A DNA stretch of 62,723 bases, filler included, from Globobulimina sp. (taxonomy: Eukaryota), in the NCBI GenBank assembly GCA_003354225.1. It is 10 parts of 10 records of this genome, joined end to end, with 100 filler letters (N's around TTAATTAATTAA, not from the genome) between each part and the next. Parts side by side here need not be neighbours in the genome. Positions count along the whole stretch, not along the records: positions 25,189 to 31,375 come from PIVH01000345.1; 9 more parts are not named here. One strand, given 5' to 3'. The notes beneath the pieces are model-generated. The model saw nothing but the letters and a program-made list of their open reading frames with translations. It made no database searches and was not told where the DNA came from. A program made the translations under genes and the position numbers. This document shows, piece by piece, positions 1 through 62,723 of this stretch; within the stretch, counting starts at the first letter, position 1; each line of letters opens with the position of its first letter.

Positions 1-457
1 TTTTTGCAATCATCTCTCATATAAACACGATCATCCATGGAGAGCAACTTTGCGATCATGTCATATTGAAATGAATTGTTTATCATTTCTTCATGGAATT
101 TTAGCCACCATTTTTGTGGTTCGTTAGGAAAAGATCTCGTAAAACTATATAGTTTTGACACTGCATTTTGTAGCCCTTTAAGTTGCGTGAATGTTGCAAT
201 TAAACCATGACATTGGTATGACAGTGGATGAGTTAATGTGCGATCAAAATCTGTTATAATTTGAAATAAGTTTGCTACTTTGGATTGAGGTATGCCTTGT
301 TGACAAATTGAGTTGCGTATTAATTGTACTTTTTCATAGTATCTATTGGTGTAATAAATGTTGGCATCATGCTGATAAAACTAAGTAACAAAAAATGCGT
401 AATATTTGATTGTATAATATCCATAAACTAAACACATGATACCTTGAAAGATGACAT
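1..457 (-). CDS. HAD-family pyrimidine 5'-nucleotidase (NT5C3/UMPH-1-like), 3'-truncated
   Basis: Not in the ORF track. ATG at 457 (MSSFK), GT-AG intron 442..381, then an open frame containing LFQIITDFDRTLT (HAD motif I, as in cytosolic 5'-nucleotidase III) followed by CHGLI. Confidence 0.7.
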
Positions 458-556
458 GTTAAACTCAAAAAGTTTTTCAGTAGTATTAGTATAGGATAAA
501 CATCATAAAAATACACATACAATTTTTACAAATTTAATAGAAAAAAAATTAAGTCA

Positions 557-3500
557 TTAAAAATCATCCTCAGTATCATCATCAGTATCAAGTGCTCTTA
601 TATATGGAATTTGACTGTTTTTTATTTTTTTACAGATATAATATATAATAATAGCAATGATTATCGCACCAATTATACTAAATACGATTATTAATATCAT
701 TGCTACAGTATCCACACCATCGTCAGTAGGCTGTTTTGTTGGTGTCATTGATGGGATATTTGTTGTATTAATGAGGCTGGGATATATTCTCAATGGTGAT
801 GCAGTTGGTTCATTACTGGGTACAATGGTCGGTGATACACTTTTATTTCTCGTAAACAGATTTATATTTAAAATATTAACCGCACCAAAACCATAACTCC
901 ATCCTCGATAATTTTTGGACGATTCCTGCAAAATATTTGCTTCCAAATTAGTAATATTATTTTGCAATAAATCCACCGCTTTCTTAAAATCGTTTTGTAG
1001 CTCGAAACATAGCTCAAATGATGTGGTAAATTCATATAAAATATCATCGTTTGTAAAATTATATTCTGTTATAATTATCTTAGTGGTATCATTATTATTG
1101 TTATTATTTTGCAAATTATCCATATCAAACTCTGTAAACTCAACAGTTTCCTCATTTTGCACTATTCGCCTTCTTGTATTAGCATTCGTAGCAAGGATAT
1201 TATTACAATATAATTGTAAGCCCACCAATGGAATTTGAGTATCAATCCATTTCTTATTAATATAATCCTGTCCGCCAACCACCAGAATACAAGATTGATT
1301 TTGAAATATTATAAAATCAACAAACGGAATCACGCGATTACTTTGCATCCCTTCCATCCGATCATAGGTTGCAAATTCATCATTTTCATTCACTGCCTCA
1401 TCAAAAACTGCATCCAAATCAATAACTTGAATATAATTCGTTGCATTTATGCCATTCCGTCCACCAAATAGATATAATTCATTCCTATCTGTCACAAAAG
1501 GTCTGCTATCAATGACATTATATTTTAATTTAATTCCCGGTAATTTTCTATCATTTCGCTCCTCCTCATCCAATGCAATAAATACAATGTCATTAAACCA
1601 ACTATCTGTATTTTCCAAATCCAAATCGGATGTCTCCGCCACTCCATTTATAACCATAATATATTCTTTATCCATATTTTTATAATACGCACACATTGTA
1701 GCTGCGCGTGCTTTGTCCAACGTTAAATTCGTATAATTTTCGCGTATTAAATATCCACTATTTTTACTATCAATTTTATACACTGCCAATCTATTCATTG
1801 CTGCACCATTTTCCTGTCCACCAACAGCAAATACTCGCATCGTATCATCATCCACAGCAATGCATTGTGCATAACATGGAAATGCATCATCATCCAATAT
1901 TGTACGTGATGTGCCATCAGCAAATCGAACATCTAAACTGCTACAGAATGTGCCACAATTACCACCTCCTTCGCCATATTGAAAAAGTCTCCGTAACCCA
2001 CTGTTTACATTTGGCAATGCGTCCCATTTCTCGCCAGCGATGATCTGATCACTGGAATGTGTTTGATACAGCATTGTCTCAAATATTTGTCGCGTATCAG
2101 TATCACTCACATTCGAATTACAAAACACATCTAAACCAAATTGAATGGATGTATCCACTGCTAAATGGGTGCCTAATTCGCAAGAGCTTGGCTCTGCGAC
2201 AGTTAATAATAAAGGCGTTAATTGTACAGAGTCAAAAATAAATATTCCTCCCGCACATTCATCCACTTTTTGAATATTTATACGCAATAAATAGGTCGTA
2301 TTGGAGTTGAGAATTATTGTTTGGTTAAATGCGAATTCATGGATTGTTTCTGAAAAAAAGGACATAGAATTTGATTCGCCTAATAGCGTTTCATTGAGAT
2401 CCATTATATTAATTTGCATATGATTTCCCAGACAATTTGTTTTAATGAATGATAAAACTTTATCCATTTTCCAAGTATATACAATGCTGTCTTCGGTGCT
2501 GAATTCCCATTGAAAGCTCATCACTGAATCCTGTGTTGTTTGATTGTTTATAATCAATGTTTGATTATCACAGGATACATTATATGCAATTGAATTGAAT
2601 TGAAATGATTTTATACTATTCTCTGATTCATGCGGACAGTAATTAGCAATATCAATTTCGTCATTTGACTGCAGCATTCTTCGTCGTTGCAGTGTGTTGT
2701 TGGTATTGATCACAAACAGATTGATATTGTTTTCATGCAAGGTTTGTTGCAATGCTTGATTGATAACATCAATATTTGTCTGCAGTAATACATATGATGG
2801 ATCTGGTAAAATATTTTCAACAGACATTGCAATTTCAAGGCTAAAACATAAACCATCCGATAATACATCACCTTGCAATCTCCGCCGCGTTTCTGTTTCT
2901 GAGGGAGCATTGCTATGTATTGCATTCAAAGATAAATAATAATGTTAGCATAGAATGTTGCTGATGTTAATAATATATATCCATACCATAGCGGATAGCA
3001 TTTATATTGGTTATTCTCATTGGTATTATTATAGCAATCATGAATGCCATAACCATAACTATGAAATGCAGGGTTATAAAATATACATCCATAATCTTGA
3101 CCAGTTGCATTAAAACTAGGTTGAGGATCGACGCCTCCTTTCCATAAACCACCTTGCGGCCATTTCAGTTCTGGTGGAAATGTGCCACTGCCATCATTCC
3201 ATTTCCATACACCATCCGTTTCAACATCACTGCCACCCAAACAACAGCTAAATATAGAGTTGGACGGAAATATTAATTAAAACCATGGAAACCAATTATT
3301 ATAAATAAATACAACATACTAAGTGGTTCCACTGCCAACACCCGTTTCAGCGCATAAGTCGAAGGCTTGTATAAAATCTTGTTGTGTATGGATGGCGGCG
3401 CCATGAGTTCCATATGTATCCATACATTGTTCATCTGCTGAATCTTGAGTGTATTTAGTATCAATAATCACGTATTTAGGATTTGGATTAAATGCTTCTA

Positions 3501-4265
3501 ATTTATAAAGCGCGCAACAGTGTGCAACGTTATAATCCTGTGAACATTGTCCATTTGTTCCATCATAAGTTACTGTCCCAGTGTCACAAAAGGTCATTGT
3601 ATAATTACCAGGACATATTGAAGAAGATTGAGTGGTGATACAATGTAATTGCTGATGATATGGTATTTGCTGACATTCTGCGATTGGTTCAGCGTCTACG
3701 CACTGTTCACACCGGTTATTGTCATAATCAATACAGCCGAGATAACAGCCAGTTACCTGATGATCATCTGGACATACGGCGGCTGTTTGATATTCAAAAT
3801 GCCAATCTTCAATGACCTGGTTGCAACATATTGCATTCGTTGTGTCCGTTGCTACAATACAGCTGTTATTTATTCTGGCACTGTGTTGTTGGCAGCTTAA
3901 TAAGTATGGATAGTTTCCATTCGGGTTACATGATACGTTTGATATGCCCTCTTCTCGGTATCCCGTGACAGTCTCACATTGGAATGGTAATCGTGTTTTT
4001 TCTGTTCATATAGCATTTAAAAATAACAAATGAAGTGGGGAATGAGTTTATTAGTAACTGTGCCGCTGAAAATGCAAACAAAAGTATGTGATAAAAACAC
4101 GATAAAAACAATTTGTTGTCCATTTGATATTGTTTGTATTGTCAGCGTCACATTCAGTATTTTTATCTCATGACAACCTGGTATGGCTGGACAGGTTTTG
4201 CGCAGATTGTAACAGATGGTGGTCTTGATAAGTTCAACAATGATGAGGAATAATACCGTTGACAT
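557..4265 (-). CDS. Large multi-exon type I membrane protein with a C-type-lectin-like segment and kelch-like repeats
   Basis: Signal-like N-terminus MSTVLFLIIVELIK at 4265. ORFs 3319-3597, 2926-3240 (GGSDVETDGVWKWNDGS, CTL-like) and 557-2929 (VFAVGG, LYLFGG, ILVVGG repeats, PT stalk, C-terminal TM helix plus basic tail) are linked by short GT-AG introns. Exon borders are approximate. Confidence 0.65.
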
Positions 4266-4326
4266 GTTGACTGTAGAAAAAACAACAAAAATTTTTATTT
4301 TAAGTCCACTTATTTTGTCAAACATA

Positions 4327-6199
4327 ATGGCAACCAAATCCGTGTTTTTTTTTTCGCTCACCGTGATCATGTTTGTTACTGCTATTTCATCAATTTTTGT
4401 CAGTCGAAATGGATTAGATGAGCAGAATTGTGGTAATTCGACCGATCAGTCATGTATGTTATCCTTAACACAATGTTATATCATTAACACAACACAAAAC
4501 AATTAAAACAAACCGAAGGTGGGACACTGTACTTTGCGGCAACATTATTAAATGAGAACATCACTGAAGTATACATTATAAATGGACAAAATCCAGCGAT
4601 ATTAAACAATTACATGGCTAACAACCATACCTACCATCCGTGTCTACCACAAACCATTGCGATTCAATCAAACATCCATATCACAATTACTTTTGATGAA
4701 TCTATACAACATATAACAGATTGGTATCCTCAAATTTGTATCGACTATGATCTAAACAATACAAATAACAATAATACGCAGACAAACTATTATATGTTTG
4801 CAGCAACAAAAACACATCTAACCCTTAACAATTTACATATTGATTTATCAGTATACACTGGCATTAATTTTGGAATTATTCGTGTTTCCAATGATTATGA
4901 CAACCAAATTGAAGCACAATTAACATGCAATGATTGTACATTTCAAAATATTGACAATAGCAACGAGCAAAATCAGGAAATGAACATGATTTACTGCACA
5001 AACTCCATAGCATTCAACAATGCCATATTCAGCAATGTCCACAGTATAAACGATTTCATTGTGATGGGAAAAAACACATTTGATATGAACAATATATTGG
5101 TCTCTGACTGCACATTCGACGAATCATTCATTAGAATCGAAGATGTTAGCTACGACTATGGAGCTCCCAATAACATCAATTTCGAAAACTGCCAATTTTC
5201 AAATATCTCTGCTCAAAACAGTCTGGTCAACGACCAGTGGATTTCGTGTGATTTGAGCATATTTAATGTTAATTTCAATGATATTCATCACGGATTTATT
5301 TATCGCGGAGCTTATGAATTTGGCAGTTCTGTGCGCCTGAAAAATATCAAAGTAACCACCTCTCAGTTATTCAGTGACGATATCGATGCTTTGTTTAATT
5401 TTAACTTTGCAGACACTGTCGAGATAGAAAATATTACCGTTGAATATGGCTATGATATCACAAAACGTTGTGTCTATGTCATTGATGCACTCGATTCCCA
5501 TTCTCGAATGAACGCATCCTATGTAGTCATACAATGCGATAATCCAATTGCATTGATATCGAATTTTGTATCCATGACCATCAACAATGCAGTATTGAGC
5601 ATTGATATTAGCGAGGAAGAGATGGAGTTATTGCGACAGCAACATTATGCAGATTATGATTATATAGCTTTAGGATATGTATACCATCCAACCTATGCTC
5701 TGATATCCAATCAAGGCGAGTTATATGTCACTAACATGAGTGTAAAGGGTCTGACCATTGCTCGTAGGATGTTTCATAATTATCATATATTAAATATTGA
5801 CAATTTCCAAGTGATTGCTCATTCTAATTACAGTCCAAACGCACTGCAATCCACTGGCATTATAAAGCAAAGCAGAGCCAGCGCCAATATTACCGTTCGT
5901 AATTCGCTATTTATTGGCGGGTTTAATATAATTCACATCCAAGGAGGGATTGTATCAGTTTATGATACAGCCTTCCAAGATGCGGCTGGCGCGTTTGAGG
6001 TGAAATCGGCAGACAATATTCTAATTTCGGCGTGTACTTTTTATCGTGTTGGCAGGTATTGGAGCAATGTTGCGTATGCCAACCAAAACACACTGCAGAT
6101 TTTGTATATTGAGGGAAATGCTGCAGTCCAACAACGTATCACCATCGAAAACAGTTATTTTTCTGGATATGATGACTTTTGCAGCAGTTTGTTTCTTTT
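4327..6199 (+). CDS. Secreted Asn-rich protein, probable right-handed beta-helix repeats, 3'-truncated
   Basis: ATG at 4327 with a signal peptide. Intron 4454..4518 joins NCGNSTDQSC to GTLYFA in frame with ORF 4614. Repeated xxNCxFxN/IxNSxF motifs. Confidence 0.7.
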
Positions 6200-6299
6200 N
6201 NNNNNNNNNNNNNNNNNNNNNNNNNNNNNNNNNNNNNNNNNNNTTAATTAATTAANNNNNNNNNNNNNNNNNNNNNNNNNNNNNNNNNNNNNNNNNNNN
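6200..6299. other. Artificial contig spacer (N44-TTAATTAATTAA-N44); identical spacers at 12499, 18794, 25089, 31376, 37654, 43930, 50205 and 56465
   Basis: Identical 100-nt spacers carrying stop codons in all six frames; contig lengths decrease monotonically from 6199 to 6159 bp. Confidence 0.98.
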
Positions 6300-6395
6300 G
6301 ATAACTGTCTAAATTGTACGGCTGCAGCGAGAGACATGGTCGCTTAAAGTGATTGACTAAACTTCCAGATAGTTTTCGTATGCTAGTGTCTACAG

Positions 6396-7757
6396 ATGAG
6401 AAAGCATGTAAGTTTCTGCAAGATTCAACGTAGATTATTTGCATCAAGCAAACCCAGAAATAAATTACCAGCCTTAAATAAGCAGAATCACATTGAAAAT
6501 GTTGCCATAGTCAACAAACTGTCAAATTTCAAACCTAAAAAAGCACCAATATCTCGAAGCATACACCCAGAGATCAGAGCAGCTATCAATGAGTGCAAGG
6601 ATTCATATAAAGTGTTAAATACAGTTCGAATGCACAGGCAGACAATTAAACATAGTGCAGTCTATGGAATGGCGATTCCGTTATTTATATACATTTACAA
6701 TGATTGTAATTTCCACGCATTGGATGTAACATCAATACAAACTGCACACATTAATTTAAACACAGTCAAGTCCTTCACAAAGCAATCAGAGTTTGAATGG
6801 TGTATTCCACCATTTACTTACATTCCGAATATTTTCCAATCATCGTCCATAAAACAAATATTACCCATAAATCAGAATGATAATATAATTTATGATGCTA
6901 TTTTTTGTAAAAACGTCAATTGGAATAGTGGAAATTTTACGAGTATAGCACATTTTGTTGTCTTTCCCGCCAGTAATTACAACAAATGCAATGAGCAATC
7001 CTATTCAGTAAAATCCACTAAAACTTTGACAAATGGCCATTGGAGTTTTGTTTTTTGTGGTAACCATGGGATCATTGGTTATCATTCTACGTATTTATAT
7101 CAATTAAAATTAAACGATATACACGATGATAATTTTGAATTTATAAACTTAGGCAGTCAGTCACTTGCAAATTCGCCAATGTATAACGGTCAACTTTTAT
7201 GTTTGAACCGTTTGTCAATGCATTTTCTGACAACAACTGAATCAATATTCGCAATTGAATCATTTGGAAGCTGTATTCCAAGAAATAAAAGCTCAAAGGA
7301 AGTGAATGTTTATTCAAAACGATGTGGAATATTTGATTTAAATAAATTGGAATGGAAAGAGATTGCGAAATATAAACATAATGCACATAAATGGAGTAAA
7401 TATACATTTAAATCTGGAATATGTGACGTATATGATTTGAATAAATTATATTTACTCACAAATATTGGATATTTGAGTGAATATGATTTTGGTAAAAATA
7501 AATGGTATCATTTGTATCAAGATATTAATGATCAACAAATGATATTTTATGATGCTCCAATAATATGGAATTACACACATTCACCAAATGTGGTATATTG
7601 TATTGGGTCAAATACAAAAAACAAAGCAAATATAACTTGTAGATATTTTGATATTCGCGACAATGATAAGAAATGGAGAAAATGCATGGAACATATTGAA
7701 GAACAGTTTGTGAGTAAATTTGGTGGTGGTGGTGGGGCTTCCTTGTTCATGCAATAA
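6396..7757 (+). CDS. Hypothetical protein with a transit-peptide-like N-terminus and a kelch/beta-propeller-like C-terminal part
   Basis: 453-aa ORF; basic, Ser-rich N-terminus; FDLNKLEW, YDFGKNKW and FDIRDNDKKW blade-end motifs. Confidence 0.5.
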   Translation: MRKHVSFCKIQRRLFASSKPRNKLPALNKQNHIENVAIVNKLSNFKPKKAPISRSIHPEIRAAINECKDSYKVLNTVRMHRQTIKHSAVYGMAIPLFIYIYNDCNFHALDVTSIQTAHINLNTVKSFTKQSEFEWCIPPFTYIPNIFQSSSIKQILPINQNDNIIYDAIFCKNVNWNSGNFTSIAHFVVFPASNYNKCNEQSYSVKSTKTLTNGHWSFVFCGNHGIIGYHSTYLYQLKLNDIHDDNFEFINLGSQSLANSPMYNGQLLCLNRLSMHFLTTTESIFAIESFGSCIPRNKSSKEVNVYSKRCGIFDLNKLEWKEIAKYKHNAHKWSKYTFKSGICDVYDLNKLYLLTNIGYLSEYDFGKNKWYHLYQDINDQQMIFYDAPIIWNYTHSPNVVYCIGSNTKNKANITCRYFDIRDNDKKWRKCMEHIEEQFVSKFGGGGGASLFMQ

Positions 7758-10700
7758 ATTATTGGAGGAGTAATCATATTCAGCATAAAATTGTTCAATG
7801 TAATTATTGCAATACTTATAGCCATATTAAATGCTATAAATTGCATAAATTGTATCGCAATAAACCTAAATGGAATTCATATAAACATTGGTGTATGAAA
7901 TGTCATTGCCCTCATTTAGCGATTTATAACTTTCATGGCTTTGCTTCATCAAAATTATTCATGCTGCATTTGAAAACACATTATTTTATTACTATGATCA
8001 ATGATAAAACTCGCATATCGAATATTGATTCTTTTTTACGCTGCGACGAGACGTCATTTGTCTCATTTATTAATTCATTATTCAATGTAAATATGAACTC
8101 GTTATCTCCACTGCCCCCAAATTCCTCTGTAATATCACCACAGCACATAATATTATTGACACCCAATACACCACGTAATCCATCCGTAATTACTGTTGAT
8201 AGCGGCACTGTGGCCGATTTAGACCCCGTTATCACTCCAAATAGTGATGTATTGGTGATTAATTCACCGCATCTCAACACATCTCACACCACCGATTATG
8301 TGATTGGTACTGTAGTGCCATGGGGCGCCGATGGCGATTGTTGGTCATGTATTTGTCATAGTGGCCCTGAAACCGATTGGCGTAGTACCTCTTTTAAGCA
8401 TAAAATTGTCCGTTGTGACTTTTGCTGTACTTATAATCACATTCATTGTTTTGGTCTTACGGTATTATATTCAATTAAATCGAAGTGGCAATCCTTCAAA
8501 CATTGGTGTATGAGATGTGAATGCCCCGATCCAGTGATATATCTCTTTAATGGATTTGCATCATCAAACACATTCACCCAGCAAACTAAAACACATTTAT
8601 TCATCAATCTGGTTAATAATCCATTACGTATATCAAACATAGTATCCTTTGTGGACAGCAACGTGATGACATTTCCTCCGTTTCTTGCTGTTTTATTTTA
8701 TCATAACAAGTCAAGCAATCCTCCCGCTGTTCCAGTCCATCAACATCAACGTGCTCATTCACGACCAAATTCGAGTCACTCATCCGGTAATTCCAAGTCT
8801 TCGTTTACTATCTCCAACAAATCATGTTTAACGTCGATATCTTATCACTCGTTGGACACTATGATTGATACTGGTATCACTAACCAATCTATCACAACTT
8901 ATCAAAGATCCTCAAACCAACGCATCAACACTGTAATTCGGCTCAAACGTATGTCGCGTAATACCAATTTCGATGATATAAAGTCGGATACTCCGCACCA
9001 TCCAAGACAACCCGATGATATACAGTCAGATAATCCATCTGACATTATCTCACAGAAGAAGCGCCACATCTTATTATTGCAATTACGTTTGAAAAAAGCT
9101 ATGAAATTAGCTGTCATTGACACCATTAATAATATCTTTTTGTCTGATGACAAACCACCACTTCCACCTAGAACTCCACATTTATTTGAGATTCCAGACC
9201 CTGACGTTATACCACCATTAGTTAACCACCGCATTTTGCCATATAAGCTGACATTGAACCAGATCCAGTTACGGCGTAAAAAAGCGAATTATCGACGTCT
9301 GAAAATGATCAAGAAACATAAAAAGAAAATCAAGTTAATCTTTTTCAAAGAGGCCGCCCGCGTCGCGCCAACACAGAAACCAACAATTTTGATACCGAAT
9401 TATCAGCCTTGTGCTGCATTGGTGTCAGTCCTTCAGCTCAGCCTCAAATTTGTAAGCATCCCTCAACAGTTCGACTTTAATAACTTACATATTGGTTTAT
9501 TAAATATGGCTCGTAGTGCCAGGTTACAATGGATCTTCAATAAACCTGATGACGACGGAGCTCGGTTCGCATCAAATGACGACGATGATGACGAGAAAGG
9601 TGTGCGGCGACCAAAGATACCAAAGAATGATACCATTTGGTATAATAAGATCCGTTCGGTCTTTACATACTGGGAACTTAATCATATTTCATTCCAAGAC
9701 GAACTCCGCAGCTCTTTTAATAAGAATGTCGTATTTCAAGGTGGCATCAGAAAAGTGATTGAATTCACTGGTAAAATGAATTTGGAAGCATTCCTCAAAG
9801 TTGTTATTGACGAATATCTCGACGAAGCCCAAGCCATCCAACGAAACTCAGTATTTCCTCGCAATCTTACTCAGGAACAGGAAGATGCCATCACCGATAT
9901 CCTCGACCATCCAGCGATTATTCAGAGACCCACAGACAAAACAGGTAATTATGTGTTTACCACAAGTGATTTATATTATACGCAGTCAAGAAAAACAATC
10001 CTGAAACAAAATATGGTGCCATTGACTGATTTTAGTATATCGGATTTTGCATTTAAATTCAATCAGAAGTTATTATTTTGGTTCGAACGCGGAGAGCTTT
10101 CGTTTGAATGGATCGAATTATTGAAAGCAAAGTATCCATATAATTATCATTATAAACTCTCGAACATATACTGTCAATATAAAGACCATAAGCCAGACCC
10201 TAACAAACAGCGCGCAATTAATTCTTCGTGCGGCACGATATTGAAGCCTACCATGCAAATGATATTATACCATCTGATGCCACAATGGAAGGCCCTTAAT
10301 TATCAGATCCAGGATACCAAAGCATTGATGCTGATATTGCTCGAATTGAATGACTTACCCTCACTCCATGAAGCTGCGATGAATGGCACCCTTTTAATTT
10401 TTTCGATGGACGTCGTTGGAATGTATCCATCTATTTTGCATAAGTTAAGCCTTTTGATGCTTTGTTATGTATATAATTTAGTCAATGAATTGAGTTATTC
10501 CCACCCATCTCCTGAATGCGTACGAGATCTCTTATATTTCTGTATTAAAAATAATGTTTCTGACTTTAATGGAGAAACGTTTATCCCAATTAGTGGAATC
10601 GGACAAGGTGTTGACTTCGCAGCACAATTATGTGATTTTGTAATGATTATTTTTGACGTTTTGCTGCAAAACAAAATCTGGGTCAAACAAGTATGTGATT

Positions 10701-12498
10701 TGGAGTTGTTATATTCTGGCCGGTATCGCGATGACTATTTTCTTATTGGCATTGGGGACTTATTTGATGTCTATATGTTAAAAGCAGCAATGAATCATTT
10801 ATTTACTTTTAATACACTGCACACGTCGCCAATCAATGATATATTCGATGAATATCATTTTAATTTAGGTGATAATAAATTGGATGTGGCGAATATTCAG
10901 TTTACGACTGATATTGACAAAATATCACCACATTCTATCCAAATATTGGACGTTATGGTTTTATATAATTTTGAGCTCAAACAATTGGTCTCCAGAGTCT
11001 CTCCAAAGGCAACTGATTCGCACGGATATCTTAACACTAACTCCTGTCATCCGGGAGCTACTTATACTGGCACCATTAATGGAGTTGCTTTACGTATACG
11101 TTCAGTCACTGACGATATCTATTTGGATGCGGCAATGTATGATTATAAATGTTATTTAATTGCCCGCAAATATGACCCACTACTCACCAATGCGATATTT
11201 AATTATTATGCATCATTGACGAAGAAAGAAGCACTGAAACGTTGGAATCCCAATAAATTTAACCCATTTTATCACAAATTTCGTCCGAATAATAAAGATC
11301 AAACAATGTGCGCCCGTTTCGTCCATAAATTCCATCCATTATTAGAGGGCGTCTTTTATCGTATCATTCGGCGAAATTATGCTAAATATATTCAGCATGA
11401 CACCATTTTATCCACAATTATGCCATGCTCATTCTTTACAGAAACATGGCAGAGAGCCGGGCCTAATCTGAAAGAACGATTAACTCCGAACCGTTTCCGC
11501 GATCATAACCACAAAATGGCAGTCGCCCATGATATGAGCTTCGAAAATCGGCTGATTTTGTCTTTATTGGACACCGACACCTTTAACTGTACCGATTTTA
11601 TCATGAACATACGGAAAGATAATGATATTTATGTAACGATTGACGACAAGATATGCAAACGGACCCTGTTGCATGAATGGCGAGGATTTGTCCCTTGCTC
11701 CGTCCTTAAAAGCAAAGGTATTGTATCGAATGTTACTAAAAAATGCCGCTGTAACTACTCAGACTGTTATACCGAACGTAGGAGCTGGAAATGTAAATAT
11801 ACCAACGAAGTGTTCAAAATATCCCAACAATTATCATGTTTTTCGAAGAATATAATATATATCGTTTATTGCAGCCGTTGTTTGCAATTTTATGTCGGGA
11901 AATGTGGCGCTGGCATTAATAATAATCGCTCTCTTCGCGACCGCAACAATGAACATATTGGCGATATTTTGCGTATTTTTAAATCATTGGACCTGAAGGG
12001 CTTTTATGACGAACGCGGTTATTTGGTCCAGGACAATGCCATTATACTTAAAGGAGTCATTAATGTTTTATTGAGCCAGAATTATACGCGCGACATCTTA
12101 CATTTTACCGGTTTGGATAATAGTAACTGCCATAAACATAATAATAAACAGCCCCTTAAGTTCTATCGTATCTTTGCATTAAAACAAGTTAATAAAATCA
12201 CCCGTTCTTTGGTCGAGGCATCGTTATGTCAATTGGAGAAATTCTATCATGGACAAATGTGTTCAATTTTTAGTGGTTTAAATGGAATGGGCGATTTCAA
12301 GAAAGTATGTACATTTACATCTGACTATAAATACAAGGTTAACCAATCAATGATCGATGCTGAATCCGCCCAATTATTGAATTTCAAGTGGAACATTAAT
12401 AAGTTACAGCAGTTCACTATGGAGAAAAAGATTAATTTACAGGACATTTATAGTATGAGCATCGATGATTTATCGAATAAATTGCAGGTTATCAATGC
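7744..12498 (+). mobile_element. Penelope-like retroelement A: tandem PHD-like fingers, RT and C-terminal GIY-YIG endonuclease; 3'-truncated by the contig end
   Basis: RT motifs RPTDKTGN, YKDHK..QRAI, SMDVVGMYPSI, SGIGQG, RYRDD, ILDV; thumb KATDSHGYL..SCHP; EN motifs KNIIYIVYCSRCLQFYVGK, RNNEH, LEKFY..GLN. Confidence 0.9.
7841..12498 (+). CDS. PLE polyprotein (PHD-like, RT, GIY-YIG)
   Basis: Uninterrupted ORF of more than 1550 codons carrying the motifs above; the frame stays open upstream of 7841. Confidence 0.88.
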
Positions 12499-13512
12499 NN
12501 NNNNNNNNNNNNNNNNNNNNNNNNNNNNNNNNNNNNNNNNNNTTAATTAATTAANNNNNNNNNNNNNNNNNNNNNNNNNNNNNNNNNNNNNNNNNNNNAG
12601 TTTATTTTGAGCTATTTCCCATATTCTGCGCTTGTATAGATCTTGAGATATGATCCCATCAATCGGGCAGAGTCCTAAATGTTTTTTTCTAAGTCCTATT
12701 TCTGTAGAACTATAGTAGATGTATGAAATTTAGGGAATAGCAAAGTATAAAACTGTATATTAAATATTATCTTACAATTACAGTGCCTTTAGTATCAATT
12801 ATGTTATTTAAAACCTTGGGCCAACCTTTATTTGCCTACATTTCTCATTCTTGCGGACAATACAACTTTTTTAGTCATTTTCACCAAAACATTCAATTTG
12901 TTTTGATTTTTTCGGATTGTTTTTTTTGAAAACGCTTTCATTAATTCACGTTGGGTGTTCGAAACAAGCTTCCATCAATAATTGATATATCACAAGAAGA
13001 TGTGTCATACCACCGAGTTTATTCGCGCCATAACCATTTGATGGATATACTTCAATGCGATTTTATATGTGTTGATATCCGGTTTTATATTTCTTCTTTT
13101 GAAATGCCTAATATTATTTCGATTTTTCCACCAATGGCTAACACATCGTCGTTAATATTTAAACCCTTGAGACTCCAATGAACGTTTTAAACTGGAAATT
13201 TTAATTGCAGTGGGATCGCGAATCCTATATCTGCCCATCAATTGACATCCTGTGCTCATAATTCTTTGTCTTTCATCAAAAGTTAGATTTGCCATTCTCA
13301 AATTATAAAACTACAGAAATATGACTTAGAAAAAAACATTTAGGACTACTGTTTGATAAACAAAATAAACTGTTTGATAAACCCTACAACATGAGCTATA
13401 TCGCAATATATAAAAGTTATTACTCGCGGAGAACCAGCTCAATACATTGTGTGATGGCAATTCTTGCCGGGTATGGTACAATGAGCTACCATCACATTGG
13501 AATGTCATTCCT

Positions 13513-13953
13513 TTAAATGTAAAACCCGCCGCCGGGTGATGTCACAAACGCAATGCGGGTAATTACTGATGTTGAGACATTAAATGTACCTAAAAAATGG
13601 GCCTCCTCTGCTGCAACGGAAGAATTTGAATATAATACAAAGATGATGCCTGATGTAGGCTGGACAGCAGATGCTATGATGCTATGAAGTGCACCGACAT
13701 CCACATCGACTGTTATCTCGCTTATGAGCGAATTATTTGTTATATTGTAAGATTTTATTAGTGCAATTTGGAAATGAGAAACCAAATCATCATTACAAAC
13801 AGCATTAGCTATATTTGTTAATATAAAGTACAAACGTTTTCTATCGGTATTAGTATATATTTGTTACTAAAATAAAAACATACAATATTGGGCACATTGC
13901 AATTGAGATAATTTAATGACGACAAAGGATAAAAATATACGAATGAATGACAT
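13513..13953 (-). CDS. Small or partial secreted hypothetical protein
   Basis: ATG at 13953 with a hydrophobic signal (MSFIRIFLSFVVIKII), a GTATG-type intron, then ORF 13513-13833. Confidence 0.35.
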
Positions 13954-14079
13954 TGTTTTGGTTGATTCGTTTAGATTCTCTATGCAAAGCGTTGCTAACT
14001 GAAGTAAAAAAAAACGTACAATTTTAGAAAAAGACGCCAAAATCATTCCAATTCAATTCATTTCATTCAAAATAAAAGC

Positions 14080-15984
14080 TCATGTAAGCCTGTTATTTCT
14101 TGCACAGCAGTCAGTGATTGCAGATACAATGTATGGATTTAATTTTTTATTTCCCTCCATTTCATTAAAAATAGTGATTGCTTCACTCATTGCACCAGAA
14201 TGACCGCATACATTCAGAACAATGCAATACATTTTCTCATCAATAACAATATCGCCATTATTTCTCAATGTTGTGAACAATTTTAATGCATTTTTAAAAT
14301 CATTCATTTTTGAATAGCAATCCATAATTACTGAGTAAATATTTTTATTTTTTTTAATATTAATATTATTAAATAATGTGATTGCTTCCTCAAACTGTCC
14401 ACATTTTGAATACATTGAAATCATCGCAGTCAACACATTAATATTTTGTAAATGGTGTTTATTTTCTCTTTGATTTAAAGTGTCAATAATTTTTAAGCCA
14501 TCACATAATAACAAGAGATTCCCGCAGCAATTCAAAGCAATACAATATGAAAAAGCATCACATTCATTCAGTTTATAAAATAATTGCAATGACTCGTAAC
14601 TCTGACTATTATTATTCAAAGCATTCATCATCGCATTACAATATGAAATATTTTTTGAATGTATGCTGTTAAACACTTTCAATGCTTTGTTAACATCACC
14701 ACTGACACCAAAAAAATCAATCAGAGTGGTTACTAATTCAATGCTATAATTGTTTAAATTATTTGTTATGTCAATATTTGAATCGATAAAATGAACACCT
14801 TTATTATGCTCAAAAATATTCAAACATGCTCTCAAATATAACACCTTCAATACATCAGCTTTGTTATTATTATTTTTATATTTATCATACAAGCTCAATG
14901 CTTCTGTGTTTCTATCGTTATTTATATAACATTTCATCATAACACTCAATGTCACATTATTTATTTCACCATCATTATCATCCGCTATTTTATTGAATAT
15001 ATTTGACGCATTGTTAACATTTGCAAACGTGCCATAAAAATCAATCATTGTATTCATTAATTCCATACTTTTTATCTTATCATTTATCATTTCGATTAAT
15101 TGCAATCCGACGTTATAATTCTTTTTATTTTCGCTCTTTGAACAAGCTTTTAAGAATAATAAATATGTGATATCATCATGTTGAATAAATGGATATTTTA
15201 AATATAAATCGATTGCCAGCTCATAACAATTCAAATTAATTAAATATTTCATCATTAACGAGATTAAAATTGTATTTATCACATTATCTGATAACGTATG
15301 AAAAACATTTAATGCTTTATTTGTCAGTTGTTTATTCCTACACAATTTAATATAAATTAGTTTTAAATTGTCATTATATTCCATTTTATTTTCATAGTGT
15401 TCAAATAAATAGATTGCGGATTTATGTTTTTTATGATAAATAAACGTTTTCAGCATTGTTTCAATCACAACAATATTCATTTTATTCTCCTTTATAGATT
15501 GGAATACTTTGAATGCATTATTTATATCCGTACATTGCGAATATAATGAAATTAAAGACATTTTGGCACAAATATTATTATCATCAATTGATTTATAAAT
15601 ATGATTCAAAAGTTTTTTTGTTTTATCAATATCAATTTTTATTAATTTTTTGCAACATTTGAGCAATAAAAACAATGAGACATTCTTTGTTTCAATAATA
15701 TCATTATACAAAGTTACTTGTAATATTTTATCAATTTGATTCATTTTCAAACAAAACACCAATAACTCATTTATTACACATTTATTTTTATTTCTTTTGT
15801 TTAAATTATTGTAAATAGCAAATGCAATCTCTATGTTATTTTCTTGATGTTTTGATAATGCTTTTATTTGAGATACAGCATCTTGATATTTTATTTTTGT
15901 TTTGTTATTTCTATACATGGATAATAATCGTTTGCTGTGACATAATAACCTATATTTACAATAAATGCATGAAGACATGATCAC
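14080..15984 (-). CDS. Pentatricopeptide repeat (PPR) protein, probably organelle-targeted
   Basis: 35-aa repeats such as TAMISMYSKCGQFEEAITLF, NTMIDFYGTFANVNNASNIF and YCIVLNVCGHSGAMSEAITIF. Confidence 0.88.
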   Translation of the reverse strand: MIMSSCIYCKYRLLCHSKRLLSMYRNNKTKIKYQDAVSQIKALSKHQENNIEIAFAIYNNLNKRNKNKCVINELLVFCLKMNQIDKILQVTLYNDIIETKNVSLFLLLKCCKKLIKIDIDKTKKLLNHIYKSIDDNNICAKMSLISLYSQCTDINNAFKVFQSIKENKMNIVVIETMLKTFIYHKKHKSAIYLFEHYENKMEYNDNLKLIYIKLCRNKQLTNKALNVFHTLSDNVINTILISLMMKYLINLNCYELAIDLYLKYPFIQHDDITYLLFLKACSKSENKKNYNVGLQLIEMINDKIKSMELMNTMIDFYGTFANVNNASNIFNKIADDNDGEINNVTLSVMMKCYINNDRNTEALSLYDKYKNNNNKADVLKVLYLRACLNIFEHNKGVHFIDSNIDITNNLNNYSIELVTTLIDFFGVSGDVNKALKVFNSIHSKNISYCNAMMNALNNNSQSYESLQLFYKLNECDAFSYCIALNCCGNLLLLCDGLKIIDTLNQRENKHHLQNINVLTAMISMYSKCGQFEEAITLFNNINIKKNKNIYSVIMDCYSKMNDFKNALKLFTTLRNNGDIVIDEKMYCIVLNVCGHSGAMSEAITIFNEMEGNKKLNPYIVSAITDCCARNNRLT

Positions 15985-16465
15985 GCAACTGCTTCATAGA
16001 TTTTAAGTAAGATTTTTTCAAGTAAGATTTTAATTAAATACTTAAATGCTCACAATGGAGATAATCACATTATATTTATTATATTTCATATTTTGGATAA
16101 TCACAAAGGATAATCATTATATTTACCGCTACTTTTCCGTTCGGATTTTACCATAATGATACCTGGCATGAGGCAAATATGGATATGGTTCATGCCTAAA
16201 ACCAAGTTCTATTAAACGTTGGTGGATATTAATCTTTTTTCTACACCAAGGCTGAGCCTGACAATGCAACACTAATCTAGGTCTTCCATAATAATCAGAC
16301 GCTTTGTCCATTGATCGTTTCCATTTTCTCCTCATTCTTCGTTCCTCTTTTGCAGTCAATGTGCGATTTGGCGTTGTTTCTGTATCTAATAAAGTACCAT
16401 CATTTGAAATATAAAAAGTATGACTAGATTATAGTTTGAATTAGTTGAATCTATTTGTGTTATTT

Positions 16466-16507
16466 CACTAAGCTTTCGGCTAACTTAAAGAAGCCATTGT
16501 CAAAGTG
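16466..16507 (-). ncRNA. Minimal type I hammerhead ribozyme (U3-A8 core variant, palindromic stem III)
   Basis: Minus strand reads CACT-TTGACAA-T-GGCT-TCTTTAAGTT-AGCC-GAA-AGCT-T-AGTG: stem I CACT/AGTG, stem II GGCT/AGCC, palindrome AAGCTT, cleavage triplet CUU. Location in a PLE 3' region is typical. Confidence 0.72.
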
Positions 16508-16824
16508 TTTTAAATTGAAGATTTAAAGAAATTCAATCACTAAAAAAACTACAAACACTTAACACAAACTACACACCAAAGAAAAAGTGAAAACATACAA
16601 CTACGTTGGCAAAAAACACACCAATGAATCAAACAAATACAATGATTCCAATTAAATAAATAAAATGAATGGTAATTGGTTGACAAAAATAAAAAGTAAA
16701 CACCCAAAAAAATAAAAAGTACAAAACCTGGCGTGTCAACCAATTAAAACCATCATAAAATGAAAATACTTTAAATATATTATAAAAACAATGGAAAAAA
16801 TAAGTTAACTAAACTCGAATACCT

Positions 16825-18793
16825 TTAACTTGTATTCAACATCGATTCAAATGGTTCATATTTCTCTCCTTGTTTTAATTTGAATAACTCCTTTTTCTCC
16901 CACTCTCTCCACCTGCTCGCGAATGAAACCTGTGGCAATTTGAACTTTGTCAAATCTTCGTCAAAATCATCGAATAAATCTAATAAGTCCGCTCCATTTG
17001 ATATCGCATTGAATTCTAAACATAAATCCAAATTTACTTCATTTAAATGCGGTATAATTAGCGATTCGTCAAAATATGATAGATCCACTTCATTTATTTC
17101 TAATTCGTCTTTTAAATCTAAATAAAACTCATTCGGATTGAATGACTTATTGATATTTGGTAATGTTTCTGTTATAACTAACGATGATTTCTCCTCTTCG
17201 GCGCTCATTGATATCTCGATATTATTTGCCACTGTCTCCGGTTCCCAAAATTCTCTGTTTTTTTGTTCTGTTTCTAATAACATATTATTTAAAATATTAT
17301 ATTCAATCCACGCCGTTTCATTTAATGATTCTGTCTCCGATAAACGCGATAAATCTGAGTTCAACTCCGAAATTGAACTAATTTTCTTGTTCTTGTTTTT
17401 AAAGAAAATATTTGCGTTTAATTCTATTTTTAACGCTTTAATCTCTTTCTCATTCTTCTTTTCTTCCTTTTTTAATACTTTTTCAATTCGCATCCATTCC
17501 TTTACTCTCATTTCTTTCTCATAATCAATCAAATCCTGCTCCACTTTCTTCGTAAAATCCCTTGAAAACGTTCCCGTATTATTTGCGTCTTTCCCACTAT
17601 TCATCCCATGCGAAATCGCGCAGAATTGTGTTTGGTAAAATATTTCTTCTTTGCACAATTTTGCTTCACCAACGAACCGATTTTCTCCTTTTACCTGTTT
17701 TAAAACAAATGATTTCATCAATTTTAATGGATTTCCTTTGTTTTGTAGATAGCACCGCGTCCCATCCAAGCCTAAAAAGTGTAAAACTTCGCCCGTATAA
17801 TTCTTCTTAATACTCTTCAAAATCAATGCCAATAAACCAATATTCTCCGAAATCTCTCCATTTGGGCCATAAAAATTATTCTCCAACAAACGCTCATACA
17901 CTTTCTCAATATCTTTGATATGCTCTCTCGTCCTCGTCTTGAATTGGCGATTGTAGCTTTTTCCTCTTCCACACTTTCCAATGTATGGTATACCGCAATT
18001 GTCACAAATAATTGCGTAGATTATGTCTCTTGAAAAGCACGATGATCTGTTACTTTTTACCGATTGTCCCGTCGTTACGCACTTCCATTTTTTCATATTT
18101 TGCATCGTTTCTGGGTATTCTCGGCAGGCACAATCCTCTCTTCCTTCAGTGACACCTAATTTGTTCAAAGTATCACAGTCCATAAATCCTTTCCATTTAT
18201 CTAAATTGTCCAAATTTATCTTATTTTTATCAATCATTATAAATTTGCCAATGTTGCAAAAATTTACTAACGCATCATTCATAAAATCTGATTTTTCATC
18301 AAAATCCAATTTAAATGTGTTTGGCGAAATGATTTGATCCAATTTATCATAGCATTTGTAACTAATTTTGAATTTTTCGATGGGAAAAATCGCAGCCAAT
18401 TTCGGATCTGTTCTAATCCAATTATTATACGCCATATTTAATAAATTGTAAATATTTGGTAAATTGTTGTGGTATTTCACCACAAACCAAAATAATTTGT
18501 CTTTTACTTTTTTCGCGATGATTCTTGATATATTTTCATCACTTTCTGACTCGATTTTTTCTTCTTTATTTTCTATCGGATTATCAAAATATTTTCGTTT
18601 TCGTTTTTGTCGGATATACCATGGTTTCGTCCATATTTTCAGCGCTTGTTTTTTTGATAATTTTTGAAATTTATTAAATACATTATTAACTTGCCAGACA
18701 TCGTGATCTCTCGCAATAAGAAAGCTTTTGTAATTTATAAATTGTTTTTCAATAAATTGATCGTCGCAAATACTGCGTATTCTCAATGCTGTC
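16825..18793 (-). CDS. PLE polyprotein C-terminal part (thumb, GIY-YIG, long acidic/coiled-coil tail), 5'-truncated
   Basis: 653-aa ORF running into the contig end. Confidence 0.85.
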
Positions 18794-19055
18794 NNNNNNN
18801 NNNNNNNNNNNNNNNNNNNNNNNNNNNNNNNNNNNNNTTAATTAATTAANNNNNNNNNNNNNNNNNNNNNNNNNNNNNNNNNNNNNNNNNNNNTTTCTCT
18901 ATTTAATTTTCGTATTTCATCTTTATGCGCTTTCAATTGCTCATCTTTTTTTTTCAATTGCGCCTTTAATTCTTTTATCTGTTCGTTAAGATGTTTTATT
19001 GTGGACATTATATTATATAATAAGATAATATAATTTTCTTAAGTAAATATTTGAT

Positions 19056-20255
19056 TTATTCTAAATCCCATACGTGGTTTTTAGCCATATCAACTATTTT
19101 TTTCTGCTTATATAAATGAATAGCTAATTCTTCGTCAAACCCACTTAAACCGGAGTTTAATATAAATTTTTCGTCATATGTGTCAGGAGCACGCGCCTTT
19201 AAAAATATTTGCTTTAATTTTTTTACAATATCTTCATCTTCAAATAATTCTTCTCGGCGGTAATTTTCAATAAAATCTTTAATTTTTGTATTCAAGAATA
19301 ATGCATTTTTTGGTGCATTATCACGCATTTCGGCTAATAATATATCTAATATTTTCGGCATCTCTTTGATAATCGCGGTCACTGTTGCTTTAAAATCATC
19401 GCGTTGCCACGATTTAGTGTCAGTAGTACCATTACTTATACTCAATTCGTATCTATTTATATTTTTCATAATCGCAGTCCTTAAATTAGGTGATATATAT
19501 TTTAATATTTGCAAGTTTAATATCGCTAACTTTATTGACGGGCTTTTATGGTTAAATAGCCGATAATATAATGATACGTAATTATCAATTTTGATGTCTT
19601 TAAACGCGATTTGTTTCATCGGTATTGTTGTTAATTGTTTATATTCATTAATCGGTGCTGGATATTTAGCGACATTAATTATAACAGTTCTATTTTCAGT
19701 TTGATTATGAGTATTATTAATGATTGTTGATTTATTTGCGAGCTTTTCATATAATTCAATGATTTTATCATCCTTCTCTTTTAATTGCTCTTTTAATTCC
19801 GATATTTCATTATTCTTTTCGGATAATTGAGAATCTTTATCTGTTAATTGGGCTTTTAACAGTTCAATCACGCCATCTTGGGATGAATGTGGTCTATCGT
19901 CACATTGGTGCAATTCATGTCTCCGGAGTGTTTTATTATTTTTATATGTTTTGCCACAATATTTACATTCAAACTCTTTAATTATTATTTTAGGATTGTC
20001 CTGGATTGTCCTAAATTGTCCTAAATTGTCCTCATTATTATTATTATTTAGTTCCTGGATGGTTCCTTTTGGTTCCTTTTGGTTCCTTTTGGTTCCTTCA
20101 TTATTATTATTATTATTATTATTATTTCCAGGAGATACCTTATCAACGTTTTTTGATACCTTATTAACGTTTTTGATATGTTTTTTACTCTTTATGTGCT
20201 TTTCAAGTGCTTGAGATGAGAAATATGAACGATTACAGACGTCGCAGTGAGTCAT
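19056..20255 (-). CDS. C2H2 zinc-finger/coiled-coil protein of giant-virus type (MIGE-like)
   Basis: CDVC..H..SKKH and CKYCGK..HELHQC fingers separated by a repeat-rich linker, then a coiled coil and an Asn-rich NNTHNQ..IINV segment; intronless. Confidence 0.7.
   Translation of the reverse strand: MTHCDVCNRSYFSSQALEKHIKSKKHIKNVNKVSKNVDKVSPGNNNNNNNNNEGTKRNQKEPKGTIQELNNNNNEDNLGQFRTIQDNPKIIIKEFECKYCGKTYKNNKTLRRHELHQCDDRPHSSQDGVIELLKAQLTDKDSQLSEKNNEISELKEQLKEKDDKIIELYEKLANKSTIINNTHNQTENRTVIINVAKYPAPINEYKQLTTIPMKQIAFKDIKIDNYVSLYYRLFNHKSPSIKLAILNLQILKYISPNLRTAIMKNINRYELSISNGTTDTKSWQRDDFKATVTAIIKEMPKILDILLAEMRDNAPKNALFLNTKIKDFIENYRREELFEDEDIVKKLKQIFLKARAPDTYDEKFILNSGLSGFDEELAIHLYKQKKIVDMAKNHVWDLE
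19996..20125. repeat. Coding microrepeats (ATTGTCCTAA-like x4, GGTTCCTTTT-like x4, ATT runs)
   Basis: Visible 10-bp tandem units inside the zinc-finger linker. Confidence 0.85.
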
Positions 20256-20354
20256 TGTTATAATAAAGAATATTATTTTAATTCTTAATATTATTTAAAT
20301 TTTAATATCTTATATTGATTCGTATTGTTATATGCAATTTATTATTGATTTAAG

Positions 20355-20455
20355 AAAAGAATATTCTTTTTGGATAAAATAATATTAATAATATTCTTTT
20401 TGGATAAAAGAATATTCTTTTTGGGAAAATAATATTCTTTTTCTGAAAATAATAT
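20355..20455. repeat. About 21-bp tandem repeat AATATTCTTTTTGGATAAAA (4 copies)
   Basis: Direct repeats upstream of the C2H2 ORF. Confidence 0.8.
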
Positions 20456-20594
20456 GGGTCACCGAAATATTACTGAAACGCTTATATCTTATATGTATAA
20501 TACATTACAATATGAATGCAATATAAGATAATCGGATATTTTCGGATATTTTTCCGGATTTCGTTAGGCCATATTATTTTTATTTTTTTTCTTT

Positions 20595-20628
20595 CCCCCC
20601 CCCCTTTAACCCCTTTCAGGGGGGGGGG
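20595..20628. repeat. C10-N14-G10 inverted repeat (hairpin)
   Basis: CCCCCCCCCC TTTAACCCCTTTCA GGGGGGGGGG in otherwise very AT-rich DNA. Confidence 0.9.
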
Positions 20629-20779
20629 TATATATTTTTTTCATGTGTTAATAATATAGAAAGAAATTTTAGGTTATATTATATTTTTAAGGGCGGCTAT
20701 TTCATATAGAGGTATTCACTCCGGGGCAATGGACGGCAATTGTATTTGTATTTAATGAAAATGATTATAATTATTTTCA

Positions 20780-21163
20780 CTAAGCGATATTGATATCGTA
20801 TAAACTCATATATTCATCAAGGGTGAGATAGTTTTCTTGGCGACGATCCATACATTCATCAATATGTTCATAAATATATTCTTCGCCTTGAAGATACATA
20901 AATACATATCTTTCAATTGCCTCGTCCATTTGAATATCTGCATCGATTTTATCATGAAAGATATAGTGAGTATGAATTGGGTGCATACTTTCATCTTCTT
21001 CTTCACTAACGGTTTTCAATATTACACAAACCATCTCATTGATATTTTTACATATTTTCTGCATATGCTCACGGTGTTCCATGGCATATTTCATATCCAA
21101 TATCTCTTTGGCAATATATTTTTCTTTAACTAATTCTATTAACTGATTATTAATTATATTCAT
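20780..21163 (-). CDS. Hypothetical protein (virus-like)
   Basis: 127-aa intronless ORF with AT-rich upstream context. Confidence 0.6.
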   Translation of the reverse strand: MNIINNQLIELVKEKYIAKEILDMKYAMEHREHMQKICKNINEMVCVILKTVSEEEDESMHPIHTHYIFHDKIDADIQMDEAIERYVFMYLQGEEYIYEHIDECMDRRQENYLTLDEYMSLYDINIA

Positions 21164-21208
21164 AGTATGTATATAATTAAGTAGATTTAAAACATTATTT
21201 TAAAATTA

Positions 21209-21709
21209 TCAATATATGCCGAATACATTTTCAAGGGAGCCCATGATTGCTCGTCTATCACTTCTCTTTATACAATATAAAAAACTTGATACGATTTTGG
21301 TTAGACCAAGTTCATAATTACGGGGCATTTTGTCATTAAATAATTCTCTAACGCTAAAGTGGATTTGTTTATAGTTTTTGTTTGCATTTGTGATAATTTC
21401 AATGGGCCGTAAATGATATTTATATAATACTGCTGCATTATCAGCAATTAACTTTGATTTATCGAAGTCGCCCTTTGCTCTTACAATATTTGTTTTAGTA
21501 TTATAGCAAATATTAAACATATAATTACCTTTATGGAATAAAGAGAATATTAGTATGTGAGGGTTATTTGTATGGTATGATACTGTAATATTATGACAAC
21601 CTGTGTCGCGATGGCAACATGCACCTACCATATTATCAAATAATTTACCAAACATATCCTCATTCATTTCTGTAAATTGGGTTTTGTTAATTTTGTATTT
21701 TTTGAACAT
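21209..21709 (-). CDS. Hypothetical protein (virus-like)
   Basis: ORF 21209-21802; the likely start is the ATG of MFKKYK at about 21709, preceded by TATATAATAAAG. Confidence 0.55.
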   Translation of the reverse strand: MFKKYKINKTQFTEMNEDMFGKLFDNMVGACCHRDTGCHNITVSYHTNNPHILIFSLFHKGNYMFNICYNTKTNIVRAKGDFDKSKLIADNAAVLYKYHLRPIEIITNANKNYKQIHFSVRELFNDKMPRNYELGLTKIVSSFLYCIKRSDRRAIMGSLENVFGIY

Positions 21710-21932
21710 CTTTATTATATAGTATATACAAATATAATAATTATCGCATTGTGAAATAAATAAATATAATATTGACTCAAATAGCATAGCTATTCTCGTC
21801 AAATTGCTTATCCAGATAATGCCATGTGCAATAAATAATATTAAAATTTATTTATATATTAGTTATAAATCATAACTATTCCTTCAACTAACCAATTGTC
21901 ACTTTAAAAAACCTTTTTTTAAACTAACACTC

Positions 21933-21981
21933 ATTAAACTACATTAAACTACATTAAACTACATTAAACTACATTAAACTA
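21933..21981. repeat. 10-bp tandem repeat CATTAAACTA (about 5 copies)
   Basis: Perfect tandem units just upstream of ATG 21999. Confidence 0.85.
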
Positions 21982-21998
21982 CAACACTTCTATATAAT

Positions 21999-22727
21999 AT
22001 GACTTCAAAACCATTAAACAAAATGTCAATCAAAGAATTGAAAGCATTATGCAAAGAGCATAAAATCCGCGGACATTCAAAATGTAAGAAAAAAGCTGAT
22101 TTAATTATATTCATTGAATCAAAATTGAATATGAATACTACACAATCACCAATAAGAAATCCACCAGCAGTTATTAAAGAAGCAACACCAACTCCCCCTC
22201 CAGCACCATTACCACAAACAATTGATACTGATGCATCTGGATTTGAAGATATGATACCAACAGAGCCTGAAACAGCTCAAGATTTAATAACGGAATTATT
22301 TGGATCCGATGATGAAGAAGAACCTATAGAAGAACCTATAGAGCAACCAGAAATAATTGAACAACCTATTGAACAACCAGAAATAATTGAAGAACCTATA
22401 GAAGAACCTATAGAACAACCAGAAATAATTGAAGAACCTATAGAAGAACCTATAGAACAACCAGAAATAATTGAAGAACCTATAGAACAACCAAAAATAA
22501 TTGAGCAACCTATAGAAGAACCTATAGAAGAACCAAAAATAATTGAAGAAGAAAATATCTTAGATGACTTAGATGACTTGATTGAAGATTATGCTGAGTA
22601 TAACAGAAGCGATAATAAGAAAAAATATAAACGTCCAATAAAAAGAGTTGTATTACAAGATACTTCCATTGAGACATTAGAAAAAGAATTAGCAAGACGC
22701 GGATATTCAATTGTGCTCAATCAATAA
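21999..22727 (+). CDS. Protein with an N-terminal HeH/Rho-N-like domain and acidic EEPI/EQPEII repeats
   Basis: LNKMSIKELKALCKEHKIRGHSKCKKKADLI matches the Rho-N/HeH pattern; coding repeats span about 22320-22545. Confidence 0.7.
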   Translation: MTSKPLNKMSIKELKALCKEHKIRGHSKCKKKADLIIFIESKLNMNTTQSPIRNPPAVIKEATPTPPPAPLPQTIDTDASGFEDMIPTEPETAQDLITELFGSDDEEEPIEEPIEQPEIIEQPIEQPEIIEEPIEEPIEQPEIIEEPIEEPIEQPEIIEEPIEQPKIIEQPIEEPIEEPKIIEEENILDDLDDLIEDYAEYNRSDNKKKYKRPIKRVVLQDTSIETLEKELARRGYSIVLNQ

Positions 22728-22873
22728 GTTATAGCGCAATTGGATTTATTTAAAGGGGGGTTACATGAAAACCTATAGGAGATTTCACCGAATCCATAAA
22801 ACGCCGAATGATTTCTTTTATTTAATGCGTAATTAACCCACGAATAATATAGTAGCATATAATATAAAAAAGA

Positions 22874-23374
22874 ATGTCGTTAAAAATCCAATCAGATATC
22901 GAATATGCACAAAAAATGTTAAAGAAATATGCAGATAGTTTAGAAAGGAATATTGTAGATTTAGAAAAAACCAAATCCGAAAAACAAAAAGTATATTTAG
23001 CCGGTAAAAAGATTAGAACTGAAGCACATATTGAAAAAACAAATGCTCGTATTGTACATTTAACTGAACGATTAGAAAAGAAAAGAATCCGTGTAGAGAA
23101 AGAAAAGAAACGTCTTGAGCGGAAAGAACAGAATAAAGATAAACCAAAATCGGCATATATGCAATTTATGAGTGATACATTTGATGCAGCAAAGATCACT
23201 GGTATTAAAGTAACAATGAGCGATGTTGCGAAAATGTGGAGTGACAAGAACCCAAAGAAAGAAACACCAAAGAAGGTATTAAAGAAGGTATTAAAGAAAG
23301 TACCGAAAGCGCCAGAAAATACATTAAACGGTTTTGTAACAGTTGTTGAAAAAGCCCAAGCAGTTCAGGTATAA
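22874..23374 (+). CDS. Basic coiled-coil protein with an HMG-box-like C-terminal domain
   Basis: KPKSAYMQFMSD...MSDVAKMW resembles HMG-box helices. Confidence 0.65.
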   Translation: MSLKIQSDIEYAQKMLKKYADSLERNIVDLEKTKSEKQKVYLAGKKIRTEAHIEKTNARIVHLTERLEKKRIRVEKEKKRLERKEQNKDKPKSAYMQFMSDTFDAAKITGIKVTMSDVAKMWSDKNPKKETPKKVLKKVLKKVPKAPENTLNGFVTVVEKAQAVQV

Positions 23375-23444
23375 ATGGATATTAAATGATATAAATGGAT
23401 ATTAAAAAATTATAATATTATGAATAAGTTGATTTCGCAAAGCT

Positions 23445-23478
23445 TATTGACGGAGCTCGCACGCGAGCTGAGTCAATA
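23445..23478. terminator. Intergenic hairpin, candidate transcript 3'-end signal
   Basis: TATTGAC-GG-AGCTCGC-AC-GCGAGCT-GA-GTCAATA between two co-directional genes; Mimiviridae transcripts are known to end in hairpins. Confidence 0.5.
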
Positions 23479-23531
23479 TTATAATTCCATAAAAACTTGT
23501 TAAAATTTATTATGTATTGTAATAATATAAG

Positions 23532-23993
23532 ATGAATACTGTACAAATTAAAATTAAAATCGCATTCGCGTCAAACGAATCATTCAAAACATTTTGTAAA
23601 GATTATAAGGAACGTAGTCATTTAGATCGTGGGTCATATGAGATATTTTTTTACTACAATGGTAATGGGTTAATATTTAATACTGCAGAACTATCTGAGT
23701 GTGATGTTGATGAGGATATGAATCATTTTGAGTTTAGTGGTGAATTTTGTTTAAGCAACGGGGATGTATTTGGGCAGATTATGTGTTTTTCCGAATATTT
23801 AAAGGAGTATTCAATTGAAAAATGTACGGTTGTTGAGCAGAATTGCACGCATGAGATATCACATGATGTTCGGTACGAAAACAAAGTGAATGAGCATTTA
23901 GATTTTATGCTTCGAAATAATGATAATCATATATGTGGCATGATTACTGGGTATAATGAGCCAAAATACGTAATAAAAACCGTGGTGTATTAA
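23532..23993 (+). CDS. Hypothetical protein (virus-like)
   Basis: 153-aa intronless ORF. Confidence 0.6.
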   Translation: MNTVQIKIKIAFASNESFKTFCKDYKERSHLDRGSYEIFFYYNGNGLIFNTAELSECDVDEDMNHFEFSGEFCLSNGDVFGQIMCFSEYLKEYSIEKCTVVEQNCTHEISHDVRYENKVNEHLDFMLRNNDNHICGMITGYNEPKYVIKTVVY

Positions 23994-23999
23994 AATTGA
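23992..23999 (+). promoter_or_regulatory. AAAATTGA mimivirus-type early promoter motif
   Basis: Exact octamer about 50 nt upstream of ATG 24046. AT-rich context makes a chance occurrence possible. Confidence 0.5.
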
Positions 24000-24045
24000 A
24001 TAAAAATTGTATTGAAAATATTATAATATATAACTATATAGTATA

Positions 24046-24654
24046 ATGTTGTGTTCGATTTGTTTAGATTGCATCGATGTTGATTCAAATTGTGTATCGC
24101 TTGAGTGTAAGCATAAGATACATCTGGGGTGTTATAATAGTTTAATATTTAGTAATATAAATAACCATAAGTGTCCATTGTGTCGTGGAAAGATAGATGT
24201 GCCCGAGAAGGTTGAGAATAATTTTAATGAGATATTAAGGGCAATGAATGGGCTTGCGATAGGGCGTGAGCGGCCTCGGCGAATGATGCCGAATGTTTCA
24301 CTGCGGTTTCGAACAAGTGATTTAGTAGATACTGGGTTATTTACCGATGTGGCAGGTAATTCGGTGCTATTCAATCGAAGAAATATGATGGTTATAATGA
24401 CGCATCTTGAGAACCGTATAGATATATTGAATGCTCGCCATAGATTTAATAGGAATAATATAGCATCTTTGATGTTGAGGATAATGACGCCATATACATT
24501 ATATACTGAGGTTGAATTGCGTAATATAGTGTCATCTGCGTATCCAGATAGATCCCAGAATAACATCAATACCGGGATTGACCGAATACTTCAAAATAAT
24601 TACATGGTGTATATGGTACAGCCTGAGTTTTCGGGGTATGTGTTTTTTGGTTAG
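24046..24654 (+). CDS. RING-H2 finger protein (putative E3 ligase)
   Basis: CSIC..C-K-H-KI-H-LG-C..CPLCR at the N-terminus. Confidence 0.85.
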   Translation: MLCSICLDCIDVDSNCVSLECKHKIHLGCYNSLIFSNINNHKCPLCRGKIDVPEKVENNFNEILRAMNGLAIGRERPRRMMPNVSLRFRTSDLVDTGLFTDVAGNSVLFNRRNMMVIMTHLENRIDILNARHRFNRNNIASLMLRIMTPYTLYTEVELRNIVSSAYPDRSQNNINTGIDRILQNNYMVYMVQPEFSGYVFFG

Positions 24655-25076
24655 ACATGTATGGTGTCTCGGTATAATTTTGCGGCGAGTTTCATATTCA
24701 TTTCACGGTCTTCGGCTTTTGCGTCAGCGTATGTCTGCTTAATGAACTTTTGGTATGTGGTTAATGGTTTTTTTGGGCGTGATGCTTTGCGTGCTTTGCG
24801 TTTTTCTAATTTTTCTTTCTTTAGCTTTTTTGTGATTAACAATTCAATTTTGGAGTCTGTTTTTGAGATTTTCGTTTTTAATATAGTAATTTTGTTTGGT
24901 ATAGATGCTTTCATATTGGCTGAATTGGTTTTTTCTAATTTTTCTTGTAAATAAGATAATTTTACTAATAGTTTGTCTTTTTTTGTGGTCTGTTTGTTAA
25001 TATCTGTTTGGACTTTTTGAGATGCTTGAGATGCTTGAGATGCTTGAGATGCTTGAGATGCTTGAGATGCTGACAT
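24651..25076 (-). CDS. Basic coiled-coil protein with an HMG-box-like end (paralogue-like to 22874) and SQA repeats
   Basis: KKPLTTYQKFIKQTYADAK..MKLAAKLY; the 9-bp repeat GAGATGCTT (about 6 copies, 25019-25070) encodes (SQA)n. Confidence 0.65.
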   Translation of the reverse strand: MSASQASQASQASQASQASQKVQTDINKQTTKKDKLLVKLSYLQEKLEKTNSANMKASIPNKITILKTKISKTDSKIELLITKKLKKEKLEKRKARKASRPKKPLTTYQKFIKQTYADAKAEDREMNMKLAAKLYRDTIHV

Positions 25077-25188
25077 GATTTTTATAATNNNNNNNNNNNN
25101 NNNNNNNNNNNNNNNNNNNNNNNNNNNNNNNNTTAATTAATTAANNNNNNNNNNNNNNNNNNNNNNNNNNNNNNNNNNNNNNNNNNNN

Positions 25189-25202
25189 GAATCGGGTTTC
25201 GG
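25189..25202 (+). repeat. 14-bp terminal redundancy (second copy at 31362-31375)
   Basis: GAATCGGGTTTCGG occurs at both contig ends. Confidence 0.92.
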
Positions 25203-25263
25203 TCCATTAGTTGTCTAGACCCGATACAGAGCACTGGTCAGGGGGACCTCGTCAGTAGACAAC
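25191..25263 (-). ncRNA. Hammerhead ribozyme with non-circularly permuted strand order
   Basis: Minus strand reads GTTGTCTA-CTGACGA-GGTCC-(18 nt)-ATCGGGT-C^TAGACAAC-TAAT-GGACC-GAA-ACCCGAT. Stems I (8 bp), II (5 bp) and III (7 bp) are all perfect; core CUGACGA/GAAA/GUC; predicted cleavage between 25218 and 25217. Confidence 0.88.
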
Positions 25264-25385
25264 CTGCCAGGCATCTTACCTATGTACTAAAAAACACTAA
25301 AAAACGGCATACTAATACGTTAGATAAAAATCTACTCTCAAAATATTGGGCAAAGTTTTTTATAAAAATTAAAATTAAAAATTAC

Positions 25386-25457
25386 TTCAATCTGTGTTGT
25401 TACCTCTTCATCTTCCTGTTCCTCTTCACGAGGTCGCTTGGTCTGTTCACGAGGCAT
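25386..25457 (-). CDS. Predicted first exon of ORF1 (MPREQTKRPREEEQEDEEVTTQIE)
   Basis: ATG at 25457; phase-0 donors at 25403 (AG|GTAACA) and 25385 (AA|GTAATT); matching phase-0 acceptor at 30433 across the junction. Confidence 0.55.
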
Positions 25458-25630
25458 ATTAAATAAACAAAAAAGACCCAAATAATAGAGAAAAATTAAA
25501 AATATTAAAATAAAAACTTTTTTTGTTTCTCGGCCCGAGTGCCTCAGCACCCGTACTTATTGGTCATGATCTGAAAACAATGGAAATTCTAATGACTGAT
25601 ATCTAGATATTTTTGACAAGTTATTATTTT

Positions 25631-25704
25631 AAGACCACTGACAAAAGTCAGCAATAAGACCACTGACAAAAGTCAGCAATAAAGACCACTAGCAAAGCCA
25701 GTAA
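25631..25704 (-). repeat. Hairpin repeat array 2 (3 copies, 25-26 bp period)
   Basis: Plus strand: AAGACC-ACTGAC-AAAA-GTCAGC twice, then AAGACC-ACTAGC-AAA-GCCAGT. Confidence 0.9.
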
Positions 25705-25852
25705 TAGATTTATGATATGTTAAAATTTTGAAGCATTAAATTTTGATTTGTTTTCAGTTCACGTAAATTTAGTATGATACTGAGACTTTTAATATTAGGA
25801 CCTTTCTTTATTGCAAATTTACTAATTTACGTTGCACCTTAACAACGCCTTG

Positions 25853-28800
25853 TTAGGCAATATGAGAAATACAGAAGTTGGCAATTTTTTGTTTATTATC
25901 CAGTTTAAATTTTAGCAATAATGTACTATAAATGGTAGCAAATTTGTAGAAGGTATGATATAAGCTAGCTTTATTATATCCGTTTTTAAGCAAGGTATGT
26001 ATCAGCTGTCCAACCCTTGGTGAAAAATCGTTAAAATTATTGCAAATTCTAGCAATTCTTATTAATTGTGTATAGAAGACCTTGTATCCCATAGATGTAT
26101 GTACATTGCTGTTTGCAAATCCATATCTAACCACATGGAAATTGAAGTCATCCGTTTTGTTATATACTGCTATTCTATGTTTACCAGGGTTAACACACAC
26201 CAATATATCAAGAAAACAACTTTCATATTTTGACTTAGCTGTATTTTCAAGTGGTAAGCAGTTTGGATAAATAAGCTTAGCATATTCTAGGAATTTATCA
26301 CAATTAATTGAAAGAATATCATCTATATACCTAATTGTATGACTAATTGATTTGGCTATAGTTTTGTTATTAATGTCTGTGAGAAAATCGTATTCCAGCA
26401 TACTTAACACAAGGTCTGCAATCAAAGGACTAGCATTACCGCCCATAGGTACACCACATATTTGTTTAAATAAGAACCCAGCAAATTTGACGTACGTTTC
26501 ATCAATAACATTATTAATAAGGCATTTAATGTCAATGTTGTCTAGCATTGCTATGTAATTGCTTTTGACTTGATCAGCATAATATACATTATTATAAGTA
26601 ACAATTACATATTTTTTATTAGAATGTCCAAATAGTAAATCCACAAGTTTGAACAACTGTTTTTTAATAATTTCATGTGGAAACATTGTATATAAAGCAC
26701 TAAAATCTGCAGTACATATGCTTTGCAGTTGATTAGCTTGCACTTTATGTTCTATTTTTCTATGTGCTTCCAAACTACCTTTAATTGACCAGTAACAGCT
26801 ATGCCCTTTCCTTTTGCTAACTGTGCCACAATATTTTTCGAAATGTTGTTGAAAATGTGCTAAAACTCGATGTAATATTATAGACATTGGTTTAGTTGAT
26901 GAATTACGAGCACCTGCTATAAATCGGAATTTGTATGGATTTTTATGTAATTTGGGTGTTGCGAATATAACAGGAAGGTTTTCGTCCTCTGTTTCGAATT
27001 TGATAAGTCCTGTTTGTGCTGTTAGAAGTTTGTGTTTATCAATAAGTTTATTTTCATCAATGTCACAAGGTTTATAGACATCATTGCCAACTACAGTACA
27101 AGTTCCATTATTATCAATATTGACACCAAGTTCTTTACACATAATTTCAATATAATATTTTTTACAAATAAATATGAAATTATTGCTTGCTTTATCTGCT
27201 GGTGCAATGACAAACTCCTTCTGTAAACGTAGCAATTCCATTTGACTTTCTTCTTGTGACAAACAAGAAACCATTCTTGTATTTCTTATATTCATTGACA
27301 GAAATTTGATTCTATTATCGACAATATTTGCATAAAGCTTTATGTATTCCTCTGTAGCCAAGGTAATGTCAACATATCTTCGAATTTTTGCATATGTCTT
27401 CTTGATATATTCGTCAACGACTTCCATTGCCACTTTTCTAACTTCAGTCCAATCAAATGTTTTCGGCTCTCGAAACTTGGCTCCCTTACCAAAAAGTTTT
27501 CTGAGTTTTATATCTTTAATTATATTTAAATCACCTGTAATAACATGTCCACATTGACTATAGACAAATTTAGATGTTGTACAATTACAGTGGTTATTTG
27601 CAAAATTATTTAATTCATTATTTTGCAATGTTTTAAGTGTTTTATTATAATTAAACAATTTACGACTAATAGGTGTTTCATATTTATATGTGATAATGGG
27701 TACATCTGATTTTTTATTATTAATGGAAATTCTTTTTCGTAATCTTCGGTCCTTGAAAATGGTTTCTAATTTCAGAAGTTCAATACCCTTATTTGGATAT
27801 CTAGCAACTACAATAATGCCTTTAGATTTATTGATAGTTTTATTGTTACAACCATAATATCCCGCCATATATGCTTGTGTTGCAAGTTTTGCATCTCCAT
27901 GCCAATGATCCAGGTTACCAGATTGTATGGTTTGATTAAGGAACAGTAAATTCTTTTTCGACAAAGATCGTAAGAATATATATAATTTCCGTCTATCAAA
28001 CAAGCCATCTGAACAGTCAATGTTACGTTTTGTTTTATTGATGATATCAGGATCAAGTTTCTTTGCTGTTCGCTTCTTTTTTCTATTTCTATTTCGTCTA
28101 GTAGATGGTAATGGTTTAGTAAAATATGGTTGTGTTGATTTGGATGCAGGGTCAATTCCACATGATACATCTCCATAGCACTTGATTCTATCATTCATAC
28201 CATAAGGAAAAGCTGTATTTAGTTGCCGAATCCAAAAATCTTCAACATTTTCACATTCCTTTCTATTTTTAGTTTTATCTGTAGATATAGGTATAGTTTC
28301 TATAATCTGCACTTGTAGATCGTTAACATTATGCCCAGTTTTATTAAAATGTTGAACTAAGTAAGTATTAGTTTCATTTTTCTTAATAGAATAAACATGT
28401 TCAGCAATTCTTTCTTTGAGTTTTCTAATAGTTTGCCCCACATATTGTAATTTACATTTTTGGCATGTGATAAGATATACTACATTTTTTGTGTTACAAT
28501 TTAATTGAACTTGATCTGTGCATGCTGTATATTTACTATTAGTAATAGTGCTATTTATATGTTGTTTTTCTTTGACATATTTACAGCAACTGCATCTATT
28601 TCCGCAGCATTTTTCTGTGTAATTACCAGTTGTATTATTATCATATATTTTAGCAGTAAAAGTAATTTTATTATTTTGATCAGTTTGTTTTGTGTATATA
28701 AAACGTGCTCCTTCCAGAAATCTTCTTGGATGACTAGAAACACTCAGCCCATCCCACATAGCATGTGCTCCGGCACCACTGTGAAATGAAGATGGTGTTA

Positions 28801-28870
28801 CAGAGGGTTCGCCCCCGGTGATTTTACAACCCATCCGGGGAAACGGGCGGGTCTCTAATTGTACTTCCAT
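25853..28870 (-). CDS. PLE ORF2: N-terminal GIY-YIG endonuclease plus reverse transcriptase (Naiad-like)
   Basis: EN: CCGNRCSCC, KNVVYLITCQKCKLQYVGQT, RIAEH, EDFWIRQLNTAFPYGMN. Linker: CNC..GHVITGDL, KGAKFREP. RT: PADKASNN, PKLHKNPYKFRFIA, DFSALYT, GVPMGG, RYIDD, FLDI, YNKTDDF. Intact 1005 codons; the true start is uncertain. Confidence 0.95.
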   Translation of the reverse strand: MEVQLETRPFPRMGCKITGGEPSVTPSSFHSGAGAHAMWDGLSVSSHPRRFLEGARFIYTKQTDQNNKITFTAKIYDNNTTGNYTEKCCGNRCSCCKYVKEKQHINSTITNSKYTACTDQVQLNCNTKNVVYLITCQKCKLQYVGQTIRKLKERIAEHVYSIKKNETNTYLVQHFNKTGHNVNDLQVQIIETIPISTDKTKNRKECENVEDFWIRQLNTAFPYGMNDRIKCYGDVSCGIDPASKSTQPYFTKPLPSTRRNRNRKKKRTAKKLDPDIINKTKRNIDCSDGLFDRRKLYIFLRSLSKKNLLFLNQTIQSGNLDHWHGDAKLATQAYMAGYYGCNNKTINKSKGIIVVARYPNKGIELLKLETIFKDRRLRKRISINNKKSDVPIITYKYETPISRKLFNYNKTLKTLQNNELNNFANNHCNCTTSKFVYSQCGHVITGDLNIIKDIKLRKLFGKGAKFREPKTFDWTEVRKVAMEVVDEYIKKTYAKIRRYVDITLATEEYIKLYANIVDNRIKFLSMNIRNTRMVSCLSQEESQMELLRLQKEFVIAPADKASNNFIFICKKYYIEIMCKELGVNIDNNGTCTVVGNDVYKPCDIDENKLIDKHKLLTAQTGLIKFETEDENLPVIFATPKLHKNPYKFRFIAGARNSSTKPMSIILHRVLAHFQQHFEKYCGTVSKRKGHSCYWSIKGSLEAHRKIEHKVQANQLQSICTADFSALYTMFPHEIIKKQLFKLVDLLFGHSNKKYVIVTYNNVYYADQVKSNYIAMLDNIDIKCLINNVIDETYVKFAGFLFKQICGVPMGGNASPLIADLVLSMLEYDFLTDINNKTIAKSISHTIRYIDDILSINCDKFLEYAKLIYPNCLPLENTAKSKYESCFLDILVCVNPGKHRIAVYNKTDDFNFHVVRYGFANSNVHTSMGYKVFYTQLIRIARICNNFNDFSPRVGQLIHTLLKNGYNKASLYHTFYKFATIYSTLLLKFKLDNKQKIANFCISHIA

Positions 28871-28891
28871 GATTGAAGATGAAATGAAACT

Positions 28892-28965
28892 GTCAAGATG
28901 AATGAAACCATATATTGGTCTTGAGTCAAGATGAATGAAACCAAATATTGGACTTGTGTAAGATG
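28892..28965. repeat. About 33-bp tandem duplication GTCAAGATGAATGAAACCA(T/A)ATATTGG(T/A)CTTG
   Basis: Two near-identical copies plus a partial third, just 5' of ORF2. Confidence 0.8.
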
Positions 28966-29177
28966 TTGAAGTATACTGATAGAAAGAAACTATGTGTATT
29001 AGACAAATTATAAGACTAGATGTCAGTAATAAATGTTTACTGACTCCAAGTATTATTCTATTTACTACGGAAGGAGAAGATACTTAAACATTATTTTTAT
29101 AATGCATGGTATGAATTGAATGTACATATGAATATGTGTGGAAATAAATGTAGTGTTAAATAAGATTGTAAACAATA

Positions 29178-29450
29178 ATAAGAACCACTGTCATATGACA
29201 GTAACCGGACTATATCATTAGCCAGAAAATAAGACCACTGTCATAAGACAGCAATAGGATAATATCATATGCCAAAACATTGGACCAATATCAGAAGTTA
29301 GTAATATTGCCACTATCATAAGATAGTAAATAAGACCACTGTCAAAAGACAGCAAAAGAGTAATATAATATGCCAGAACATTAGACCACTGACCATAAAT
29401 AAGACCACTGTCATAAGACAGTAAATAAGACCACTGTCAAAAGACAGTAA
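29178..29450 (-). repeat. Hairpin repeat array 1 (about 8 hairpin units interspersed with a second ~25-nt unit)
   Basis: Stems at 29187, 29237, 29312, 29338, 29407 and 29433 (ACTGTC-N4-GACAG[T/C], ACTATC-ATAA-GATAGT) plus degenerate copies; spacer unit G(G/A)NTA(A)TAT(C/A)AT(A)TGCCAGAA(C/A)AT three times. Confidence 0.9.
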
Positions 29451-29796
29451 ATGAACTATTGTAAAACCAATAAAATGTAATGAAATTCGAAGCAGATGAA
29501 TAGACACTTATTTGAAGATGTGAAATTATTTGATTTCAATGCAGATGTTAGTTTCTGGAAGGTTGAATGTATAAAAGAAAAAATCAAAAAAGAAAATCCA
29601 AAAAATTATTTTGTCGACGAAACTGGAAAGTACGATGAAAATTGGATGATTGCGAAATAGTTACAGTATCCTATGTTAACCATTGGCCCTGATATTTGTG
29701 ATAAGCAGGGGTCTTGAAACGAAAATATTGGCGAAAAATTTAAATTTTTTCACCAACATTTAATAACACGCATCAAAACCTAAATTTATCACAATA

Positions 29797-30432
29797 TCAC
29801 TCATTTGTAGAAGGGGCCGTTTCTGGTTTTCCATAGTCGATTGGGTTGGAAGGAAAATCTTTGTAGTGCTTAGCAGGAAGATCTCCTATGGCCATCTTGT
29901 TATATCCTATGAATTTTGCCTTAAATCCAGCATTTTTGTATGCTTCAACAACAGCATTTCTCTTTTTCTTTTCTTGTTGCTCCTTGAATGGTAAATCATT
30001 TTGTACGGAGACATTTTTATACTTTTGACCTAATCCTTGACATGGTGCCCAATGATGAAGATTTTTCTTAAGAGACATAATAAAACCACGATCCGATCGA
30101 CGAGTGAATGCAACTATGAACCCAACTGGAAGCTCATGAATGATGTCGACATGTGTGAGGATTTGATCAACTATATCTGGATCCATTCGAAGACCATCGA
30201 CACAGAGAAAGCGAAAAACTGATTCATAATCATTTTTGGTGATCTTGTTTTCTTTGAAAAGATGATCTTTATCAAGACCAAAAATACGAATATTATGTCC
30301 CCTGGTGACTTTTTCAAGACCATGTATAAGTTGATCGTGTTTTTCTTGTATTTGATGTACATCCTTGACTTCGGTTTTAAGTCGTTTAATCTCCTGTTCG
30401 AGTTTGTCAATGCGTTTCGTATTCATTGAAAC
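29797..30432 (-). CDS. ORF1p-like protein (coiled coil, RRM, CTD; LINE L1/CR1 ORF1 type), main exon
   Basis: Heptad N-terminus, then LEKVTRGHNIRIFGL (compare LE..SR..N(I/L)RI.G(I/L)), FIVAF and VSVQNDLP..Q..KK. Preceded by a branch-like TACTAAA and a TCTTCCAG acceptor (AG at 30434-30433). Confidence 0.75.
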   Translation of the reverse strand, partial: VSMNTKRIDKLEQEIKRLKTEVKDVHQIQEKHDQLIHGLEKVTRGHNIRIFGLDKDHLFKENKITKNDYESVFRFLCVDGLRMDPDIVDQILTHVDIIHELPVGFIVAFTRRSDRGFIMSLKKNLHHWAPCQGLGQKYKNVSVQNDLPFKEQQEKKKRNAVVEAYKNAGFKAKFIGYNKMAIGDLPAKHYKDFPSNPIDYGKPETAPSTNE

Positions 30433-31475
30433 CTGGAAGATTTAGTAAATGGTTTTTATTATGGATATTATGTAAAAACAAGTGTATAAGATAATTTTAA
30501 GTTGCAGCAATGTATATAAAAAGCAATGTTTGTAATAGTGGAAAAGTACTAATTACTATATGCCAATGTATGTATTGTATAGAACGAAAATTTTGTTTTG
30601 TACAGTAAATATGATTAAGAGTATAACTAAAATGGTACTTTTAATATATGGAATTTTAACTTGTATTGTGTATTTACTAATGGTATTAGGGACTATGTAT
30701 GAGTTAATGTGGTATGAACTATATGTTGTAGAGTATGGTACCAGTCTTGAATGGTATGATGCAGGTAACGACTATATAGTTATTGAATTTTATATAAAAT
30801 TGAAGCAAAGTTGTTATTTTTATTATTTTTAAATTGAAATGTATGGATTATAATTATGTAACACTAAATGTAGAAGTATTAATAAATATTAATTATAAAA
30901 TTGAGAGAATTGAAGAATTTTGATAGGTGAAAAAGTTTATTATATTTTAATTTGATATGAGTGAGTAAAATAAGATTGTTACTGCATAGTATAAATAGTA
31001 AAGATCATCCACCCTTGTTAGGGTCGAATTTCTATACTATTTTTTCAAAAATTTTTTGTTTTTATATTATTATAATATATGTACAATTTTAAGCAAACCA
31101 AATTTGGTAACGAAAAATAGCTGCTTGACAGCCAATAGGTAATAATGATAGATTGTATGTGAACTAGGGAACTTTTAGAATAAGATAATTTGTTTAACAG
31201 CGAAAAGCTAGCTAGTTACCTTGGAGCGGGCAGGCCTCTCCTCACAAGGACCAGCTAGTAGATGTAATAAAATTATATTAAATGAAAAACAAATAAAAAG
31301 GCCGTATTATAAACAGTAAAGGAAATCTGTCCCTGTACCTAAGGCAATTCTACTCCTATCTGAATCGGGTTTCGGNNNNNNNNNNNNNNNNNNNNNNNNN
31401 NNNNNNNNNNNNNNNNNNNTTAATTAATTAANNNNNNNNNNNNNNNNNNNNNNNNNNNNNNNNNNNNNNNNNNNN

Positions 31476-34020
31476 ACGGGATGGTCGCCCGTCACCATAA
31501 TCACTTTGATACCGGCCGATTGACAGCGGCTCACTGCTTCCGGCACGCCGGGGCGCGGCGGATCGATCATGGCGTATAAGCCTATAAACACTAAGCCTTC
31601 TTCCTCGTGGTTGCGGTTAAAGGGCCAGGTCAGTTCCTCTGCCTTGGTGCCACTGAACGTGTACGGCCCTTTCAATAAATGTATCAAACTGCCGCGTTTG
31701 ATGCCGACTTCCAAGAACGAGTTGTCCGGCTCGATCATGCCGAAGTCGCTGAAGCCAATACGTTGCGTCGCCATTGGCATATTGCGCAATTCCGCCTCGA
31801 TGGCCGCATGTAAATGGCGAATAAATAACTTCTCAAATGGGATTTTCTCGCCTTCGTCGTCCGTCGCATTCAACATGATTTTGATCTTTTCGCCTTCGTA
31901 CGCCACGATCACCGCATCTTCGTTGGCCTCGGCGCACGATTCGTCCACTTCGTCGTCATACTTCTGCTCGATGACAGGTTCCATGATGTTGACGTCGTAA
32001 ATGGTGGCATCCAACACCAACTCCGCCAACGCCAACACACGTTCGCCGCGCGCACCTAACGACATCACGCCGTTCAAGACGGTGTCGCGAACCTCGTCGG
32101 TGAGGTCAATCACCTCATCGTCAAACAAATAGCGATCGCATAATTCCAAAATGCGTTCCGGAGCGCCTTTCATTTGCACGAAACAGCGCCTTTCTTTGTC
32201 GCCGTCGTCATAGCCATCGATCTTCACTTCGTTCTCTAATAACATATCCTTCGGCAACTCGTGCACCGACACTTGCCATTTGTTGGTGGAATTGAAGGGA
32301 ATCTCGTGTAATTTGACGTGCTTCGTGCGGGATTCTGGTATATTGATACGATACTCAGCCACGACATGGCCCGCAGAGAACTTCACCATGGCCGCTTCCG
32401 TGGCATTCGCCGTGGGGTCCACTGCCCCGTCGATGAAACCTGCGTTGTTACACAAGGCGCCGCAACGAACCAATTTGAGGAAATCGTTATGGCGCACTTT
32501 GGCATTATCCTTCTTATAAAAATCGCCCAATAACGCGGCCTGCGGATTGTCCGTGTCACACTCGCACTCTTTCAGGTTGTAATAAACGTGCTGACACGTC
32601 ATCACATTGGTGGTCAACGTGCCCGTTTTGTCGCTGCAAATCACCGACGTACTGCCCAGCGTCTCCACGCTCTCCAGATTCTTGACTCGCACATTCTTAT
32701 CAAACATGCGTCGCGCCGTCAAGGTCAGCGACACCGTCACCGTCGCCAACAGCCCCTCGGGCACATTGGCCACAATGATGCCAATCAAAAAGATGACATT
32801 GCGGATGAACGGCGTCTCGTTCACGAAAAAGCCGATGGCGAAGAAGGAGACCCCAAAAGCGATGGCGATGGCCGACACTTTGATCACGAAGTCCTTGATC
32901 TCCTTCGCAATGGGCGTGTCTTCGCCCTCCGTGCTGGCCGCCAACTGGGCCGTGCGTCCCATGAATGTGTTGTCGCCCGTCGCGATTGTAACGCCTCGGC
33001 CCTTGCCGTTGATGATCAACGTGCCGAAGAACAACAAGTTGGACGCCTCGCGAGGGATATCGTCACAAGCTTTATTGTCGCGTTTGCACGGTTCAGACTC
33101 GCCGGTCAATGACGAATTGTCCACTTCCAAATCGGGCGTGGCGGAGATTACGCGAATATCGGCCGGGATGGCCATACCGAGAGTCAACTCGCATATGTCA
33201 CCGGGTACCAATTCGCGAGGATCGATGGATCTTTTGTACCCGTCGCGAGTCACGATCACGTTGGACGGCTTCATGGAGGATAAGGAACCCATCAAATCCG
33301 CAGATTTGCTCTCTTGATAGAACTCGAACGAGCCGGATAAGGTCACCACGCCGGACAGCACGAAGCCTAAATACAAGTTGGTGATGTCGGAGCTGTCGAT
33401 GCCGTACGAGAACCAGCACAAAACGGCTCCGCCCCAGAGCAGGATGTTGAAAAAGCCACCAAATACAGATTTGAGATAGCGCAGCCAGACTGGGTCGTGC
33501 TTGGGAGGGGTCAGTTCGTTGTAGCCGAGCAAGAGGAGCTTCTCCTGGACTGCTGCGGTGGTTAGGCCTTCGGTCAAATGGGTCGAATATTCTATTTCTA
33601 ACTCATCCAATTCTAAGGTATGGGCGACGGTCGTGTAGGCTTTTTTGAGTTCGAGAACGCCCTGTTTTTTGGAGATGCGACCTTTGGCCACACGGCGTTG
33701 CACACTGTCTTTGGCCATAGATTCGCGATGCTTTAAGGCCTCAGCGGCGATGGTGATGCTGCTGGTTCTGCGGTCGATGGAGCGACCGCCAGAGCTTCGA
33801 TATGATTTGAATTGGCCTTGCTGGTTTGGTGGCGGGTTAGAAATTGCATGGTGTATTGTTGTATTTTTATATTAGGGATACGTACGTGGGACGGATGTAA
33901 TAATGGTGTTTTCATGCCGCCTCTGCTGTGTGACGTCATTTGAGCGCCTGCAAGCCGTTTATCCATTGCCTCGAGAGCGCCTGATTGTGCAGAAGCAAAG
34001 CTTGTATCTTCTTCCGACAT
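31476..34020 (-). CDS. P-type ATPase IIC (Na+/K+- or H+/K+-ATPase alpha-like), 3'-truncated
   Basis: ATG at 34020; intron 33885..33821 (phase 0). Motifs VDNSSLTGESEP, IVANVPEGLL, CSDKTGTLT, FNSTNKWQ, MKGAPE, GERVL, IDPPR, MVTGDHP. Confidence 0.95.
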
Positions 34021-34154
34021 GCGGTAGCCACTCAAGAGATTTTGTTTTAATATGTTTTATTTCCAAAAAAGTTTCACAAAATATGATTTAGCGAAAACGA
34101 TTCTATAATATATAATATTAAATATAATAAACGATCTGCATAAGAGTTAGTTGG

Positions 34155-36449
34155 TTAAAGTTTGCTTTTTTGAGTAAAACCATGATTTAATAAAAGATGG
34201 GAAAATGCAACCAACAAAATTGTATAATAAGATGCTCCAAATACTTGATACATTTGCTTTGTTGATTTTGTTAATTGCTCAGTTGCGATATTTTTGCAAC
34301 ATGTAATAGCGCCGCAATCATTGATAATTTTAATAATATTCCTAAGTTCATCCAAATTATTCCCATCACATTTTTTAATTCTTGTCCATAAATTAATTTT
34401 ATCGTTTTTATTTTTAATCAATTTCATTGCATATAATATAGGAAAAGTTACCTTCGATTCAATTATATCTTCACCAATATTTTTTGACAATTTATTTTTG
34501 TTATCACCGATCATAAATACGCCCAATAAATTTTTAACGTCGTCAATAATTTGAAAAGAAGTGCCTAAATTTTCAAAATAATTAGCTATACATTTAAGTT
34601 CATTCTGTGTGATATCAGGTTTTGACGATATTGCTCCAATACATGCTCCGCATGACGCCGGTATTCCTGTTTTAAGGCTGTGTATTTGCTGTAATCTGTT
34701 TATTGCTAAATCTACATTTTCCATACGCATATCGTTAGCATTGCAGATACCATCCATCATATAATCCAAAGTAACACAATCTAATGTTTGTCCAATCCAC
34801 GCTCCTCTATAACAACGAAACACTTGTTGGTAAATCAAATATTGTTGTTTTTCAGATAAATTGTTATCTCTTAGAATAAACTCAGACAAATTAAATGCAG
34901 CATTACCACAATTTATTGCAGTGTTGAGATCATATTTGATATGAACGCATTCTGTGCCTCTTCGAGTTGATGAGTTATCCTGAATGTCATCGATGATTAA
35001 TGAGCCAACATGGGGCAATTCCTGCAATGCAATCAATTGTTGTAAAAAGGTTTGTGTTGGATTCCATTTATTGTTTGCAATATTTCCCGATATAATACAA
35101 CCAAAAGATCGCCATCCTTTTCCTTTCTGTTTTATTAATTCAATGGCGGGGTTTAATAAATTTTTATGCAATACTTTAATATCCAAATCATTATAATCTG
35201 TACATTCAAATCCCGGCAATGTCATCAATTTTGCCAAATGTTTATGATTACCAGCAAAATCATCTATTTTTGGATAAATTGAATGAACCGCAATGTTACA
35301 TAAATAATCTGAAATATTTTTCATTATTTTCGTTTCATTGAAAGAATCAAACAACTTTTTAGAGAATATTTTATAAAATCCTCTTCCATTCATATCGCCA
35401 GCAACATTTATTGGTGATAACCACATTATTTTTTGTAATGAAATATCAACAATTTCACAGTTTATTAATTTATCAAAAACATGTTTTATATTTAATTTTA
35501 ATGGTTTCATACCCATTGCAATACCGTGTATTTCTAATATTAAGTCTGTGTGATATTTATTAAATGTTTTGCTTGATACAAATAATTCTTCCTCTTTTGT
35601 TTCAAACGATATATTATAATTATTCTTGTCAATAATATGTTGAATACCATTGCTGTCAACAAATATTAAATTATTTGAACTGCACTGAATTTCAATGTTA
35701 TTATCCAACTGTAATTGAATAAATATACTATTAACATTGGAAATGTTTGAAATGGATTCTATTTTATGATCATAGCATCCCTTATTATTGCTGTTATCCA
35801 TTATTTTTATTATTTCATCATTTATGTCAATGCTACCAAATATTGCTAAATTTGTAACACTGTATTGATCATTTTGATGTATTATATGAATATTTCCGTT
35901 TTGATATGGTTTAAACATTAAATTGCAATCTACGGCATCATTATCTTTATCTTTGTCTTGATATAATTTGGTATTGATTGTAACGCAATAATTACCATTA
36001 AAGTCCTTTGTTAATATATTTTGATCAATTTGAATAAATAATTTATCATCGCCAAATTTGGTATCATTAATTGCTAAAATATCTGGTTTTGGTATAATTC
36101 CGTGTTTAAGAAAATTTTCATATTCCTTTTCGAAAAATGATTTACTGTTCTTTTTGTTTGATATTCTGTCATATTCTGTTTTTGCAAATCTTTTATCCAA
36201 TACACAATAATAATGCATTTTTTGTTTTGTTTTATCATACAATGATATTTTCATTGAATGCACATATTTAGAATCATTGTATTTATTTGATTCAATTTTA
36301 AATCGAGAAAAACAAATAAAGATTGAGAAATTACTAATTTGTGAATTTGCAAAATTTGTGCATTTACCATCAAAATGACCAGTAAAATACCAACATTCTA
36401 AATTTGATGATTTCTGAGGCAAATCACGTTTAATTAAACCGAAAGGCAT
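34155..36449 (-). CDS. Fusion: N-terminal CrtC/AttH (lipocalin-like) domain plus trans-isoprenyl diphosphate synthase (GGPPS-like)
   Basis: Likely ATG at 36449 (MPFGLIKRDLP). LECWYFTGH resembles the EWWY motif. C-terminal half has GKGWRS, SLIIDDIQDNSSTRRG (FARM), GQTLD, KTG and FQIIDDVKN (SARM). Confidence 0.85.
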   Translation of the reverse strand: MPFGLIKRDLPQKSSNLECWYFTGHFDGKCTNFANSQISNFSIFICFSRFKIESNKYNDSKYVHSMKISLYDKTKQKMHYYCVLDKRFAKTEYDRISNKKNSKSFFEKEYENFLKHGIIPKPDILAINDTKFGDDKLFIQIDQNILTKDFNGNYCVTINTKLYQDKDKDNDAVDCNLMFKPYQNGNIHIIHQNDQYSVTNLAIFGSIDINDEIIKIMDNSNNKGCYDHKIESISNISNVNSIFIQLQLDNNIEIQCSSNNLIFVDSNGIQHIIDKNNYNISFETKEEELFVSSKTFNKYHTDLILEIHGIAMGMKPLKLNIKHVFDKLINCEIVDISLQKIMWLSPINVAGDMNGRGFYKIFSKKLFDSFNETKIMKNISDYLCNIAVHSIYPKIDDFAGNHKHLAKLMTLPGFECTDYNDLDIKVLHKNLLNPAIELIKQKGKGWRSFGCIISGNIANNKWNPTQTFLQQLIALQELPHVGSLIIDDIQDNSSTRRGTECVHIKYDLNTAINCGNAAFNLSEFILRDNNLSEKQQYLIYQQVFRCYRGAWIGQTLDCVTLDYMMDGICNANDMRMENVDLAINRLQQIHSLKTGIPASCGACIGAISSKPDITQNELKCIANYFENLGTSFQIIDDVKNLLGVFMIGDNKNKLSKNIGEDIIESKVTFPILYAMKLIKNKNDKINLWTRIKKCDGNNLDELRNIIKIINDCGAITCCKNIATEQLTKSTKQMYQVFGASYYTILLVAFSHLLLNHGFTQKSKL

Positions 36450-36526
36450 TGTTGCTGGGAACGTTATTTTCCGGAAATTTCCAGTTTTCAATCCACCTTT
36501 GTTATTGTAAAAAATCTGTACTGAAC

Positions 36527-37487
36527 ATGTCAAACATACTAAAAAGGTTATTGCTGTTTTATTACATCTCAAGGGATCATGTAATAAAGGGATCATTTAT
36601 AGCATTTGTAGGATTTAATTTTATTGCATACATGTTAACAAATGATATCAGTGTAGTTATAGATAATTGGAGTATTGGCACAATGTATATGTTTGCCAAT
36701 GCTGCAGTACAATCACAAAATCAATTACAAGATCATCAATCAGATAAAGTAAATAAACGTATGTTTTTTTTAAAATAATATGTTTTTAATTCGGACTTAT
36801 TCGGTTTTTAATATACAATTTATAGCTTATCTACCTCTCCCAAACAAAGAAATAAGCAGAAGAAATTTAAAATTATTTAGCGCATTTTGCTATGCAATCT
36901 CTTTTTTAGTTGCTTTGGGTTATTATGGTATCAATACAATCCAAGCAAAACGAGGGATTTCTCTTATTATTTTAGCCACAGTCTATTCAAAAATACCGTT
37001 TACAACATTTAATCTCAAACAAATCCCCATTGTAAATTCGGTTGTAATTGTTATTTGTCGTTGTTTTATTTATCACAGAGCATTGATTGACGAATTTGAG
37101 CAAAGAAATCCTTCAGAAGATAGCAAGAAAATCATGTATTCATTTTTTTGGATGCATTTATATAATGTGATTGCAGTATGTTTATATAAGGATGTTCCGG
37201 ATATTGAAGGTGATCAGAATGTGGATAAAATTTTAACTTTGCCGATGATTTTAGGTAAAAATATTAGCTGTGGATTATCAACTACTTTGTTGGTAATATC
37301 TGTCTATATTTGTCAATTCAACAATATTTATTTTACTGTTATTGCATCAATTTTTATCATACAACATGTAACCAATCATTATTCAGGAAATTATAAAAGT
37401 GCGTATCTTCAAATTTGGACATTTTATGATGTGTCAATGATTTTATTTTTTATTGACGTGTATATGAACACCATTTTTCTGACATAA
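36527..37487 (+). CDS. UbiA-family prenyltransferase, homogentisate prenyltransferase (HPT/HST)-like
   Basis: ATG at 36527. Removing intron 36759..36825 gives NQLQDHQSDKVNKPYLPL; second Asp motif KDVPDIEGD; multiple TM helices. Confidence 0.88.
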
Positions 37488-37753
37488 ATGTTTTATATTT
37501 AAAGAGGTTTTTGAGTGGGTGTTTGCTTGAAGTTGAAGGGAAGAAAAAACATAATAAATATAAATTACAGATAATTAATAGCAAAATAAAAAAGAAAAAA
37601 CATAATAAAACGTACAATATTAATTTCTAGAAAAAAACATAATAAATTGAGGCNNNNNNNNNNNNNNNNNNNNNNNNNNNNNNNNNNNNNNNNNNNNTTA
37701 ATTAATTAANNNNNNNNNNNNNNNNNNNNNNNNNNNNNNNNNNNNNNNNNNNN

Positions 37754-37824
37754 CTCGACAAACTTGTGGTTACTCGACAAACTTGTGGTTACTCGACAAA
37801 CTTGTGGTTACTCGACAAACTTGT
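37754..37824. repeat. 19-bp tandem repeat CTCGACAAACTTGTGGTTA (3.7 copies, runs into the contig end)
   Basis: Perfect units start at 37754, 37773 and 37792, with a partial unit at 37811. Confidence 0.92.
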
Positions 37825-40800
37825 ATGTACAAACCCGGTGTTGGATATTCTCCGCCATTAAATCCAACGTCAGCAAGCCCCAAATCATCGAACCACTGTA
37901 TATTGATATATTATCCGAATAATTAAAATTATACAACTCATGAATCTTAAATATACGTATACCATAAAAATTATATTTGGTTTGTCTGAAATTTGTTGAG
38001 CTTTGATACCACGCATCAACAACAATAGAACCATTATAATTGTAGACATTATATATATGAGCTATTAAGTAAGGCTTTGGATCCAAACCTAAATGTCGAC
38101 TGTAAAAATTGGTGTTAATTCTTTTTGATTTGCGAATTACGACTTTTGTGTGGTGGAAATGGTTTGATAAGGGAAAGTTTGGTAGTTTGAAGTAAAGTTT
38201 TGCATTTTTCTCCAACATGTTGGCATTTTGATCAGGCTGTTCAATTTGGTGCAACATTCTGATAAGCAACATGTTGTTCAACATGCAGGCATATTAGATT
38301 TGGTGCAGCCAGCTCTTAGACAACATGTTTAACCCACAGTTTTAAAACCCCTGAGAAAGTGTCCACACTCTTGCAAGTTTTATTTTTATTATCATCCATT
38401 ATTAACAGTTGCTGATAGTAATTTATTTCATAGCATTACAACGGAAAATTTAGTTTTATTGGTCTTGTATGGAGAACGAACAGTTAAATTTTATAAAAAA
38501 ACAAAAAAAAGTGTAAAATTATTAAACCAAAATAAATACAATTTGAAAGTAAAATTATTAAACATCAATAATAAATAATGTCAAAATGTGCCATTGACTT
38601 CCAATCATTGCATTACACCATTCAACACCAACAAATATCAAATATAAATGGAAAATAAATAAATACTTAACTCACTCAATGAGATTACGCAAAAAACAAA
38701 ACAAAATCCAATAAAATAACAGCAGCAGCACAGCAACAGCAACGATCGGATCTGATCCTAATAAATCAACGAAATGATGGCCTCCCGGACTAACGAACAA
38801 AAAAGCATACATAATAAAAAAATATATCCAATCAATACATAATACATAGAAAATAAATACAAATATATCATAATACAAAATATATCCAAATAATTAATCT
38901 CTTCCAATAATTCACTTTAAAATACAAAATAGATCAAACAAATAAATTCAATCTAAATATATTTATCTTCACCATAAACAAATATCAAATCCATACAAAT
39001 ATCTCCAAATGCAAAACACCAAAACAATCAATATTTATATCTCAAGCATAGGCACACAAACAACAAAAAGCATCACCTCCTAAACTGACACCTCATGGCC
39101 TGACAAAAACGCATAGACAGACTATAAAAGCGCATCTCAATAAACCCCGCGAGTCAACAGAAAGGAAGGAACTCTCTGTAAGTGACCCACAAATTGTTGG
39201 CAGCCTTTGGCCTGACTTGGTACCAAAATCCATGAACAATACTTTGGAATAAACATAACAAATAACACAGATATACGACGACATAACAAATTATAATATC
39301 ACACATACCTCAACCTCACAATACTTATTACTTATCACTTATTACTATTTATTATGCAAGTTAACAAATTAATAAATAAACCTGCGATTAATAAACAAAA
39401 GCACTTAAAAATATATGCTGAATCAGCTATTCATCAGATCGGAGCGTTGGGTGCAACATGGCTCGGCTTACTCAAAACATGAGGATTTAATGAGGATTTT
39501 TTAATATAATTCATTTCATCCATTCGCGATATGCATTCGATGCATGCACAACATCTACAGCCGAGTTCCTTGCGTACTTTTAAATGAGTGCACAAACAGC
39601 ACTTCGCAACGACGGCGACCGACAGCGCATTTGGAGAACCATTAATTTGTATAGGATATAGTAGTAACATAGTATAGGATATACAGTGTGGAATGGAGTG
39701 GATAATATTTTGGCGGACGATCGCCGGTAACTCAACAAAAGACGACATGTCGACGCGTCGCACGAAACAGTCGACTCTCCACTGCGGAGACCTTAGCAGC
39801 CTTCGCAGAGACAAAGTCGACCAGACCTTAATTAACGAGATATTAATGCAACATGTTCAGATAATGTCGGTGCAGAGGGTTGCATCGTGGTGTTTGAGTT
39901 TGTGTGTTGAGAGTATGGCTGTTTGGGGCGGGCACAGTAGACCGATATCATAAATTCATGGATGACATAGCAAACCTTTAATGAATAACCGTTTGAATAT
40001 TTTGTAAATGTATGATAATATAAATTGATATTTAGCTTCAAAATTGGGTTTCATTTCACATTTATTATCATAGAATTACAAAAAAAGAGCAGCACAATGA
40101 ATGGAATGGAATGGAATGGGATAAACTTAAATTTTGTTCACGAAGCGATGACATTGACATTACAGGAAAAATGAAACATAAAATATGGATTTATTACTAA
40201 TCTAAAATGCCCTCAGCCATAATTTCAAAATGCCAGTTGGGTCAAATGCGCATTTTACTCACAAGGTTGCCGACATAAATGGACAGAGATGTGCGGTCGT
40301 GCTGGTTTGTATGGATCATACCCTTTAAGCATCGCGAGGTATGAGACGCCAATCTGACGCGGAGTGCGTTGGTAATGTCAAATATGGAGAATATCCGAAG
40401 TGATTTCGTGTTTGCGACGATTGAAATATGTCAAATATCATTGATAATGGACGCATTTGGTGGCGGATATTGTGATGGAATGATTGGATGAGGAACTAAT
40501 GGATGAAATCATTAATTATGTTGGATATATGTCACATGCAATGGATTGGTGATTGAGCTAGATCGAGATTCTAATTTGCGATGACCACATAAGGCAAATG
40601 CACCTCAAATTTGTATATCTAATTTTGTTACGCAATGCAATACGAAAATTAATAACGCGCCGAAACTAAAAACGATCTTCGATACAAATGTGTGTGTAGT
40701 ATAAGAATAAGAACAATGCATTACCTTAGGCACGGATTAACGGATAAGACTATGGGATGGAGAGAGAGAGCGGATATCATCACGCAACGGAAAATGCAGA

Positions 40801-41383
40801 GGAAATTAATCAAAAATACGATAATATGATTATGACGTTGGGAATAGATGAAACAGAAAGCAATCTAAATATTTGTATTGTTTTATTGTGTTTTGGTTAG
40901 TATCAAATTGTGTGGGTTTGGCTGATATTTGAGTGGTGGTTGAATGGTATAATATGGCAATGTTTGGCATCTGGTGCAAGGATAAAATATCATCATCAGC
41001 ATCGTCCGAAAAAATCGATTCGTGTTCTTCCTTATTAGTTTTATCCATTAAACAACATAGTTACACAAATAATTTGTGCACTGAAAAGGCAATGAGTTAA
41101 TGGGTAAAATTTGTCATTTGTGTAAAATATTGTTTAATGGGTAATGCGATTTTTGGATTTGGGGAAGGATGGGGGAAAGAGAAAGTTTTTTGTTGATGAA
41201 AGTTTTTCAGAGTGCAAGTGGAATGATTGATTAGCTTCAAAAAAAGACAAAAAAGTAATAATTGTTAAACAATAATATTATACGTTAGTAATATAACACA
41301 AGAATCAAGCAACAAAGAAAAAAAAGGCTAAAAATAACAAGAAACACTTTTATATTCATCACTTGTACTTTGTTGAAAAAATG

Positions 41384-42392
41384 TCAATTTGTATCATGTG
41401 CTGCTTTGTACGGATGTTGGTGAGGATCTCTATGTTTTATAGAAAAATAATCATGAATATCATCACATAAATGACGACAAATTGCATATGTGGTTGGAAA
41501 TAATAAGAGCAATGCAAATATATTGACTGAAGGATTGATTGGTTCTTTTTTTGTATGCGTTTTTGAATCGATTTGGTGATTTTGGTAATAAAACCGATTT
41601 TTGATCAAATAACACGGTTTTATATATATAAAGGACTGAGTGCATAATTTGGATTGCATGGTAGTTGTAAATGATGATATCGATGCGTGAGAACTTGAAT
41701 TTGTTGGCCAATGATACTGTGCAATAAACCATTGTTCCCCAATTTCTATTGATGTAAAATTCTTCATCGGTGCAGGTAAAGCCGGATGGAATTTAGGTTC
41801 AGTCATTGTATAAGACCATACACCCAATGGTTTGATGACAGAATTAAAATATATTTCAGTACTTTGCATTGAATGCGACGATGTATCTATTTTTATTATA
41901 GATCCCCATGAATTACAATCAAAATAAAATGCGCCAAATGATACACCCATCACAAACACTGATGAGACAAATGTACCTAACATTAATATAGATTGACACA
42001 CAGGTCGAGTATGAATAAAATATGATTTCAATGCTTTCACCACATCACACAGTGTGTCAATGTTTGGAGGCGGTGTACTATGATCTTTTGCAGCATCCAC
42101 ATGTATCACTCCATAAGCATCGAAAACTAACAATATAAATACATTGTAGAATGCAGCTGATTGTATTACCCAACCAAAGGTTGTTGTATATGAAAATGCA
42201 ACCGATATAGCTAAATATCCGTTAACAACCAATACAAAATGGTTGGATATCGCAGTAAATGGTTGTTTAAATACATCTTTTGTATTATTTGACATTATGA
42301 CCCTGTAAATGAATGGGATAAAAAATGATGCTACATTTAGCAACACCACCACAACACATGACGTGTAATCATCAACATATGGCCTCCAACGC
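41384..42392 (-). CDS. Multi-pass membrane hypothetical protein
   Basis: ORF 41384-42445 with several hydrophobic segments; likely start MRWRPY; divergent from the ZGPAT-like gene. Confidence 0.55.
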
Positions 42393-42525
42393 ATTATAAC
42401 AATCAGAAAGGTTGGTGTGATACACTGTGATGTTGCGATCAACAAACAAAAGGATGGAGTTGCGAATAACTTTTATGTGTGTGAGTTTTTTTTTTAGTGT
42501 TGAAAGTATATTATTATATCCTGCA

Positions 42526-43929
42526 ATGGCAGATCTAGAAGAAAGAAGACAACGTTTATTATCCATGTTAGCTACTCATCAAAAAAAACTGACCAATATC
42601 GCATCAAACGATCCTAATCCTTGCACAGAACAGCAATCCAAACCATCATACACTATTTATCAATCCAAGACGTATGCTGTATTATACCATCCAAATCAAT
42701 TAGTTTGGGCATACATGAACAATGAATATCATCGTTGCAAAATCATAGAAATCCTCCACCCTAAAAATGCAGCAACAAATGACACTTATAATGATTTGGA
42801 CGAAAACGAAGCAACACCACCGATAGACATAGACACCTCAACTGATTGCAAGACGCCTCCATTGTGCACAGAATTGGATGATAATTGCCAGACTCCTCCA
42901 TTGTGTACACCCGAACCACAACACATGCATAACAACGATAGCATCACTGATGGATTGTGTATTTCATCCGTGCCAATTTATTGTGTTTTATGTTTAAATC
43001 CGCGATACAAACACGATAAGCCATGTACATATTTTATGGATAATCTTAGATGCCAATACAATGAAAATAATAAATGTCTATTCTCTCATGGGTAATATCT
43101 TATTTTTGAGCAATACAAAATATAAAAAACATGTGTTTTTATAGATGGAAAACGCCGCAAGATCGGATTAAAAATATGAGTGAAATAGATATAAATTATA
43201 CGCTAAAAACGACTGATCGATGTCTGGCGAAATGGCATGAAGATAATTTATGGTACAAAGGGAGAATAAATGCGATACATTTAATGAAACATGAGACAGT
43301 TTATGGTGTATTGTTTGATAATTATCCCGATGAGATACACAATGTAACCAAAGATCTGATTGTGCCGTATACCTCGAAATTGGATACATTTAATGATTTC
43401 CATCAAGATGAATCTGCACAAATCCATAGTAATAATGCTACGGATTTTAGTGGAGGGAATATGATGGAATTAAGTTCATCGGAATTTGGCGAATGGCAAC
43501 GACATACAACGGGCATTGGATTGAAATATTTAATGAAATTTGGATATGAAATTGGCGATGGATTAGGTAGGAATAAACAGGGAAGATCTGAGCCTGTGGC
43601 GATTAAGAAAATTAAAAAGAATGTTGGTCTGGATTTTGTCAATGCAAATATTGAACATCATAATGTTAACAATATGAATAAGGTGAAAAAAATAAAAAAG
43701 TTAGATAAGAAAAGGAAATTACGAGTGAATAATGAAGGGAGTAATTGTAAGAAGAATGTGTTTGCGACAATGAATAAGTTGTTTAATGGGAATAAGAGAC
43801 CGGAAAAGAAGCGACGTAAACTGGAGCTGTATGATAATGGGAATGTATCGAAGAGAGATCTAAGTAATGATAAATTAAAAAGGATATCGGAATTGTTGTT
43901 TAGTTTGGAAAATGAGAAATGTTTATTTG
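42526..43929 (+). CDS. ZGPAT-like protein (CCCH zinc finger, Tudor, G-patch), 3'-truncated
   Basis: KPCTYFMDNLRCQYNENNKCLFSHG; intron 43092..43144; CLAKWHEDNLWYKGRI (Tudor); WQRHTTGIGLKYLMKFGYEIGDGLGRNKQGRSEPV (G-patch). Confidence 0.88.
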
Positions 43930-44096
43930 NNNNNNNNNNNNNNNNNNNNNNNNNNNNNNNNNNNNNNNNNNNNTTAATTAATTAANNNNNNNNNNNNNNN
44001 NNNNNNNNNNNNNNNNNNNNNNNNNNNNNTGAATCTGATAAATCGATGCCATTATATATTTAGTATACATTGAACTTGGATTATGCAGCAAAAATG

Positions 44097-44145
44097 TATA
44101 TTTAGCAACGCTCGATCTAATTCTATATTTAGCAACGCTCGATCT
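44097..44145. repeat. 22-bp direct repeat TATATTTAGCAACGCTCGATCT (x2) upstream of a gene
   Basis: Copies at 44097 and 44124, ending 26 nt before ATG 44171. Confidence 0.8.
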
Positions 44146-44170
44146 CCCGAAACGCATCGTGTTGTCTACA

Positions 44171-45775
44171 ATGTTGTGCTCAAAATTCAAAAGAGTTCCA
44201 ATTAATACCAATAACAGTTTGAAATCCATTTGCTGCATAACAGCTATCGTCATATCATTCTCATACATTTGCTTCATACTGATAACAACTATCTACATTA
44301 ATTATGCTGAAGAGGAAACAATACAAAAAAATGGAGACGGACATGTCGATGCATTTGAACGCATTTTCCTCAACGACCAATGCAATCTCACCATATCCGA
44401 GATTTGGGCCAACATCAGCAATTTTGACGTGTTCGAAAGGAATTCTCAATTGAACTTTGGTTCACTTGCAAAATTCCAACATGTTGCTGCTAAATTACGA
44501 AACGGTGTCTGTCTCAACGTCTTGACCCTCGGCGGCAGCAACAGTGATAAACGGTGGCAGAATCGCAACAACAAGTTTTTGTGGATGGAATGGTTCCAGG
44601 TCTACCTCAACACGCAATATCCCTGCAAAGGAAAGCACCAAGTCATCAATCGAGCTGCCTCCGCAACTGACTCTGAATGGTTTCTCAACCATTTTGAAGA
44701 AATTGTACTGGGGAAGCCATGGGAAAAAACAATTAACGGAGAGTACAACCATGGACCTAAGGAAAATGAGCACAATGTCAGCTTATGGGATATCGTTGTG
44801 GTTGAGTGGAGCACCAATGATGGAAATTATCCCGACGGAGTTTCTCCTGACCACAAAGTCGAGAGACAAATCGAATTAGTTTTTCGCAGCTTCAACGCTT
44901 TCCAACCTACGCCAAAGCCGCTGCTCTGGGCCTTTGAATTTGGATTCAGTGGCTGGGGTCAGTGTAAATCGTGTTTCTGCTCCGCGCAGGCGATTCACCA
45001 CAAATTGTTTACATACTACAACTATCCGATGACAAGCCAGGCCCACTCGATGTACCACCATTATTTCGACGAATATCCAAACGCAACGTGTGCAGAGGGA
45101 ATGAAAAAGCCAAAGCACTGGTATTGGGATGACAGTCATGGCACTGCCATAATTCATCAACTCGGAGGGTATTTGCTGTCACGTCATTTTGATGATATGT
45201 ATGGTGCCTATGACCATCGGAATGGTATACAGTTAGCAAACCGCATACCGCAGCCTTGGTATGTCAAAGAAAACGAGCATGAGTCCATAATCAGCACAAC
45301 TAAGAAAATGATCCGATTCGATAAAGCTGTGTTGCAGAGCCATAAAGCATTGACGACACATGGCTGGAGTCATAATTTCGAAACCAAGAAAAAGAAATTT
45401 GGACTCATTGCGAATGACTCATTTTCGACGATTGAGTTTGATGTTATGGGAGACGACTTTGTCTTCGTTGAACATCTGGTCACGTACGAAAATATTGGAG
45501 ACGCTCTCATTTGGTTTGATGGAAACTTGCAATGCGGGAAAGCAATCCTCAAACACAGAGCAAGAAGCATGGCGACAATGATGCAAAACGCAAACAATGA
45601 GCAAATATATCGGCTGCAAGGATTTGTTTCTGAACGGAAATCTGTTCCAAAAACTGCGAAATTTCAATTGAATGGTCGATTTGAGAAAATGAAGGTGTGC
45701 ACAGTGCCTACGAATCACGGAAGCAAATTCAAAATGTTATCGTTTCAGACAAAGAATCATTTTTTTTCTCTTTGA
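44171..45775 (+). CDS. Type II membrane SGNH/GDSL hydrolase-like protein
   Basis: N-terminal TM anchor; blocks LGGSNS, NRAASATDS, DIVVVEWSTND and DDSHG. Confidence 0.8.
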   Translation: MLCSKFKRVPINTNNSLKSICCITAIVISFSYICFILITTIYINYAEEETIQKNGDGHVDAFERIFLNDQCNLTISEIWANISNFDVFERNSQLNFGSLAKFQHVAAKLRNGVCLNVLTLGGSNSDKRWQNRNNKFLWMEWFQVYLNTQYPCKGKHQVINRAASATDSEWFLNHFEEIVLGKPWEKTINGEYNHGPKENEHNVSLWDIVVVEWSTNDGNYPDGVSPDHKVERQIELVFRSFNAFQPTPKPLLWAFEFGFSGWGQCKSCFCSAQAIHHKLFTYYNYPMTSQAHSMYHHYFDEYPNATCAEGMKKPKHWYWDDSHGTAIIHQLGGYLLSRHFDDMYGAYDHRNGIQLANRIPQPWYVKENEHESIISTTKKMIRFDKAVLQSHKALTTHGWSHNFETKKKKFGLIANDSFSTIEFDVMGDDFVFVEHLVTYENIGDALIWFDGNLQCGKAILKHRARSMATMMQNANNEQIYRLQGFVSERKSVPKTAKFQLNGRFEKMKVCTVPTNHGSKFKMLSFQTKNHFFSL

Positions 45776-46027
45776 ATTCCATTTTTTTTTCTTTTTTCTC
45801 TTTGAATTTCTATATTATTATGAGTTATTAAATGTGTTTATTTTAAATTTAATTATATAATCAATAATGTATGTTTCCATAAATAGTCGTTCATTTCCTG
45901 GCCTTTCTATTGAATGCTCTCGACACTAACTCTCGACTCGTCTTCGGTTGACGTACATCTATTTTCTTTTTTTATTGTTGTAATGTTTTGCATCTTATCT
46001 AAGTAAGAAACATCCACTCCAGACATC

Positions 46028-47869
46028 ATGCGTCCACTTTGGTTTTACAATCTATTTGTATCATTTACCACATGTTTCGATTGGATTATAGATATTGTTG
46101 TATTGATTGAATTAGCAACCTGGGAAAACGATGCACATTATATTTATTTTGCCATATCTCTTACAATCATCTTAATATCACGTATTGTTGCCCCTTTTTT
46201 TGCATTACGATATTACGATTACAAAGATACAAATTGTAATAAAAAATGTGTCTCCATTTTGTTATCATTTTTTTTATCACCAATATTACAATTTTACCAT
46301 ACAACAATTGATGATAAAATATCGGATTCATTGTTACATTGGAAACTATCAAAAGGCCAAGAATGGAGAAAAAACATTCATTTCACAACATTTCAAACCT
46401 ATACAAACAAGACATTGCAACTAAACTCAATCAATGCAGCACCGCACGGCTTATTGCAATCGTTACCAATGATGATTTTAATGCAAATTATTTTATTATT
46501 TGAAGAACTGGAATACGACGAAAACGAATTTGTTTGGCTAAACTTCTTCATATCACTCGCAACATTAATGTCATTGACACCAATTTACTGCAATTCATTT
46601 TATTACTGGCAACTAAATGGCAGCGATCATTATGACCTCTGGACATTTCTCTTTGTTCCATTCGCATTCTGCTGTGATTTATTATTTTTTCATTATATAA
46701 TCTCGTTCTTAGTATTTTACGACGTCATTTTACCAGATATGTCGTTCTCGTTTGAAACAGAACCAAATTGGAAAATTATTCAATCTTTTTGGTTTTTCGT
46801 ATTATTTTATGTTTTTATTGTGATTTCAATTATTATTCTCGTTGTGTTTGCGTCCTTAATCATTTGGCTTATATATAACATAATATTTACAGATGATTTA
46901 CAATGTAATATTGCATTATGTTTATATTTTTTTGTTGGTGTAATAGTCTGTATATTCATCGTACCTATTTTTATATTTATTATATGTTTCTGTTTAATAT
47001 TTTTTAATATGATATGGTGGATAAAGTTGACCCAAGTAATGGTACAAAAATGGCCGTTACCAAAAGTTGAATTGTGGCAGCAAATAATGTGTTGGTTGAA
47101 AAAATACCAAAATATCAACGATTTAAAATTAAGATTATTATGCGTTAATTATCATATATTGGCGGATCGGAGAGATTTCATACAAAAGGAAGTTGATTTG
47201 TTTTCGGATAGTTATAGTTTCAAAAGGATTCGTCGAGTCTGCAATGTTGAAAGTGATAAGTTTCCTTTATGGCATTTATTCGAATGGGGCGGCGTTATTA
47301 TTGATAGAATTACGTTTGTTTTGTTAATAAGTTTAGGTCCGATCTATTTATTGACGCGACTCTGTTTGAGTGTGTTGCCGATCATTGGATTTTGTTTGAG
47401 TATGGAGCTCAATTATCATTTGTTTGAACATTCACTTGTTGCGATAAGCTTGATTTACATCATTTGCTTTACTGCCACAATAATGCTGTTACCAATGGTT
47501 GGATTTCATTTTTATGTTTTGTACCATATTGCACCGGGTTTATATAATTTAGATTGCCATGGATTATTTTATTCATATTTACCAGCAAAAGATAAAATAT
47601 GTGCCATCAGAATGTCATATAATAACGTACTGGATAATGGTAACGTAAATTGGAATGTTTTGTTGGATAAATACTTTCAGAAACAACGAGTTGTAGAGGT
47701 TATTATTTTATATTTAGGTGGGTCATTATTTGTTGATTATTCTGTGATTAATGTGCCTGGAGATTGTCAACCACTAACTCAACCACAGGATGATGGTAAT
47801 CAGGAAACTCAACAGTTGAATGAAATGGAAAGGGAGCTCCATACAGTTACTCCGTGTTATGTTGACTAA
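46028..47869 (+). CDS. Multi-pass membrane protein (possibly XK-related)
   Basis: 613-aa ORF with many TM helices; FDWIIDIVV and LLQSLPMMIL resemble XK-family motifs. Confidence 0.65.
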   Translation: MRPLWFYNLFVSFTTCFDWIIDIVVLIELATWENDAHYIYFAISLTIILISRIVAPFFALRYYDYKDTNCNKKCVSILLSFFLSPILQFYHTTIDDKISDSLLHWKLSKGQEWRKNIHFTTFQTYTNKTLQLNSINAAPHGLLQSLPMMILMQIILLFEELEYDENEFVWLNFFISLATLMSLTPIYCNSFYYWQLNGSDHYDLWTFLFVPFAFCCDLLFFHYIISFLVFYDVILPDMSFSFETEPNWKIIQSFWFFVLFYVFIVISIIILVVFASLIIWLIYNIIFTDDLQCNIALCLYFFVGVIVCIFIVPIFIFIICFCLIFFNMIWWIKLTQVMVQKWPLPKVELWQQIMCWLKKYQNINDLKLRLLCVNYHILADRRDFIQKEVDLFSDSYSFKRIRRVCNVESDKFPLWHLFEWGGVIIDRITFVLLISLGPIYLLTRLCLSVLPIIGFCLSMELNYHLFEHSLVAISLIYIICFTATIMLLPMVGFHFYVLYHIAPGLYNLDCHGLFYSYLPAKDKICAIRMSYNNVLDNGNVNWNVLLDKYFQKQRVVEVIILYLGGSLFVDYSVINVPGDCQPLTQPQDDGNQETQQLNEMERELHTVTPCYVD

Positions 47870-48014
47870 GAAAACTCCGTAAATGTCATTGAACGTTGAC
47901 CTACTTTTTTAATCAAGCAATCGATCACAACACAGAGTCGGACGTTGATCCTGCAATTATTAATTCAATCTAAATTAGAAAAGCTGTTATGTTACAAACT
48001 CATTACCAGTCCAG

Positions 48015-49001
48015 CTACCACTCATTAACTTTCTTGGCAAATTCATAGCCACCAACCTTGCCACCGCCTCTTCGTTTACCTTTTTTCGATTTGGTCCTTC
48101 CAGCATTCCATATTTTACTCCTTCCATGTTTATGAAACAAGACTTTATTATTTAATTGATTTTGTACTCTCAGTCCTCTTTCCAAAAATAAGTCTTTTTT
48201 ATCCTCAAACGCAGTCTGTTTGTTTTTCATCATTCGCTGGAATTCGGCGTAATTTCTTTGACGTCGTTTGTTTGGCGCACCCAACGAAAACCGCAACCTT
48301 CTGTTAAACGCACCATTGTTGAATAACAAGCTTTTCTTCTTCCTTTCGGTGTTTGTCGCAGTCATTATTTCTTTCAGAAATTGCAAGTTATTTCGTGCCA
48401 ACTTACTGATTCTTTCCTTGCTTTTTATCATAGAGTGGTCCTTTCGGCTTCTATCAATCATGAAATTCTGTCGCATTAACTCGGAATTCATAAATGGACC
48501 TTCTTTCAAAGTGTTTTTCTTTTTGTTTTTGAATAATGTCCGAACATTATTGTTTTTAATGTATGCCAATGACGATTTTTTTGCATTCCTTCTTTTATCA
48601 AATCTACTGATTTTTGGTGAATCTGAATATCTAAAAACTGTTTGTTGCCTCACATCTAAATATTCGACATCATCAGCTGATGGTTCCAGTGCTTTATGTT
48701 TGGAAGCATCCGGATCATAATCTGAGTCATTTATGAATGAATTGACATCTTCATCTTTGGAGTTGTTTTCTATAGATTTGCTGACTTGTGATTTTCTGCT
48801 GCGATTGCGACGTTTCGTTGCCTTTTGACGGATGATCTTTGGTGGCGATTGCAGTCGTTTAGCAGTCAGTTCCCTGCTTTTGTTTTTCCATTGATTGTGC
48901 TTAAAATGGGAGTCAATGTCGATGCTATCAAATTCTTCTTTGTATTTACGGACTGTTTCAGCCAGTTCATCAGCAATGCTACCTCCAAATAAAACAGACA
49001 T
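48015..49001 (-). CDS. Lys/Arg-rich hypothetical (nucleolar-like) protein
   Basis: Long, highly basic ORF; likely start MSVLFGG. Confidence 0.6.
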   Translation of the reverse strand: MSVLFGGSIADELAETVRKYKEEFDSIDIDSHFKHNQWKNKSRELTAKRLQSPPKIIRQKATKRRNRSRKSQVSKSIENNSKDEDVNSFINDSDYDPDASKHKALEPSADDVEYLDVRQQTVFRYSDSPKISRFDKRRNAKKSSLAYIKNNNVRTLFKNKKKNTLKEGPFMNSELMRQNFMIDRSRKDHSMIKSKERISKLARNNLQFLKEIMTATNTERKKKSLLFNNGAFNRRLRFSLGAPNKRRQRNYAEFQRMMKNKQTAFEDKKDLFLERGLRVQNQLNNKVLFHKHGRSKIWNAGRTKSKKGKRRGGGKVGGYEFAKKVNEW

Positions 49002-49156
49002 GTTAAGTGCAAAGAAAAACTGTTGACTAGTTTTCGCTGATAGCATATGTCAAAAACGTTTCAGAAATAATCTCAAAGCAGGGAGCCCTGTGCAAGGATA
49101 ACAACTACAAACAAATTAACATTATCAATATGTCACAACATTTCAAAAAAAGTATA

Positions 49157-49681
49157 TTAAATTATTCCCGCGGAATTCTCTTTGATTTCAGACTCATATC
49201 GAAGTGCACATCTTTCATAGCCATCAAGTAATTTTTTTTGCCAACCATCTGGTGTTAACGCTAACTTTTCAATTCCTTTTGGATTTGCCCATCTATCCTT
49301 TTCCAATTGATACTTATCCAACTCATCAAAGCCAAAATAAAAATATCCGGTATTTCTGTTAACATATAATTCAGAATTATTTAAACCAGATTCTGGCGAT
49401 CTATACGTTAATGTTAATGAAGCCGGATCATAAATTAAATTTGCTTTATCCGTCCTATCCAAACCGACTCTGTCTCCGTCCAATGACATGAAGTAATCTT
49501 TAAATTTGCCAGAAGTGACTTGGTATGATATGGTTCCATCATTGTTATCAATCTCACAAAATTGTGCTCGCGGTGTGCCACCACTGAAGTTTGTTTTTCT
49601 TAATCCTCCACCCTTTGCAATAGAAAAATATCCCACTTGTGTTCTTAACCAAAACCACGAAACTGAACTGCTGCTACTCGC
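49157..49681 (-). CDS. Hypothetical protein, last exon
   Basis: Open frame downstream of a TAG acceptor at 49683-49682. Confidence 0.45.
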   Translation of the reverse strand, partial: ASSSSSVSWFWLRTQVGYFSIAKGGGLRKTNFSGGTPRAQFCEIDNNDGTISYQVTSGKFKDYFMSLDGDRVGLDRTDKANLIYDPASLTLTYRSPESGLNNSELYVNRNTGYFYFGFDELDKYQLEKDRWANPKGIEKLALTPDGWQKKLLDGYERCALRYESEIKENSAGII

Positions 49682-50304
49682 CTATGCAATGCATATGCAA
49701 TAAAATATCATTTAATTATATAGTAGTTATAAGTGCATATACATTTAAATTAACTAATCGCCGCGAAGTTATATTGTACGATGTTGAATACAATATGTTA
49801 GAATGAAATGTGCGTCTCCACAGTGACATGATTGCAATTTAACACTAGGTTTTTTTAATCAGTGATCTGTCAGTCGCTACACTATAATGACTATATACAA
49901 GTAATTCTATAGTAAACACAAAAATAAAATAGAATTATAATATTTATAATAGATCGATATTCACAATTTGATAAACTCACTTTTGTTTGGTCTAAAAATT
50001 ACAGGGTTTTCAAATGTTGGTTGGTTATGACAAAGCTTTATCATGACTTTTTTTTCCTTATCATGACTTTTTTTTTCTTTGTCATGACAAACCAACATTT
50101 GAAAACTCTGAAAAATTAACACATAACAAAAGTAAGCTATCAATGGTCGAGATTGGAGCGTTATACATTTTGTCATTTAATCCCATTATCTTTATCATTT
50201 CCCANNNNNNNNNNNNNNNNNNNNNNNNNNNNNNNNNNNNNNNNNNNNTTAATTAATTAANNNNNNNNNNNNNNNNNNNNNNNNNNNNNNNNNNNNNNNN
50301 NNNN

Positions 50305-50842
50305 CAGAGATGTTTTTAATAATAATATTATAGGTATTAAGTTTATGGATTTTTGTTATTTGAGCTGTCCATTCAATACGTTCATCTTTGGCTAATTTGA
50401 AATCGCGTTTACAGGTTAAAATAAATGCATTTGCATAGAAAGTTGGATCGCCATTTTTTTTACGTACGGGTATAGTGTCCATTTTATTACTTTTAATCAT
50501 ATTAAGTAAGTTGCAGAGATATGCTCCTTTTGTGAATATTTCAAACATTGCAGAGGTACTTTCTCCCAATGATTCACCGGTAATGGACTCGCACCAAATT
50601 TTGATTTTTGACGCCTGTTTTTCATCATAATCGGTGTCATATATTATTTTCTGTTCATATTCACATTTTTTCTCTTCTGTTTTTAATAGTTGCTTTGTTG
50701 AGTGATTAGAATTGTTTCTTGCCAGTAATCTCTTGATTATTTCCCTTTTTCCACCTTGGCTCGATATTCTCAATGACTTGCATTTCTTTTTCAACACAGC
50801 CACACTCAATTTCATCAAATCCGACTGGCTGTGGGTGCTCAT
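50305..50842 (-). CDS. SAP-domain protein with a calponin-homology-like region, 3'-truncated
   Basis: LMKLSVAVLKKKCKSLRISSQGGKREIIKRL (SAP); IKIWCESITGE..GAYLCNLLNMIK (CH-like). Confidence 0.7.
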
Positions 50843-51031
50843 TCTGTTGACTGTTGTAACTGAGACTTTTAGTAAGATTTAAAAACAAATATCAACGGCA
50901 AATTTGTAGTCGGATTCCTGTGTGAACATGTTTTTAGGAATGAACTTTAAAATAATCTTAATTAATTACACATTTTTATGTTTTTAAACAACAACAAACC
51001 GTTGCTAAACCTTGTAAACACCGAACCAAAC

Positions 51032-52504
51032 TTACACTGAAACACAACGATATTTGTGAATATTATTCCAATGTATTTTTTGATGTGATTTACTGCAATA
51101 CCATTCTTTTTTACATTTGCCACAACATTTCAAAATAATATTTGTACCATGACACCATGCACATTGTTTCTGATCAAAATGAACATATTTCCGTGCAGCA
51201 ACACCCGTATTTAACAGTAATTTAATATCTTTGCGTTTCAACCGAGGACTGAATGATTTCAAATATAGTGCAAACTTGTTATCTCCATAGATTTTATGTA
51301 TTGCACCAAATTTTAATATTTTGGCAATCAGAGCAATTGTTTTATTATGCCATTTTGATTTTTTTTTATTGCTTAAAATTTTACATAACACAGCAATAAC
51401 TCCATGATGTCCCATATATATTATTGCATGATCAATATCGCAAAATGTTTTCAAACGATACAATGTATCTTGTATTATAACATTATTATTACTCAATAAC
51501 TCTTTGATTAATATGCGATAAAAAAATAATTCGAGATATCCAACGCTATGAATACTCTCAGAAAATATAATTTTAAACACGCCATTGTATGCCATTTGTC
51601 TGCTTTGTAGATTTGATGATGTTAAAGAAGTTAGAAACGATTTTGAAATGATTGGATATTTGGCTAAGTTAAAAACACAGTCAGATTGATGAGCAGATAT
51701 AAAGCAGCAAACAGCATTTAATGCAGCATCAATTACATGTTGATCCTCAGGATATAATTTCAGAAAATAAGTAAGATTATCGACTGCAACTGCACAATCT
51801 CCCAAATAGCTAAGACACAAATCAACGATATCATAATCACAATGAGATATACCAGCATCACGGCAAAAACTCAGGCATATAATGACACTCTTACTTCCTT
51901 TGTAAATAAACATGTATCGATATAGATTATAATATGTATTAGAAACAAGTATTGCAACTCCGGGATCATTATTAATTCGAATCAAAATATCCAATAATCC
52001 CAATATCTGCATTTTATATGAAAATTCAGTCATATTATACTTCCATGTAAGTGCTTCCAAAGCCGATACGATGCGTCGAGTCAAAATAGTATCATTTATA
52101 TGGCAATCACTACGCAATAAATGTTCTAAATGGTTTAGAATCTGATAATGATCCAATAATATATCTCTCATAACTAACGACTCGAGAGCTATATTGCATA
52201 TTATATCGAGTGCCTTTATTTTAATCCAATTGGATCCGGATTTTGATGACAATTTCTGAATAACCAGAGGAATTATATCATATTCGATTATTGAGGCTAT
52301 ATGTTTCTTTTGATATGATTTTGATAATCTAACCAATGCATTCATGCATAAAACCAGTAATTCTTCATTTTCTGGCGGTGGTGTTTCTGTTTGAATTAGT
52401 ATGTTTACACTTTGCTGAATTGCTCCGGAATTCAATAATGTATCAATTGATTTATATAACAAAACAGATTTTATCATTTGCAATTTTTGGTTTGATGAAG
52501 ACAT
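51032..52504 (-). CDS. Armadillo-like repeat protein with a C-terminal MYND zinc finger
   Basis: CAWC..CCGKCKKEWYCSKSHQKIHWNNIHKYRC; helical ARM-like repeats. Confidence 0.85.
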   Translation of the reverse strand: MSSSNQKLQMIKSVLLYKSIDTLLNSGAIQQSVNILIQTETPPPENEELLVLCMNALVRLSKSYQKKHIASIIEYDIIPLVIQKLSSKSGSNWIKIKALDIICNIALESLVMRDILLDHYQILNHLEHLLRSDCHINDTILTRRIVSALEALTWKYNMTEFSYKMQILGLLDILIRINNDPGVAILVSNTYYNLYRYMFIYKGSKSVIICLSFCRDAGISHCDYDIVDLCLSYLGDCAVAVDNLTYFLKLYPEDQHVIDAALNAVCCFISAHQSDCVFNLAKYPIISKSFLTSLTSSNLQSRQMAYNGVFKIIFSESIHSVGYLELFFYRILIKELLSNNNVIIQDTLYRLKTFCDIDHAIIYMGHHGVIAVLCKILSNKKKSKWHNKTIALIAKILKFGAIHKIYGDNKFALYLKSFSPRLKRKDIKLLLNTGVAARKYVHFDQKQCAWCHGTNIILKCCGKCKKEWYCSKSHQKIHWNNIHKYRCVSV

Positions 52505-52672
52505 GCTGAGAATTTAGAGGCTATGAAACCATCATTTTATGAAATGCTTTGATAACAGTTCAAACTGAAAGCCTTTAATATTTATATATAATTACAAAAA
52601 CAAAAAATTCTAAAATCGCAATATTTCTTTTATTTTATAAACTTATAATGAATTACCCTCATAGCATATGTA

Positions 52673-55181
52673 TCATCTTAACATTGCTAATCTTTTTCTT
52701 AAATTGTCTTCATCGGTGTTGCTTACTGTATTTACAATTGTTGTTGTTGTATAACTTGTCTTTGCTGAATTTGTATTTGCTGTAGTATTGCTACTAATTA
52801 TTTTTTCAATAAATTCAATTTCTTTTTTTAAATCATCATCATTACATTTTTGCATTTCTTTTTTGAAATAAATTAAAAATTTACTAAATAACTCTTTATA
52901 TTTATTGTTAATTTTCAGTGGGCCACTTTGTGTATTTTTAATCCATTCAATCATTAATTCCACATATTTACATAATAAAATTCCTTTTCTTATTCCTGTA
53001 TTATCATAAAAATTGCATTTTAAATCAATCTCTTTTTCTTCACTCTCATTATTTTCAATCATATCATTTTTATTTACATTATCATTCAATTTTGGTGCTT
53101 CAAATGTTACAATTTGTTGATTTTTATATTTTTTACCGTTTCTATCTTCAAAACTTACCTCAATTTCAACATTAATGTTATCATCATTATTAATGTTTTT
53201 TTTTAATTTAATTAATTGTATTCCACCTTTTGTCCCTCCGCCTTTTTTTTGTGCTCTTTTTTTTGCAGGAAATAATGTATGGATTTTTGTTATTGCTCCA
53301 GTTGTTATGATTTCATTTGCTTTCAAATCATTTGAACCATACACTTTTTCAATTTGACATGAATTTCCTTCGGATTTTAATTGTAATAAAACATTAAATA
53401 CCAACGGAGTTACCATATATTCAAAATCTTCATCCATTCTTTCAGTAAAATCTTTTGTCGATTTAACAGAATAATAATTACAACCTCTTGTTTGCGATAT
53501 TTCCTCGCATAAATTCGCATAAAAATCTAATCCAATACCAATAAACTGTACATGTATAAACATAGCATTATAATTATATCATTTACATAAAAACTAAACT
53601 GTTGTATAAATACGATTTTTATCTCTTTGCTCAGCATCGTTTTTAACATATTTTAACAAATTTGGGTCACTGCAACCAATATGAATTTGTGCATCGGTTA
53701 GAAATATAATTCGATTTTCATATTCTTTATTATCATACTCATTTTCTTTAAATAATTGATCATATTCTTCATTTTCATATTCTTTAAATAATTGATCATA
53801 ATATTTTATGGCTGCTTTGTATGCCAAACAAAATTCATTTTCTCCGCCTGGCTTCACATTTAATATTTTGGCCTCCAATGCATTCATATTAATATCAGAA
53901 ATAAATTCCAATTCTTGAACAGTTTCAACCACACTGTCAAACACAATAAAACTAAATCTATCCGCTGTTGTTAAATGTTTTAATAAAGCTACACATGCTT
54001 CATTTGCAACATTCATTTTTGTTTTATTTATGGAGTCACCATGAAATCTTGAACTCATCGAACCAGATCTATCTAATATGATTATTAAATTTAAATGTTT
54101 TCTTTTGAACTCATCCATTTTGATATTTGAATTTAAACCAACTGTCATATAATATTCATATTTATTATTATCCACCTTTTCTTCTACAAAATTAATTTTT
54201 TTTGTCTTTGCATAACAATATGATGGATAAAATAACATTGAATCATCTTTTTTTTCATCATCTTTATGAACATCAACATGTTTTCGTGTTTCTGTATCAA
54301 AATAATATTCGTAAAATAATCCGTTATACGTAATTGAGCTAAGTGAGGGCATAATATTGTTTTCAATACATTTTCGAAAATTATTTACATCCTTTGAGCC
54401 GCCAACAGATAAACCAATGGTAATATTACTGTTATTTGTATTTGATGTCCTTGAACTCATAGCACTCAATGACGCAAGTCTTGAACTCATATCACTACAT
54501 TCATCAGAAATTGCATATGATTTTGTCATAGGCGCAGCAGATACAAATTGTTCCCTTACTGATAGACCAATTTCATCCATTATTCTTTCAATCTCTTCGT
54601 CTTCATTGTCACTGTACGCCTCTACTACATCATCCATCATATCGTTTATTAATTCGTTGTTCACTAAATATTGTTTGATTATTTGCTTATATATATTAAT
54701 ATATACACAGTATATTGTTTCATTTATTGTTTATGCGAATCGCATGTATTAGTTACTGAACTTCCAATTGATGCAATTTGATAATATTTGATAAGGAATT
54801 ATAACAATTAGACGTTGCTTTTAATGTTGCTTGTTTTACACAAAAATCAGCATCGATTTCAAGACCTAATTGCTTTAATAACGATCTTAATTTATATAAT
54901 TTTGTTTCAGCATTTCTCCGATGTACAATGTCTTTACATAATTCTTTAACTGCTTTCATCTGTCCTTGTTTTGATAATCGTTTGGCTTCATTTTGAGCTT
55001 TTTTCTATGTATTTAAGTGAGTGAATATTATGTTTGATGATAATTATATATATTACATAAAGTTTACGGTTTCTCGTTTATTTCGATTAAGTTCACGGTC
55101 AATTTCTCTAATACATCGCCTTATTGTTCTTTTATTTTCTCTTCCTGTTTGCTTCATGTTTTTGTCGGTGGAGGAACTCAT
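52673..55181 (-). CDS. ESCRT-III (CHMP2/CHMP3-like) and vWA domain fusion protein, 4 exons
   Basis: ATG at 55181; intron 55067..55005 joins IREIDRELNRNKRET to KKAQNEAKRLSKQGQMKAVKELCKDIV. ORF 53594-54664 carries the acidic helix and the vWA MIDAS (DRSGSM, FLTDA). The last exon starts FIGIGLDF and ends DNLRKRLAMLR. Second intron borders are uncertain. Confidence 0.75.
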
Positions 55182-55249
55182 TATCTGTGGCTTTGGATTT
55201 CGCTCAAATTTTAAGTAACGTTTTTAATTGACTGTCACACAAATAAATA

Positions 55250-56464
55250 TCATACGACAATATGTGCAAATACTGTGTTTGTAGTCCAATTCTTTTGTGT
55301 TTGTGCTGGAGTCAAAAGTGATTGGCAATGTTTCAAGAATACTTTTTTATCCTCATATTGCGTGATGCCCAGACGATGAATATCATGTTTGTCTAAATCT
55401 GGTAGAAAAACGCCTTTCATTTTCTCAATTCGTAAATGCTTATCCAATGAATGAATATATTTCATAAACCTTCCGCCATCCAAATATTTTACCCAATCAA
55501 CAATATCATTATGAGACCAATCTTTATAATCCGATGTATCATTTAATATTTTATATTTTTCTCTTTCTAATAAATCCAAATATTTCTCATTCAGTTCATT
55601 ATATAAAACATTTATTTTCTCAAACTTTTCTTTCCATTCTTTATTTGAATTATGTTGTTTTTTTATGCTTTGCAAAGTCTCTCGAACAGAAACTAAATCT
55701 TGTGTTAATTTATTATTTGTGGATTTTAATACATTTATTGTGTCTTCGTAATGTTTATCATCACGTATCTTCATATTAGATTGTAATGTTTCTTTTTCTT
55801 CAAACGAATTTTGGATGGAATGATGGTTTAAAATATTATTATTATTGATTGGTGATAGTATTTGGGATAATTTTATTTTCCAATGTTTATCCTGATCCGC
55901 ACCAAATAAATGAATATCATTTGTTGAGGTTATGACTGCAAAATATTTTGATTTTTTCGGACATTTTATTGCCGATTTTGTCCATTTCCAGTTCGATGTG
56001 TTTAAGATCCAAATGGCATCTTTTAATCCCGATGCAGTTTTACCACCAAATATTAAAATATAATTCTCATCAAAAGTTTTGATGCAACCAAAGGAACACA
56101 TTTTGTATGGAAGGGTGGCATTCTTTAATTTGTTCCATTTATAATCAATAATATTGGCTATGTTTTGAGTGGTTTGGCAGACCCAAATATCCTTTAAATA
56201 TCCACCAAAAATCGTATTATCTCTCCCACCAAACATTAGTATTTGATTAAGAGCTTTTATTGTGATTAAGGAATGTCCGTACAATGATTGCCTTTTATCT
56301 CTGTCACCAATCTGGTTTTGTATAAACCTATTTATTTTATTCTGTTTCTCTCCGTTTATCCAAACACTATGATATGCAAAGGAGTAACCACCAATTGCAT
56401 GCATTGTATTATTTAATTGACATAATTCCACAAATCCTCCTGTCTCGCAATCCAAACCTTGTGG
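55250..56464 (-). CDS. Kelch-repeat, coiled-coil and SAM domain protein, 5'-truncated
   Basis: HAIGG, LMFGG and LIFGG kelch blades; WSHNDIVDWV..LGITQ (SAM). Confidence 0.85.
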   Translation of the reverse strand, partial: PQGLDCETGGFVELCQLNNTMHAIGGYSFAYHSVWINGEKQNKINRFIQNQIGDRDKRQSLYGHSLITIKALNQILMFGGRDNTIFGGYLKDIWVCQTTQNIANIIDYKWNKLKNATLPYKMCSFGCIKTFDENYILIFGGKTASGLKDAIWILNTSNWKWTKSAIKCPKKSKYFAVITSTNDIHLFGADQDKHWKIKLSQILSPINNNNILNHHSIQNSFEEKETLQSNMKIRDDKHYEDTINVLKSTNNKLTQDLVSVRETLQSIKKQHNSNKEWKEKFEKINVLYNELNEKYLDLLEREKYKILNDTSDYKDWSHNDIVDWVKYLDGGRFMKYIHSLDKHLRIEKMKGVFLPDLDKHDIHRLGITQYEDKKVFLKHCQSLLTPAQTQKNWTTNTVFAHIVV

Positions 56465-56564
56465 NNNNNNNNNNNNNNNNNNNNNNNNNNNNNNNNNNNN
56501 NNNNNNNNTTAATTAATTAANNNNNNNNNNNNNNNNNNNNNNNNNNNNNNNNNNNNNNNNNNNN

Positions 56565-58940
56565 CATGGGCGATGATGAAAGTGATACCATGTCTCAGAT
56601 CTCAGGCGTATCACGTGTGACTACAGTGCGTCATTTAAATAACGGTACATCGCACAAAAAATGGAAGAAATCAAAGGGAAAAAAGAGCAAAAAATCCAAG
56701 AAAAAAAACAAATTAAATTTGGCCAAATTATTGATGGACGAGTTCGATGTGGCCATCGACATTTTGGATTTCAATTTCGACGGGAGTAGACAGGTCGCCT
56801 TTCATTTGAACATCGCGCGCCATATGGAAGTGACCAAGTGCAAAGAGGGCGGCCAAGCGGAGACATTGTGGGCTCAACGACGAAGATGTGAGCAAAAACT
56901 GGGAAAAAGCGACGAATTTGCTGCGGACTTTGGTTTCAAATAAAGAGAAGTTTACCATCACATTTGTGCGTCGGAAAGTGGAGAATTTGGTGATCACAGT
57001 GGTGCGAGCGGGGAATAGTGAGTTTAATGGGAAATATAAGTTTTATAAGCGCGACAAAGCCGACGATATGTGCCTGATTTATGTCAAGAATGACCACGAC
57101 GAAGACTTTGATTTTGACGGGATCGAGAGCAAGGAAGAAAAGTTTGATCCGCTGAATAGCGACAGTGACAGCATACATATCATACACAGAGTGTATAGCA
57201 ACCCTGACAATTTCGAGGCGCTGTGGGTGCTAAAGTCAGGCAAAGACGAGCATTATTACATGTGTGTGACCAATGAATATTTGCCGCCGCAGCACGGCTG
57301 GGAATTGGTGCCTGACGGCAATGCGACGTACCCTGCGCCCGGGCTGCAGTTTGCGAATGACAGCGCCCGGTTCGATCACGTGGACAGACTGCGACCGCAG
57401 GAGGAGAGCAAAGAGGAGAGCACTGCTGCGGTGCACGACGGATTGAATATAAATAATCGGAGTAGGGCCAATAAACACAGACACGAAAAGACACTGACGC
57501 GCATGAGAGCGACACTCGGCAATGCAGACGAGTTTAATAAAATGGGATCAAACCAAAAGCGGTCACACACGGGTGGTGCGAGTGGATATATGCCGAAAAA
57601 GGCAGGGATGAAAATGGGGGGACAGAAGCGGGGTGGCTTTGGTTCGAAACTGTTTGGAGGGAAAAAGAGCAAAAAAGTGAAAAATATTGGCAAAGTAAAG
57701 CGAGAAAAGGATGGGAATGAGAGTGCGCCTGAGACGGACGAAGACACGGCAAAGATTGAGGCGATTTGGCAACAGAAATTGGAACAAACGACCAAAAATG
57801 CCATCAATCAATTGACGACCAAGCACGAGATCGAGATCAAGAAAAAAGCGGTGACAATGGACAATTTGAAGGAGAGTTGTGACAAATTAAGGTATAGTCA
57901 ATTTAATTCCATCAGTTTAATCATACCAAATTTGCGATACTACCTTCAGAGGGGCCTTTCAGGAGAATAGCGAGTATTACTATCAATTGTACCTCGAAAA
58001 GTGTGAATTATCGCTGTTACTGCAAGAAAAGCAGATCGAAGTGAAGCGAAGCAAGGATAAGCAGAAAGAGATGGGCAAACGATATTTTAGTCAGCAACAG
58101 CGGACCGAGGAATTGGAGCACAAATTGGCGGACATTAGCAGCACTTTCTCGTCGAGAATGAATCAAATTCAACAGAAACAAGGCCGACATAGGCCCACCA
58201 AAAGCACTGTGAATGAGTTGGCGAGCATCGAGGCACAGTTTCGCAATTTATTGCACACAGAAACAAAGGGAGGCAAAAAGAGTGGGAAGTCAAAGCAGCA
58301 CCGCAGTCCGACTAAACTGCAGCAGAGCGACAGTAATGAGACGGGCAACGAGTATTTGGAGAATGAGATTATTAAACTGACTTCCAAATTGAGCGCGAAT
58401 GAGGAGCGGGTTTTGCTCGCAAATGCGGAGAACAAAAGGCTGAAACGCGAGAATAAGTCACTGAGTGGGCAATTGCAGAGTAAACAGGGCGGCAGTGACC
58501 AATATATGGCGGAGAGAATGCAGAAATTGAACACAAAAGTGTCTCAGTTTCAGCAGAACATCTATAATTTCATGTCTCTGCTACAGAATGTGGAGCAGGA
58601 ATATATGCAAAAGTGTGGCAAGTTGCCAAAGGTGACCAAAGCCATCGATTGGCGGAATGAGTACGACCCAAAAAAGTATAAACAGCGGTCACAAAATGGA
58701 AGTGCCCATTCACACAATCAAACTTTTGTCGAGAAACAAATGCCAAAGAGCTCTAGTAAAAAGTCTAAGAAATCCAAGCATAAAAATAAAAATGCGAAAG
58801 GCAGCGCGACAGAGTCGATGACATTGTCGCATGACCAGAGATGGGGCGGTTTTAATTTGGGCGCCGCGGCCGACGAGGCGAGTGATCAAGCCCGGCCCAA
58901 GCATCGGAATAAGAACGAATCGAGGATCATTGATTTGTGA
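56565..58940 (+). CDS. Multi-exon coiled-coil protein, 5'-truncated (possible frameshift near 56880)
   Basis: ORFs 56566-56943, 56888-57970 and 57987-58940 share codon style; intron about 57892-57949; long C-terminal coiled coil. Confidence 0.6.
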
Positions 58941-59266
58941 TCGAGTCAGTTTCTTCCGTCTTTTTTTGTACAGTACAGTTTCTCATTCATTATTTATTGC
59001 ATACATTAACTTCTCTTATTTTAATTTTGATTGATTGTTTTTGTATATTATAATTGCGTTTTTCTCTCTCTTTTTTTTTTTGTTTTTTTGGTTGTTTGGG
59101 AATTGAATTTCTCTCTCAAGGGACAGACTTGTTTTGGTTTTTTTGTGTATGATATTGTCAGTGTTAGCTATGCGTTTTTGAATTACCGTTTCTAGCGTTT
59201 TTCGATCGATGTCATCCTTGCACTTTTAATATAGAAACCCGCTCAATATTATTGAAAATTATTTTG

Positions 59267-59995
59267 TCAGTCAGATACGAGATACACAAAAGCTATGGAA
59301 CTGGCAAATATGGTCCACATTATTGCTCGGTCAGTTGTTTTATGTGCCGGAATTATTTCCAAACATTCCGGCATTAATTCACAAAACGAAATATAGAACA
59401 TTGCACCAGCAGCAAATCCCAAAGAGAATGAAAGCAATGGAGCAAAATATTCCACGAATAAGTAGGCTGGTACCGCGGTGAGTGGCAGAGGAATATCGCA
59501 AGACATTGAATACAGAGTAGCAGTCCGTTTATCCATTCCCCTTCCAACCAGATATAGACAGGTTGCTAAGCCATCAGGAATGTTATGCAATGCTAATGAT
59601 AGGATCACATTCGAGGATAAGTCACTGTTAGCAGATCCAGCCGCCACTCCAATTGATGATCCTTCTCCTAAGCTATGAACTGTCATAGTTAGGATCACGA
59701 TTAGTATCTGTTGATTTGCTTTAGTCATGTTTGGTTTCATGAATTTTATTAATAATGATGAAAACCAGACTAACATCCAGCCAACTATGACTCCTATGAA
59801 CATTCCGAACAGATCATCACTTTCCACTGAGGCCATTAATAAATATCCGCAACCAACCATCATTCCGCAGGCTGCGATGGTGAGATAGCTGGCAGTGCTA
59901 CCATGAAATTCATCAAACATAAATAAAGGAATACTTCCAAATCCTTGAAATAATGCAACAATCGATGCATTTACGAACACTGTCCAAGCAGTCAT
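59267..59995 (-). CDS. ZIP-family metal transporter (GufA/ZupT-like)
   Basis: MTVHSLGEG, LALHNIPDG and GFAAGAMFYISFCELMPE; multiple TM helices. Confidence 0.92.
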   Translation of the reverse strand: MTAWTVFVNASIVALFQGFGSIPLFMFDEFHGSTASYLTIAACGMMVGCGYLLMASVESDDLFGMFIGVIVGWMLVWFSSLLIKFMKPNMTKANQQILIVILTMTVHSLGEGSSIGVAAGSANSDLSSNVILSLALHNIPDGLATCLYLVGRGMDKRTATLYSMSCDIPLPLTAVPAYLFVEYFAPLLSFSLGFAAGAMFYISFCELMPECLEIIPAHKTTDRAIMWTIFASSIAFVYLVSD

Positions 59996-60300
59996 TGTTC
60001 TTACTGAGTAAACGTTTTCAGACTCCTTGCGTCAAAATCTTTTTCTATAAATAGAATTCCCAATATATAGAATGTGAGATGAATTTATAAATAAATATGA
60101 GATTATGATATGCAGCAAAGCATTCTCAAGTCAAACTCGACTGTTCATCAATCAAACGATTTTAACGTACAACTTAGAACAAACAAACGAGCATACACTG
60201 GAGAGCATATATAATTTTGCGCAACATCGATTAATTTAAACTCATACAAAAGAAAGCAGAGAAATGATACAATAAGTGCAGATTCGTGACTACATTGCAT

Positions 60301-61239
60301 TCAAAATAATGCATTGGTAACCAATCTCCGAACAGCTGTTTCATACAAACCAGGGAAATAATACAACAAATACACCCATATTTTGAAGTCTTTAATGGGC
60401 CATGATTCTCTTAATTTATTACTCATTGCTACAGAAATGAGCTGCGCGCAACGGTCACTTTTCATCGCAGTTTGTCTTTGCACCATTTCAGTTTGGACAA
60501 AACCAGGTAATATATCTGTGATGGTCACATTTGGCCATTGACTCACTTCCTCACTAATTGCATAACCAAAGCCAAGTAAACCGCTCTTTGAAGCACCATA
60601 CACTGCAGTCTTAGGGGCGCATAGTCGAGCTAGACAGGATTCAACATTGACAATGTGGCCAAACATATCATTTCTCTTTTTAATCATGTCAGTCAACACT
60701 AATTTGGTTAATATTACTGGCGATATCAAATTTATTTGCAATAAATGCATTGCGCCATTCATGTCACCGTCGATAAATTGGCCTGGCATGCTTACACCTG
60801 CGTTATTGGTCAAAATATCAATGCATGGCACACCGAAATGTTTGAGTATTGATTGATACTTTGTCTGGTAATATTCGATATCTGCGTTGCTCAAATCCAA
60901 GGGCAATACCATGATCTCTGTCTGGTATCGGCTGTGTATTTGAGATTTTATTTGCCGCAATTTATTTTCGCGTCTTGCGGAAAGAATCAATTTGACTCCG
61001 ACATTCAATGAGGCCAAATACTCTGCTAATGATTGCCCGATGCCCGATGATGCACCTGTGATCCAAATGATTCGATTTCTGAAATATTCTTGTTTCACTT
61101 GTTTGTGCCAGGTTGTCCAGTCGCAATCCATTTTGAGGAGCTGAAATGCTGCATACAATAAGCATGAAAATACCACAGATACACTTGCTGCGAAAATTGT
61201 CGTCTCACCCCATGAGGATAAAAATGAGAAGAGCTGCAT
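60301..61239 (-). CDS. Short-chain dehydrogenase/reductase (DHRS7-like, membrane-anchored)
   Basis: WITGASSGIG, LSARR, NNAG, YGASK and PGFVQT. Confidence 0.92.
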   Translation of the reverse strand: MQLFSFLSSWGETTIFAASVSVVFSCLLYAAFQLLKMDCDWTTWHKQVKQEYFRNRIIWITGASSGIGQSLAEYLASLNVGVKLILSARRENKLRQIKSQIHSRYQTEIMVLPLDLSNADIEYYQTKYQSILKHFGVPCIDILTNNAGVSMPGQFIDGDMNGAMHLLQINLISPVILTKLVLTDMIKKRNDMFGHIVNVESCLARLCAPKTAVYGASKSGLLGFGYAISEEVSQWPNVTITDILPGFVQTEMVQRQTAMKSDRCAQLISVAMSNKLRESWPIKDFKIWVYLLYYFPGLYETAVRRLVTNALF

Positions 61240-61889
61240 TTTTGACGTGGGATGGAGGGTGCTAAATTCGTTGTTTTTCTTTTTATTTGTAATTTTTTAT
61301 TTTAATTAGTGCATAATTCCGTTGATGACAGCAAATTTAGAAAACTTCTCGATTATGAGCATAATGACTCTAGAAATGTGCTGGATCGGAAATTCTTCAA
61401 TCTTCATTGCTGTCATTGTTCTTACTGAGTAAACGTTTTCAGTAGTTGATTGGACTCCGGATCCTTGCGTCAATACCATTTTAAAAAACAATAATAATTG
61501 CAATGGAATTAAATCAAAACAATGAAATATTTCTATCATACAACAACACTCCAGGTTCTTCGTATTGGGATCAAGTTAGCAACAGATTGTGGTAAAGTTA
61601 AAATCTCCAAATGTCTCTTTCTGGTAAATTGATCGTACGTATTTCAATATATAACGAGTCCGTTGCATCGATGACAGTATGTTCAACTGTGTTTGCAACT
61701 CCATTATGACATTGAACAGGACCTGATGATACATATTCACGATCACCATGTGTAGTTGGTGCCTCATCAAACATGTTCATTACTGTTCTGAAATTGGTCG
61801 CTTTTTCATCACATGTCGTAAATTTAATTTGAGAATAATTTTCTAATTCTTTGCTATCCAAATAAAATTTGAGTGGAAACATTACATTG

Positions 61890-62400
61890 AGTTTCAATTC
61901 CTTTGTACTTTAGAAAATGTGGATGCACTGAACGTGATCAAATGTGTGCACGCACATATTAATGCATCATTGGTCATATCCTACACAAAACACCCATTCG
62001 TATCCCAATTGGAGCTTACACCGTTCCAATATTCACATTTCGGCAAAGTATACTCGTTATCCAACGCAAATGCATCTTTATCAAAAGCACTTATATTATT
62101 CAATTTGAATTGAATGAAATACGGTAAACATTGGTTCGACTCCAAATTCACAATACTTTCCATCGATGTGAGTGCGTCAGCGTTGAAAATAATCACAGTG
62201 ACTACATCCGTCTTTGACTGTCTTTCCGTGAAATTATCACTAATGAAATTATCTACGCTCGTCGAAGCAATTGTACAGTCAAATGTGCTACCCTAAAAGA
62301 TGTTACTGTCACAATAATTAAATTATTGCGACCATTAAATCATATAAAGTAACAATGTGACGTTACATATTTTATTGCTATGTCACTGAATAGCCAAATA
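61890..62400 (-). pseudogene. Disrupted GAIN/GPS-motif protein gene fragment
   Basis: CEYWNGVSSNWDTNGCFV*DMTNDALICACTHLITFS is a GPS motif interrupted by an in-frame TAG at 61983-61981, with another stop shortly after. Confidence 0.6.
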
Positions 62401-62723
62401 TGCAAATCCCTCCGTTGCTGTAAAGCTAGTAACCTGAAAATTCAAACTGAGAAAACCTGACATATGGGCAACGGGTCAAGTATTACAAAACTAGTCAACT
62501 ATATAGTCAACTATATAGTCATGTATATATATATAAATGTCCGAATGCATATATGTATATAACTATAACAGATAAATACGTCGATAGTCGAGTCAACAAA
62601 GTCATATACGTTGAATAATGTCTAAATTACCAAGAAAAGTCGTAGTCAGGTAGTTGACTACAGTAGTGTTCCCGATAAGAGATACGCATATTAGTACTAA
62701 TATATATGTTATACTGCTAATAT

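What the first reader, a model, noticed from the sequence alone, without database searches (positions are those of the whole stretch)
25191..25263. Hammerhead ribozyme with non-circularly permuted (A-C-B) strand order inside a retroelement
Seen: on the element's sense (minus) strand the three hammerhead strands occur in the order [I-CUGACGA-II], [III-GUC^-I], [II-GAAA-III]. All three helices are perfect: GUUGUCUA/UAGACAAC, GGUCC/GGACC and AUCGGGU/ACCCGAU. Known: types I, II and III are the circular orders ABC, BCA and CAB, so ACB is none of them. The substrate strand sits inside what would be loop II, forcing a pseudoknot with only a 4-nt linker (UAAU) between stems I and II. Rearranged natural hammerheads have been reported but are rare, and standard hammerhead models would probably miss this one. 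PLEs usually carry minimal type I motifs. Inference: this is an active monomeric ribozyme that defines the end of the transposition RNA.
Basis: partly seen in the sequence, partly recalled or inferred. Interest (0 to 1): 0.92.

Follow-up and report, generated by a model that had tools for sequence, protein, structure and literature searches.

The report
Rearranged hammerhead ribozyme in a retrotransposon
This is a real self-cleaving-type RNA motif of the very rare "type CSG" rearranged hammerhead kind, and it turns out to be a conserved part of a group of Penelope-like retrotransposons that were thought to lack hammerheads.

Summary
On the minus strand at 25263-25191 the three hammerhead strands lie in the order CUGACGA block, cleavage-site block, GAAA block. 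The helices are perfect (8, 5 and 7 bp) and the core is intact. This order is not new as a kind: it is the "type CSG" non-circular permutation of Eckert et al. 2023 (PMC10085705). That type was known from only two similar metagenome sequences with no known host, and both cleaved in vitro.

- The motif lies about 590 nt downstream of ORF2 of a tandemly arranged Penelope-like element with Naiad hallmarks (N-terminal GIY-YIG, CxC, DKA). That clade is described as lacking canonical hammerheads.
- A descriptor allowing all six strand orders, run on 97 related loci plus the window contig, found 7 compact hits. All were type CSG, all on the ORF sense strand, and all fell in one 14-member clade (shuffles: 0.1 expected). 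An eighth intact copy and two copies with insertions were also found.
- Helices I, II and III covary fully, although the UTRs are otherwise unalignable.
The fold is therefore two hairpins that dock through helices I and II.

Cleavage and biological role are inferred, not tested.

The parts
25265..25276 (-). Helix IV, 5' strand, directly upstream of stem I
   Evidence: RNA duplex prediction: 11 pairs with bulges to 25240-25228. The equivalent helix is present in all 8 intact homologues.
25256..25263 (-). Stem I, 5' strand (I-a)
   Evidence: 8 standard pairs with 25217-25210. A ninth G-U pair, 25264/25209, is possible.
25249..25255 (-). Core CUGACGA (block C)
   Evidence: CUGANGA is kept in all 8 intact copies.
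25244..25248 (-). Stem II, 5' strand (II-a)
   Evidence: 5 pairs with 25205-25201. The first pair is G-C, as in all 8 copies.
25226..25243 (-). 18-nt linker from stem II to stem III. Positions 25240-25228 form the 3' strand of helix IV.
   Evidence: The single X3 difference (25232) and two of the three indels of the X1 variant copy (25233, after 25238) fall here.
25219..25225 (-). Stem III, 5' strand (III-b), ending in G16.2 U16.1
   Evidence: 7 pairs with 25197-25191.
25218..25218 (-). C17. The predicted cleavage is 3' of it, between 25218 and 25217.
   Evidence: Position by analogy with the hammerhead core. H17 is C in 7 and A in 1 of the 8 copies. Not tested.
25210..25217 (-). Stem I, 3' strand (I-b)
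25206..25209 (-). 4-nt tie from the distal end of stem I to the distal end of stem II
   Evidence: This tie is 2-6 nt in the 8 copies.
25201..25205 (-). Stem II, 3' strand (II-b)
25191..25200 (-). Core GAAA (25200-25197) and stem III 3' strand (25197-25191)
   Evidence: CGAAAC is invariant in the 8 copies.
25853..28870 (-). ORF2, 1005 aa: N-terminal GIY-YIG endonuclease plus reverse transcriptase
   Evidence: Pfam GIY-YIG at residues 129-219 and RVT_1 at 643-853. CxC (C428, C430) and DKA (D559, K560, A561) columns are conserved among 40 homologues.
29797..30426 (-). ORF1, 209 aa, no Pfam family
25189..31375 (-). Whole contig: one 6173-bp unit of a tandem (or circular) arrangement. 25189-25202 is identical to 31362-31375.
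   Evidence: repeat D20. table 5: the joint 31361->25189 is seen in contigs of X1 and X3.

Best explanation
The motif is a type-CSG (non-circularly permuted) hammerhead ribozyme. It is a conserved component of a lineage of Penelope-like retrotransposons with an N-terminal GIY-YIG endonuclease (Naiad-like).

The RNA from about 25276 to 25191 (minus strand) most likely folds as two adjacent hairpins. Helix IV closes a loop that carries I-a, CUGACGA and II-a. Helix III closes a loop that carries C17, I-b, a 4-nt tie, II-b and GAA. The two loops dock through helices I and II and so rebuild the ordinary hammerhead core. The short tie and helix IV hold stems I and II side by side, in place of the loop-loop contact of ordinary hammerheads.

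The RNA should cut itself after C25218, leaving a 2',3'-cyclic phosphate and a 5'-OH at U25217. Because the element is arranged head to tail, cutting at each copy would release unit-length RNA of 6173 nt from read-through transcripts.

Shown here: sequence, strand order, conservation, covariation, the fourth helix, element type and tandem junction. Taken from the literature: type-CSG RNAs self-cleave in vitro. Inferred: cleavage by this copy, action in cis, and the role in processing the element's RNA.
For: - Core and helices are verified.
- The all-orders descriptor on 98 sequences gave 7 hits. All were CSG and all lay on the ORF sense strand. Shuffles gave 0.1 CSG and 0.55 for all orders together, per data set.
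- An eighth intact copy (L118) was found by a pattern search of 5 MAG assemblies. Of 21 pattern matches, 4 pass the helix test, and 3 of those are already-known copies.
- The pair tables over 8 copies show 2-5 different standard pair types at variable positions. There are no non-pairs within the helix lengths set by the descriptor. G10.1-C11.1, A15.1-U16.1 and C15.2-G16.2 are invariant.
- Helix IV was not part of the descriptor. Cognate flank/linker duplexes average -16.3 kcal/mol, against -6.4 for 56 non-cognate combinations. None of 5000 random re-assignments reached the observed mean.
- All 7 scan hits fall in one 14-row clade (support 99) of an 86-row RT tree.
- The UTRs of the closest pairs do not align outside the coding region, so the motif is kept against a diverged background.
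- Two further clade members (L001, L083) keep all blocks and helices but carry insertions.
- Eckert et al. 2023 (PMC10085705; sections 13, 15 and 18 and passages read) report that two type-CSG RNAs cleave at the expected site (kobs 0.004 and 0.026 per min). They also report a helix tying stems I and II.
- Element type. Tandem junction.
Against: - No cleavage assay or RNA-end data exist for this sequence. No RNA run holds it, so activity is inferred.
- For the window copy alone, helix IV is not significant: 104 of 500 shuffled linkers paired as well. The X3 variant at 25232 would break one of its pairs.
- The best nested fold (-29.6 kcal/mol) uses other pairings and is about as stable as my rough sum for the pseudoknotted fold: -16.2 for IV+III, plus -8.6 and -7.1 for I and II taken as isolated duplexes. 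Misfolding could therefore compete.
- In vitro rates reported for type CSG are slow.
- Helices I-III were defined by contiguous pairing, so the absence of non-pairs in the tables is partly built in.
- Within the clade, L031 and L062 show no motif despite 830 and 1203 nt of 3' flank, and L093 has a degenerate one.
- None of the 72 tree rows outside the clade has a compact hit at 14 bp or more, so the motif is not general to Naiad-like elements.
Confidence: 0.8

Rival explanations
1. The two hairpin modules work between molecules or between copies. The CUGANGA hairpin of one RNA (or of one tandem copy) docks on the site/GAAA hairpin of another. Cleavage is then in trans or as a dimer, as reported for the minimal hammerheads of canonical PLEs.
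For: The fold splits naturally into two hairpins joined only by loop-loop helices I and II. The element is tandem, so several copies lie on one transcript. The title of Lunse et al. 2017, seen in the reference list, says that PLE hammerhead variants cleave as dimers.
Against: In all 8 intact copies the two modules are adjacent on one strand, within 63-81 nt (spans; 85 nt for L118 if helix III is extended across its U-U mismatch). Stem III is long (4-12 bp), unlike the 1-2 bp of dimeric PLE motifs. The type-CSG RNAs of Eckert et al. cleaved as single transcripts.
Confidence: 0.08
2. The conserved pseudoknotted fold is kept for a non-catalytic purpose, for example as a recognition or priming structure for the element's reverse transcriptase. 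Cleavage would be weak or irrelevant in vivo.
For: The role of hammerheads in PLEs is unresolved, according to Craig et al. 2021 (passages). Reported type-CSG rates are slow. L083 keeps all helices despite a 30-nt insertion next to the core, where insertions are said not to occur in known hammerheads.
Against: All catalytic-core nucleotides (CUGANGA, GAAA, UH) are kept exactly in 8 of 8 intact copies while the helices change freely. That pattern is what selection for catalysis predicts.
Confidence: 0.07
3. It is a decayed or shuffled relic of an ordinary hammerhead, a chance match, or an assembly artefact at a contig end.
For: The motif abuts the end of a short contig from a fragmented assembly. 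The site/GAAA part alone resembles a degenerate type III motif at 12.7 bits.
Against: The same order is found in 7 other independent assemblies with different helix sequences. Shuffles give 0.1 hits. An independent run's contig covers the motif and the junction. No canonical-order hammerhead was found in any of the 98 sequences.
Confidence: 0.02

Closest known systems
Type-CSG hammerhead ribozymes (CSG-1, CSG-2) of Eckert, Friedrich, Weinberg & Weinberg, Nucleic Acids Res 2023 (PMC10085705)
   Same: The block order is the same: CUGAnGA block, cleavage-site block, GAAA block. The core is intact and all three stems cross one another as pseudoknots. Stems I and II are tied directly, and an extra helix holds them together. 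Both are found in DNA of metagenomes. Fragment sizes are similar: 46 + 27 nt here from I-a to III-a, against reported products of 48-49 + 29 nt that included flanks.
   Different: The published set was two similar sequences with 'modest covariation' and no known host or genetic context. Here there are 8 intact and 2 interrupted copies with different helix sequences, all inside retrotransposons. I could not compare sequences with CSG-1 and CSG-2 because they are in supplementary tables, which are closed.
Type-SGC hammerhead ribozymes (HRIMA-1 motif and variants), same paper
   Same: They belong to the same non-circular family of orders (SGC is a circular permutation of CSG). They also have a short tie of about 3 nt between stems I and II and a fourth helix.
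   Different: The block order differs. The published ones come almost only from metatranscriptomes linked to hairpin-ribozyme circular RNAs. One possible SGC motif was seen here in a second retrotransposon lineage (L027 = L084, 13 bp, a single element).
Hammerheads of canonical Penelope-like elements (type I, minimal stem III, dimeric; Cervera & de la Pena 2014 and Lunse et al. 2017, known to me from citations and from recall)
   Same: A hammerhead core in the non-coding repeat region of a PLE arranged in tandem. The presumed role in processing long transcripts is the same.
   Different: Those have the canonical order with a 1-2-bp stem III and are thought to act as dimers. This one has a permuted order and a 7-bp stem III, and all parts for a single-molecule fold are present.
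Naiad clade of N-terminal-endonuclease PLEs (Craig, Yushenova, Rodriguez & Arkhipova, Mol Biol Evol 2021, PMC8557442)
   Same: N-terminal GIY-YIG with cysteine motifs, a CxC motif, DKA instead of DKG, a tandem arrangement, and no canonical hammerhead. The CUGANGA-to-GAAA spacing of 48 nt falls within the 35-50 nt they flagged as 'HHR_half_core' in eight cases.
   Different: That paper reports that Naiads lack canonical hammerheads and did not interpret the half cores. Here the 'half cores' of one lineage resolve into complete permuted ribozymes. Naiads are described from invertebrates, and the host of this contig is unknown.

Membership tests
Hammerhead ribozyme (catalytic core) | CUGANGA between stems I and II | tested here: met
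   CUGACGA at 25255-25249. Exact in 8 of 8 intact copies.
Hammerhead ribozyme (catalytic core) | GAAA between stems II and III, with A15.1 paired to U16.1 | tested here: met
   25200-25197, with A25197 paired to U25219. Invariant in 8 of 8.
Hammerhead ribozyme (catalytic core) | Cleavage triplet N-U-H followed directly by stem I | tested here: met
   GUC at 25220-25218. H is C in 7 copies and A in 1.
Hammerhead ribozyme (catalytic core) | Three helices around the core, supported by covariation | tested here: met
   Pair tables show 2-5 pair types at variable positions of I, II and III. Caveat: helix lengths were set by contiguous pairing.
Hammerhead ribozyme (catalytic core) | Site-specific self-cleavage | not testable with these tools
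Hammerhead types I, II, III (circular orders; Rfam clan CL00010) | Strand order CGS, GSC or SCG, giving a nested three-way junction | tested here: not met
   The order is C-S-G. There is no Rfam hit at gathering score, only a 12.7-bit partial RF00008 match against a 48.5-bit cut-off.
Type-CSG hammerhead (Eckert et al. 2023) | Block order C, then S, then G, with each block uninterrupted | tested here: met
   L081 has a 1-nt insertion after the core. L083 has a 30-nt insertion and so breaks this rule.
Type-CSG hammerhead (Eckert et al. 2023) | A helix bringing stems I and II together | tested here: met
   Helix IV. For the family, 0 of 5000 permutations reach the observed mean energy. For the window copy alone the test is inconclusive (104 of 500 shuffles as good).
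Type-CSG hammerhead (Eckert et al. 2023) | Sequence relationship to CSG-1 and CSG-2 | not testable with these tools
Naiad-type Penelope-like element (Craig et al. 2021) | GIY-YIG endonuclease N-terminal to the reverse transcriptase | tested here: met
   Pfam GIY-YIG at 129-219 (28 bits, above the cut-off). RVT_1 at 643-853 (21.1 bits, below the 29.6-bit cut-off). 58 homologues at E<=1e-63.
Naiad-type Penelope-like element (Craig et al. 2021) | CxC motif, DKA in place of DKG, and a CCHH pattern inside GIY-YIG | tested here: met
   C428, C430, D559 and K560 are invariant, and A561 is at least 90% conserved. The C..C and H..H pattern around the YLITC stretch is seen in the ORF. The motif definitions come from passages read.
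Naiad-type Penelope-like element (Craig et al. 2021) | Placement inside the Naiad clade on a tree with reference Naiad, Chlamys and other PLE sequences; presence of the IFD | not tested
My tree holds only metagenome and MAG relatives.

The most novel reading that the evidence does not exclude
Non-circularly permuted hammerheads (type CSG, and perhaps type SGC) are the 'missing' ribozymes of N-terminal-endonuclease Penelope-like elements. The unexplained 'HHR_half_core' cases of Craig et al. 2021 and the orphan CSG-1 and CSG-2 ribozymes of Eckert et al. 2023 would then be the same thing seen from two sides.

The two-hairpin design would also leave one half of the ribozyme at each end of the unit-length RNA. 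After cleavage the ends could re-pair through about 20 bp and be ligated into a circle, as in retrozymes.
Probability: 0.3. Interest if true: 0.85.

Novelty: new member of a known kind. Interest (0 to 1): 0.7.

Why it matters
Type-CSG hammerheads were the weakest-supported of the natural non-circular RNA permutations. Only two similar sequences were known, with modest covariation and no host. This locus and its relatives give the type a genetic home in a lineage of retrotransposons. They raise the count to eight intact and two interrupted copies, with independent covariation in four helices, and suggest a plausible job.

The result also qualifies the published statement that Naiad-type Penelope-like elements lack hammerheads. 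At least one lineage has them in a form that standard descriptors and Rfam cannot see.

Practically, searches for ribozymes in mobile elements should allow all six block orders.

Tried and rejected
- The whole genome of the window is not held, so other copies in the same assembly could not be scanned.
- Rfam at gathering score found nothing in the window.
- No RNA holder was listed for the stretch, so expression and RNA ends could not be examined.
- The viral-contig scan with the protein alignment found no relatives.
- Earlier findings of this scan: nothing by place, words or sequence.
- The MAFFT alignment of 7 motifs (A2) was out of register in the site and GAAA blocks. I therefore did not use the count of structure pairs, fold_alignment or a covariance model, and made core-anchored pair tables in scripts instead.
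- Looser descriptors (wider span, one helix mismatch, one core mismatch, total 12 bp or more) added only hits at about the shuffle rate, many of them inside ORFs or on the antisense strand. I counted none of them. L064(-) is treated as chance.
- The second pattern search, in 5 more MAG assemblies, gave 19 matches and none passes the helix test. The backwards-read control pattern gave similar numbers of raw matches in both searches.
- A search for a site/GAAA hairpin in L031, L062 and L093 gave only a degenerate candidate in L093.
- Literature searches linking permuted hammerheads to Penelope-like or Naiad elements returned no paper making that link. The library lacks most subscription journals. 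The supplements of PMC8557442 (HHR_core and HHR_half_core lists) and PMC10085705 (CSG-1 and CSG-2 sequences and contigs) could not be opened, so the link may already be visible there.

Full report
**What the window is.** The 62,723-base window is ten separate contigs of about 6.2 kb, sorted by length and joined by N44-TTAATTAATTAA-N44 linkers. The finding lies at the low-coordinate end of the fifth contig, 25189-31375 (6187 bp). The two ends of this contig carry the same 14 bases (25189-25202 = 31362-31375, repeat D20). Contigs assembled from two public runs join 31361 back to 25189. One run is probably the source sample (X1). The other is an independent marine metagenome (X3) (table 5). The contig is therefore one 6173-bp unit of a head-to-tail array or a circle. 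The motif is not cut by the contig end, because the sequence simply continues at 31361.

**The observation.**
- I-a: 25263-25256
- CUGACGA: 25255-25249
- II-a: 25248-25244
- an 18-nt linker: 25243-25226
- III-b: 25225-25219
- C17: 25218
- I-b: 25217-25210
- UAAU: 25209-25206
- II-b: 25205-25201
- GAAA: 25200-25197
- III-a: 25197-25191

A script confirmed that all 8, 5 and 7 pairs are standard pairs. The order of the three strands is none of the three circular orders of types I, II and III, so every helix crosses the other two. Rfam finds nothing at gathering thresholds. In E-value mode only the site/GAAA half gives a 12.7-bit partial match to the type III model, far below its 48.5-bit cut-off. 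The X3 contig covers 25189-25287 with one difference, at 25232 in the linker. One divergent copy in X1 has three single-base indels (25210, 25233, after 25238), and none of them touches a core base.

**The element.** On the same strand lie two ORFs. ORF1 is 209 aa (30426-29797) with no Pfam family. ORF2 is 1005 aa (28870-25853). It has a GIY-YIG endonuclease domain at residues 129-219 and a reverse-transcriptase match at 643-853; the latter scores 21.1 bits, under Pfam's cut-off. Seventy related proteins were found, the best at 40% identity, all from metagenome or MAG assemblies. In an alignment of 40 of them, the CxC cysteines (C428, C430) and D559-K560 are invariant, and A561 is at least 90% conserved. 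An N-terminal GIY-YIG with cysteine motifs, CxC, and DKA instead of DKG are the marks of the Naiad clade of Penelope-like elements (Craig et al. 2021, PMC8557442; passages read).

That paper states that Naiads 'lack canonical HHR'. [quoted passage not shown] It marks eight cases, with the two core halves 35-50 nt apart, as 'HHR_half_core'. Here the spacer between CUGACGA and GAAA is 48 nt. I could not place the element on a tree with reference PLEs, so I call it Naiad-like.

**Homologues.** Using the protein alignment I fetched 80 metagenome loci and 17 contigs from MAG assemblies. Viral contigs gave none. I wrote a descriptor that asks for:
- CUGANGA, GAAA and UH;
- helices I, II and III as contiguous standard pairs starting at the core (minimum lengths 4, 3 and 3; total 14 or more; at most one spare base next to the core);
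- all parts within 110 nt, with any of the six block orders accepted.

On the 97 loci plus the window contig, both strands, it gave 7 hits: the window, L002, L003, L004, L081, L082 and L086. All have the same order as the window and all lie on the strand of the ORF. Twenty shuffles of the whole data set gave mean hits per data set of 0.2 (CGS), 0.15 (SGC), 0.1 (CSG), 0.05 (SCG) and 0.05 (GSC). No canonical-order hammerhead was found.

In five loci the motif lies 610-1080 nt downstream of the end of the ORF2 match, and it is about 590 nt downstream in the window. In L086 it lies 2.1 kb upstream of the match, as expected for the preceding unit of a tandem. A pattern search of the five MAG assemblies that hold L081, L082, L083, L086 and L093 returned 21 matches. 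Four pass the helix test. Three of these are the known copies, and one is a new copy on a 731-bp contig (L118). A second set of five assemblies gave 19 matches, none passing.

**Covariation.** In the eight intact copies the core letters are identical. So are the G10.1-C11.1, A15.1-U16.1 and C15.2-G16.2 pairs. The other helix positions carry 2-5 different standard pair types. Because the helices were defined by contiguous pairing, the absence of mismatches is partly built in. The independent support comes from five observations:
- the excess over shuffles;
- the constant strand and position;
- helix lengths well above the minima (up to 8, 6 and 12 bp as tabulated);
- the clustering on the tree;
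- the fourth helix.

The non-coding regions of even the closest pairs (L002/L082, L003/L081, L031/L004) do not align. Only the coding parts do, at 65-67% identity. The motif is thus kept against a diverged background.

**A fourth helix.** In every copy the bases just upstream of I-a pair with the start of the linker that follows II-a. Predicted duplex energies for cognate flank and linker average -16.3 kcal/mol. The 56 non-cognate combinations average -6.4. None of 5000 random re-assignments reaches the observed mean. Tested one by one against shuffled linkers, five of seven are clearly better than chance (0-9 of 500). L086 (68 of 500) and the window (104 of 500) are not.

In the window the helix is 25276-25265 with 25240-25228, 11 pairs with three single-base bulges. 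The fold is best described as two neighbouring hairpins. One is closed by helix IV and carries I-a, CUGACGA and II-a in its loop. The other is closed by helix III and carries C17, I-b, the tie, II-b and GAA in its loop. The loops then pair through I and II. My rough energy sum for this fold is -16.2 for the two hairpins, plus -8.6 and -7.1 for I and II as free duplexes. That is similar to the best nested fold (-29.6), so the active fold is plausible but not obviously dominant.

**Where the motif stops.** On a FastTree of 86 RT-half sequences, all seven scan hits fall in one 14-row clade with support 99. Twelve loci were left out of the tree because their ORFs were too short or aligned over fewer than 300 residues. 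The other seven rows of the clade are as follows:
- L001 has all blocks, but with 57 nt and a repeated copy of the site and I-b between stem I and stem II.
- L083 has all blocks and a 10-bp helix IV, but with a 30-nt two-hairpin insertion between CUGAUGA and II-a (read from printed sequence).
- L093 has only a degenerate version.
- L031 and L062 show nothing, with 830 and 1203 nt of 3' flank.
- L028 and L085 have almost no flank.

None of the 72 rows outside the clade has a compact hit at 14 bp or more. One element seen twice (L027 and L084, 99% identical) has a 13-bp candidate in the order site-GAAA-CUGANGA, 430 nt downstream of its ORF. This is a single sequence near the chance rate and I count it only as a lead.

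**Comparison with what is known.** Eckert, Friedrich, Weinberg and Weinberg (2023, PMC10085705; outline, sections 13, 15 and 18, and passages read) divide the hammerhead into blocks C, G and S. They describe natural non-circular permutations. According to that paper:
- type CSG was found as 'two similar sequences';
- it occurs 'exclusively in metagenomes (i.e. in DNA)';
- it shows 'modest covariation';
- it cleaves at the expected site with kobs of 0.004 and 0.026 per min;

No host or genetic context is given. The only mention of Penelope in the text is the title of a cited paper. My five literature searches found no paper connecting permuted hammerheads with Penelope-like or Naiad elements. 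The supplements of both key papers were closed, and they may hold information that bears on this.

**Mechanism and role.** The most likely reading is a single-molecule, self-cleaving type-CSG hammerhead. It would cut after C25218 and release unit-length RNA from read-through transcripts of the tandem array. The structure and its conservation are shown here. The ability of this class to cleave is taken from the literature. Cleavage by this copy, and its role, are inferred.

After cleavage, the unit RNA would carry I-b, II-b, GAAA and III-a at its 5' end. It would carry helix IV, I-a, the CUGACGA core, II-a and III-b at its 3' end. The ends could then re-associate through about 20 bp. This makes circularisation a testable idea, but nothing here shows it.

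**Verdict.** It is a new and much better supported set of members of a known but very rare kind. It also has a new and informative home in a lineage of retrotransposons reported to lack hammerheads.

Noticed in passing
window 1-62723: The window is ten unrelated contigs of 6159-6199 bp, joined by N44-TTAATTAATTAA-N44 linkers in order of decreasing length. Other contigs carry long uninterrupted ORFs with eukaryote-type domains: PPR repeats at 14080-15984, a P-type ATPase at 31476-33718, polyprenyl synthetase at 34155-36596, and zf-MYND at 51032-52504. Several ORFs of 600-1550 aa have no Pfam family.
   Followed up: partly
window 25608-25721 and 29163-29483: Arrays of a repeat of about 25 nt, and of a 75-nt higher-order unit spaced 50-101 nt apart, built round a short palindrome. 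They lie in the 3' UTR and again between ORF1 and ORF2 of the element (families D1 and D2). Their function is unknown.
   Followed up: no
window 28892-28957: A 33-nt tandem duplication (91% identical) just upstream of the ORF2 start codon (D3).
   Followed up: no
L083:4925-5045: This type-CSG motif is interrupted by a 30-nt insertion between CUGAUGA and stem II. The insertion forms two small hairpins, and one of them repeats the stem I sequence of the same ribozyme. It may be a trace of how such rearrangements arise.
   Followed up: partly
L001:3389-3512: This type-CSG motif has the cleavage triplet plus I-b present twice, 45 nt apart. Only the first copy has a matching stem III.
   Followed up: partly
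L027:3342-3400 (= L084:3342-3400): A possible type-SGC hammerhead (site, GAAA, CUGAUGA; 6 + 3 + 4 bp) lies 430 nt downstream of the ORF of a different Naiad-like lineage. It is a single element, close to the chance rate.
   Followed up: partly
proteins P0020, P0021, P0025, P0026, P0028, P0040, P0045, P0046, P0048: Nine of the 70 homologous proteins, 962-1329 aa long, carry a precomputed PF00443 hit (ubiquitin carboxyl-terminal hydrolase, name recalled). Two of them also carry the GIY-YIG hit. This suggests a protease-domain fusion in some Naiad-like elements.
   Followed up: no
L081-L097 (record titles): All 17 genome-contig loci with this eukaryote-type retrotransposon ORF sit in assemblies labelled as bacterial MAGs or isolates, several per MAG. 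These contigs are probably mis-binned eukaryotic DNA.
   Followed up: no

What the first reader, a model, noticed from the sequence alone, without database searches (positions are those of the whole stretch)
25189..31375. Complete circular/tandem Naiad-type Penelope element with a two-gene, intron-and-ribozyme architecture
Seen: 14-bp terminal redundancy (unit about 6173 bp) and, all on one strand, the order ribozyme -> ORF1p-like gene -> hairpin array -> GC-rich structured island -> intact EN-RT ORF -> second hairpin array -> ORF1 first exon -> ribozyme. Known: Naiad/Chlamys PLEs have the GIY-YIG N-terminal to the RT and are typically single-ORF elements inserted as partial tandems. Inference: this is a young, probably active bicistronic PLE that combines a LINE-like RNA-packaging protein, repeated RNA hairpins and an atypical ribozyme. 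It is the best candidate for an undescribed system in the window.
Basis: partly seen in the sequence, partly recalled or inferred. Interest (0 to 1): 0.85.

Follow-up and report, generated by a model that had tools for sequence, protein, structure and literature searches.

The report
Two-gene Naiad retrotransposon with permuted hammerhead
This contig is an intact head-to-tail copy of a Naiad-type Penelope-like retrotransposon that carries an extra LINE-1-style RNA-binding gene and a rearranged (type-CSG) hammerhead ribozyme, which may explain why this group of elements was thought to lack a ribozyme.

Summary
The stretch 25189-31375 is one whole 6187-bp contig between artificial N/TTAATTAATTAA spacers; the flanking genes belong to other contigs. 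Its 14-nt terminal redundancy is real. Contigs of two sequencing runs join 31361 to 25189, so the 6173-bp unit is head-to-tail, most likely a tandem.

On the minus strand it is a Naiad-type Penelope-like element. ORF2 (1005 aa) has an N-terminal GIY-YIG with CCHH, the CxC, GxKF and DKA motifs, and an RT. ORF1 (209 aa) is LINE-1 ORF1p-like by profile and by fold. ORF1 appears to have a first exon downstream of ORF2, so its 1144-nt GT-AG intron crosses the unit junction.

That intron holds one ribozyme, not two. It is a hammerhead with block order CUGAnGA, then cleavage site, then GAA. This is the type-CSG non-circular permutation, published in 2023 from only two metagenomic sequences.

I found the same motif, on the ORF2 strand, in 11 of 101 related Naiad loci, with covarying stems and a fourth bridging helix. 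ORF1 recurs in three relatives.

The "GC-rich structured island" is a conserved N-terminal coding stretch and is not detectably structured. Self-cleavage, splicing and activity are inferred, not shown.

The parts
25189..31375 (-). Whole contig (6187 bp) = one 6173-bp unit of the element plus 14 repeated nt; the element reads on the minus strand
   Evidence: Bounded by N/TTAATTAATTAA/N spacers. The joint 31361->25189 'goes back 6173' appears in 1 contig of X1 and 1 contig of X2.
25189..25202 (.). Terminal redundancy, copy 1 (14 nt); copy 2 is 31362-31375
   Evidence: It falls inside the GAA/stem III strand of the ribozyme.
31362..31375 (.). Terminal redundancy, copy 2
25189..25272 (-). Type-CSG hammerhead ribozyme. 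Bridging helix 5' strand 25272-25264; stem I strand 2.x 25263-25256; CUGACGA 25255-25249; stem II 10.x 25248-25244; linker with bridging-helix 3' strand 25243-25226; stem III 16.x 25225-25219; C17 25218; stem I 1.x 25217-25210; linker 25209-25206; stem II 11.x 25205-25201; GAA 25200-25198; stem III 15.x 25197-25191. Stem III can extend by 4 more pairs into 31361-31358 across the junction.
   Evidence: No Rfam family matches it. The block order equals type-CSG of PMC10085705.
25217..25218 (-). Predicted self-cleavage site (after C at 25218, before U at 25217, on the minus strand)
   Evidence: By analogy with the hammerhead core; not tested.
25404..25457 (-). Putative ORF1 exon 1 (18 codons, MPREQTKRPREEEQEDEE), followed by the donor GTAACA
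   Evidence: The KRP + acidic motif is shared with the N-termini of ORF1 homologues and with the L002 exon-1-like ORF.
25189..25403 (-). Putative intron, 5' part (holds the ribozyme); continues at 31361
   Evidence: total length 1144 nt, GT...AG.
30433..31361 (-). Putative intron, 3' part, ending in ...cttccAG at 30433
29797..30432 (-). ORF1 exon 2; the ATG-to-stop ORF (209 aa) is 30426-29797. LINE-1 ORF1p-like: coiled coil, RRM, C-terminal domain.
   Evidence: Profile hit to 2ykp_A, E 2.7e-7. AF2 pLDDT 90.7. The Foldseek top 10 hits are all L1 ORF1p. No Pfam family matches.
29177..29452 (-). Hairpin-unit array between ORF1 and ORF2 (about 11 units of about 26 nt: 5-6-bp stem + UGGUCUUAUU)
28892..28965 (-). 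33-nt tandem repeat (2.3 copies) just upstream of the ORF2 start
25853..28870 (-). ORF2, 1005 aa: N-terminal GIY-YIG endonuclease, CxC linker, reverse transcriptase
28715..28870 (-). GC-rich start of ORF2; encodes the conserved N-terminal peptide LETRP...KITGGEP (28858-28805)
28190..28609 (-). Cys-rich linker (CCGNRCSCC, 28609-28583) and GIY-YIG domain with CCHH and the R, H, E, N residues
27185..27592 (-). Naiad diagnostic motifs: CxC (HCNCT, 27592-27578), GKGAKF (27490-27473), ADKA (27199-27185)
   Evidence: Motif definitions are from PMC8557442.
26312..26956 (-). RT core (PKLHK, motif A TADFSALY, motif B GVPMGGNASP, motif C RYIDD)
25631..25690 (-). Second hairpin-unit array (2.3 units) downstream of ORF2
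31205..31258 (-). GC-rich imperfect hairpin next to a place (31263) where other copies in run X1 diverge; possible unit boundary
   Evidence: Fold z -1.15, not significant. Loose ends at 31263 in 2 contigs of X1.

Best explanation
The contig is a head-to-tail copy, most likely a collapsed genomic tandem, of an intact Naiad-clade Penelope-like retrotransposon from an AT-rich, probably marine eukaryote. The unit is 6173 bp.

Shown:
- ORF2 is a GIY-YIG-CxC-RT protein with the Naiad motifs.
- ORF1 is a LINE-1 ORF1p-like protein (coiled coil, RRM, C-terminal domain).
- ORF1 lies upstream of ORF2 in three relatives as well.
- The region downstream of ORF2 holds a hammerhead with block order C-S-G (type-CSG), which recurs with covarying stems in related Naiads.

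Inferred:
- Transcription starts in the pseudo-LTR part downstream of ORF2 and runs across units.
- Exon 1 (25457-25404) is spliced to exon 2 (30432) over a 1144-nt intron that crosses the unit junction and holds the ribozyme. Spliced RNA would then be ribozyme-free mRNA for ORF1p, and perhaps ORF2p.
- Unspliced multimeric RNA can cut itself after C25218 to give unit-length RNA.
- ORF1p trimers would coat that RNA, and ORF2p would nick the target and reverse-transcribe it, as in other PLEs. This gives 5'-truncated and partly tandem copies.
For: Contig and junction:
- The spacers and the single 14-nt redundancy among 10 contigs are.
- The joint 31361->25189 appears in 1 contig of X1 and in 1 contig of X2, which is another study.
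- Stem III of the ribozyme gains 4 pairs only if the sequence continues across that junction.
- Relatives are linear tandems. L001 reads ORF1-ORF2-ribozyme-ORF1, and its two ORF1 copies differ. L002 1-73 equals 5008-5080, and L015 carries the ribozyme region twice.
- 7 of 101 related loci have 53-141-nt terminal redundancy.

Naiad identity:
- Pfam finds GIY-YIG at residues 129-219 and RVT_1 at 643-853.
- The Cys linker, CCHH, KR-rich, CxC, GxKF and DKA motifs are present. They match the definitions in PMC8557442.
- 50 homologues were found, the best 39% identical.

ORF1:
- A profile of 13 sequences hits human L1 ORF1p at E 2.7e-7.
- The AF2 model has pLDDT 90.7, and the Foldseek top 10 are all L1 ORF1p, E down to 8e-7, TM 0.5-0.6.
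- ORF1 lies upstream of ORF2 on the same strand in WIN, L001, L002 and L009, which is 4 of 102 sequences. These are all the members of WIN's 11-row clade that have more than 1 kb upstream.
- BLASTP of WIN against L001 gives E 4e-15, and against L002 2e-7.

Intron:
- Both WIN and L002 have an in-frame exon 1 with GT...AG.
- The L002 ORF1 body has no start codon of its own.
- The KRP + acidic motif is shared.

Ribozyme:
- In a scan for all six block orders, only CSG hits reached 15 or more pairs: WIN 21, L001 21, L098 20, L025 18. The best CSG score in 20 shuffles was 14.
- In 100 shuffles of all 102 sequences, a score of 18 or more was reached in 3 and 21 or more in 0.
- 12 of 102 sequences carry it, all on the ORF2 strand.
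- 137 of 140 anchored stem cells pair, against 37-57 when the partner is slid. G10.1-C11.1, A15.1-U16.1 and C15.2-G16.2 are kept in 10 of 10.
- A fourth helix joining stems I and II was not used in the scan. It is 8-14 bp in 7 of 10, with 0-7 of 500 shuffles as good. Eckert et al. describe such a helix for type-CSG.
- Their two type-CSG RNAs cleave in vitro.

Recent activity: both ORFs are intact, and 39 of 163 laid contigs of X1 are at least 99% alike. Depth rises from the ORF1 region (9-20) to ORF2 (28-107).
Against: - There is no RNA evidence: no listed run is on record as RNA. Splicing, cleavage and transcription start are therefore untested.
- X1 is probably the sample the contig came from, so only X2 is independent for the junction, and X2 barely covers ORF1.
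- Contigs cannot tell a tandem from a circle.
- WIN's own bridging helix is weak. Its longest contiguous run is 4 bp, and 477 of 500 shuffles do as well. By my own reading, about 7-9 bp form only with a bulge.
- The nested minimum-energy fold of the linear segment is a competing structure (-30.9 kcal/mol). The folding tool cannot model pseudoknots.
- The sequences in the covariation table were picked by a scan that demands pairing, so the paired share is partly by construction.
- The shuffles kept only mononucleotide content.
- L024 and L035 need a mismatch in stems I and III.
- L022, in the same clade, has only a decayed C block.
- Four loci have a 25-33-nt insert after A9, which no known hammerhead has.
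- Pfam does not recognise ORF1.
- Naiad placement rests on motifs and on a FastTree of database relatives without named reference elements.
- The host is not identified.
Confidence: 0.8

Rival explanations
1. The unit is an extrachromosomal circle (circular DNA, or a cDNA or RNA circle made after ribozyme cleavage, as in retrozymes) rather than a chromosomal tandem.
For: The contig closes on itself with a 14-nt overlap, and contigs of two runs bridge end to start. No contig laid here links the full unit to unrelated flanking DNA at both ends. Hammerhead-bearing retrozymes are reported to make circular RNAs (abstracts seen).
Against: PLEs, Naiads included, are described as partial tandems that break short-read assemblies (PMC8557442, passage). 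Relatives L001, L002 and L015 show the same order as linear tandems whose copies are not identical. Other copies in X1 diverge into unrelated sequence at 31263 and elsewhere (loose ends), as integrated copies would. The depth gradient fits 5'-truncated genomic copies.
Confidence: 0.1
2. The hammerhead-like motif is an inactive relic or a structure used for something other than self-cleavage, for example a protein-binding or reverse-transcription start site. It would not process the RNA in vivo.
For: The two published type-CSG ribozymes are slow (0.004 and 0.026 per min). In the Anolis PLE, hammerhead cleavage was not needed for insertion in vitro and no reads ended at the cleavage site (PMC11167929, passage). 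WIN's bridging helix is weak. Four relatives have a large insert in the core.
Against: All core nucleotides, and the G10.1-C11.1, A15.1-U16.1 and C15.2-G16.2 pairs, are kept in 10 of 10 sequences whose ORF2 proteins are only 26-40% identical to WIN's. Meanwhile the stem sequences change completely. That pattern indicates selection on the catalytic fold. Type-CSG RNAs do cleave at the predicted site.
Confidence: 0.15
3. ORF1 is not part of the element. It would be a LINE fragment or host gene next to a single-ORF Naiad, or a mis-assembly.
For: Naiads are described as single-ORF elements of 3.4-4.4 kb (PMC8557442). ORF1 has few relatives: 13 at E <= 0.001 among 1.84 billion representatives. Depth over ORF1 is lower than over ORF2. 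X2 does not cover ORF1.
Against: The same gene order and strand occur in L001, L002 and L009, from two other assemblies. ORF1 has diverged about as much as ORF2: 28% against 35-39% identity. In WIN and L002, ORF1's first exon lies downstream of ORF2, so the gene is interleaved with the element. L001 repeats ORF1 after the ribozyme. Lower depth at the 5' end is what 5' truncation gives.
Confidence: 0.04

Closest known systems
Naiad Penelope-like elements (Craig, Yushenova, Rodriguez & Arkhipova 2021, PMC8557442; abstract and passages read)
   Same: A single polyprotein with N-terminal GIY-YIG (CCHH kept), KR-rich stretch, CxC motif, GxKF and DKA in place of DKG, then the RT. Head-to-tail/pLTR arrangement. 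No canonical hammerhead.
   Different: The unit is 6.17 kb against 3.4-4.4 kb. It has an additional upstream ORF1p-like gene with an intron, two hairpin-unit arrays, and a non-canonical (type-CSG) hammerhead where the paper reports none. The host is not identified, and there are no flanks to test the (TA)n target.
Type-CSG hammerhead ribozymes (Eckert, Friedrich, Weinberg & Weinberg 2023, PMC10085705; section 15 and passages read)
   Same: Block order CUGAnGA - cleavage site - GAA. Stems I and II are tied by a short linker (3-6 nt here in the insert-free forms) and by a bridging helix. Size is similar: about 47 + 29 nt in WIN against 48/49 + 29 nt. The motif is found in DNA.
   Different: The paper had two similar metagenomic sequences with modest covariation and no biological context. 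Here there are 12 sequences in Naiad retrotransposons with full stem covariation, one with a 1-nt bulge and four with a 25-33-nt insert after A9.
Chlamys-2_cBra of Chara braunii (PMC8557442, passage)
   Same: An N-terminal-EN PLE with an upstream ORF and a hammerhead near the 3' end.
   Different: Its upstream ORF is a gag-like zinc-knuckle protein and its hammerhead is canonical. It belongs to Chlamys, which lacks CCHH, whereas WIN keeps CCHH and DKA.
Penelope of Drosophila virilis and Chlamys-3_cRei (PMC8557442, passages)
   Same: The transcription start lies in the pLTR, and an intron spans the pLTR/body boundary. PLEs are known to keep introns.
   Different: There the intron is in the 5' UTR of the single ORF. 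Here it would split the coding sequence of a separate ORF1 and contain the ribozyme. It is not shown by RNA data here.
LINE-1 ORF1p (PDB 2ykp, 2yko, 2ykq, 2ldy)
   Same: Coiled coil followed by an RRM and a C-terminal domain. It sits upstream of the RT gene on the same transcript.
   Different: Only 14-16% identity in the structural alignment. No Pfam Transposase_22 match. It is partnered with a PLE RT/GIY-YIG protein instead of an APE/RT protein. Trimer formation and RNA binding are untested.

Membership tests
Naiad clade of Penelope-like elements | GIY-YIG endonuclease N-terminal to the RT in one ORF | tested here: met
   Pfam GIY-YIG at residues 129-219 and RVT_1 at 643-853 of the 1005-aa ORF.
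Naiad clade of Penelope-like elements | CxC motif between EN and RT, KR-rich stretch and GxKF/Y motif | tested here: met
   RRNRNRKKKRTAKK 258-271, HCNCT 427-431, GKGAKF 461-466. C428 and C430 are invariant in 15 aligned sequences. The definition is from PMC8557442.
Naiad clade of Penelope-like elements | DKG motif changed to DKA | tested here: met
   ADKAS 558-562. D559, K560 and A561 are invariant in alignment A2.
Naiad clade of Penelope-like elements | CCHH motif in the EN and Cys linker upstream (both absent in Chlamys) | tested here: met
   C136, C139, H158 and H174 are invariant or nearly invariant. CCGNRCSCC lies at 88-96.
Naiad clade of Penelope-like elements | Partial tandem / pseudo-LTR arrangement | tested here: met
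   Head-to-tail joint in X1 and X2. Tandem order in L001, L002 and L015.
Naiad clade of Penelope-like elements | Single ORF, body 3.4-4.4 kb | tested here: not met
   Two ORFs and a 6173-bp unit. This is a description of typical members rather than a definition.
Naiad clade of Penelope-like elements | RT groups with reference Naiads in a phylogeny | not tested
   No named reference sequences were available. The tree of 72 database relatives only places WIN among unnamed N-terminal-EN elements.
Naiad clade of Penelope-like elements | Insertion in the fingers domain (IFD) and (TA)n target preference | not testable with these tools
   No reference alignment for the IFD, and the contig has no flanking DNA.
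Type-CSG hammerhead ribozyme | [quoted passage not shown] | tested here: met
   WIN and 11 loci. The definition is from PMC10085705.
Type-CSG hammerhead ribozyme | Conserved hammerhead core nucleotides and core-adjacent pairs | tested here: met
   CUGAnGA, GAAA and U-H in 10 of 10 (required by the scan). G10.1-C11.1 and C15.2-G16.2 also in 10 of 10, and these were not required.
Type-CSG hammerhead ribozyme | Covariation in stems I-III | tested here: met
   2-5 standard pair types at 11 of 14 anchored positions. 137 of 140 cells pair, against 37-57 with the partner slid. Caveat: the sequences were picked by a pairing scan.
Type-CSG hammerhead ribozyme | Helix that brings stems I and II together | tested here: inconclusive
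   8-14 bp in 7 of 10 relatives (0-7 of 500 shuffles as good). In WIN itself the longest contiguous run is only 4 bp (477 of 500 shuffles).
Type-CSG hammerhead ribozyme | Site-specific self-cleavage | not testable with these tools
   Needs transcription in vitro. Shown only for the two published examples.
Canonical hammerheads (types I, II, III; Rfam hammerhead families) | Match to an Rfam covariance model, or three-way junction with hairpin-capped stems | tested here: not met
   No hammerhead match at E <= 10 on the contig. None at gathering score in the window. None at E <= 1 in 11 related loci. No CGS, GSC or SCG hit of 15 pairs or more.
LINE-1 ORF1p-type (coiled coil-RRM-CTD) ORF1 proteins | Coiled coil, RRM and C-terminal domain in that order | tested here: met
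   The AF2 model has helix 3-42 followed by alpha/beta domains. Foldseek aligns 185-192 columns to L1 ORF1p, TM 0.5-0.6. The profile hit covers positions 29-183.
LINE-1 ORF1p-type (coiled coil-RRM-CTD) ORF1 proteins | Match to the Pfam L1 ORF1p families (family name recalled, not from a call) | tested here: not met
   No such family at E <= 1 for any of the 13 members of A1.
LINE-1 ORF1p-type (coiled coil-RRM-CTD) ORF1 proteins | Trimerisation and RNA binding / chaperone activity | not tested
   No complex prediction or assay was run.

The most novel reading that the evidence does not exclude
Type-CSG hammerheads would be the native ribozymes of Naiad retrotransposons across marine eukaryotes, which makes them the first non-circularly permuted ribozymes with a known genetic context. 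In this family the ribozyme sits inside a spliceosomal intron that can only be removed from RNA spanning a unit junction, that is, multimeric or circularised RNA. Splicing (mRNA for ORF1p) and self-cleavage (unit-length template or circular RNA) would then compete and partition the transcripts. The variants with two hairpins inserted between A9 and stem II would be a further, regulated form of the hammerhead.
Probability: 0.2. Interest if true: 0.85.

Novelty: new variant of a known kind. Interest (0 to 1): 0.7.

Why it matters
Two published gaps meet here. Craig et al. 2021 reported that Naiads, unlike other endonuclease-bearing PLEs, lack canonical hammerheads. Eckert et al. 2023 found the type-CSG hammerhead in just two metagenomic sequences and called its biological relevance uncertain.

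If type-CSG hammerheads are the Naiad ribozyme, hammerheads are a shared feature of more PLE clades than thought. The permuted ribozyme also gains a host, many covarying examples and a testable role. Searches for ribozymes in repeats would then need descriptors that allow non-circular permutations.

The LINE-1 ORF1p-like gene in a PLE would be a case of the same RNA-packaging module serving two unrelated retrotransposon classes. An intron that crosses the unit junction and holds the ribozyme gives a concrete handle on how PLE transcripts are processed.

Tried and rejected
- No whole genome is held for this window, so copy number and flanks could not be studied in the assembly.
- A scan of metagenome contigs with ORF2 alone found no relative; the scan with alignment A2 did.
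- A scan of viral contigs found none.
- No RNA holder is listed among the sequencing runs. Expression, splicing and cleavage could therefore not be examined.
- Runs X3 and X4 hold next to nothing of the stretch.
- The MAFFT alignment of six ribozymes (A3) misaligned the cleavage-site block. I did not use it for the count of structure pairs and instead counted pairs anchored on the core in a script.
- A looser scan that allows one mismatch per stem has shuffle scores of 12-19 for the CSG-type order. Its weak hits (L011, L049, L085, L007, L033, L020, L044) were dropped as noise.
- The scan that allows inserts also gave single hits of other block orders (L005 SCG, L071 SGC, L098 minus-strand CGS, L037 GSC, L002 GCS/SGC) at 16-19 pairs. 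These are within shuffle range and were not counted.
- GC island as an RNA element: no Rfam hit and fold z -1.36. The peptide motif was found in no fetched locus other than WIN, so RNA conservation could not be told from peptide conservation.
- The hairpin at 31205-31258 has z -1.15.
- A weak SECIS_1 match in L076 (E 0.26, below gathering) was not followed.
- Earlier findings of this scan held only rotifer Athena hammerheads, which are unrelated to this element.
- Searches for papers linking type-CSG or non-circular permutations to retrotransposons found only PMC10085705 itself. A search for an ORF1p/RRM-type ORF1 in PLEs found none. The library lacks most subscription journals, and supplements were closed.

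Full report
WHAT THE STRETCH IS

The window is not one piece of genome. It holds nine copies of an N-run/TTAATTAATTAA/N-run spacer. These separate ten contigs of 6199 to 6159 bp, sorted by length.

The finding's coordinates, 25189-31375, are exactly one contig of 6187 bp. The RING-finger gene on one side and the P-type ATPase on the other therefore belong to other contigs. They say nothing about the element's surroundings.

No whole genome is held for the window.

THE TERMINAL REDUNDANCY

The first and last 14 nt are identical. This is the only one of the ten contigs with any terminal direct redundancy of 8 nt or more.

I laid Logan contigs of four runs on the stretch. A joint '31361 -> 25189, goes back 6173' appears in two contigs:
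- One contig of X1. X1 holds 94% of the stretch's sampled words and is probably the source sample.
- One 195-nt contig of X2, a marine metagenome of another study, with 96 and 99 nt on the two sides.

The head-to-tail junction therefore exists outside this assembly. Contigs cannot tell a tandem from a circle.

Three things favour a chromosomal tandem:
- PLEs, Naiads included, are described as partial tandems that trouble short-read assemblies (PMC8557442, passage).
- Relatives show the same order on linear contigs. L001 reads ORF1-ORF2-ribozyme-ORF1, and its two ORF1 copies differ in sequence. L002 1-73 equals 5008-5080, and L015 carries its ribozyme region twice, 4558 nt apart.
- In X1 other copies run off into unrelated sequence, for example at 31263. 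Depth rises from 9-20 over ORF1 to 28-107 over ORF2, as 5'-truncated integrated copies would give.

In addition, 7 of 101 related loci have terminal redundancies of 53-141 nt. This is the usual look of a collapsed repeat in a de Bruijn assembly.

ORF2

The 1005-aa ORF at 25853-28870 (minus strand) matches Pfam GIY-YIG at residues 129-219 and, below the curated cut-off, RVT_1 at 643-853.

It carries the features that Craig et al. 2021 give for Naiads (passages):
- a Cys-rich linker (CCGNRCSCC, 88-96);
- a GIY-YIG domain with the CCHH residues;
- a KR-rich stretch;
- CxC (HCNCT, 427-431);
- GKGAKF;
- ADKA in place of DKG.

According to the same paper, Chlamys elements lack CCHH and the linker finger.

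The closest database proteins are only 36-39% identical. A FastTree of 72 relatives places WIN in an 11-row clade with 99% support. I had no named reference elements, so the Naiad assignment rests on motifs.

ORF1

The 209-aa ORF at 29797-30426 has no Pfam match. It has only 13 relatives at E <= 0.001 among 1.84 billion representatives.

Evidence that it is LINE-1 ORF1p-like:
- A profile of these 13 sequences hits human LINE-1 ORF1p (2ykp_A) at E 2.7e-7 over coiled coil, RRM and part of the C-terminal domain.
- An AlphaFold model has pLDDT 90.7.
- The Foldseek top ten hits are all LINE-1 ORF1p, with E down to 8e-7 and TM 0.5-0.6.

The gene is also part of the element:
- A homologous ORF lies upstream of ORF2 on the same strand in L001, L002 and L009. 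BLASTP of WIN against L001 gives E 4e-15, and against L002 2e-7.
- These are all the members of WIN's clade with more than 1 kb upstream of ORF2.
- None of the other 98 sequences has it.

THE INTRON

Downstream of ORF2, at 25457-25404, an ATG opens 18 codons (MPREQTKRPREEEQEDEE) followed by GTAACA. Just upstream of ORF1 lies ...cttccAG|GTTTCAATG.

Joining the two keeps the frame and gives a 1144-nt GT-AG intron that runs across the unit junction.

Two observations support it:
- The KRP + acidic motif of exon 1 also appears in the N-terminal extensions of distant ORF1 homologues.
- L002 has the same layout. An exon-1-like ORF with RKRPRDD...LQ|GTAGAT sits between ORF2 and its ribozyme. The L002 ORF1 body starts right after ...gcatAG and has no start codon of its own.

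An intron spanning the pLTR/body boundary is known for Penelope and Chlamys-3_cRei (PMC8557442, passage). There is no RNA evidence here.

THE RIBOZYME

Rfam finds no hammerhead on the contig at E <= 10 and none in the window at gathering score.

Read on the minus strand, 25263-25191 nevertheless contains every hammerhead element:

GUUGUCUA-CUGACGA-GGUCC-(18 nt)-AUCGGGU-C|UAGACAAC-(UAAU)-GGACC-GAA-ACCCGAU

All five strand connections at the core are as in a hammerhead. The order of the three blocks, however, is C (CUGAnGA), then S (site), then G (GAA). The three stems therefore all cross, and none is capped by a loop.

This is the type-CSG non-circular permutation named by Eckert et al. 2023 (PMC10085705; section 15 and passages). 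They found it in only two similar metagenomic DNA sequences. They showed cleavage in vitro at the predicted site, giving 48/49 + 29 nt at 0.004 and 0.026 per min. They judged the evidence for biological relevance to be weaker than for type SGC.

There is one ribozyme per unit.

THE RIBOZYME IN RELATIVES

I fetched 21 loci from prokaryote-labelled genome bins and 80 from metagenomes that encode ORF2 relatives. The loci in bins are presumably eukaryotic contamination. I scanned all 102 sequences for all six block orders.

Without inserts, the only hits of 15 or more stem pairs are type-CSG:
- WIN 21, L001 21, L098 20 and L025 18, all on the ORF2 strand.
- In 20 shuffles the best CSG score was 14.
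- In 100 shuffles of all 102 sequences, 18 or more was reached in 3 and 21 or more in 0.

Further examples:
- L024 and its near-copy L035 fit with one mismatch in stems I and III.
- L023 is a near-copy of L025 cut off by the contig end.
- L038 fits with a 1-nt bulge after A9.
- L081, L002, L015 and L076 fit with a 25-33-nt insert of two small hairpins at that same place.

That makes 12 of 102 sequences, of which 61 have at least 300 nt downstream of ORF2. In WIN's 11-row clade it is 8 of 11. L006 and L009 have no downstream sequence, and L022 keeps only a decayed C block.

Covariation across ten non-duplicate sequences:
- 137 of 140 anchored stem cells pair, against 37-57 when the partner is slid.
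- The stem sequences differ throughout.
- G10.1-C11.1 and C15.2-G16.2 were not demanded by the scan, yet are kept in 10 of 10.
- The table is biased, because the scan selects for pairing.

The strand, the position and the shuffle controls are the independent evidence. So is a fourth helix that the scan did not use. The 14 nt upstream of stem I pair with the linker just after stem II over 8-14 bp in 7 of 10 sequences, with 0-7 of 500 shuffles as good. Eckert et al. say type-CSG ribozymes appear to have such a helix bringing stems I and II together.

In WIN itself this helix is weak: the longest contiguous run is 4 bp. By my own reading, about 7-9 bp form only with a bulge.

None of 11 ribozyme-bearing loci has an Rfam hammerhead match at E <= 1.

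WHAT IS NOT SUPPORTED

The 'GC-rich structured island' is the first 50 or so codons of ORF2.
- Its peptide (LETRP..KI[ST]G[DE]P) is conserved in five homologous proteins.
- Its fold is no better than shuffles (z -1.36).
- I could not get DNA of those homologues to separate RNA conservation from peptide conservation.

'Circular' is not shown. 'Active' is plausible: both ORFs are intact, and 39 of 163 laid X1 contigs are at least 99% alike. It is untested.

THE HAIRPIN ARRAYS

Units consist of a 5-6-bp stem, a UUUU or UUAU loop and a conserved UGGUCUUAUU. They occur about 11 times between the ORFs and 2.3 times after ORF2.
- The stems covary between units: CUGUC/GACAG, CUGAC/GUCAG, CUAUC/GAUAG.
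- The motif is absent from the other nine contigs and from all 101 loci.
- L001 has a different 24-nt hairpin repeat at the same place after ORF2.

Their role is unknown. In the Anolis PLE, reverse transcription starts inside a stem-loop of the element RNA (PMC11167929, passage), so a protein-binding or initiation role is a guess worth testing.

HOW IT MOST LIKELY WORKS

Shown:
- the parts and their order;
- the head-to-tail junction;
- the family features;
- the recurrence of ORF1 and of the type-CSG motif in relatives.

Inferred:
- Transcription starts in the pLTR and runs through tandem units.
- Splicing of the junction-spanning intron removes the ribozyme and gives mRNA for an ORF1p with a KRP-acidic N-terminus.
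- Unspliced RNA cleaves after C25218 to unit length.
- ORF1p coats the RNA.
- ORF2p nicks the DNA and reverse-transcribes.

How ORF2 is translated, 925 nt downstream of ORF1, is open.

NOVELTY

Each component has a published relative:
- Naiads (2021);
- type-CSG hammerheads (2023);
- an upstream ORF plus a canonical hammerhead in Chlamys-2_cBra;
- pLTR-spanning introns;
- LINE-1 ORF1p.

In the library searched, 'type-CSG' occurs in one paper only. No paper links permuted hammerheads to PLEs. None describes an ORF1p/RRM-type ORF1 in a PLE.

I rate this a new variant of a known kind. Its real interest is that it appears to join two open observations: Naiads 'without' hammerheads, and a permuted hammerhead without a home.

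Noticed in passing
window 1-62723: The window is ten contigs of 6199-6159 bp, sorted by length and joined by N44-TTAATTAATTAA-N44 spacers. Any first-stage finding that spans 6200-6299, 12499-12598, 18794-18893, 25089-25188, 31376-31475, 37654-37753, 43930-44029, 50205-50304 or 56465-56564 crosses an artificial joint.
   Followed up: yes
L081 3218-3312; L002 4933-5040; L015 771-866 and 5329-5424; L076 248-341: Type-CSG hammerheads with a 25-33-nt insert of two small hairpins exactly between A9 of CUGAUGA and stem II. The second hairpin's strands resemble the stem I strands. The published statement is that known hammerheads have no inserts above 1-2 nt there.
   Followed up: partly
window 29177-29452 and 25631-25690: Element-specific arrays of hairpin units (covarying 5-6-bp stem + conserved UGGUCUUAUU). 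L001 has an unrelated 24-nt hairpin repeat at the same position after ORF2 (L001 4300-4345).
   Followed up: partly
window 28805-28858 (ORF2 residues 5-22): An N-terminal peptide LETRPxYPAxGxKI(S/T)G(D/E)P is conserved, right after the start codon, in ORF2 of WIN and in P0002, P0003, P0004, P0008 and P0011. The surrounding N-terminal sequence is otherwise variable. Function unknown.
   Followed up: partly
window 16828-18792, minus strand (another contig): An ORF with weak similarity to the Naiad ORF2 profile (E 7e-9); probably another reverse-transcriptase element.
   Followed up: no
window 31476-33718 (next contig): A P-type ATPase ORF of more than 760 aa in a 52-54% GC stretch, followed by 26-30% GC sequence on the same contig. 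The sharp coding/non-coding GC contrast may help to place the host.
   Followed up: no
P0012, P0016 (proteins): Two ORF2 relatives carry a ubiquitin C-terminal hydrolase domain (PF00443) together with GIY-YIG, according to the precomputed Pfam column. This may be a protease-bearing Naiad variant.
   Followed up: no
L076 1026-1085: Weak SECIS_1 match (27.6 bits, E 0.26, below the gathering score of 35) just upstream of the ORF2 match. Craig et al. report selenoprotein-coding Naiads, so it may deserve a look.
   Followed up: no
L001-L021: Naiad elements sit on short contigs of assemblies labelled as bacterial or archaeal MAGs (several from the same isolate series). This most likely reflects eukaryotic host DNA binned with the microbes.
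   Followed up: no

What the first reader, a model, noticed from the sequence alone, without database searches (positions are those of the whole stretch)
29797..30432. LINE-type ORF1p (coiled coil-RRM-CTD) encoded in a Penelope-like element
Seen: a heptad coiled coil followed by LEKVTRGHNIRIFGL, FIVAF and VSVQNDLP, the motif order of L1/CR1-type ORF1 proteins, co-oriented upstream of the PLE ORF2. Known: ORF1p is the trimeric RNA chaperone of non-LTR retrotransposons, and canonical EN+ PLEs lack it. Inference: module capture across retroelement classes.
Basis: partly seen in the sequence, partly recalled or inferred. Interest (0 to 1): 0.72.

Follow-up and report, generated by a model that had tools for sequence, protein, structure and literature searches.

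The report
Penelope retroelement carrying LINE-type ORF1 protein
A jumping gene of the Penelope type, normally a one-gene element, here carries a second gene shaped like the RNA-packaging protein of LINE-1 elements plus a rearranged self-cleaving RNA motif, which points to parts being shared between two very different classes of retroelement.

Summary
Confirmed and extended. The ORF (29797-30432, minus) has the L1 ORF1p fold: a profile of 17 relatives hits human ORF1p (E 1.4e-7), and the model matches 2yko at Z 11.9, rmsd 4.0, 182 residues. It is under purifying selection (dN/dS 0.08). It belongs to a 6,173-nt head-to-tail unit whose ORF2 is a Naiad-type Penelope-like protein (N-terminal GIY-YIG, then RT). 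The same gene order recurs in a diverged family of this genome, in two partial cases, and in a distant contig (L041: ORF1 28%, ORF2 39%), so it is not a nested LINE scrap. Additions: a conserved mini-exon in the element's 3' repeat predicts splicing onto ORF1 across the tandem junction, and that intron holds a non-circularly permuted (type-CSG) hammerhead with covariation. By eye, six published nematode Naiads end in the same ribozyme, which would explain their reported lack of canonical hammerheads. Not shown: the donor and direction of capture, expression, splicing, cleavage, RNA binding, host. This scan noted the same kind of element on another piece of this genome (e1-7350160). New variant of a known kind.

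The parts
29797..30432 (-). ORF1 main exon: coiled coil (model residues 2-42), RRM and CTD of L1-ORF1p fold; internal ATG at 30426
   Evidence: dN/dS 0.08 vs C337
25386..25457 (-). Predicted ORF1 exon 1 (24 codons, KRPRE basic patch then acidic run), phase-0 GT donor at 25385; in a tandem or circle it lies upstream of the next unit's ORF1
   Evidence: same exon and donor in C337, C4416, C32137; more synonymous than non-synonymous change, p<0.01 in 4 of 6 pairs; splicing inferred, no RNA evidence
30433..31263 (-). 5' non-coding part of the unit = 3' part of the predicted 1,126-nt intron, ending in the acceptor AG at 30433
   Evidence: AG acceptor in register in 4 of 4 own-genome ORF1 5' ends examined and both L041 copies; 75% match to C337; intron length
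25853..28870 (-). ORF2, 1,005 aa: Zn-finger, GIY-YIG endonuclease with CCHH, KR block, CxC, GxKF, DKA, RT (Naiad type)
   Evidence: Pfam GIY-YIG E 3.2e-6 N-terminal to RVT_1 E 3.2e-4 (below its cut-off); motifs; dN/dS 0.10
25191..25264 (-). Type-CSG (non-circularly permuted) hammerhead ribozyme; core starts 25255, predicted cleavage after 25218
   Evidence: descriptor hit with stems 9/5/6 bp, 0 of 300 shuffled contigs; covariation over 11 sequences; cleavage not tested
31264..31375 (-). 3' terminal stretch of the element (follows the ribozyme across the contig's 14-nt end overlap); element end at 31264
   Evidence: 5 of 10 matches stop at this point, followed by unrelated flanks; loose ends at 31263 and joint 31361>25189
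29163..29455 (-). Array of small hairpin repeats between ORF1 and ORF2
   Evidence: function unknown
25608..25721 (-). Related hairpin repeats in the 3' UTR of ORF2
29710..29731 (-). 22-nt motif conserved downstream of ORF1
   Evidence: 4 of 5 own-genome pattern hits lie after an ORF1 relative, the fifth (C41086) is unrelated; control 0

Best explanation
A two-gene Naiad-type Penelope-like retrotransposon of about 6.2 kb. SHOWN: ORF1 has the coiled coil-RRM-CTD fold of L1 ORF1p, is conserved by selection and is linked to an EN-RT ORF2 in diverged families; units sit head to tail; short 5'-truncated copies share one 3' end and lie in unrelated DNA; a type-CSG hammerhead structure lies about 100 nt before that end. 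INFERRED: transcription starts in the 3' repeat (pseudo-LTR) of the upstream unit; the mini-exon is spliced over the ribozyme and the junction onto ORF1, giving a 235-aa protein with a basic leader; ORF1p trimerises and coats or chaperones the element's RNA as in L1; ORF2 nicks DNA and copies the RNA by target-primed reverse transcription; the ribozyme trims unspliced multimeric RNA to unit length. The ORF1 module most likely came from the non-LTR retrotransposon pool into one Naiad sublineage long ago and can still be exchanged between subfamilies.
For: Profile to human ORF1p E 1.4e-7 over CC, RRM and CTD start. Model pLDDT 90.9; all 10 Foldseek PDB hits at E<=0.001 are L1 ORF1p; 2yko_A is the only chain of 48,161 at Z>=8 (Z 11.9, rmsd 4.0, 182 aligned). 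Trimer model 0.78 against best control 0.25 (mark reached by 21 of 30 solved pairs and 0 of 23 single chains; runs share 100% of contacts, pLDDT >=82; may be from memory of the solved L1 trimer). Linkage: C337 colinear at 82.6% nt; C27393+C9404 by a 42-nt end overlap; C9096 reads ORF2 end, ribozyme, junction, start of an ORF1-like frame (23 codons, by eye); L041 ORF1-ORF2-ORF1'. dN/dS 0.08-0.21. C33145 lacks the internal ATG and L041 ORF1 has no in-frame ATG after the acceptor, as expected if an upstream exon supplies the start. Several distant ORF1 relatives begin with a KRP/KR-acidic leader. Ribozyme: 93.8% of cells paired, 8 of 19 pairs with two-sided change, 0-2 of 500 shuffles as high.
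Against: No RNA or protein data: expression, splicing, cleavage and RNA binding are untested. No relative reaches Pfam Transposase_22 (0 of 17 members); identity to human ORF1p is about 15%. The donor is unknown and the fold also occurs in FP25K. ORF1 is about twice as diverged as ORF2 at four-fold sites between C345 and C337 (0.51 of 61 vs 0.26 of 275), so the two ORFs do not share one simple history, or the assembly is mosaic. Most ORF2 relatives have no known context (13 of 18 rows in the clade). A ribozyme in an intron could block splicing if fast. Tandem array and circle cannot be told apart for C345.
Confidence: 0.75

Rival explanations
1. ORF1 is an integral gene, but it did not come from a LINE: the CC-RRM-CTD module is older than the split of retroelement classes or came through a shared pool (including DNA viruses), and other Naiads lost it or were curated from 5'-truncated copies.
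For: ORF1-linked elements fall on both sides of the first split of an 18-row ORF2 group (SH-aLRT 99, quick tree); nearest Atlas clusters are unnamed or FP25K-like (0.91-0.93); ORF1 relatives form their own small family (13 hits in 1.84 billion, one spurious).
Against: None of 54 published Naiad entries is annotated with an ORF1 and their consensi are 2.4-4.8 kb; wide occurrence of this ORF1 type in LINEs is recalled, not tested.
Confidence: 0.25
2. The 6.2-kb unit exists mainly as an extrachromosomal circle (DNA or RNA-derived), with ORF1p as its coat and the ribozyme processing rolling-circle transcripts; chromosomal pieces are by-products.
For: C345 and C337 each close on themselves (14- and 119-nt end overlaps); the junction is crossed in two runs, one of another study; several relatives lie on contigs of about 6 kb.
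Against: Head-to-tail tandems give the same picture and are typical of Penelope-like elements; L041 holds two ORF1 copies 93% identical in tandem; dispersed 5'-truncated copies lie in unrelated flanks.
Confidence: 0.1
3. The ORF is a LINE fragment nested by chance upstream of a one-gene Naiad.
For: ORF1 is more diverged than ORF2 between two families; 2 of 5 own-genome ORF1 contigs are too short to show ORF2.
Against: Same order in C337, C27393+C9404, C9096 and L041; purifying selection; its first exon lies at the far end of the element; no other ORF over 128 aa in the unit and no A-run over 6 nt after ORF1.
Confidence: 0.02

Closest known systems
Naiad clade of Penelope-like elements (Craig et al. 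2021, PMC8557442)
   Same: N-terminal GIY-YIG with CX2-5CxxC and CCHH, KR block, CxC, GxKF, DKA, RT; tandem units, 5' truncation; no canonical hammerhead.
   Different: 6.17 kb with two ORFs against 3.4-4.4 kb with one; spliced ORF1 predicted; hairpin arrays; the ribozyme is present in permuted form (and by eye also in six of their nematode consensi).
L1 (LINE-1) ORF1p, PDB 2yko/2ykp/2ykq
   Same: Coiled coil, RRM and CTD in the same order and fold; trimer modelled; upstream of an EN-RT gene.
   Different: About 15% identity, below Pfam Transposase_22 detection; short coiled coil (about 6 heptads); partner is a GIY-YIG Penelope-like RT, not an APE-type LINE ORF2; no poly(A) end.
Penelope-like elements with other upstream ORFs: Athena/Coprina coiled-coil ORF1, Chlamys-2/-5_cBra gag-knuckle ORF1, esterase-bearing Penelope-like elements
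   Same: An extra ORF upstream of, or beside, a Penelope-like RT; module sharing between retroelement classes (PMC8557442, PMC13159263, PMC3905857, PMC5408684; passages).
   Different: None of the passages read describes a CC-RRM-CTD protein; Athena and Coprina lack the endonuclease.
Baculovirus FP25K
   Same: Same fold (Foldseek E 2.6e-4, TM 0.52; Atlas clusters with PF25298 in 13-60% of members).
   Different: A viral gene outside any retroelement.
Type-CSG hammerhead ribozymes (Eckert et al. 2023, PMC10085705)
   Same: Block order CUGANGA - cleavage site - GAAA, stems I-III, extra helix joining stems I and II.
   Different: That paper found two natural sequences, none in a genome of a known organism, and its main text links none to retrotransposons; here the motif is a fixed part of a retroelement end.

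Membership tests
Naiad Penelope-like elements | GIY-YIG endonuclease N-terminal to RT | tested here: met
   PF01541 at 200-290, PF00078 at 714-924 of P0002 (RT match below its cut-off)
Naiad Penelope-like elements | CX2-5CxxC finger and CCHH motif in the EN region | tested here: met
   motif scan; the two histidines read from the translation
Naiad Penelope-like elements | CxC, GxKF/Y, DKA motifs and KR block | tested here: met
   (window and L041); KR block read
Naiad Penelope-like elements | Tandem/pseudo-LTR structure and 5' truncation | tested here: met
Naiad Penelope-like elements | No canonical hammerhead | tested here: met
   no hammerhead family among 4 Rfam matches at E<=5; the motif found is permuted
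Naiad Penelope-like elements | Insertion-in-fingers domain; RT tree placement with named Naiads | not tested
Naiad Penelope-like elements | Single ORF, 3.4-4.4 kb (typical description, not the paper's diagnostic) | tested here: not met
   6,173-nt unit, two ORFs: hence filed as a variant
L1-type ORF1p (fold level) | Coiled coil, RRM, CTD in order | tested here: met
   model 1-203 aligns to 2yko 113-315, Z 11.9, rmsd 4.0, 182 residues
L1-type ORF1p (fold level) | Homotrimer | tested here: inconclusive
   model 0.78 vs best control 0.25 (21 of 30 pairs, 0 of 23 single chains reach the mark); may be from memory of the solved trimer
L1-type ORF1p (fold level) | RNA binding and nucleic-acid chaperone activity | not testable with these tools
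   pI 9.2, 36 K+R is only compatible
Pfam Transposase_22 (PF02994) | Score over the curated cut-off | tested here: not met
   not listed for any of 17 members or 13 relatives; so a fold-level homolog, not a Pfam member
LINE (non-LTR) element | APE or restriction-like endonuclease with non-LTR RT, poly(A) end | tested here: not met
   ORF2 has GIY-YIG; no other long ORF; longest A-run after ORF1 is 6
Type-CSG hammerhead | Core nucleotides, block order C-S-G, stems I-III with covariation | tested here: met
   7 sites by strict descriptor, 0 of 300 shuffles; (related sequences can beat shuffles; slid controls 18-46% paired vs 94%)
Type-CSG hammerhead | Helix joining stems I and II | tested here: met
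   6-11 bp in 8 of 9 sequences; in the window copy the longest perfect helix was 5 bp and the expected one is bulged
Type-CSG hammerhead | Site-specific self-cleavage | not testable with these tools
   needs an in vitro assay

The most novel reading that the evidence does not exclude
An old Naiad sublineage uses an L1-type trimeric RNA coat, and its full ORF1 can be made only from tandem or circular templates, because the first exon sits at the element's 3' end and the intron spans the junction. The intron's slow permuted hammerhead sets a splice-or-cleave choice between ORF1 mRNA and unit-length template RNA. The same type-CSG ribozyme is a standard 3' feature of many Naiads, making retrotransposons the main natural home of this rare RNA topology.
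Probability: 0.3. Interest if true: 0.85.

Novelty: new variant of a known kind. Interest (0 to 1): 0.7.

Why it matters
Endonuclease-bearing Penelope-like elements are described as single-ORF elements, and how they package their RNA is unknown. A conserved L1-type ORF1p in one lineage ties the RNA-packaging module of LINEs to the telomerase-related retroelements and gives a direct test: does ORF1p do the same job for a GIY-YIG element? The ribozyme answers two published loose ends at once: Naiads with hammerhead core halves 35-50 nt apart that fit no descriptor (PMC8557442, methods), and type-CSG hammerheads known from only two sequences with weak covariation (PMC10085705).

Tried and rejected
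Single-protein Pfam and PDB searches: nothing significant. Rfam: no hammerhead model matches; 4 chance hits. Related loci: none in metagenome contigs or viral contigs; one in genome contigs. Longer (fused) ORF1 forms: none among 7,775 candidates of 477-2,000 aa, weak evidence. PF02994 in the own genome: 0, but the control was silent too, so uninformative. Distant ORF1 queries found only the four known own-genome copies. Sequencing runs: no RNA holder listed; X1 may be the source sample and is not independent; depth was not used. P0014 (Sushi repeats) dropped from alignments as spurious. P0006 (ORF1) and P0027 (ORF2) both list a 6,067-nt contig: suggestive only, context not seen. The careful ORF2 tree did not finish; the quick tree is used loosely and its label test is not relied on. 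MAFFT misaligned stem II of L041, so undercounts it. No target-site duplication was evident in three short copies. PMC12440569 held nothing relevant. Host lineage not determined.

Full report
Setting. The window is ten contigs joined by N linkers; the finding lies in G000:C345, window 25189-31375. On the minus strand it holds a 214-codon frame (30441-29797) and a 1,076-codon frame (29083-25853, first ATG 28870); no other frame exceeds 128 codons.

ORF1 is a real L1-ORF1p-fold gene. Alone it matches nothing significant in Pfam or the PDB. Five own-genome contigs encode it or relatives (6 matches, 9 candidates scored; 54-100% over the main matches), and 13 of 1.84 billion cluster representatives match at E<=0.001, one of them spurious. 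A profile of 17 sequences hits human LINE-1 ORF1p at E 1.4e-7 across coiled coil, RRM and the start of the CTD (again with 22 sequences). The AlphaFold2 model (pLDDT 90.9) returns L1 ORF1p for all 10 Foldseek PDB hits at E<=0.001 (best TM 0.62) and for the only chain of 48,161 with Z>=8 (2yko_A, Z 11.9, rmsd 4.0, 182 residues). Among viral models the four hits at E<=0.001 are one unnamed protein, two FP25K/few-polyhedra proteins and one entry labelled lef9. Three copies fold as a coiled-coil trimer, score 0.78 against a best control of 0.25 (mark reached by 21 of 30 solved pairs and 0 of 23 single chains; runs agree in all contacts, pLDDT >=82; alignment not used; the pass may be from memory of the solved trimer). 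dN/dS is 0.08, 0.08, 0.21 and 0.09 in four pairs, saturated in the fifth. No member reaches Pfam Transposase_22.

ORF2 is Naiad-type. GIY-YIG lies N-terminal to RT, with the Zn-finger, CxC, GxKF and DKA motifs that Craig et al. give as diagnostic (PMC8557442, Results part 1). Forty-one relatives were found at E<=1e-30 among 8,000 scored candidates, best 39% identical.

ORF1 belongs to the element. C345 ends overlap by 14 nt and C337 ends by 119 nt, and the two are colinear circular permutations of one unit (82.6% nt). Contigs of two runs cross the joint 31361>25189, giving 6,173 nt; one run may be the source sample, the other is from another study. C337 reads ORF2 end, ORF1, ORF2. A decayed third family joins ORF1 (C27393) to ORF2 (C9404) by a 42-nt end overlap, and C9096 runs from an ORF2 end through the ribozyme into 23 codons of an ORF1-like start, read by eye. 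Two ORF1 contigs (C33145, C15793) end before ORF2; C15793 keeps the spacer motif and hairpin repeats. Outside this genome, L041 (6,050 nt, filed in a bacterial assembly; such misfiling of Naiads is noted in PMC8557442) reads ORF1, Naiad ORF2, second ORF1 copy, at 28% and 39% identity to the window's proteins; its two ORF1 copies are 93% identical with dN/dS 0.13. In a quick tree of 33 ORF2s, the window's group and L041 fall on either side of the first split of an 18-row group (SH-aLRT 99); 13 of those rows have no known context. Against a simple history: four-fold sites differ at 0.51 (61 sites) in ORF1 but 0.26 (275 sites) in ORF2 between C345 and C337, which suggests exchange of 5' modules, homogenised ORF2, or a mosaic assembly.

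Ends. Of 10 own-genome matches to the ribozyme region, five stop at the point equal to window 31264 and continue into four distinct flanks; three are pieces of 70-234 nt with unrelated DNA on both sides. That is the 5'-truncated pattern of retrotransposed copies and places ORF1 inside the unit's termini.

A first exon at the far end. A short exon with a KRPRE patch and a phase-0 GT donor lies at 25457-25386 and in C337, C4416 and C32137; synonymous change exceeds non-synonymous at p<0.01 in 4 of 6 pairs. A more distant family (C8290, ORF2 46%) has an RGG-rich exon ending likewise. The three C3330-like ends examined gave no hit to the exon pattern. An AG acceptor precedes ORF1 in register in all 4 own-genome 5' ends examined and both L041 copies; C33145 has lost the internal ATG. 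Splicing across the junction would remove 1,126 nt in both C345 and C337 and give 235 aa without stops. This is inference; no RNA run was available.

The ribozyme. At 25264-25191 the hammerhead blocks come in the order CUGANGA, cleavage site, GAAA, which is type CSG of Eckert et al. (PMC10085705, passages and section 15), who found two natural examples, both cleaving slowly (0.004 and 0.03 per min). A strict descriptor found 7 sites in the loci then held and 0 in 300 shuffled contigs. A core pattern gave 17 own-genome hits against 4 for its control; by reading, 12 are such ribozymes (one cut by a contig end), 2 look decayed and 3 are chance. Over 11 sequences 93.8% of cells pair, 8 of 19 pairs change on both sides, and slid controls pair at 18-46% (related sequences inflate the shuffle test). 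Craig et al. report Naiads with core halves 35-50 nt apart that fit no descriptor (section 20); spacers here are 43-54 nt. In their File S5, read by eye only, the ends of Naiad-1, -2, -3_Nbra, Naiad_Hcon, Naiad_Hpol and one Pristionchus Naiad all form type-CSG structures; the other core-word passages listed for Naiads did not obviously do so and most of the 54 consensi were not examined. The ribozyme is therefore not tied to ORF1.

How it most likely works. Shown: anatomy, fold, selection, linkage, ends, ribozyme structure. Inferred from the L1 and Penelope models (pseudo-LTR promoter and multimeric RNA: PMC11167929 passages; 5' intron in Penelope and Chlamys-3: PMC8557442): transcription from the upstream repeat, splicing to make ORF1p, a trimeric coat on the element RNA, nicking and target-primed reverse transcription by ORF2, trimming of unspliced RNA by the ribozyme. 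Confidence 0.75. Capture from a LINE is the likeliest origin but has no donor or root behind it.

What is in print. Nine searches showed no paper describing a CC-RRM-CTD ORF1 in a Penelope-like element or type-CSG hammerheads in retrotransposons; most listed papers were seen as listings only, and the library lacks most subscription journals and repeat-database reports. In the Craig supplement, 'ORF1' occurs twice, both for Chlamys of Chara with a gag-like knuckle. Precedents for other extra ORFs: coiled-coil ORF1 (figure legend; PMC13159263 passages), esterase in Penelope-like elements (PMC3905857 passages), shared modules in Athena (PMC5408684 passages). The bioRxiv retrozyme paper (10.64898/2026.07.22.740005; abstract and passages) does not address this; its supplements are closed. 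The supplements of PMC10085705 were not read and may give the context of its two CSG sequences.

Verdict. Real; a new variant of the Naiad kind, interest 0.7.

Noticed in passing
window 7718-12550 (+): 1,610-codon frame that reads like a second Penelope-like protein with RT and C-terminal GIY-YIG and two Cys/His-rich N-terminal repeats; no Pfam match.
   Followed up: no
window 16825-18837 (-): 3' part of another Penelope-like protein with C-terminal GIY-YIG and a long acidic tail; no Pfam match.
   Followed up: no
window 18894-25088: Gene-dense, apparently intronless contig with C2H2 finger, RING-like and lysine-rich ORFs and a peptide repeat; looks like large DNA virus or Polinton-type DNA (impression only).
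   Followed up: no
PMC8557442 File S5 (Naiad-1/-2/-3_Nbra, Hcon, Hpol, one Pristionchus Naiad): 3' ends form type-CSG hammerheads by eye.
   Followed up: partly
L045 and L048 (G000:C3350, C9226): Repeat with a hammerhead core half and the long outer helix but no complete stems; possibly a decayed or non-autonomous relative.
   Followed up: no
L053 (G000:C14382): Type-CSG ribozyme within what looks like a short tandem repeat unit with no ORF2 match; possible retrozyme-like non-autonomous element.
   Followed up: no
L021:1842-1979 (G000:C8290): RGG-rich mini-exon with phase-0 donor upstream of a CSG-like ribozyme in a more distant family.
   Followed up: partly
window 29163-29455 and 25608-25721: Related small hairpin repeats on both sides of ORF2, with family-specific variants in other copies; role unexplained.
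   Followed up: partly
P0034, P0038: Naiad-like ORF2 relatives of 1,218 and 1,348 aa carrying PF00443 (ubiquitin hydrolase) in the precomputed annotation.
   Followed up: no
window 31424-33871 (-): P-type ATPase gene at about 53% GC against about 30% in most contigs: the assembly may mix organisms, so the element's host is uncertain.
   Followed up: no
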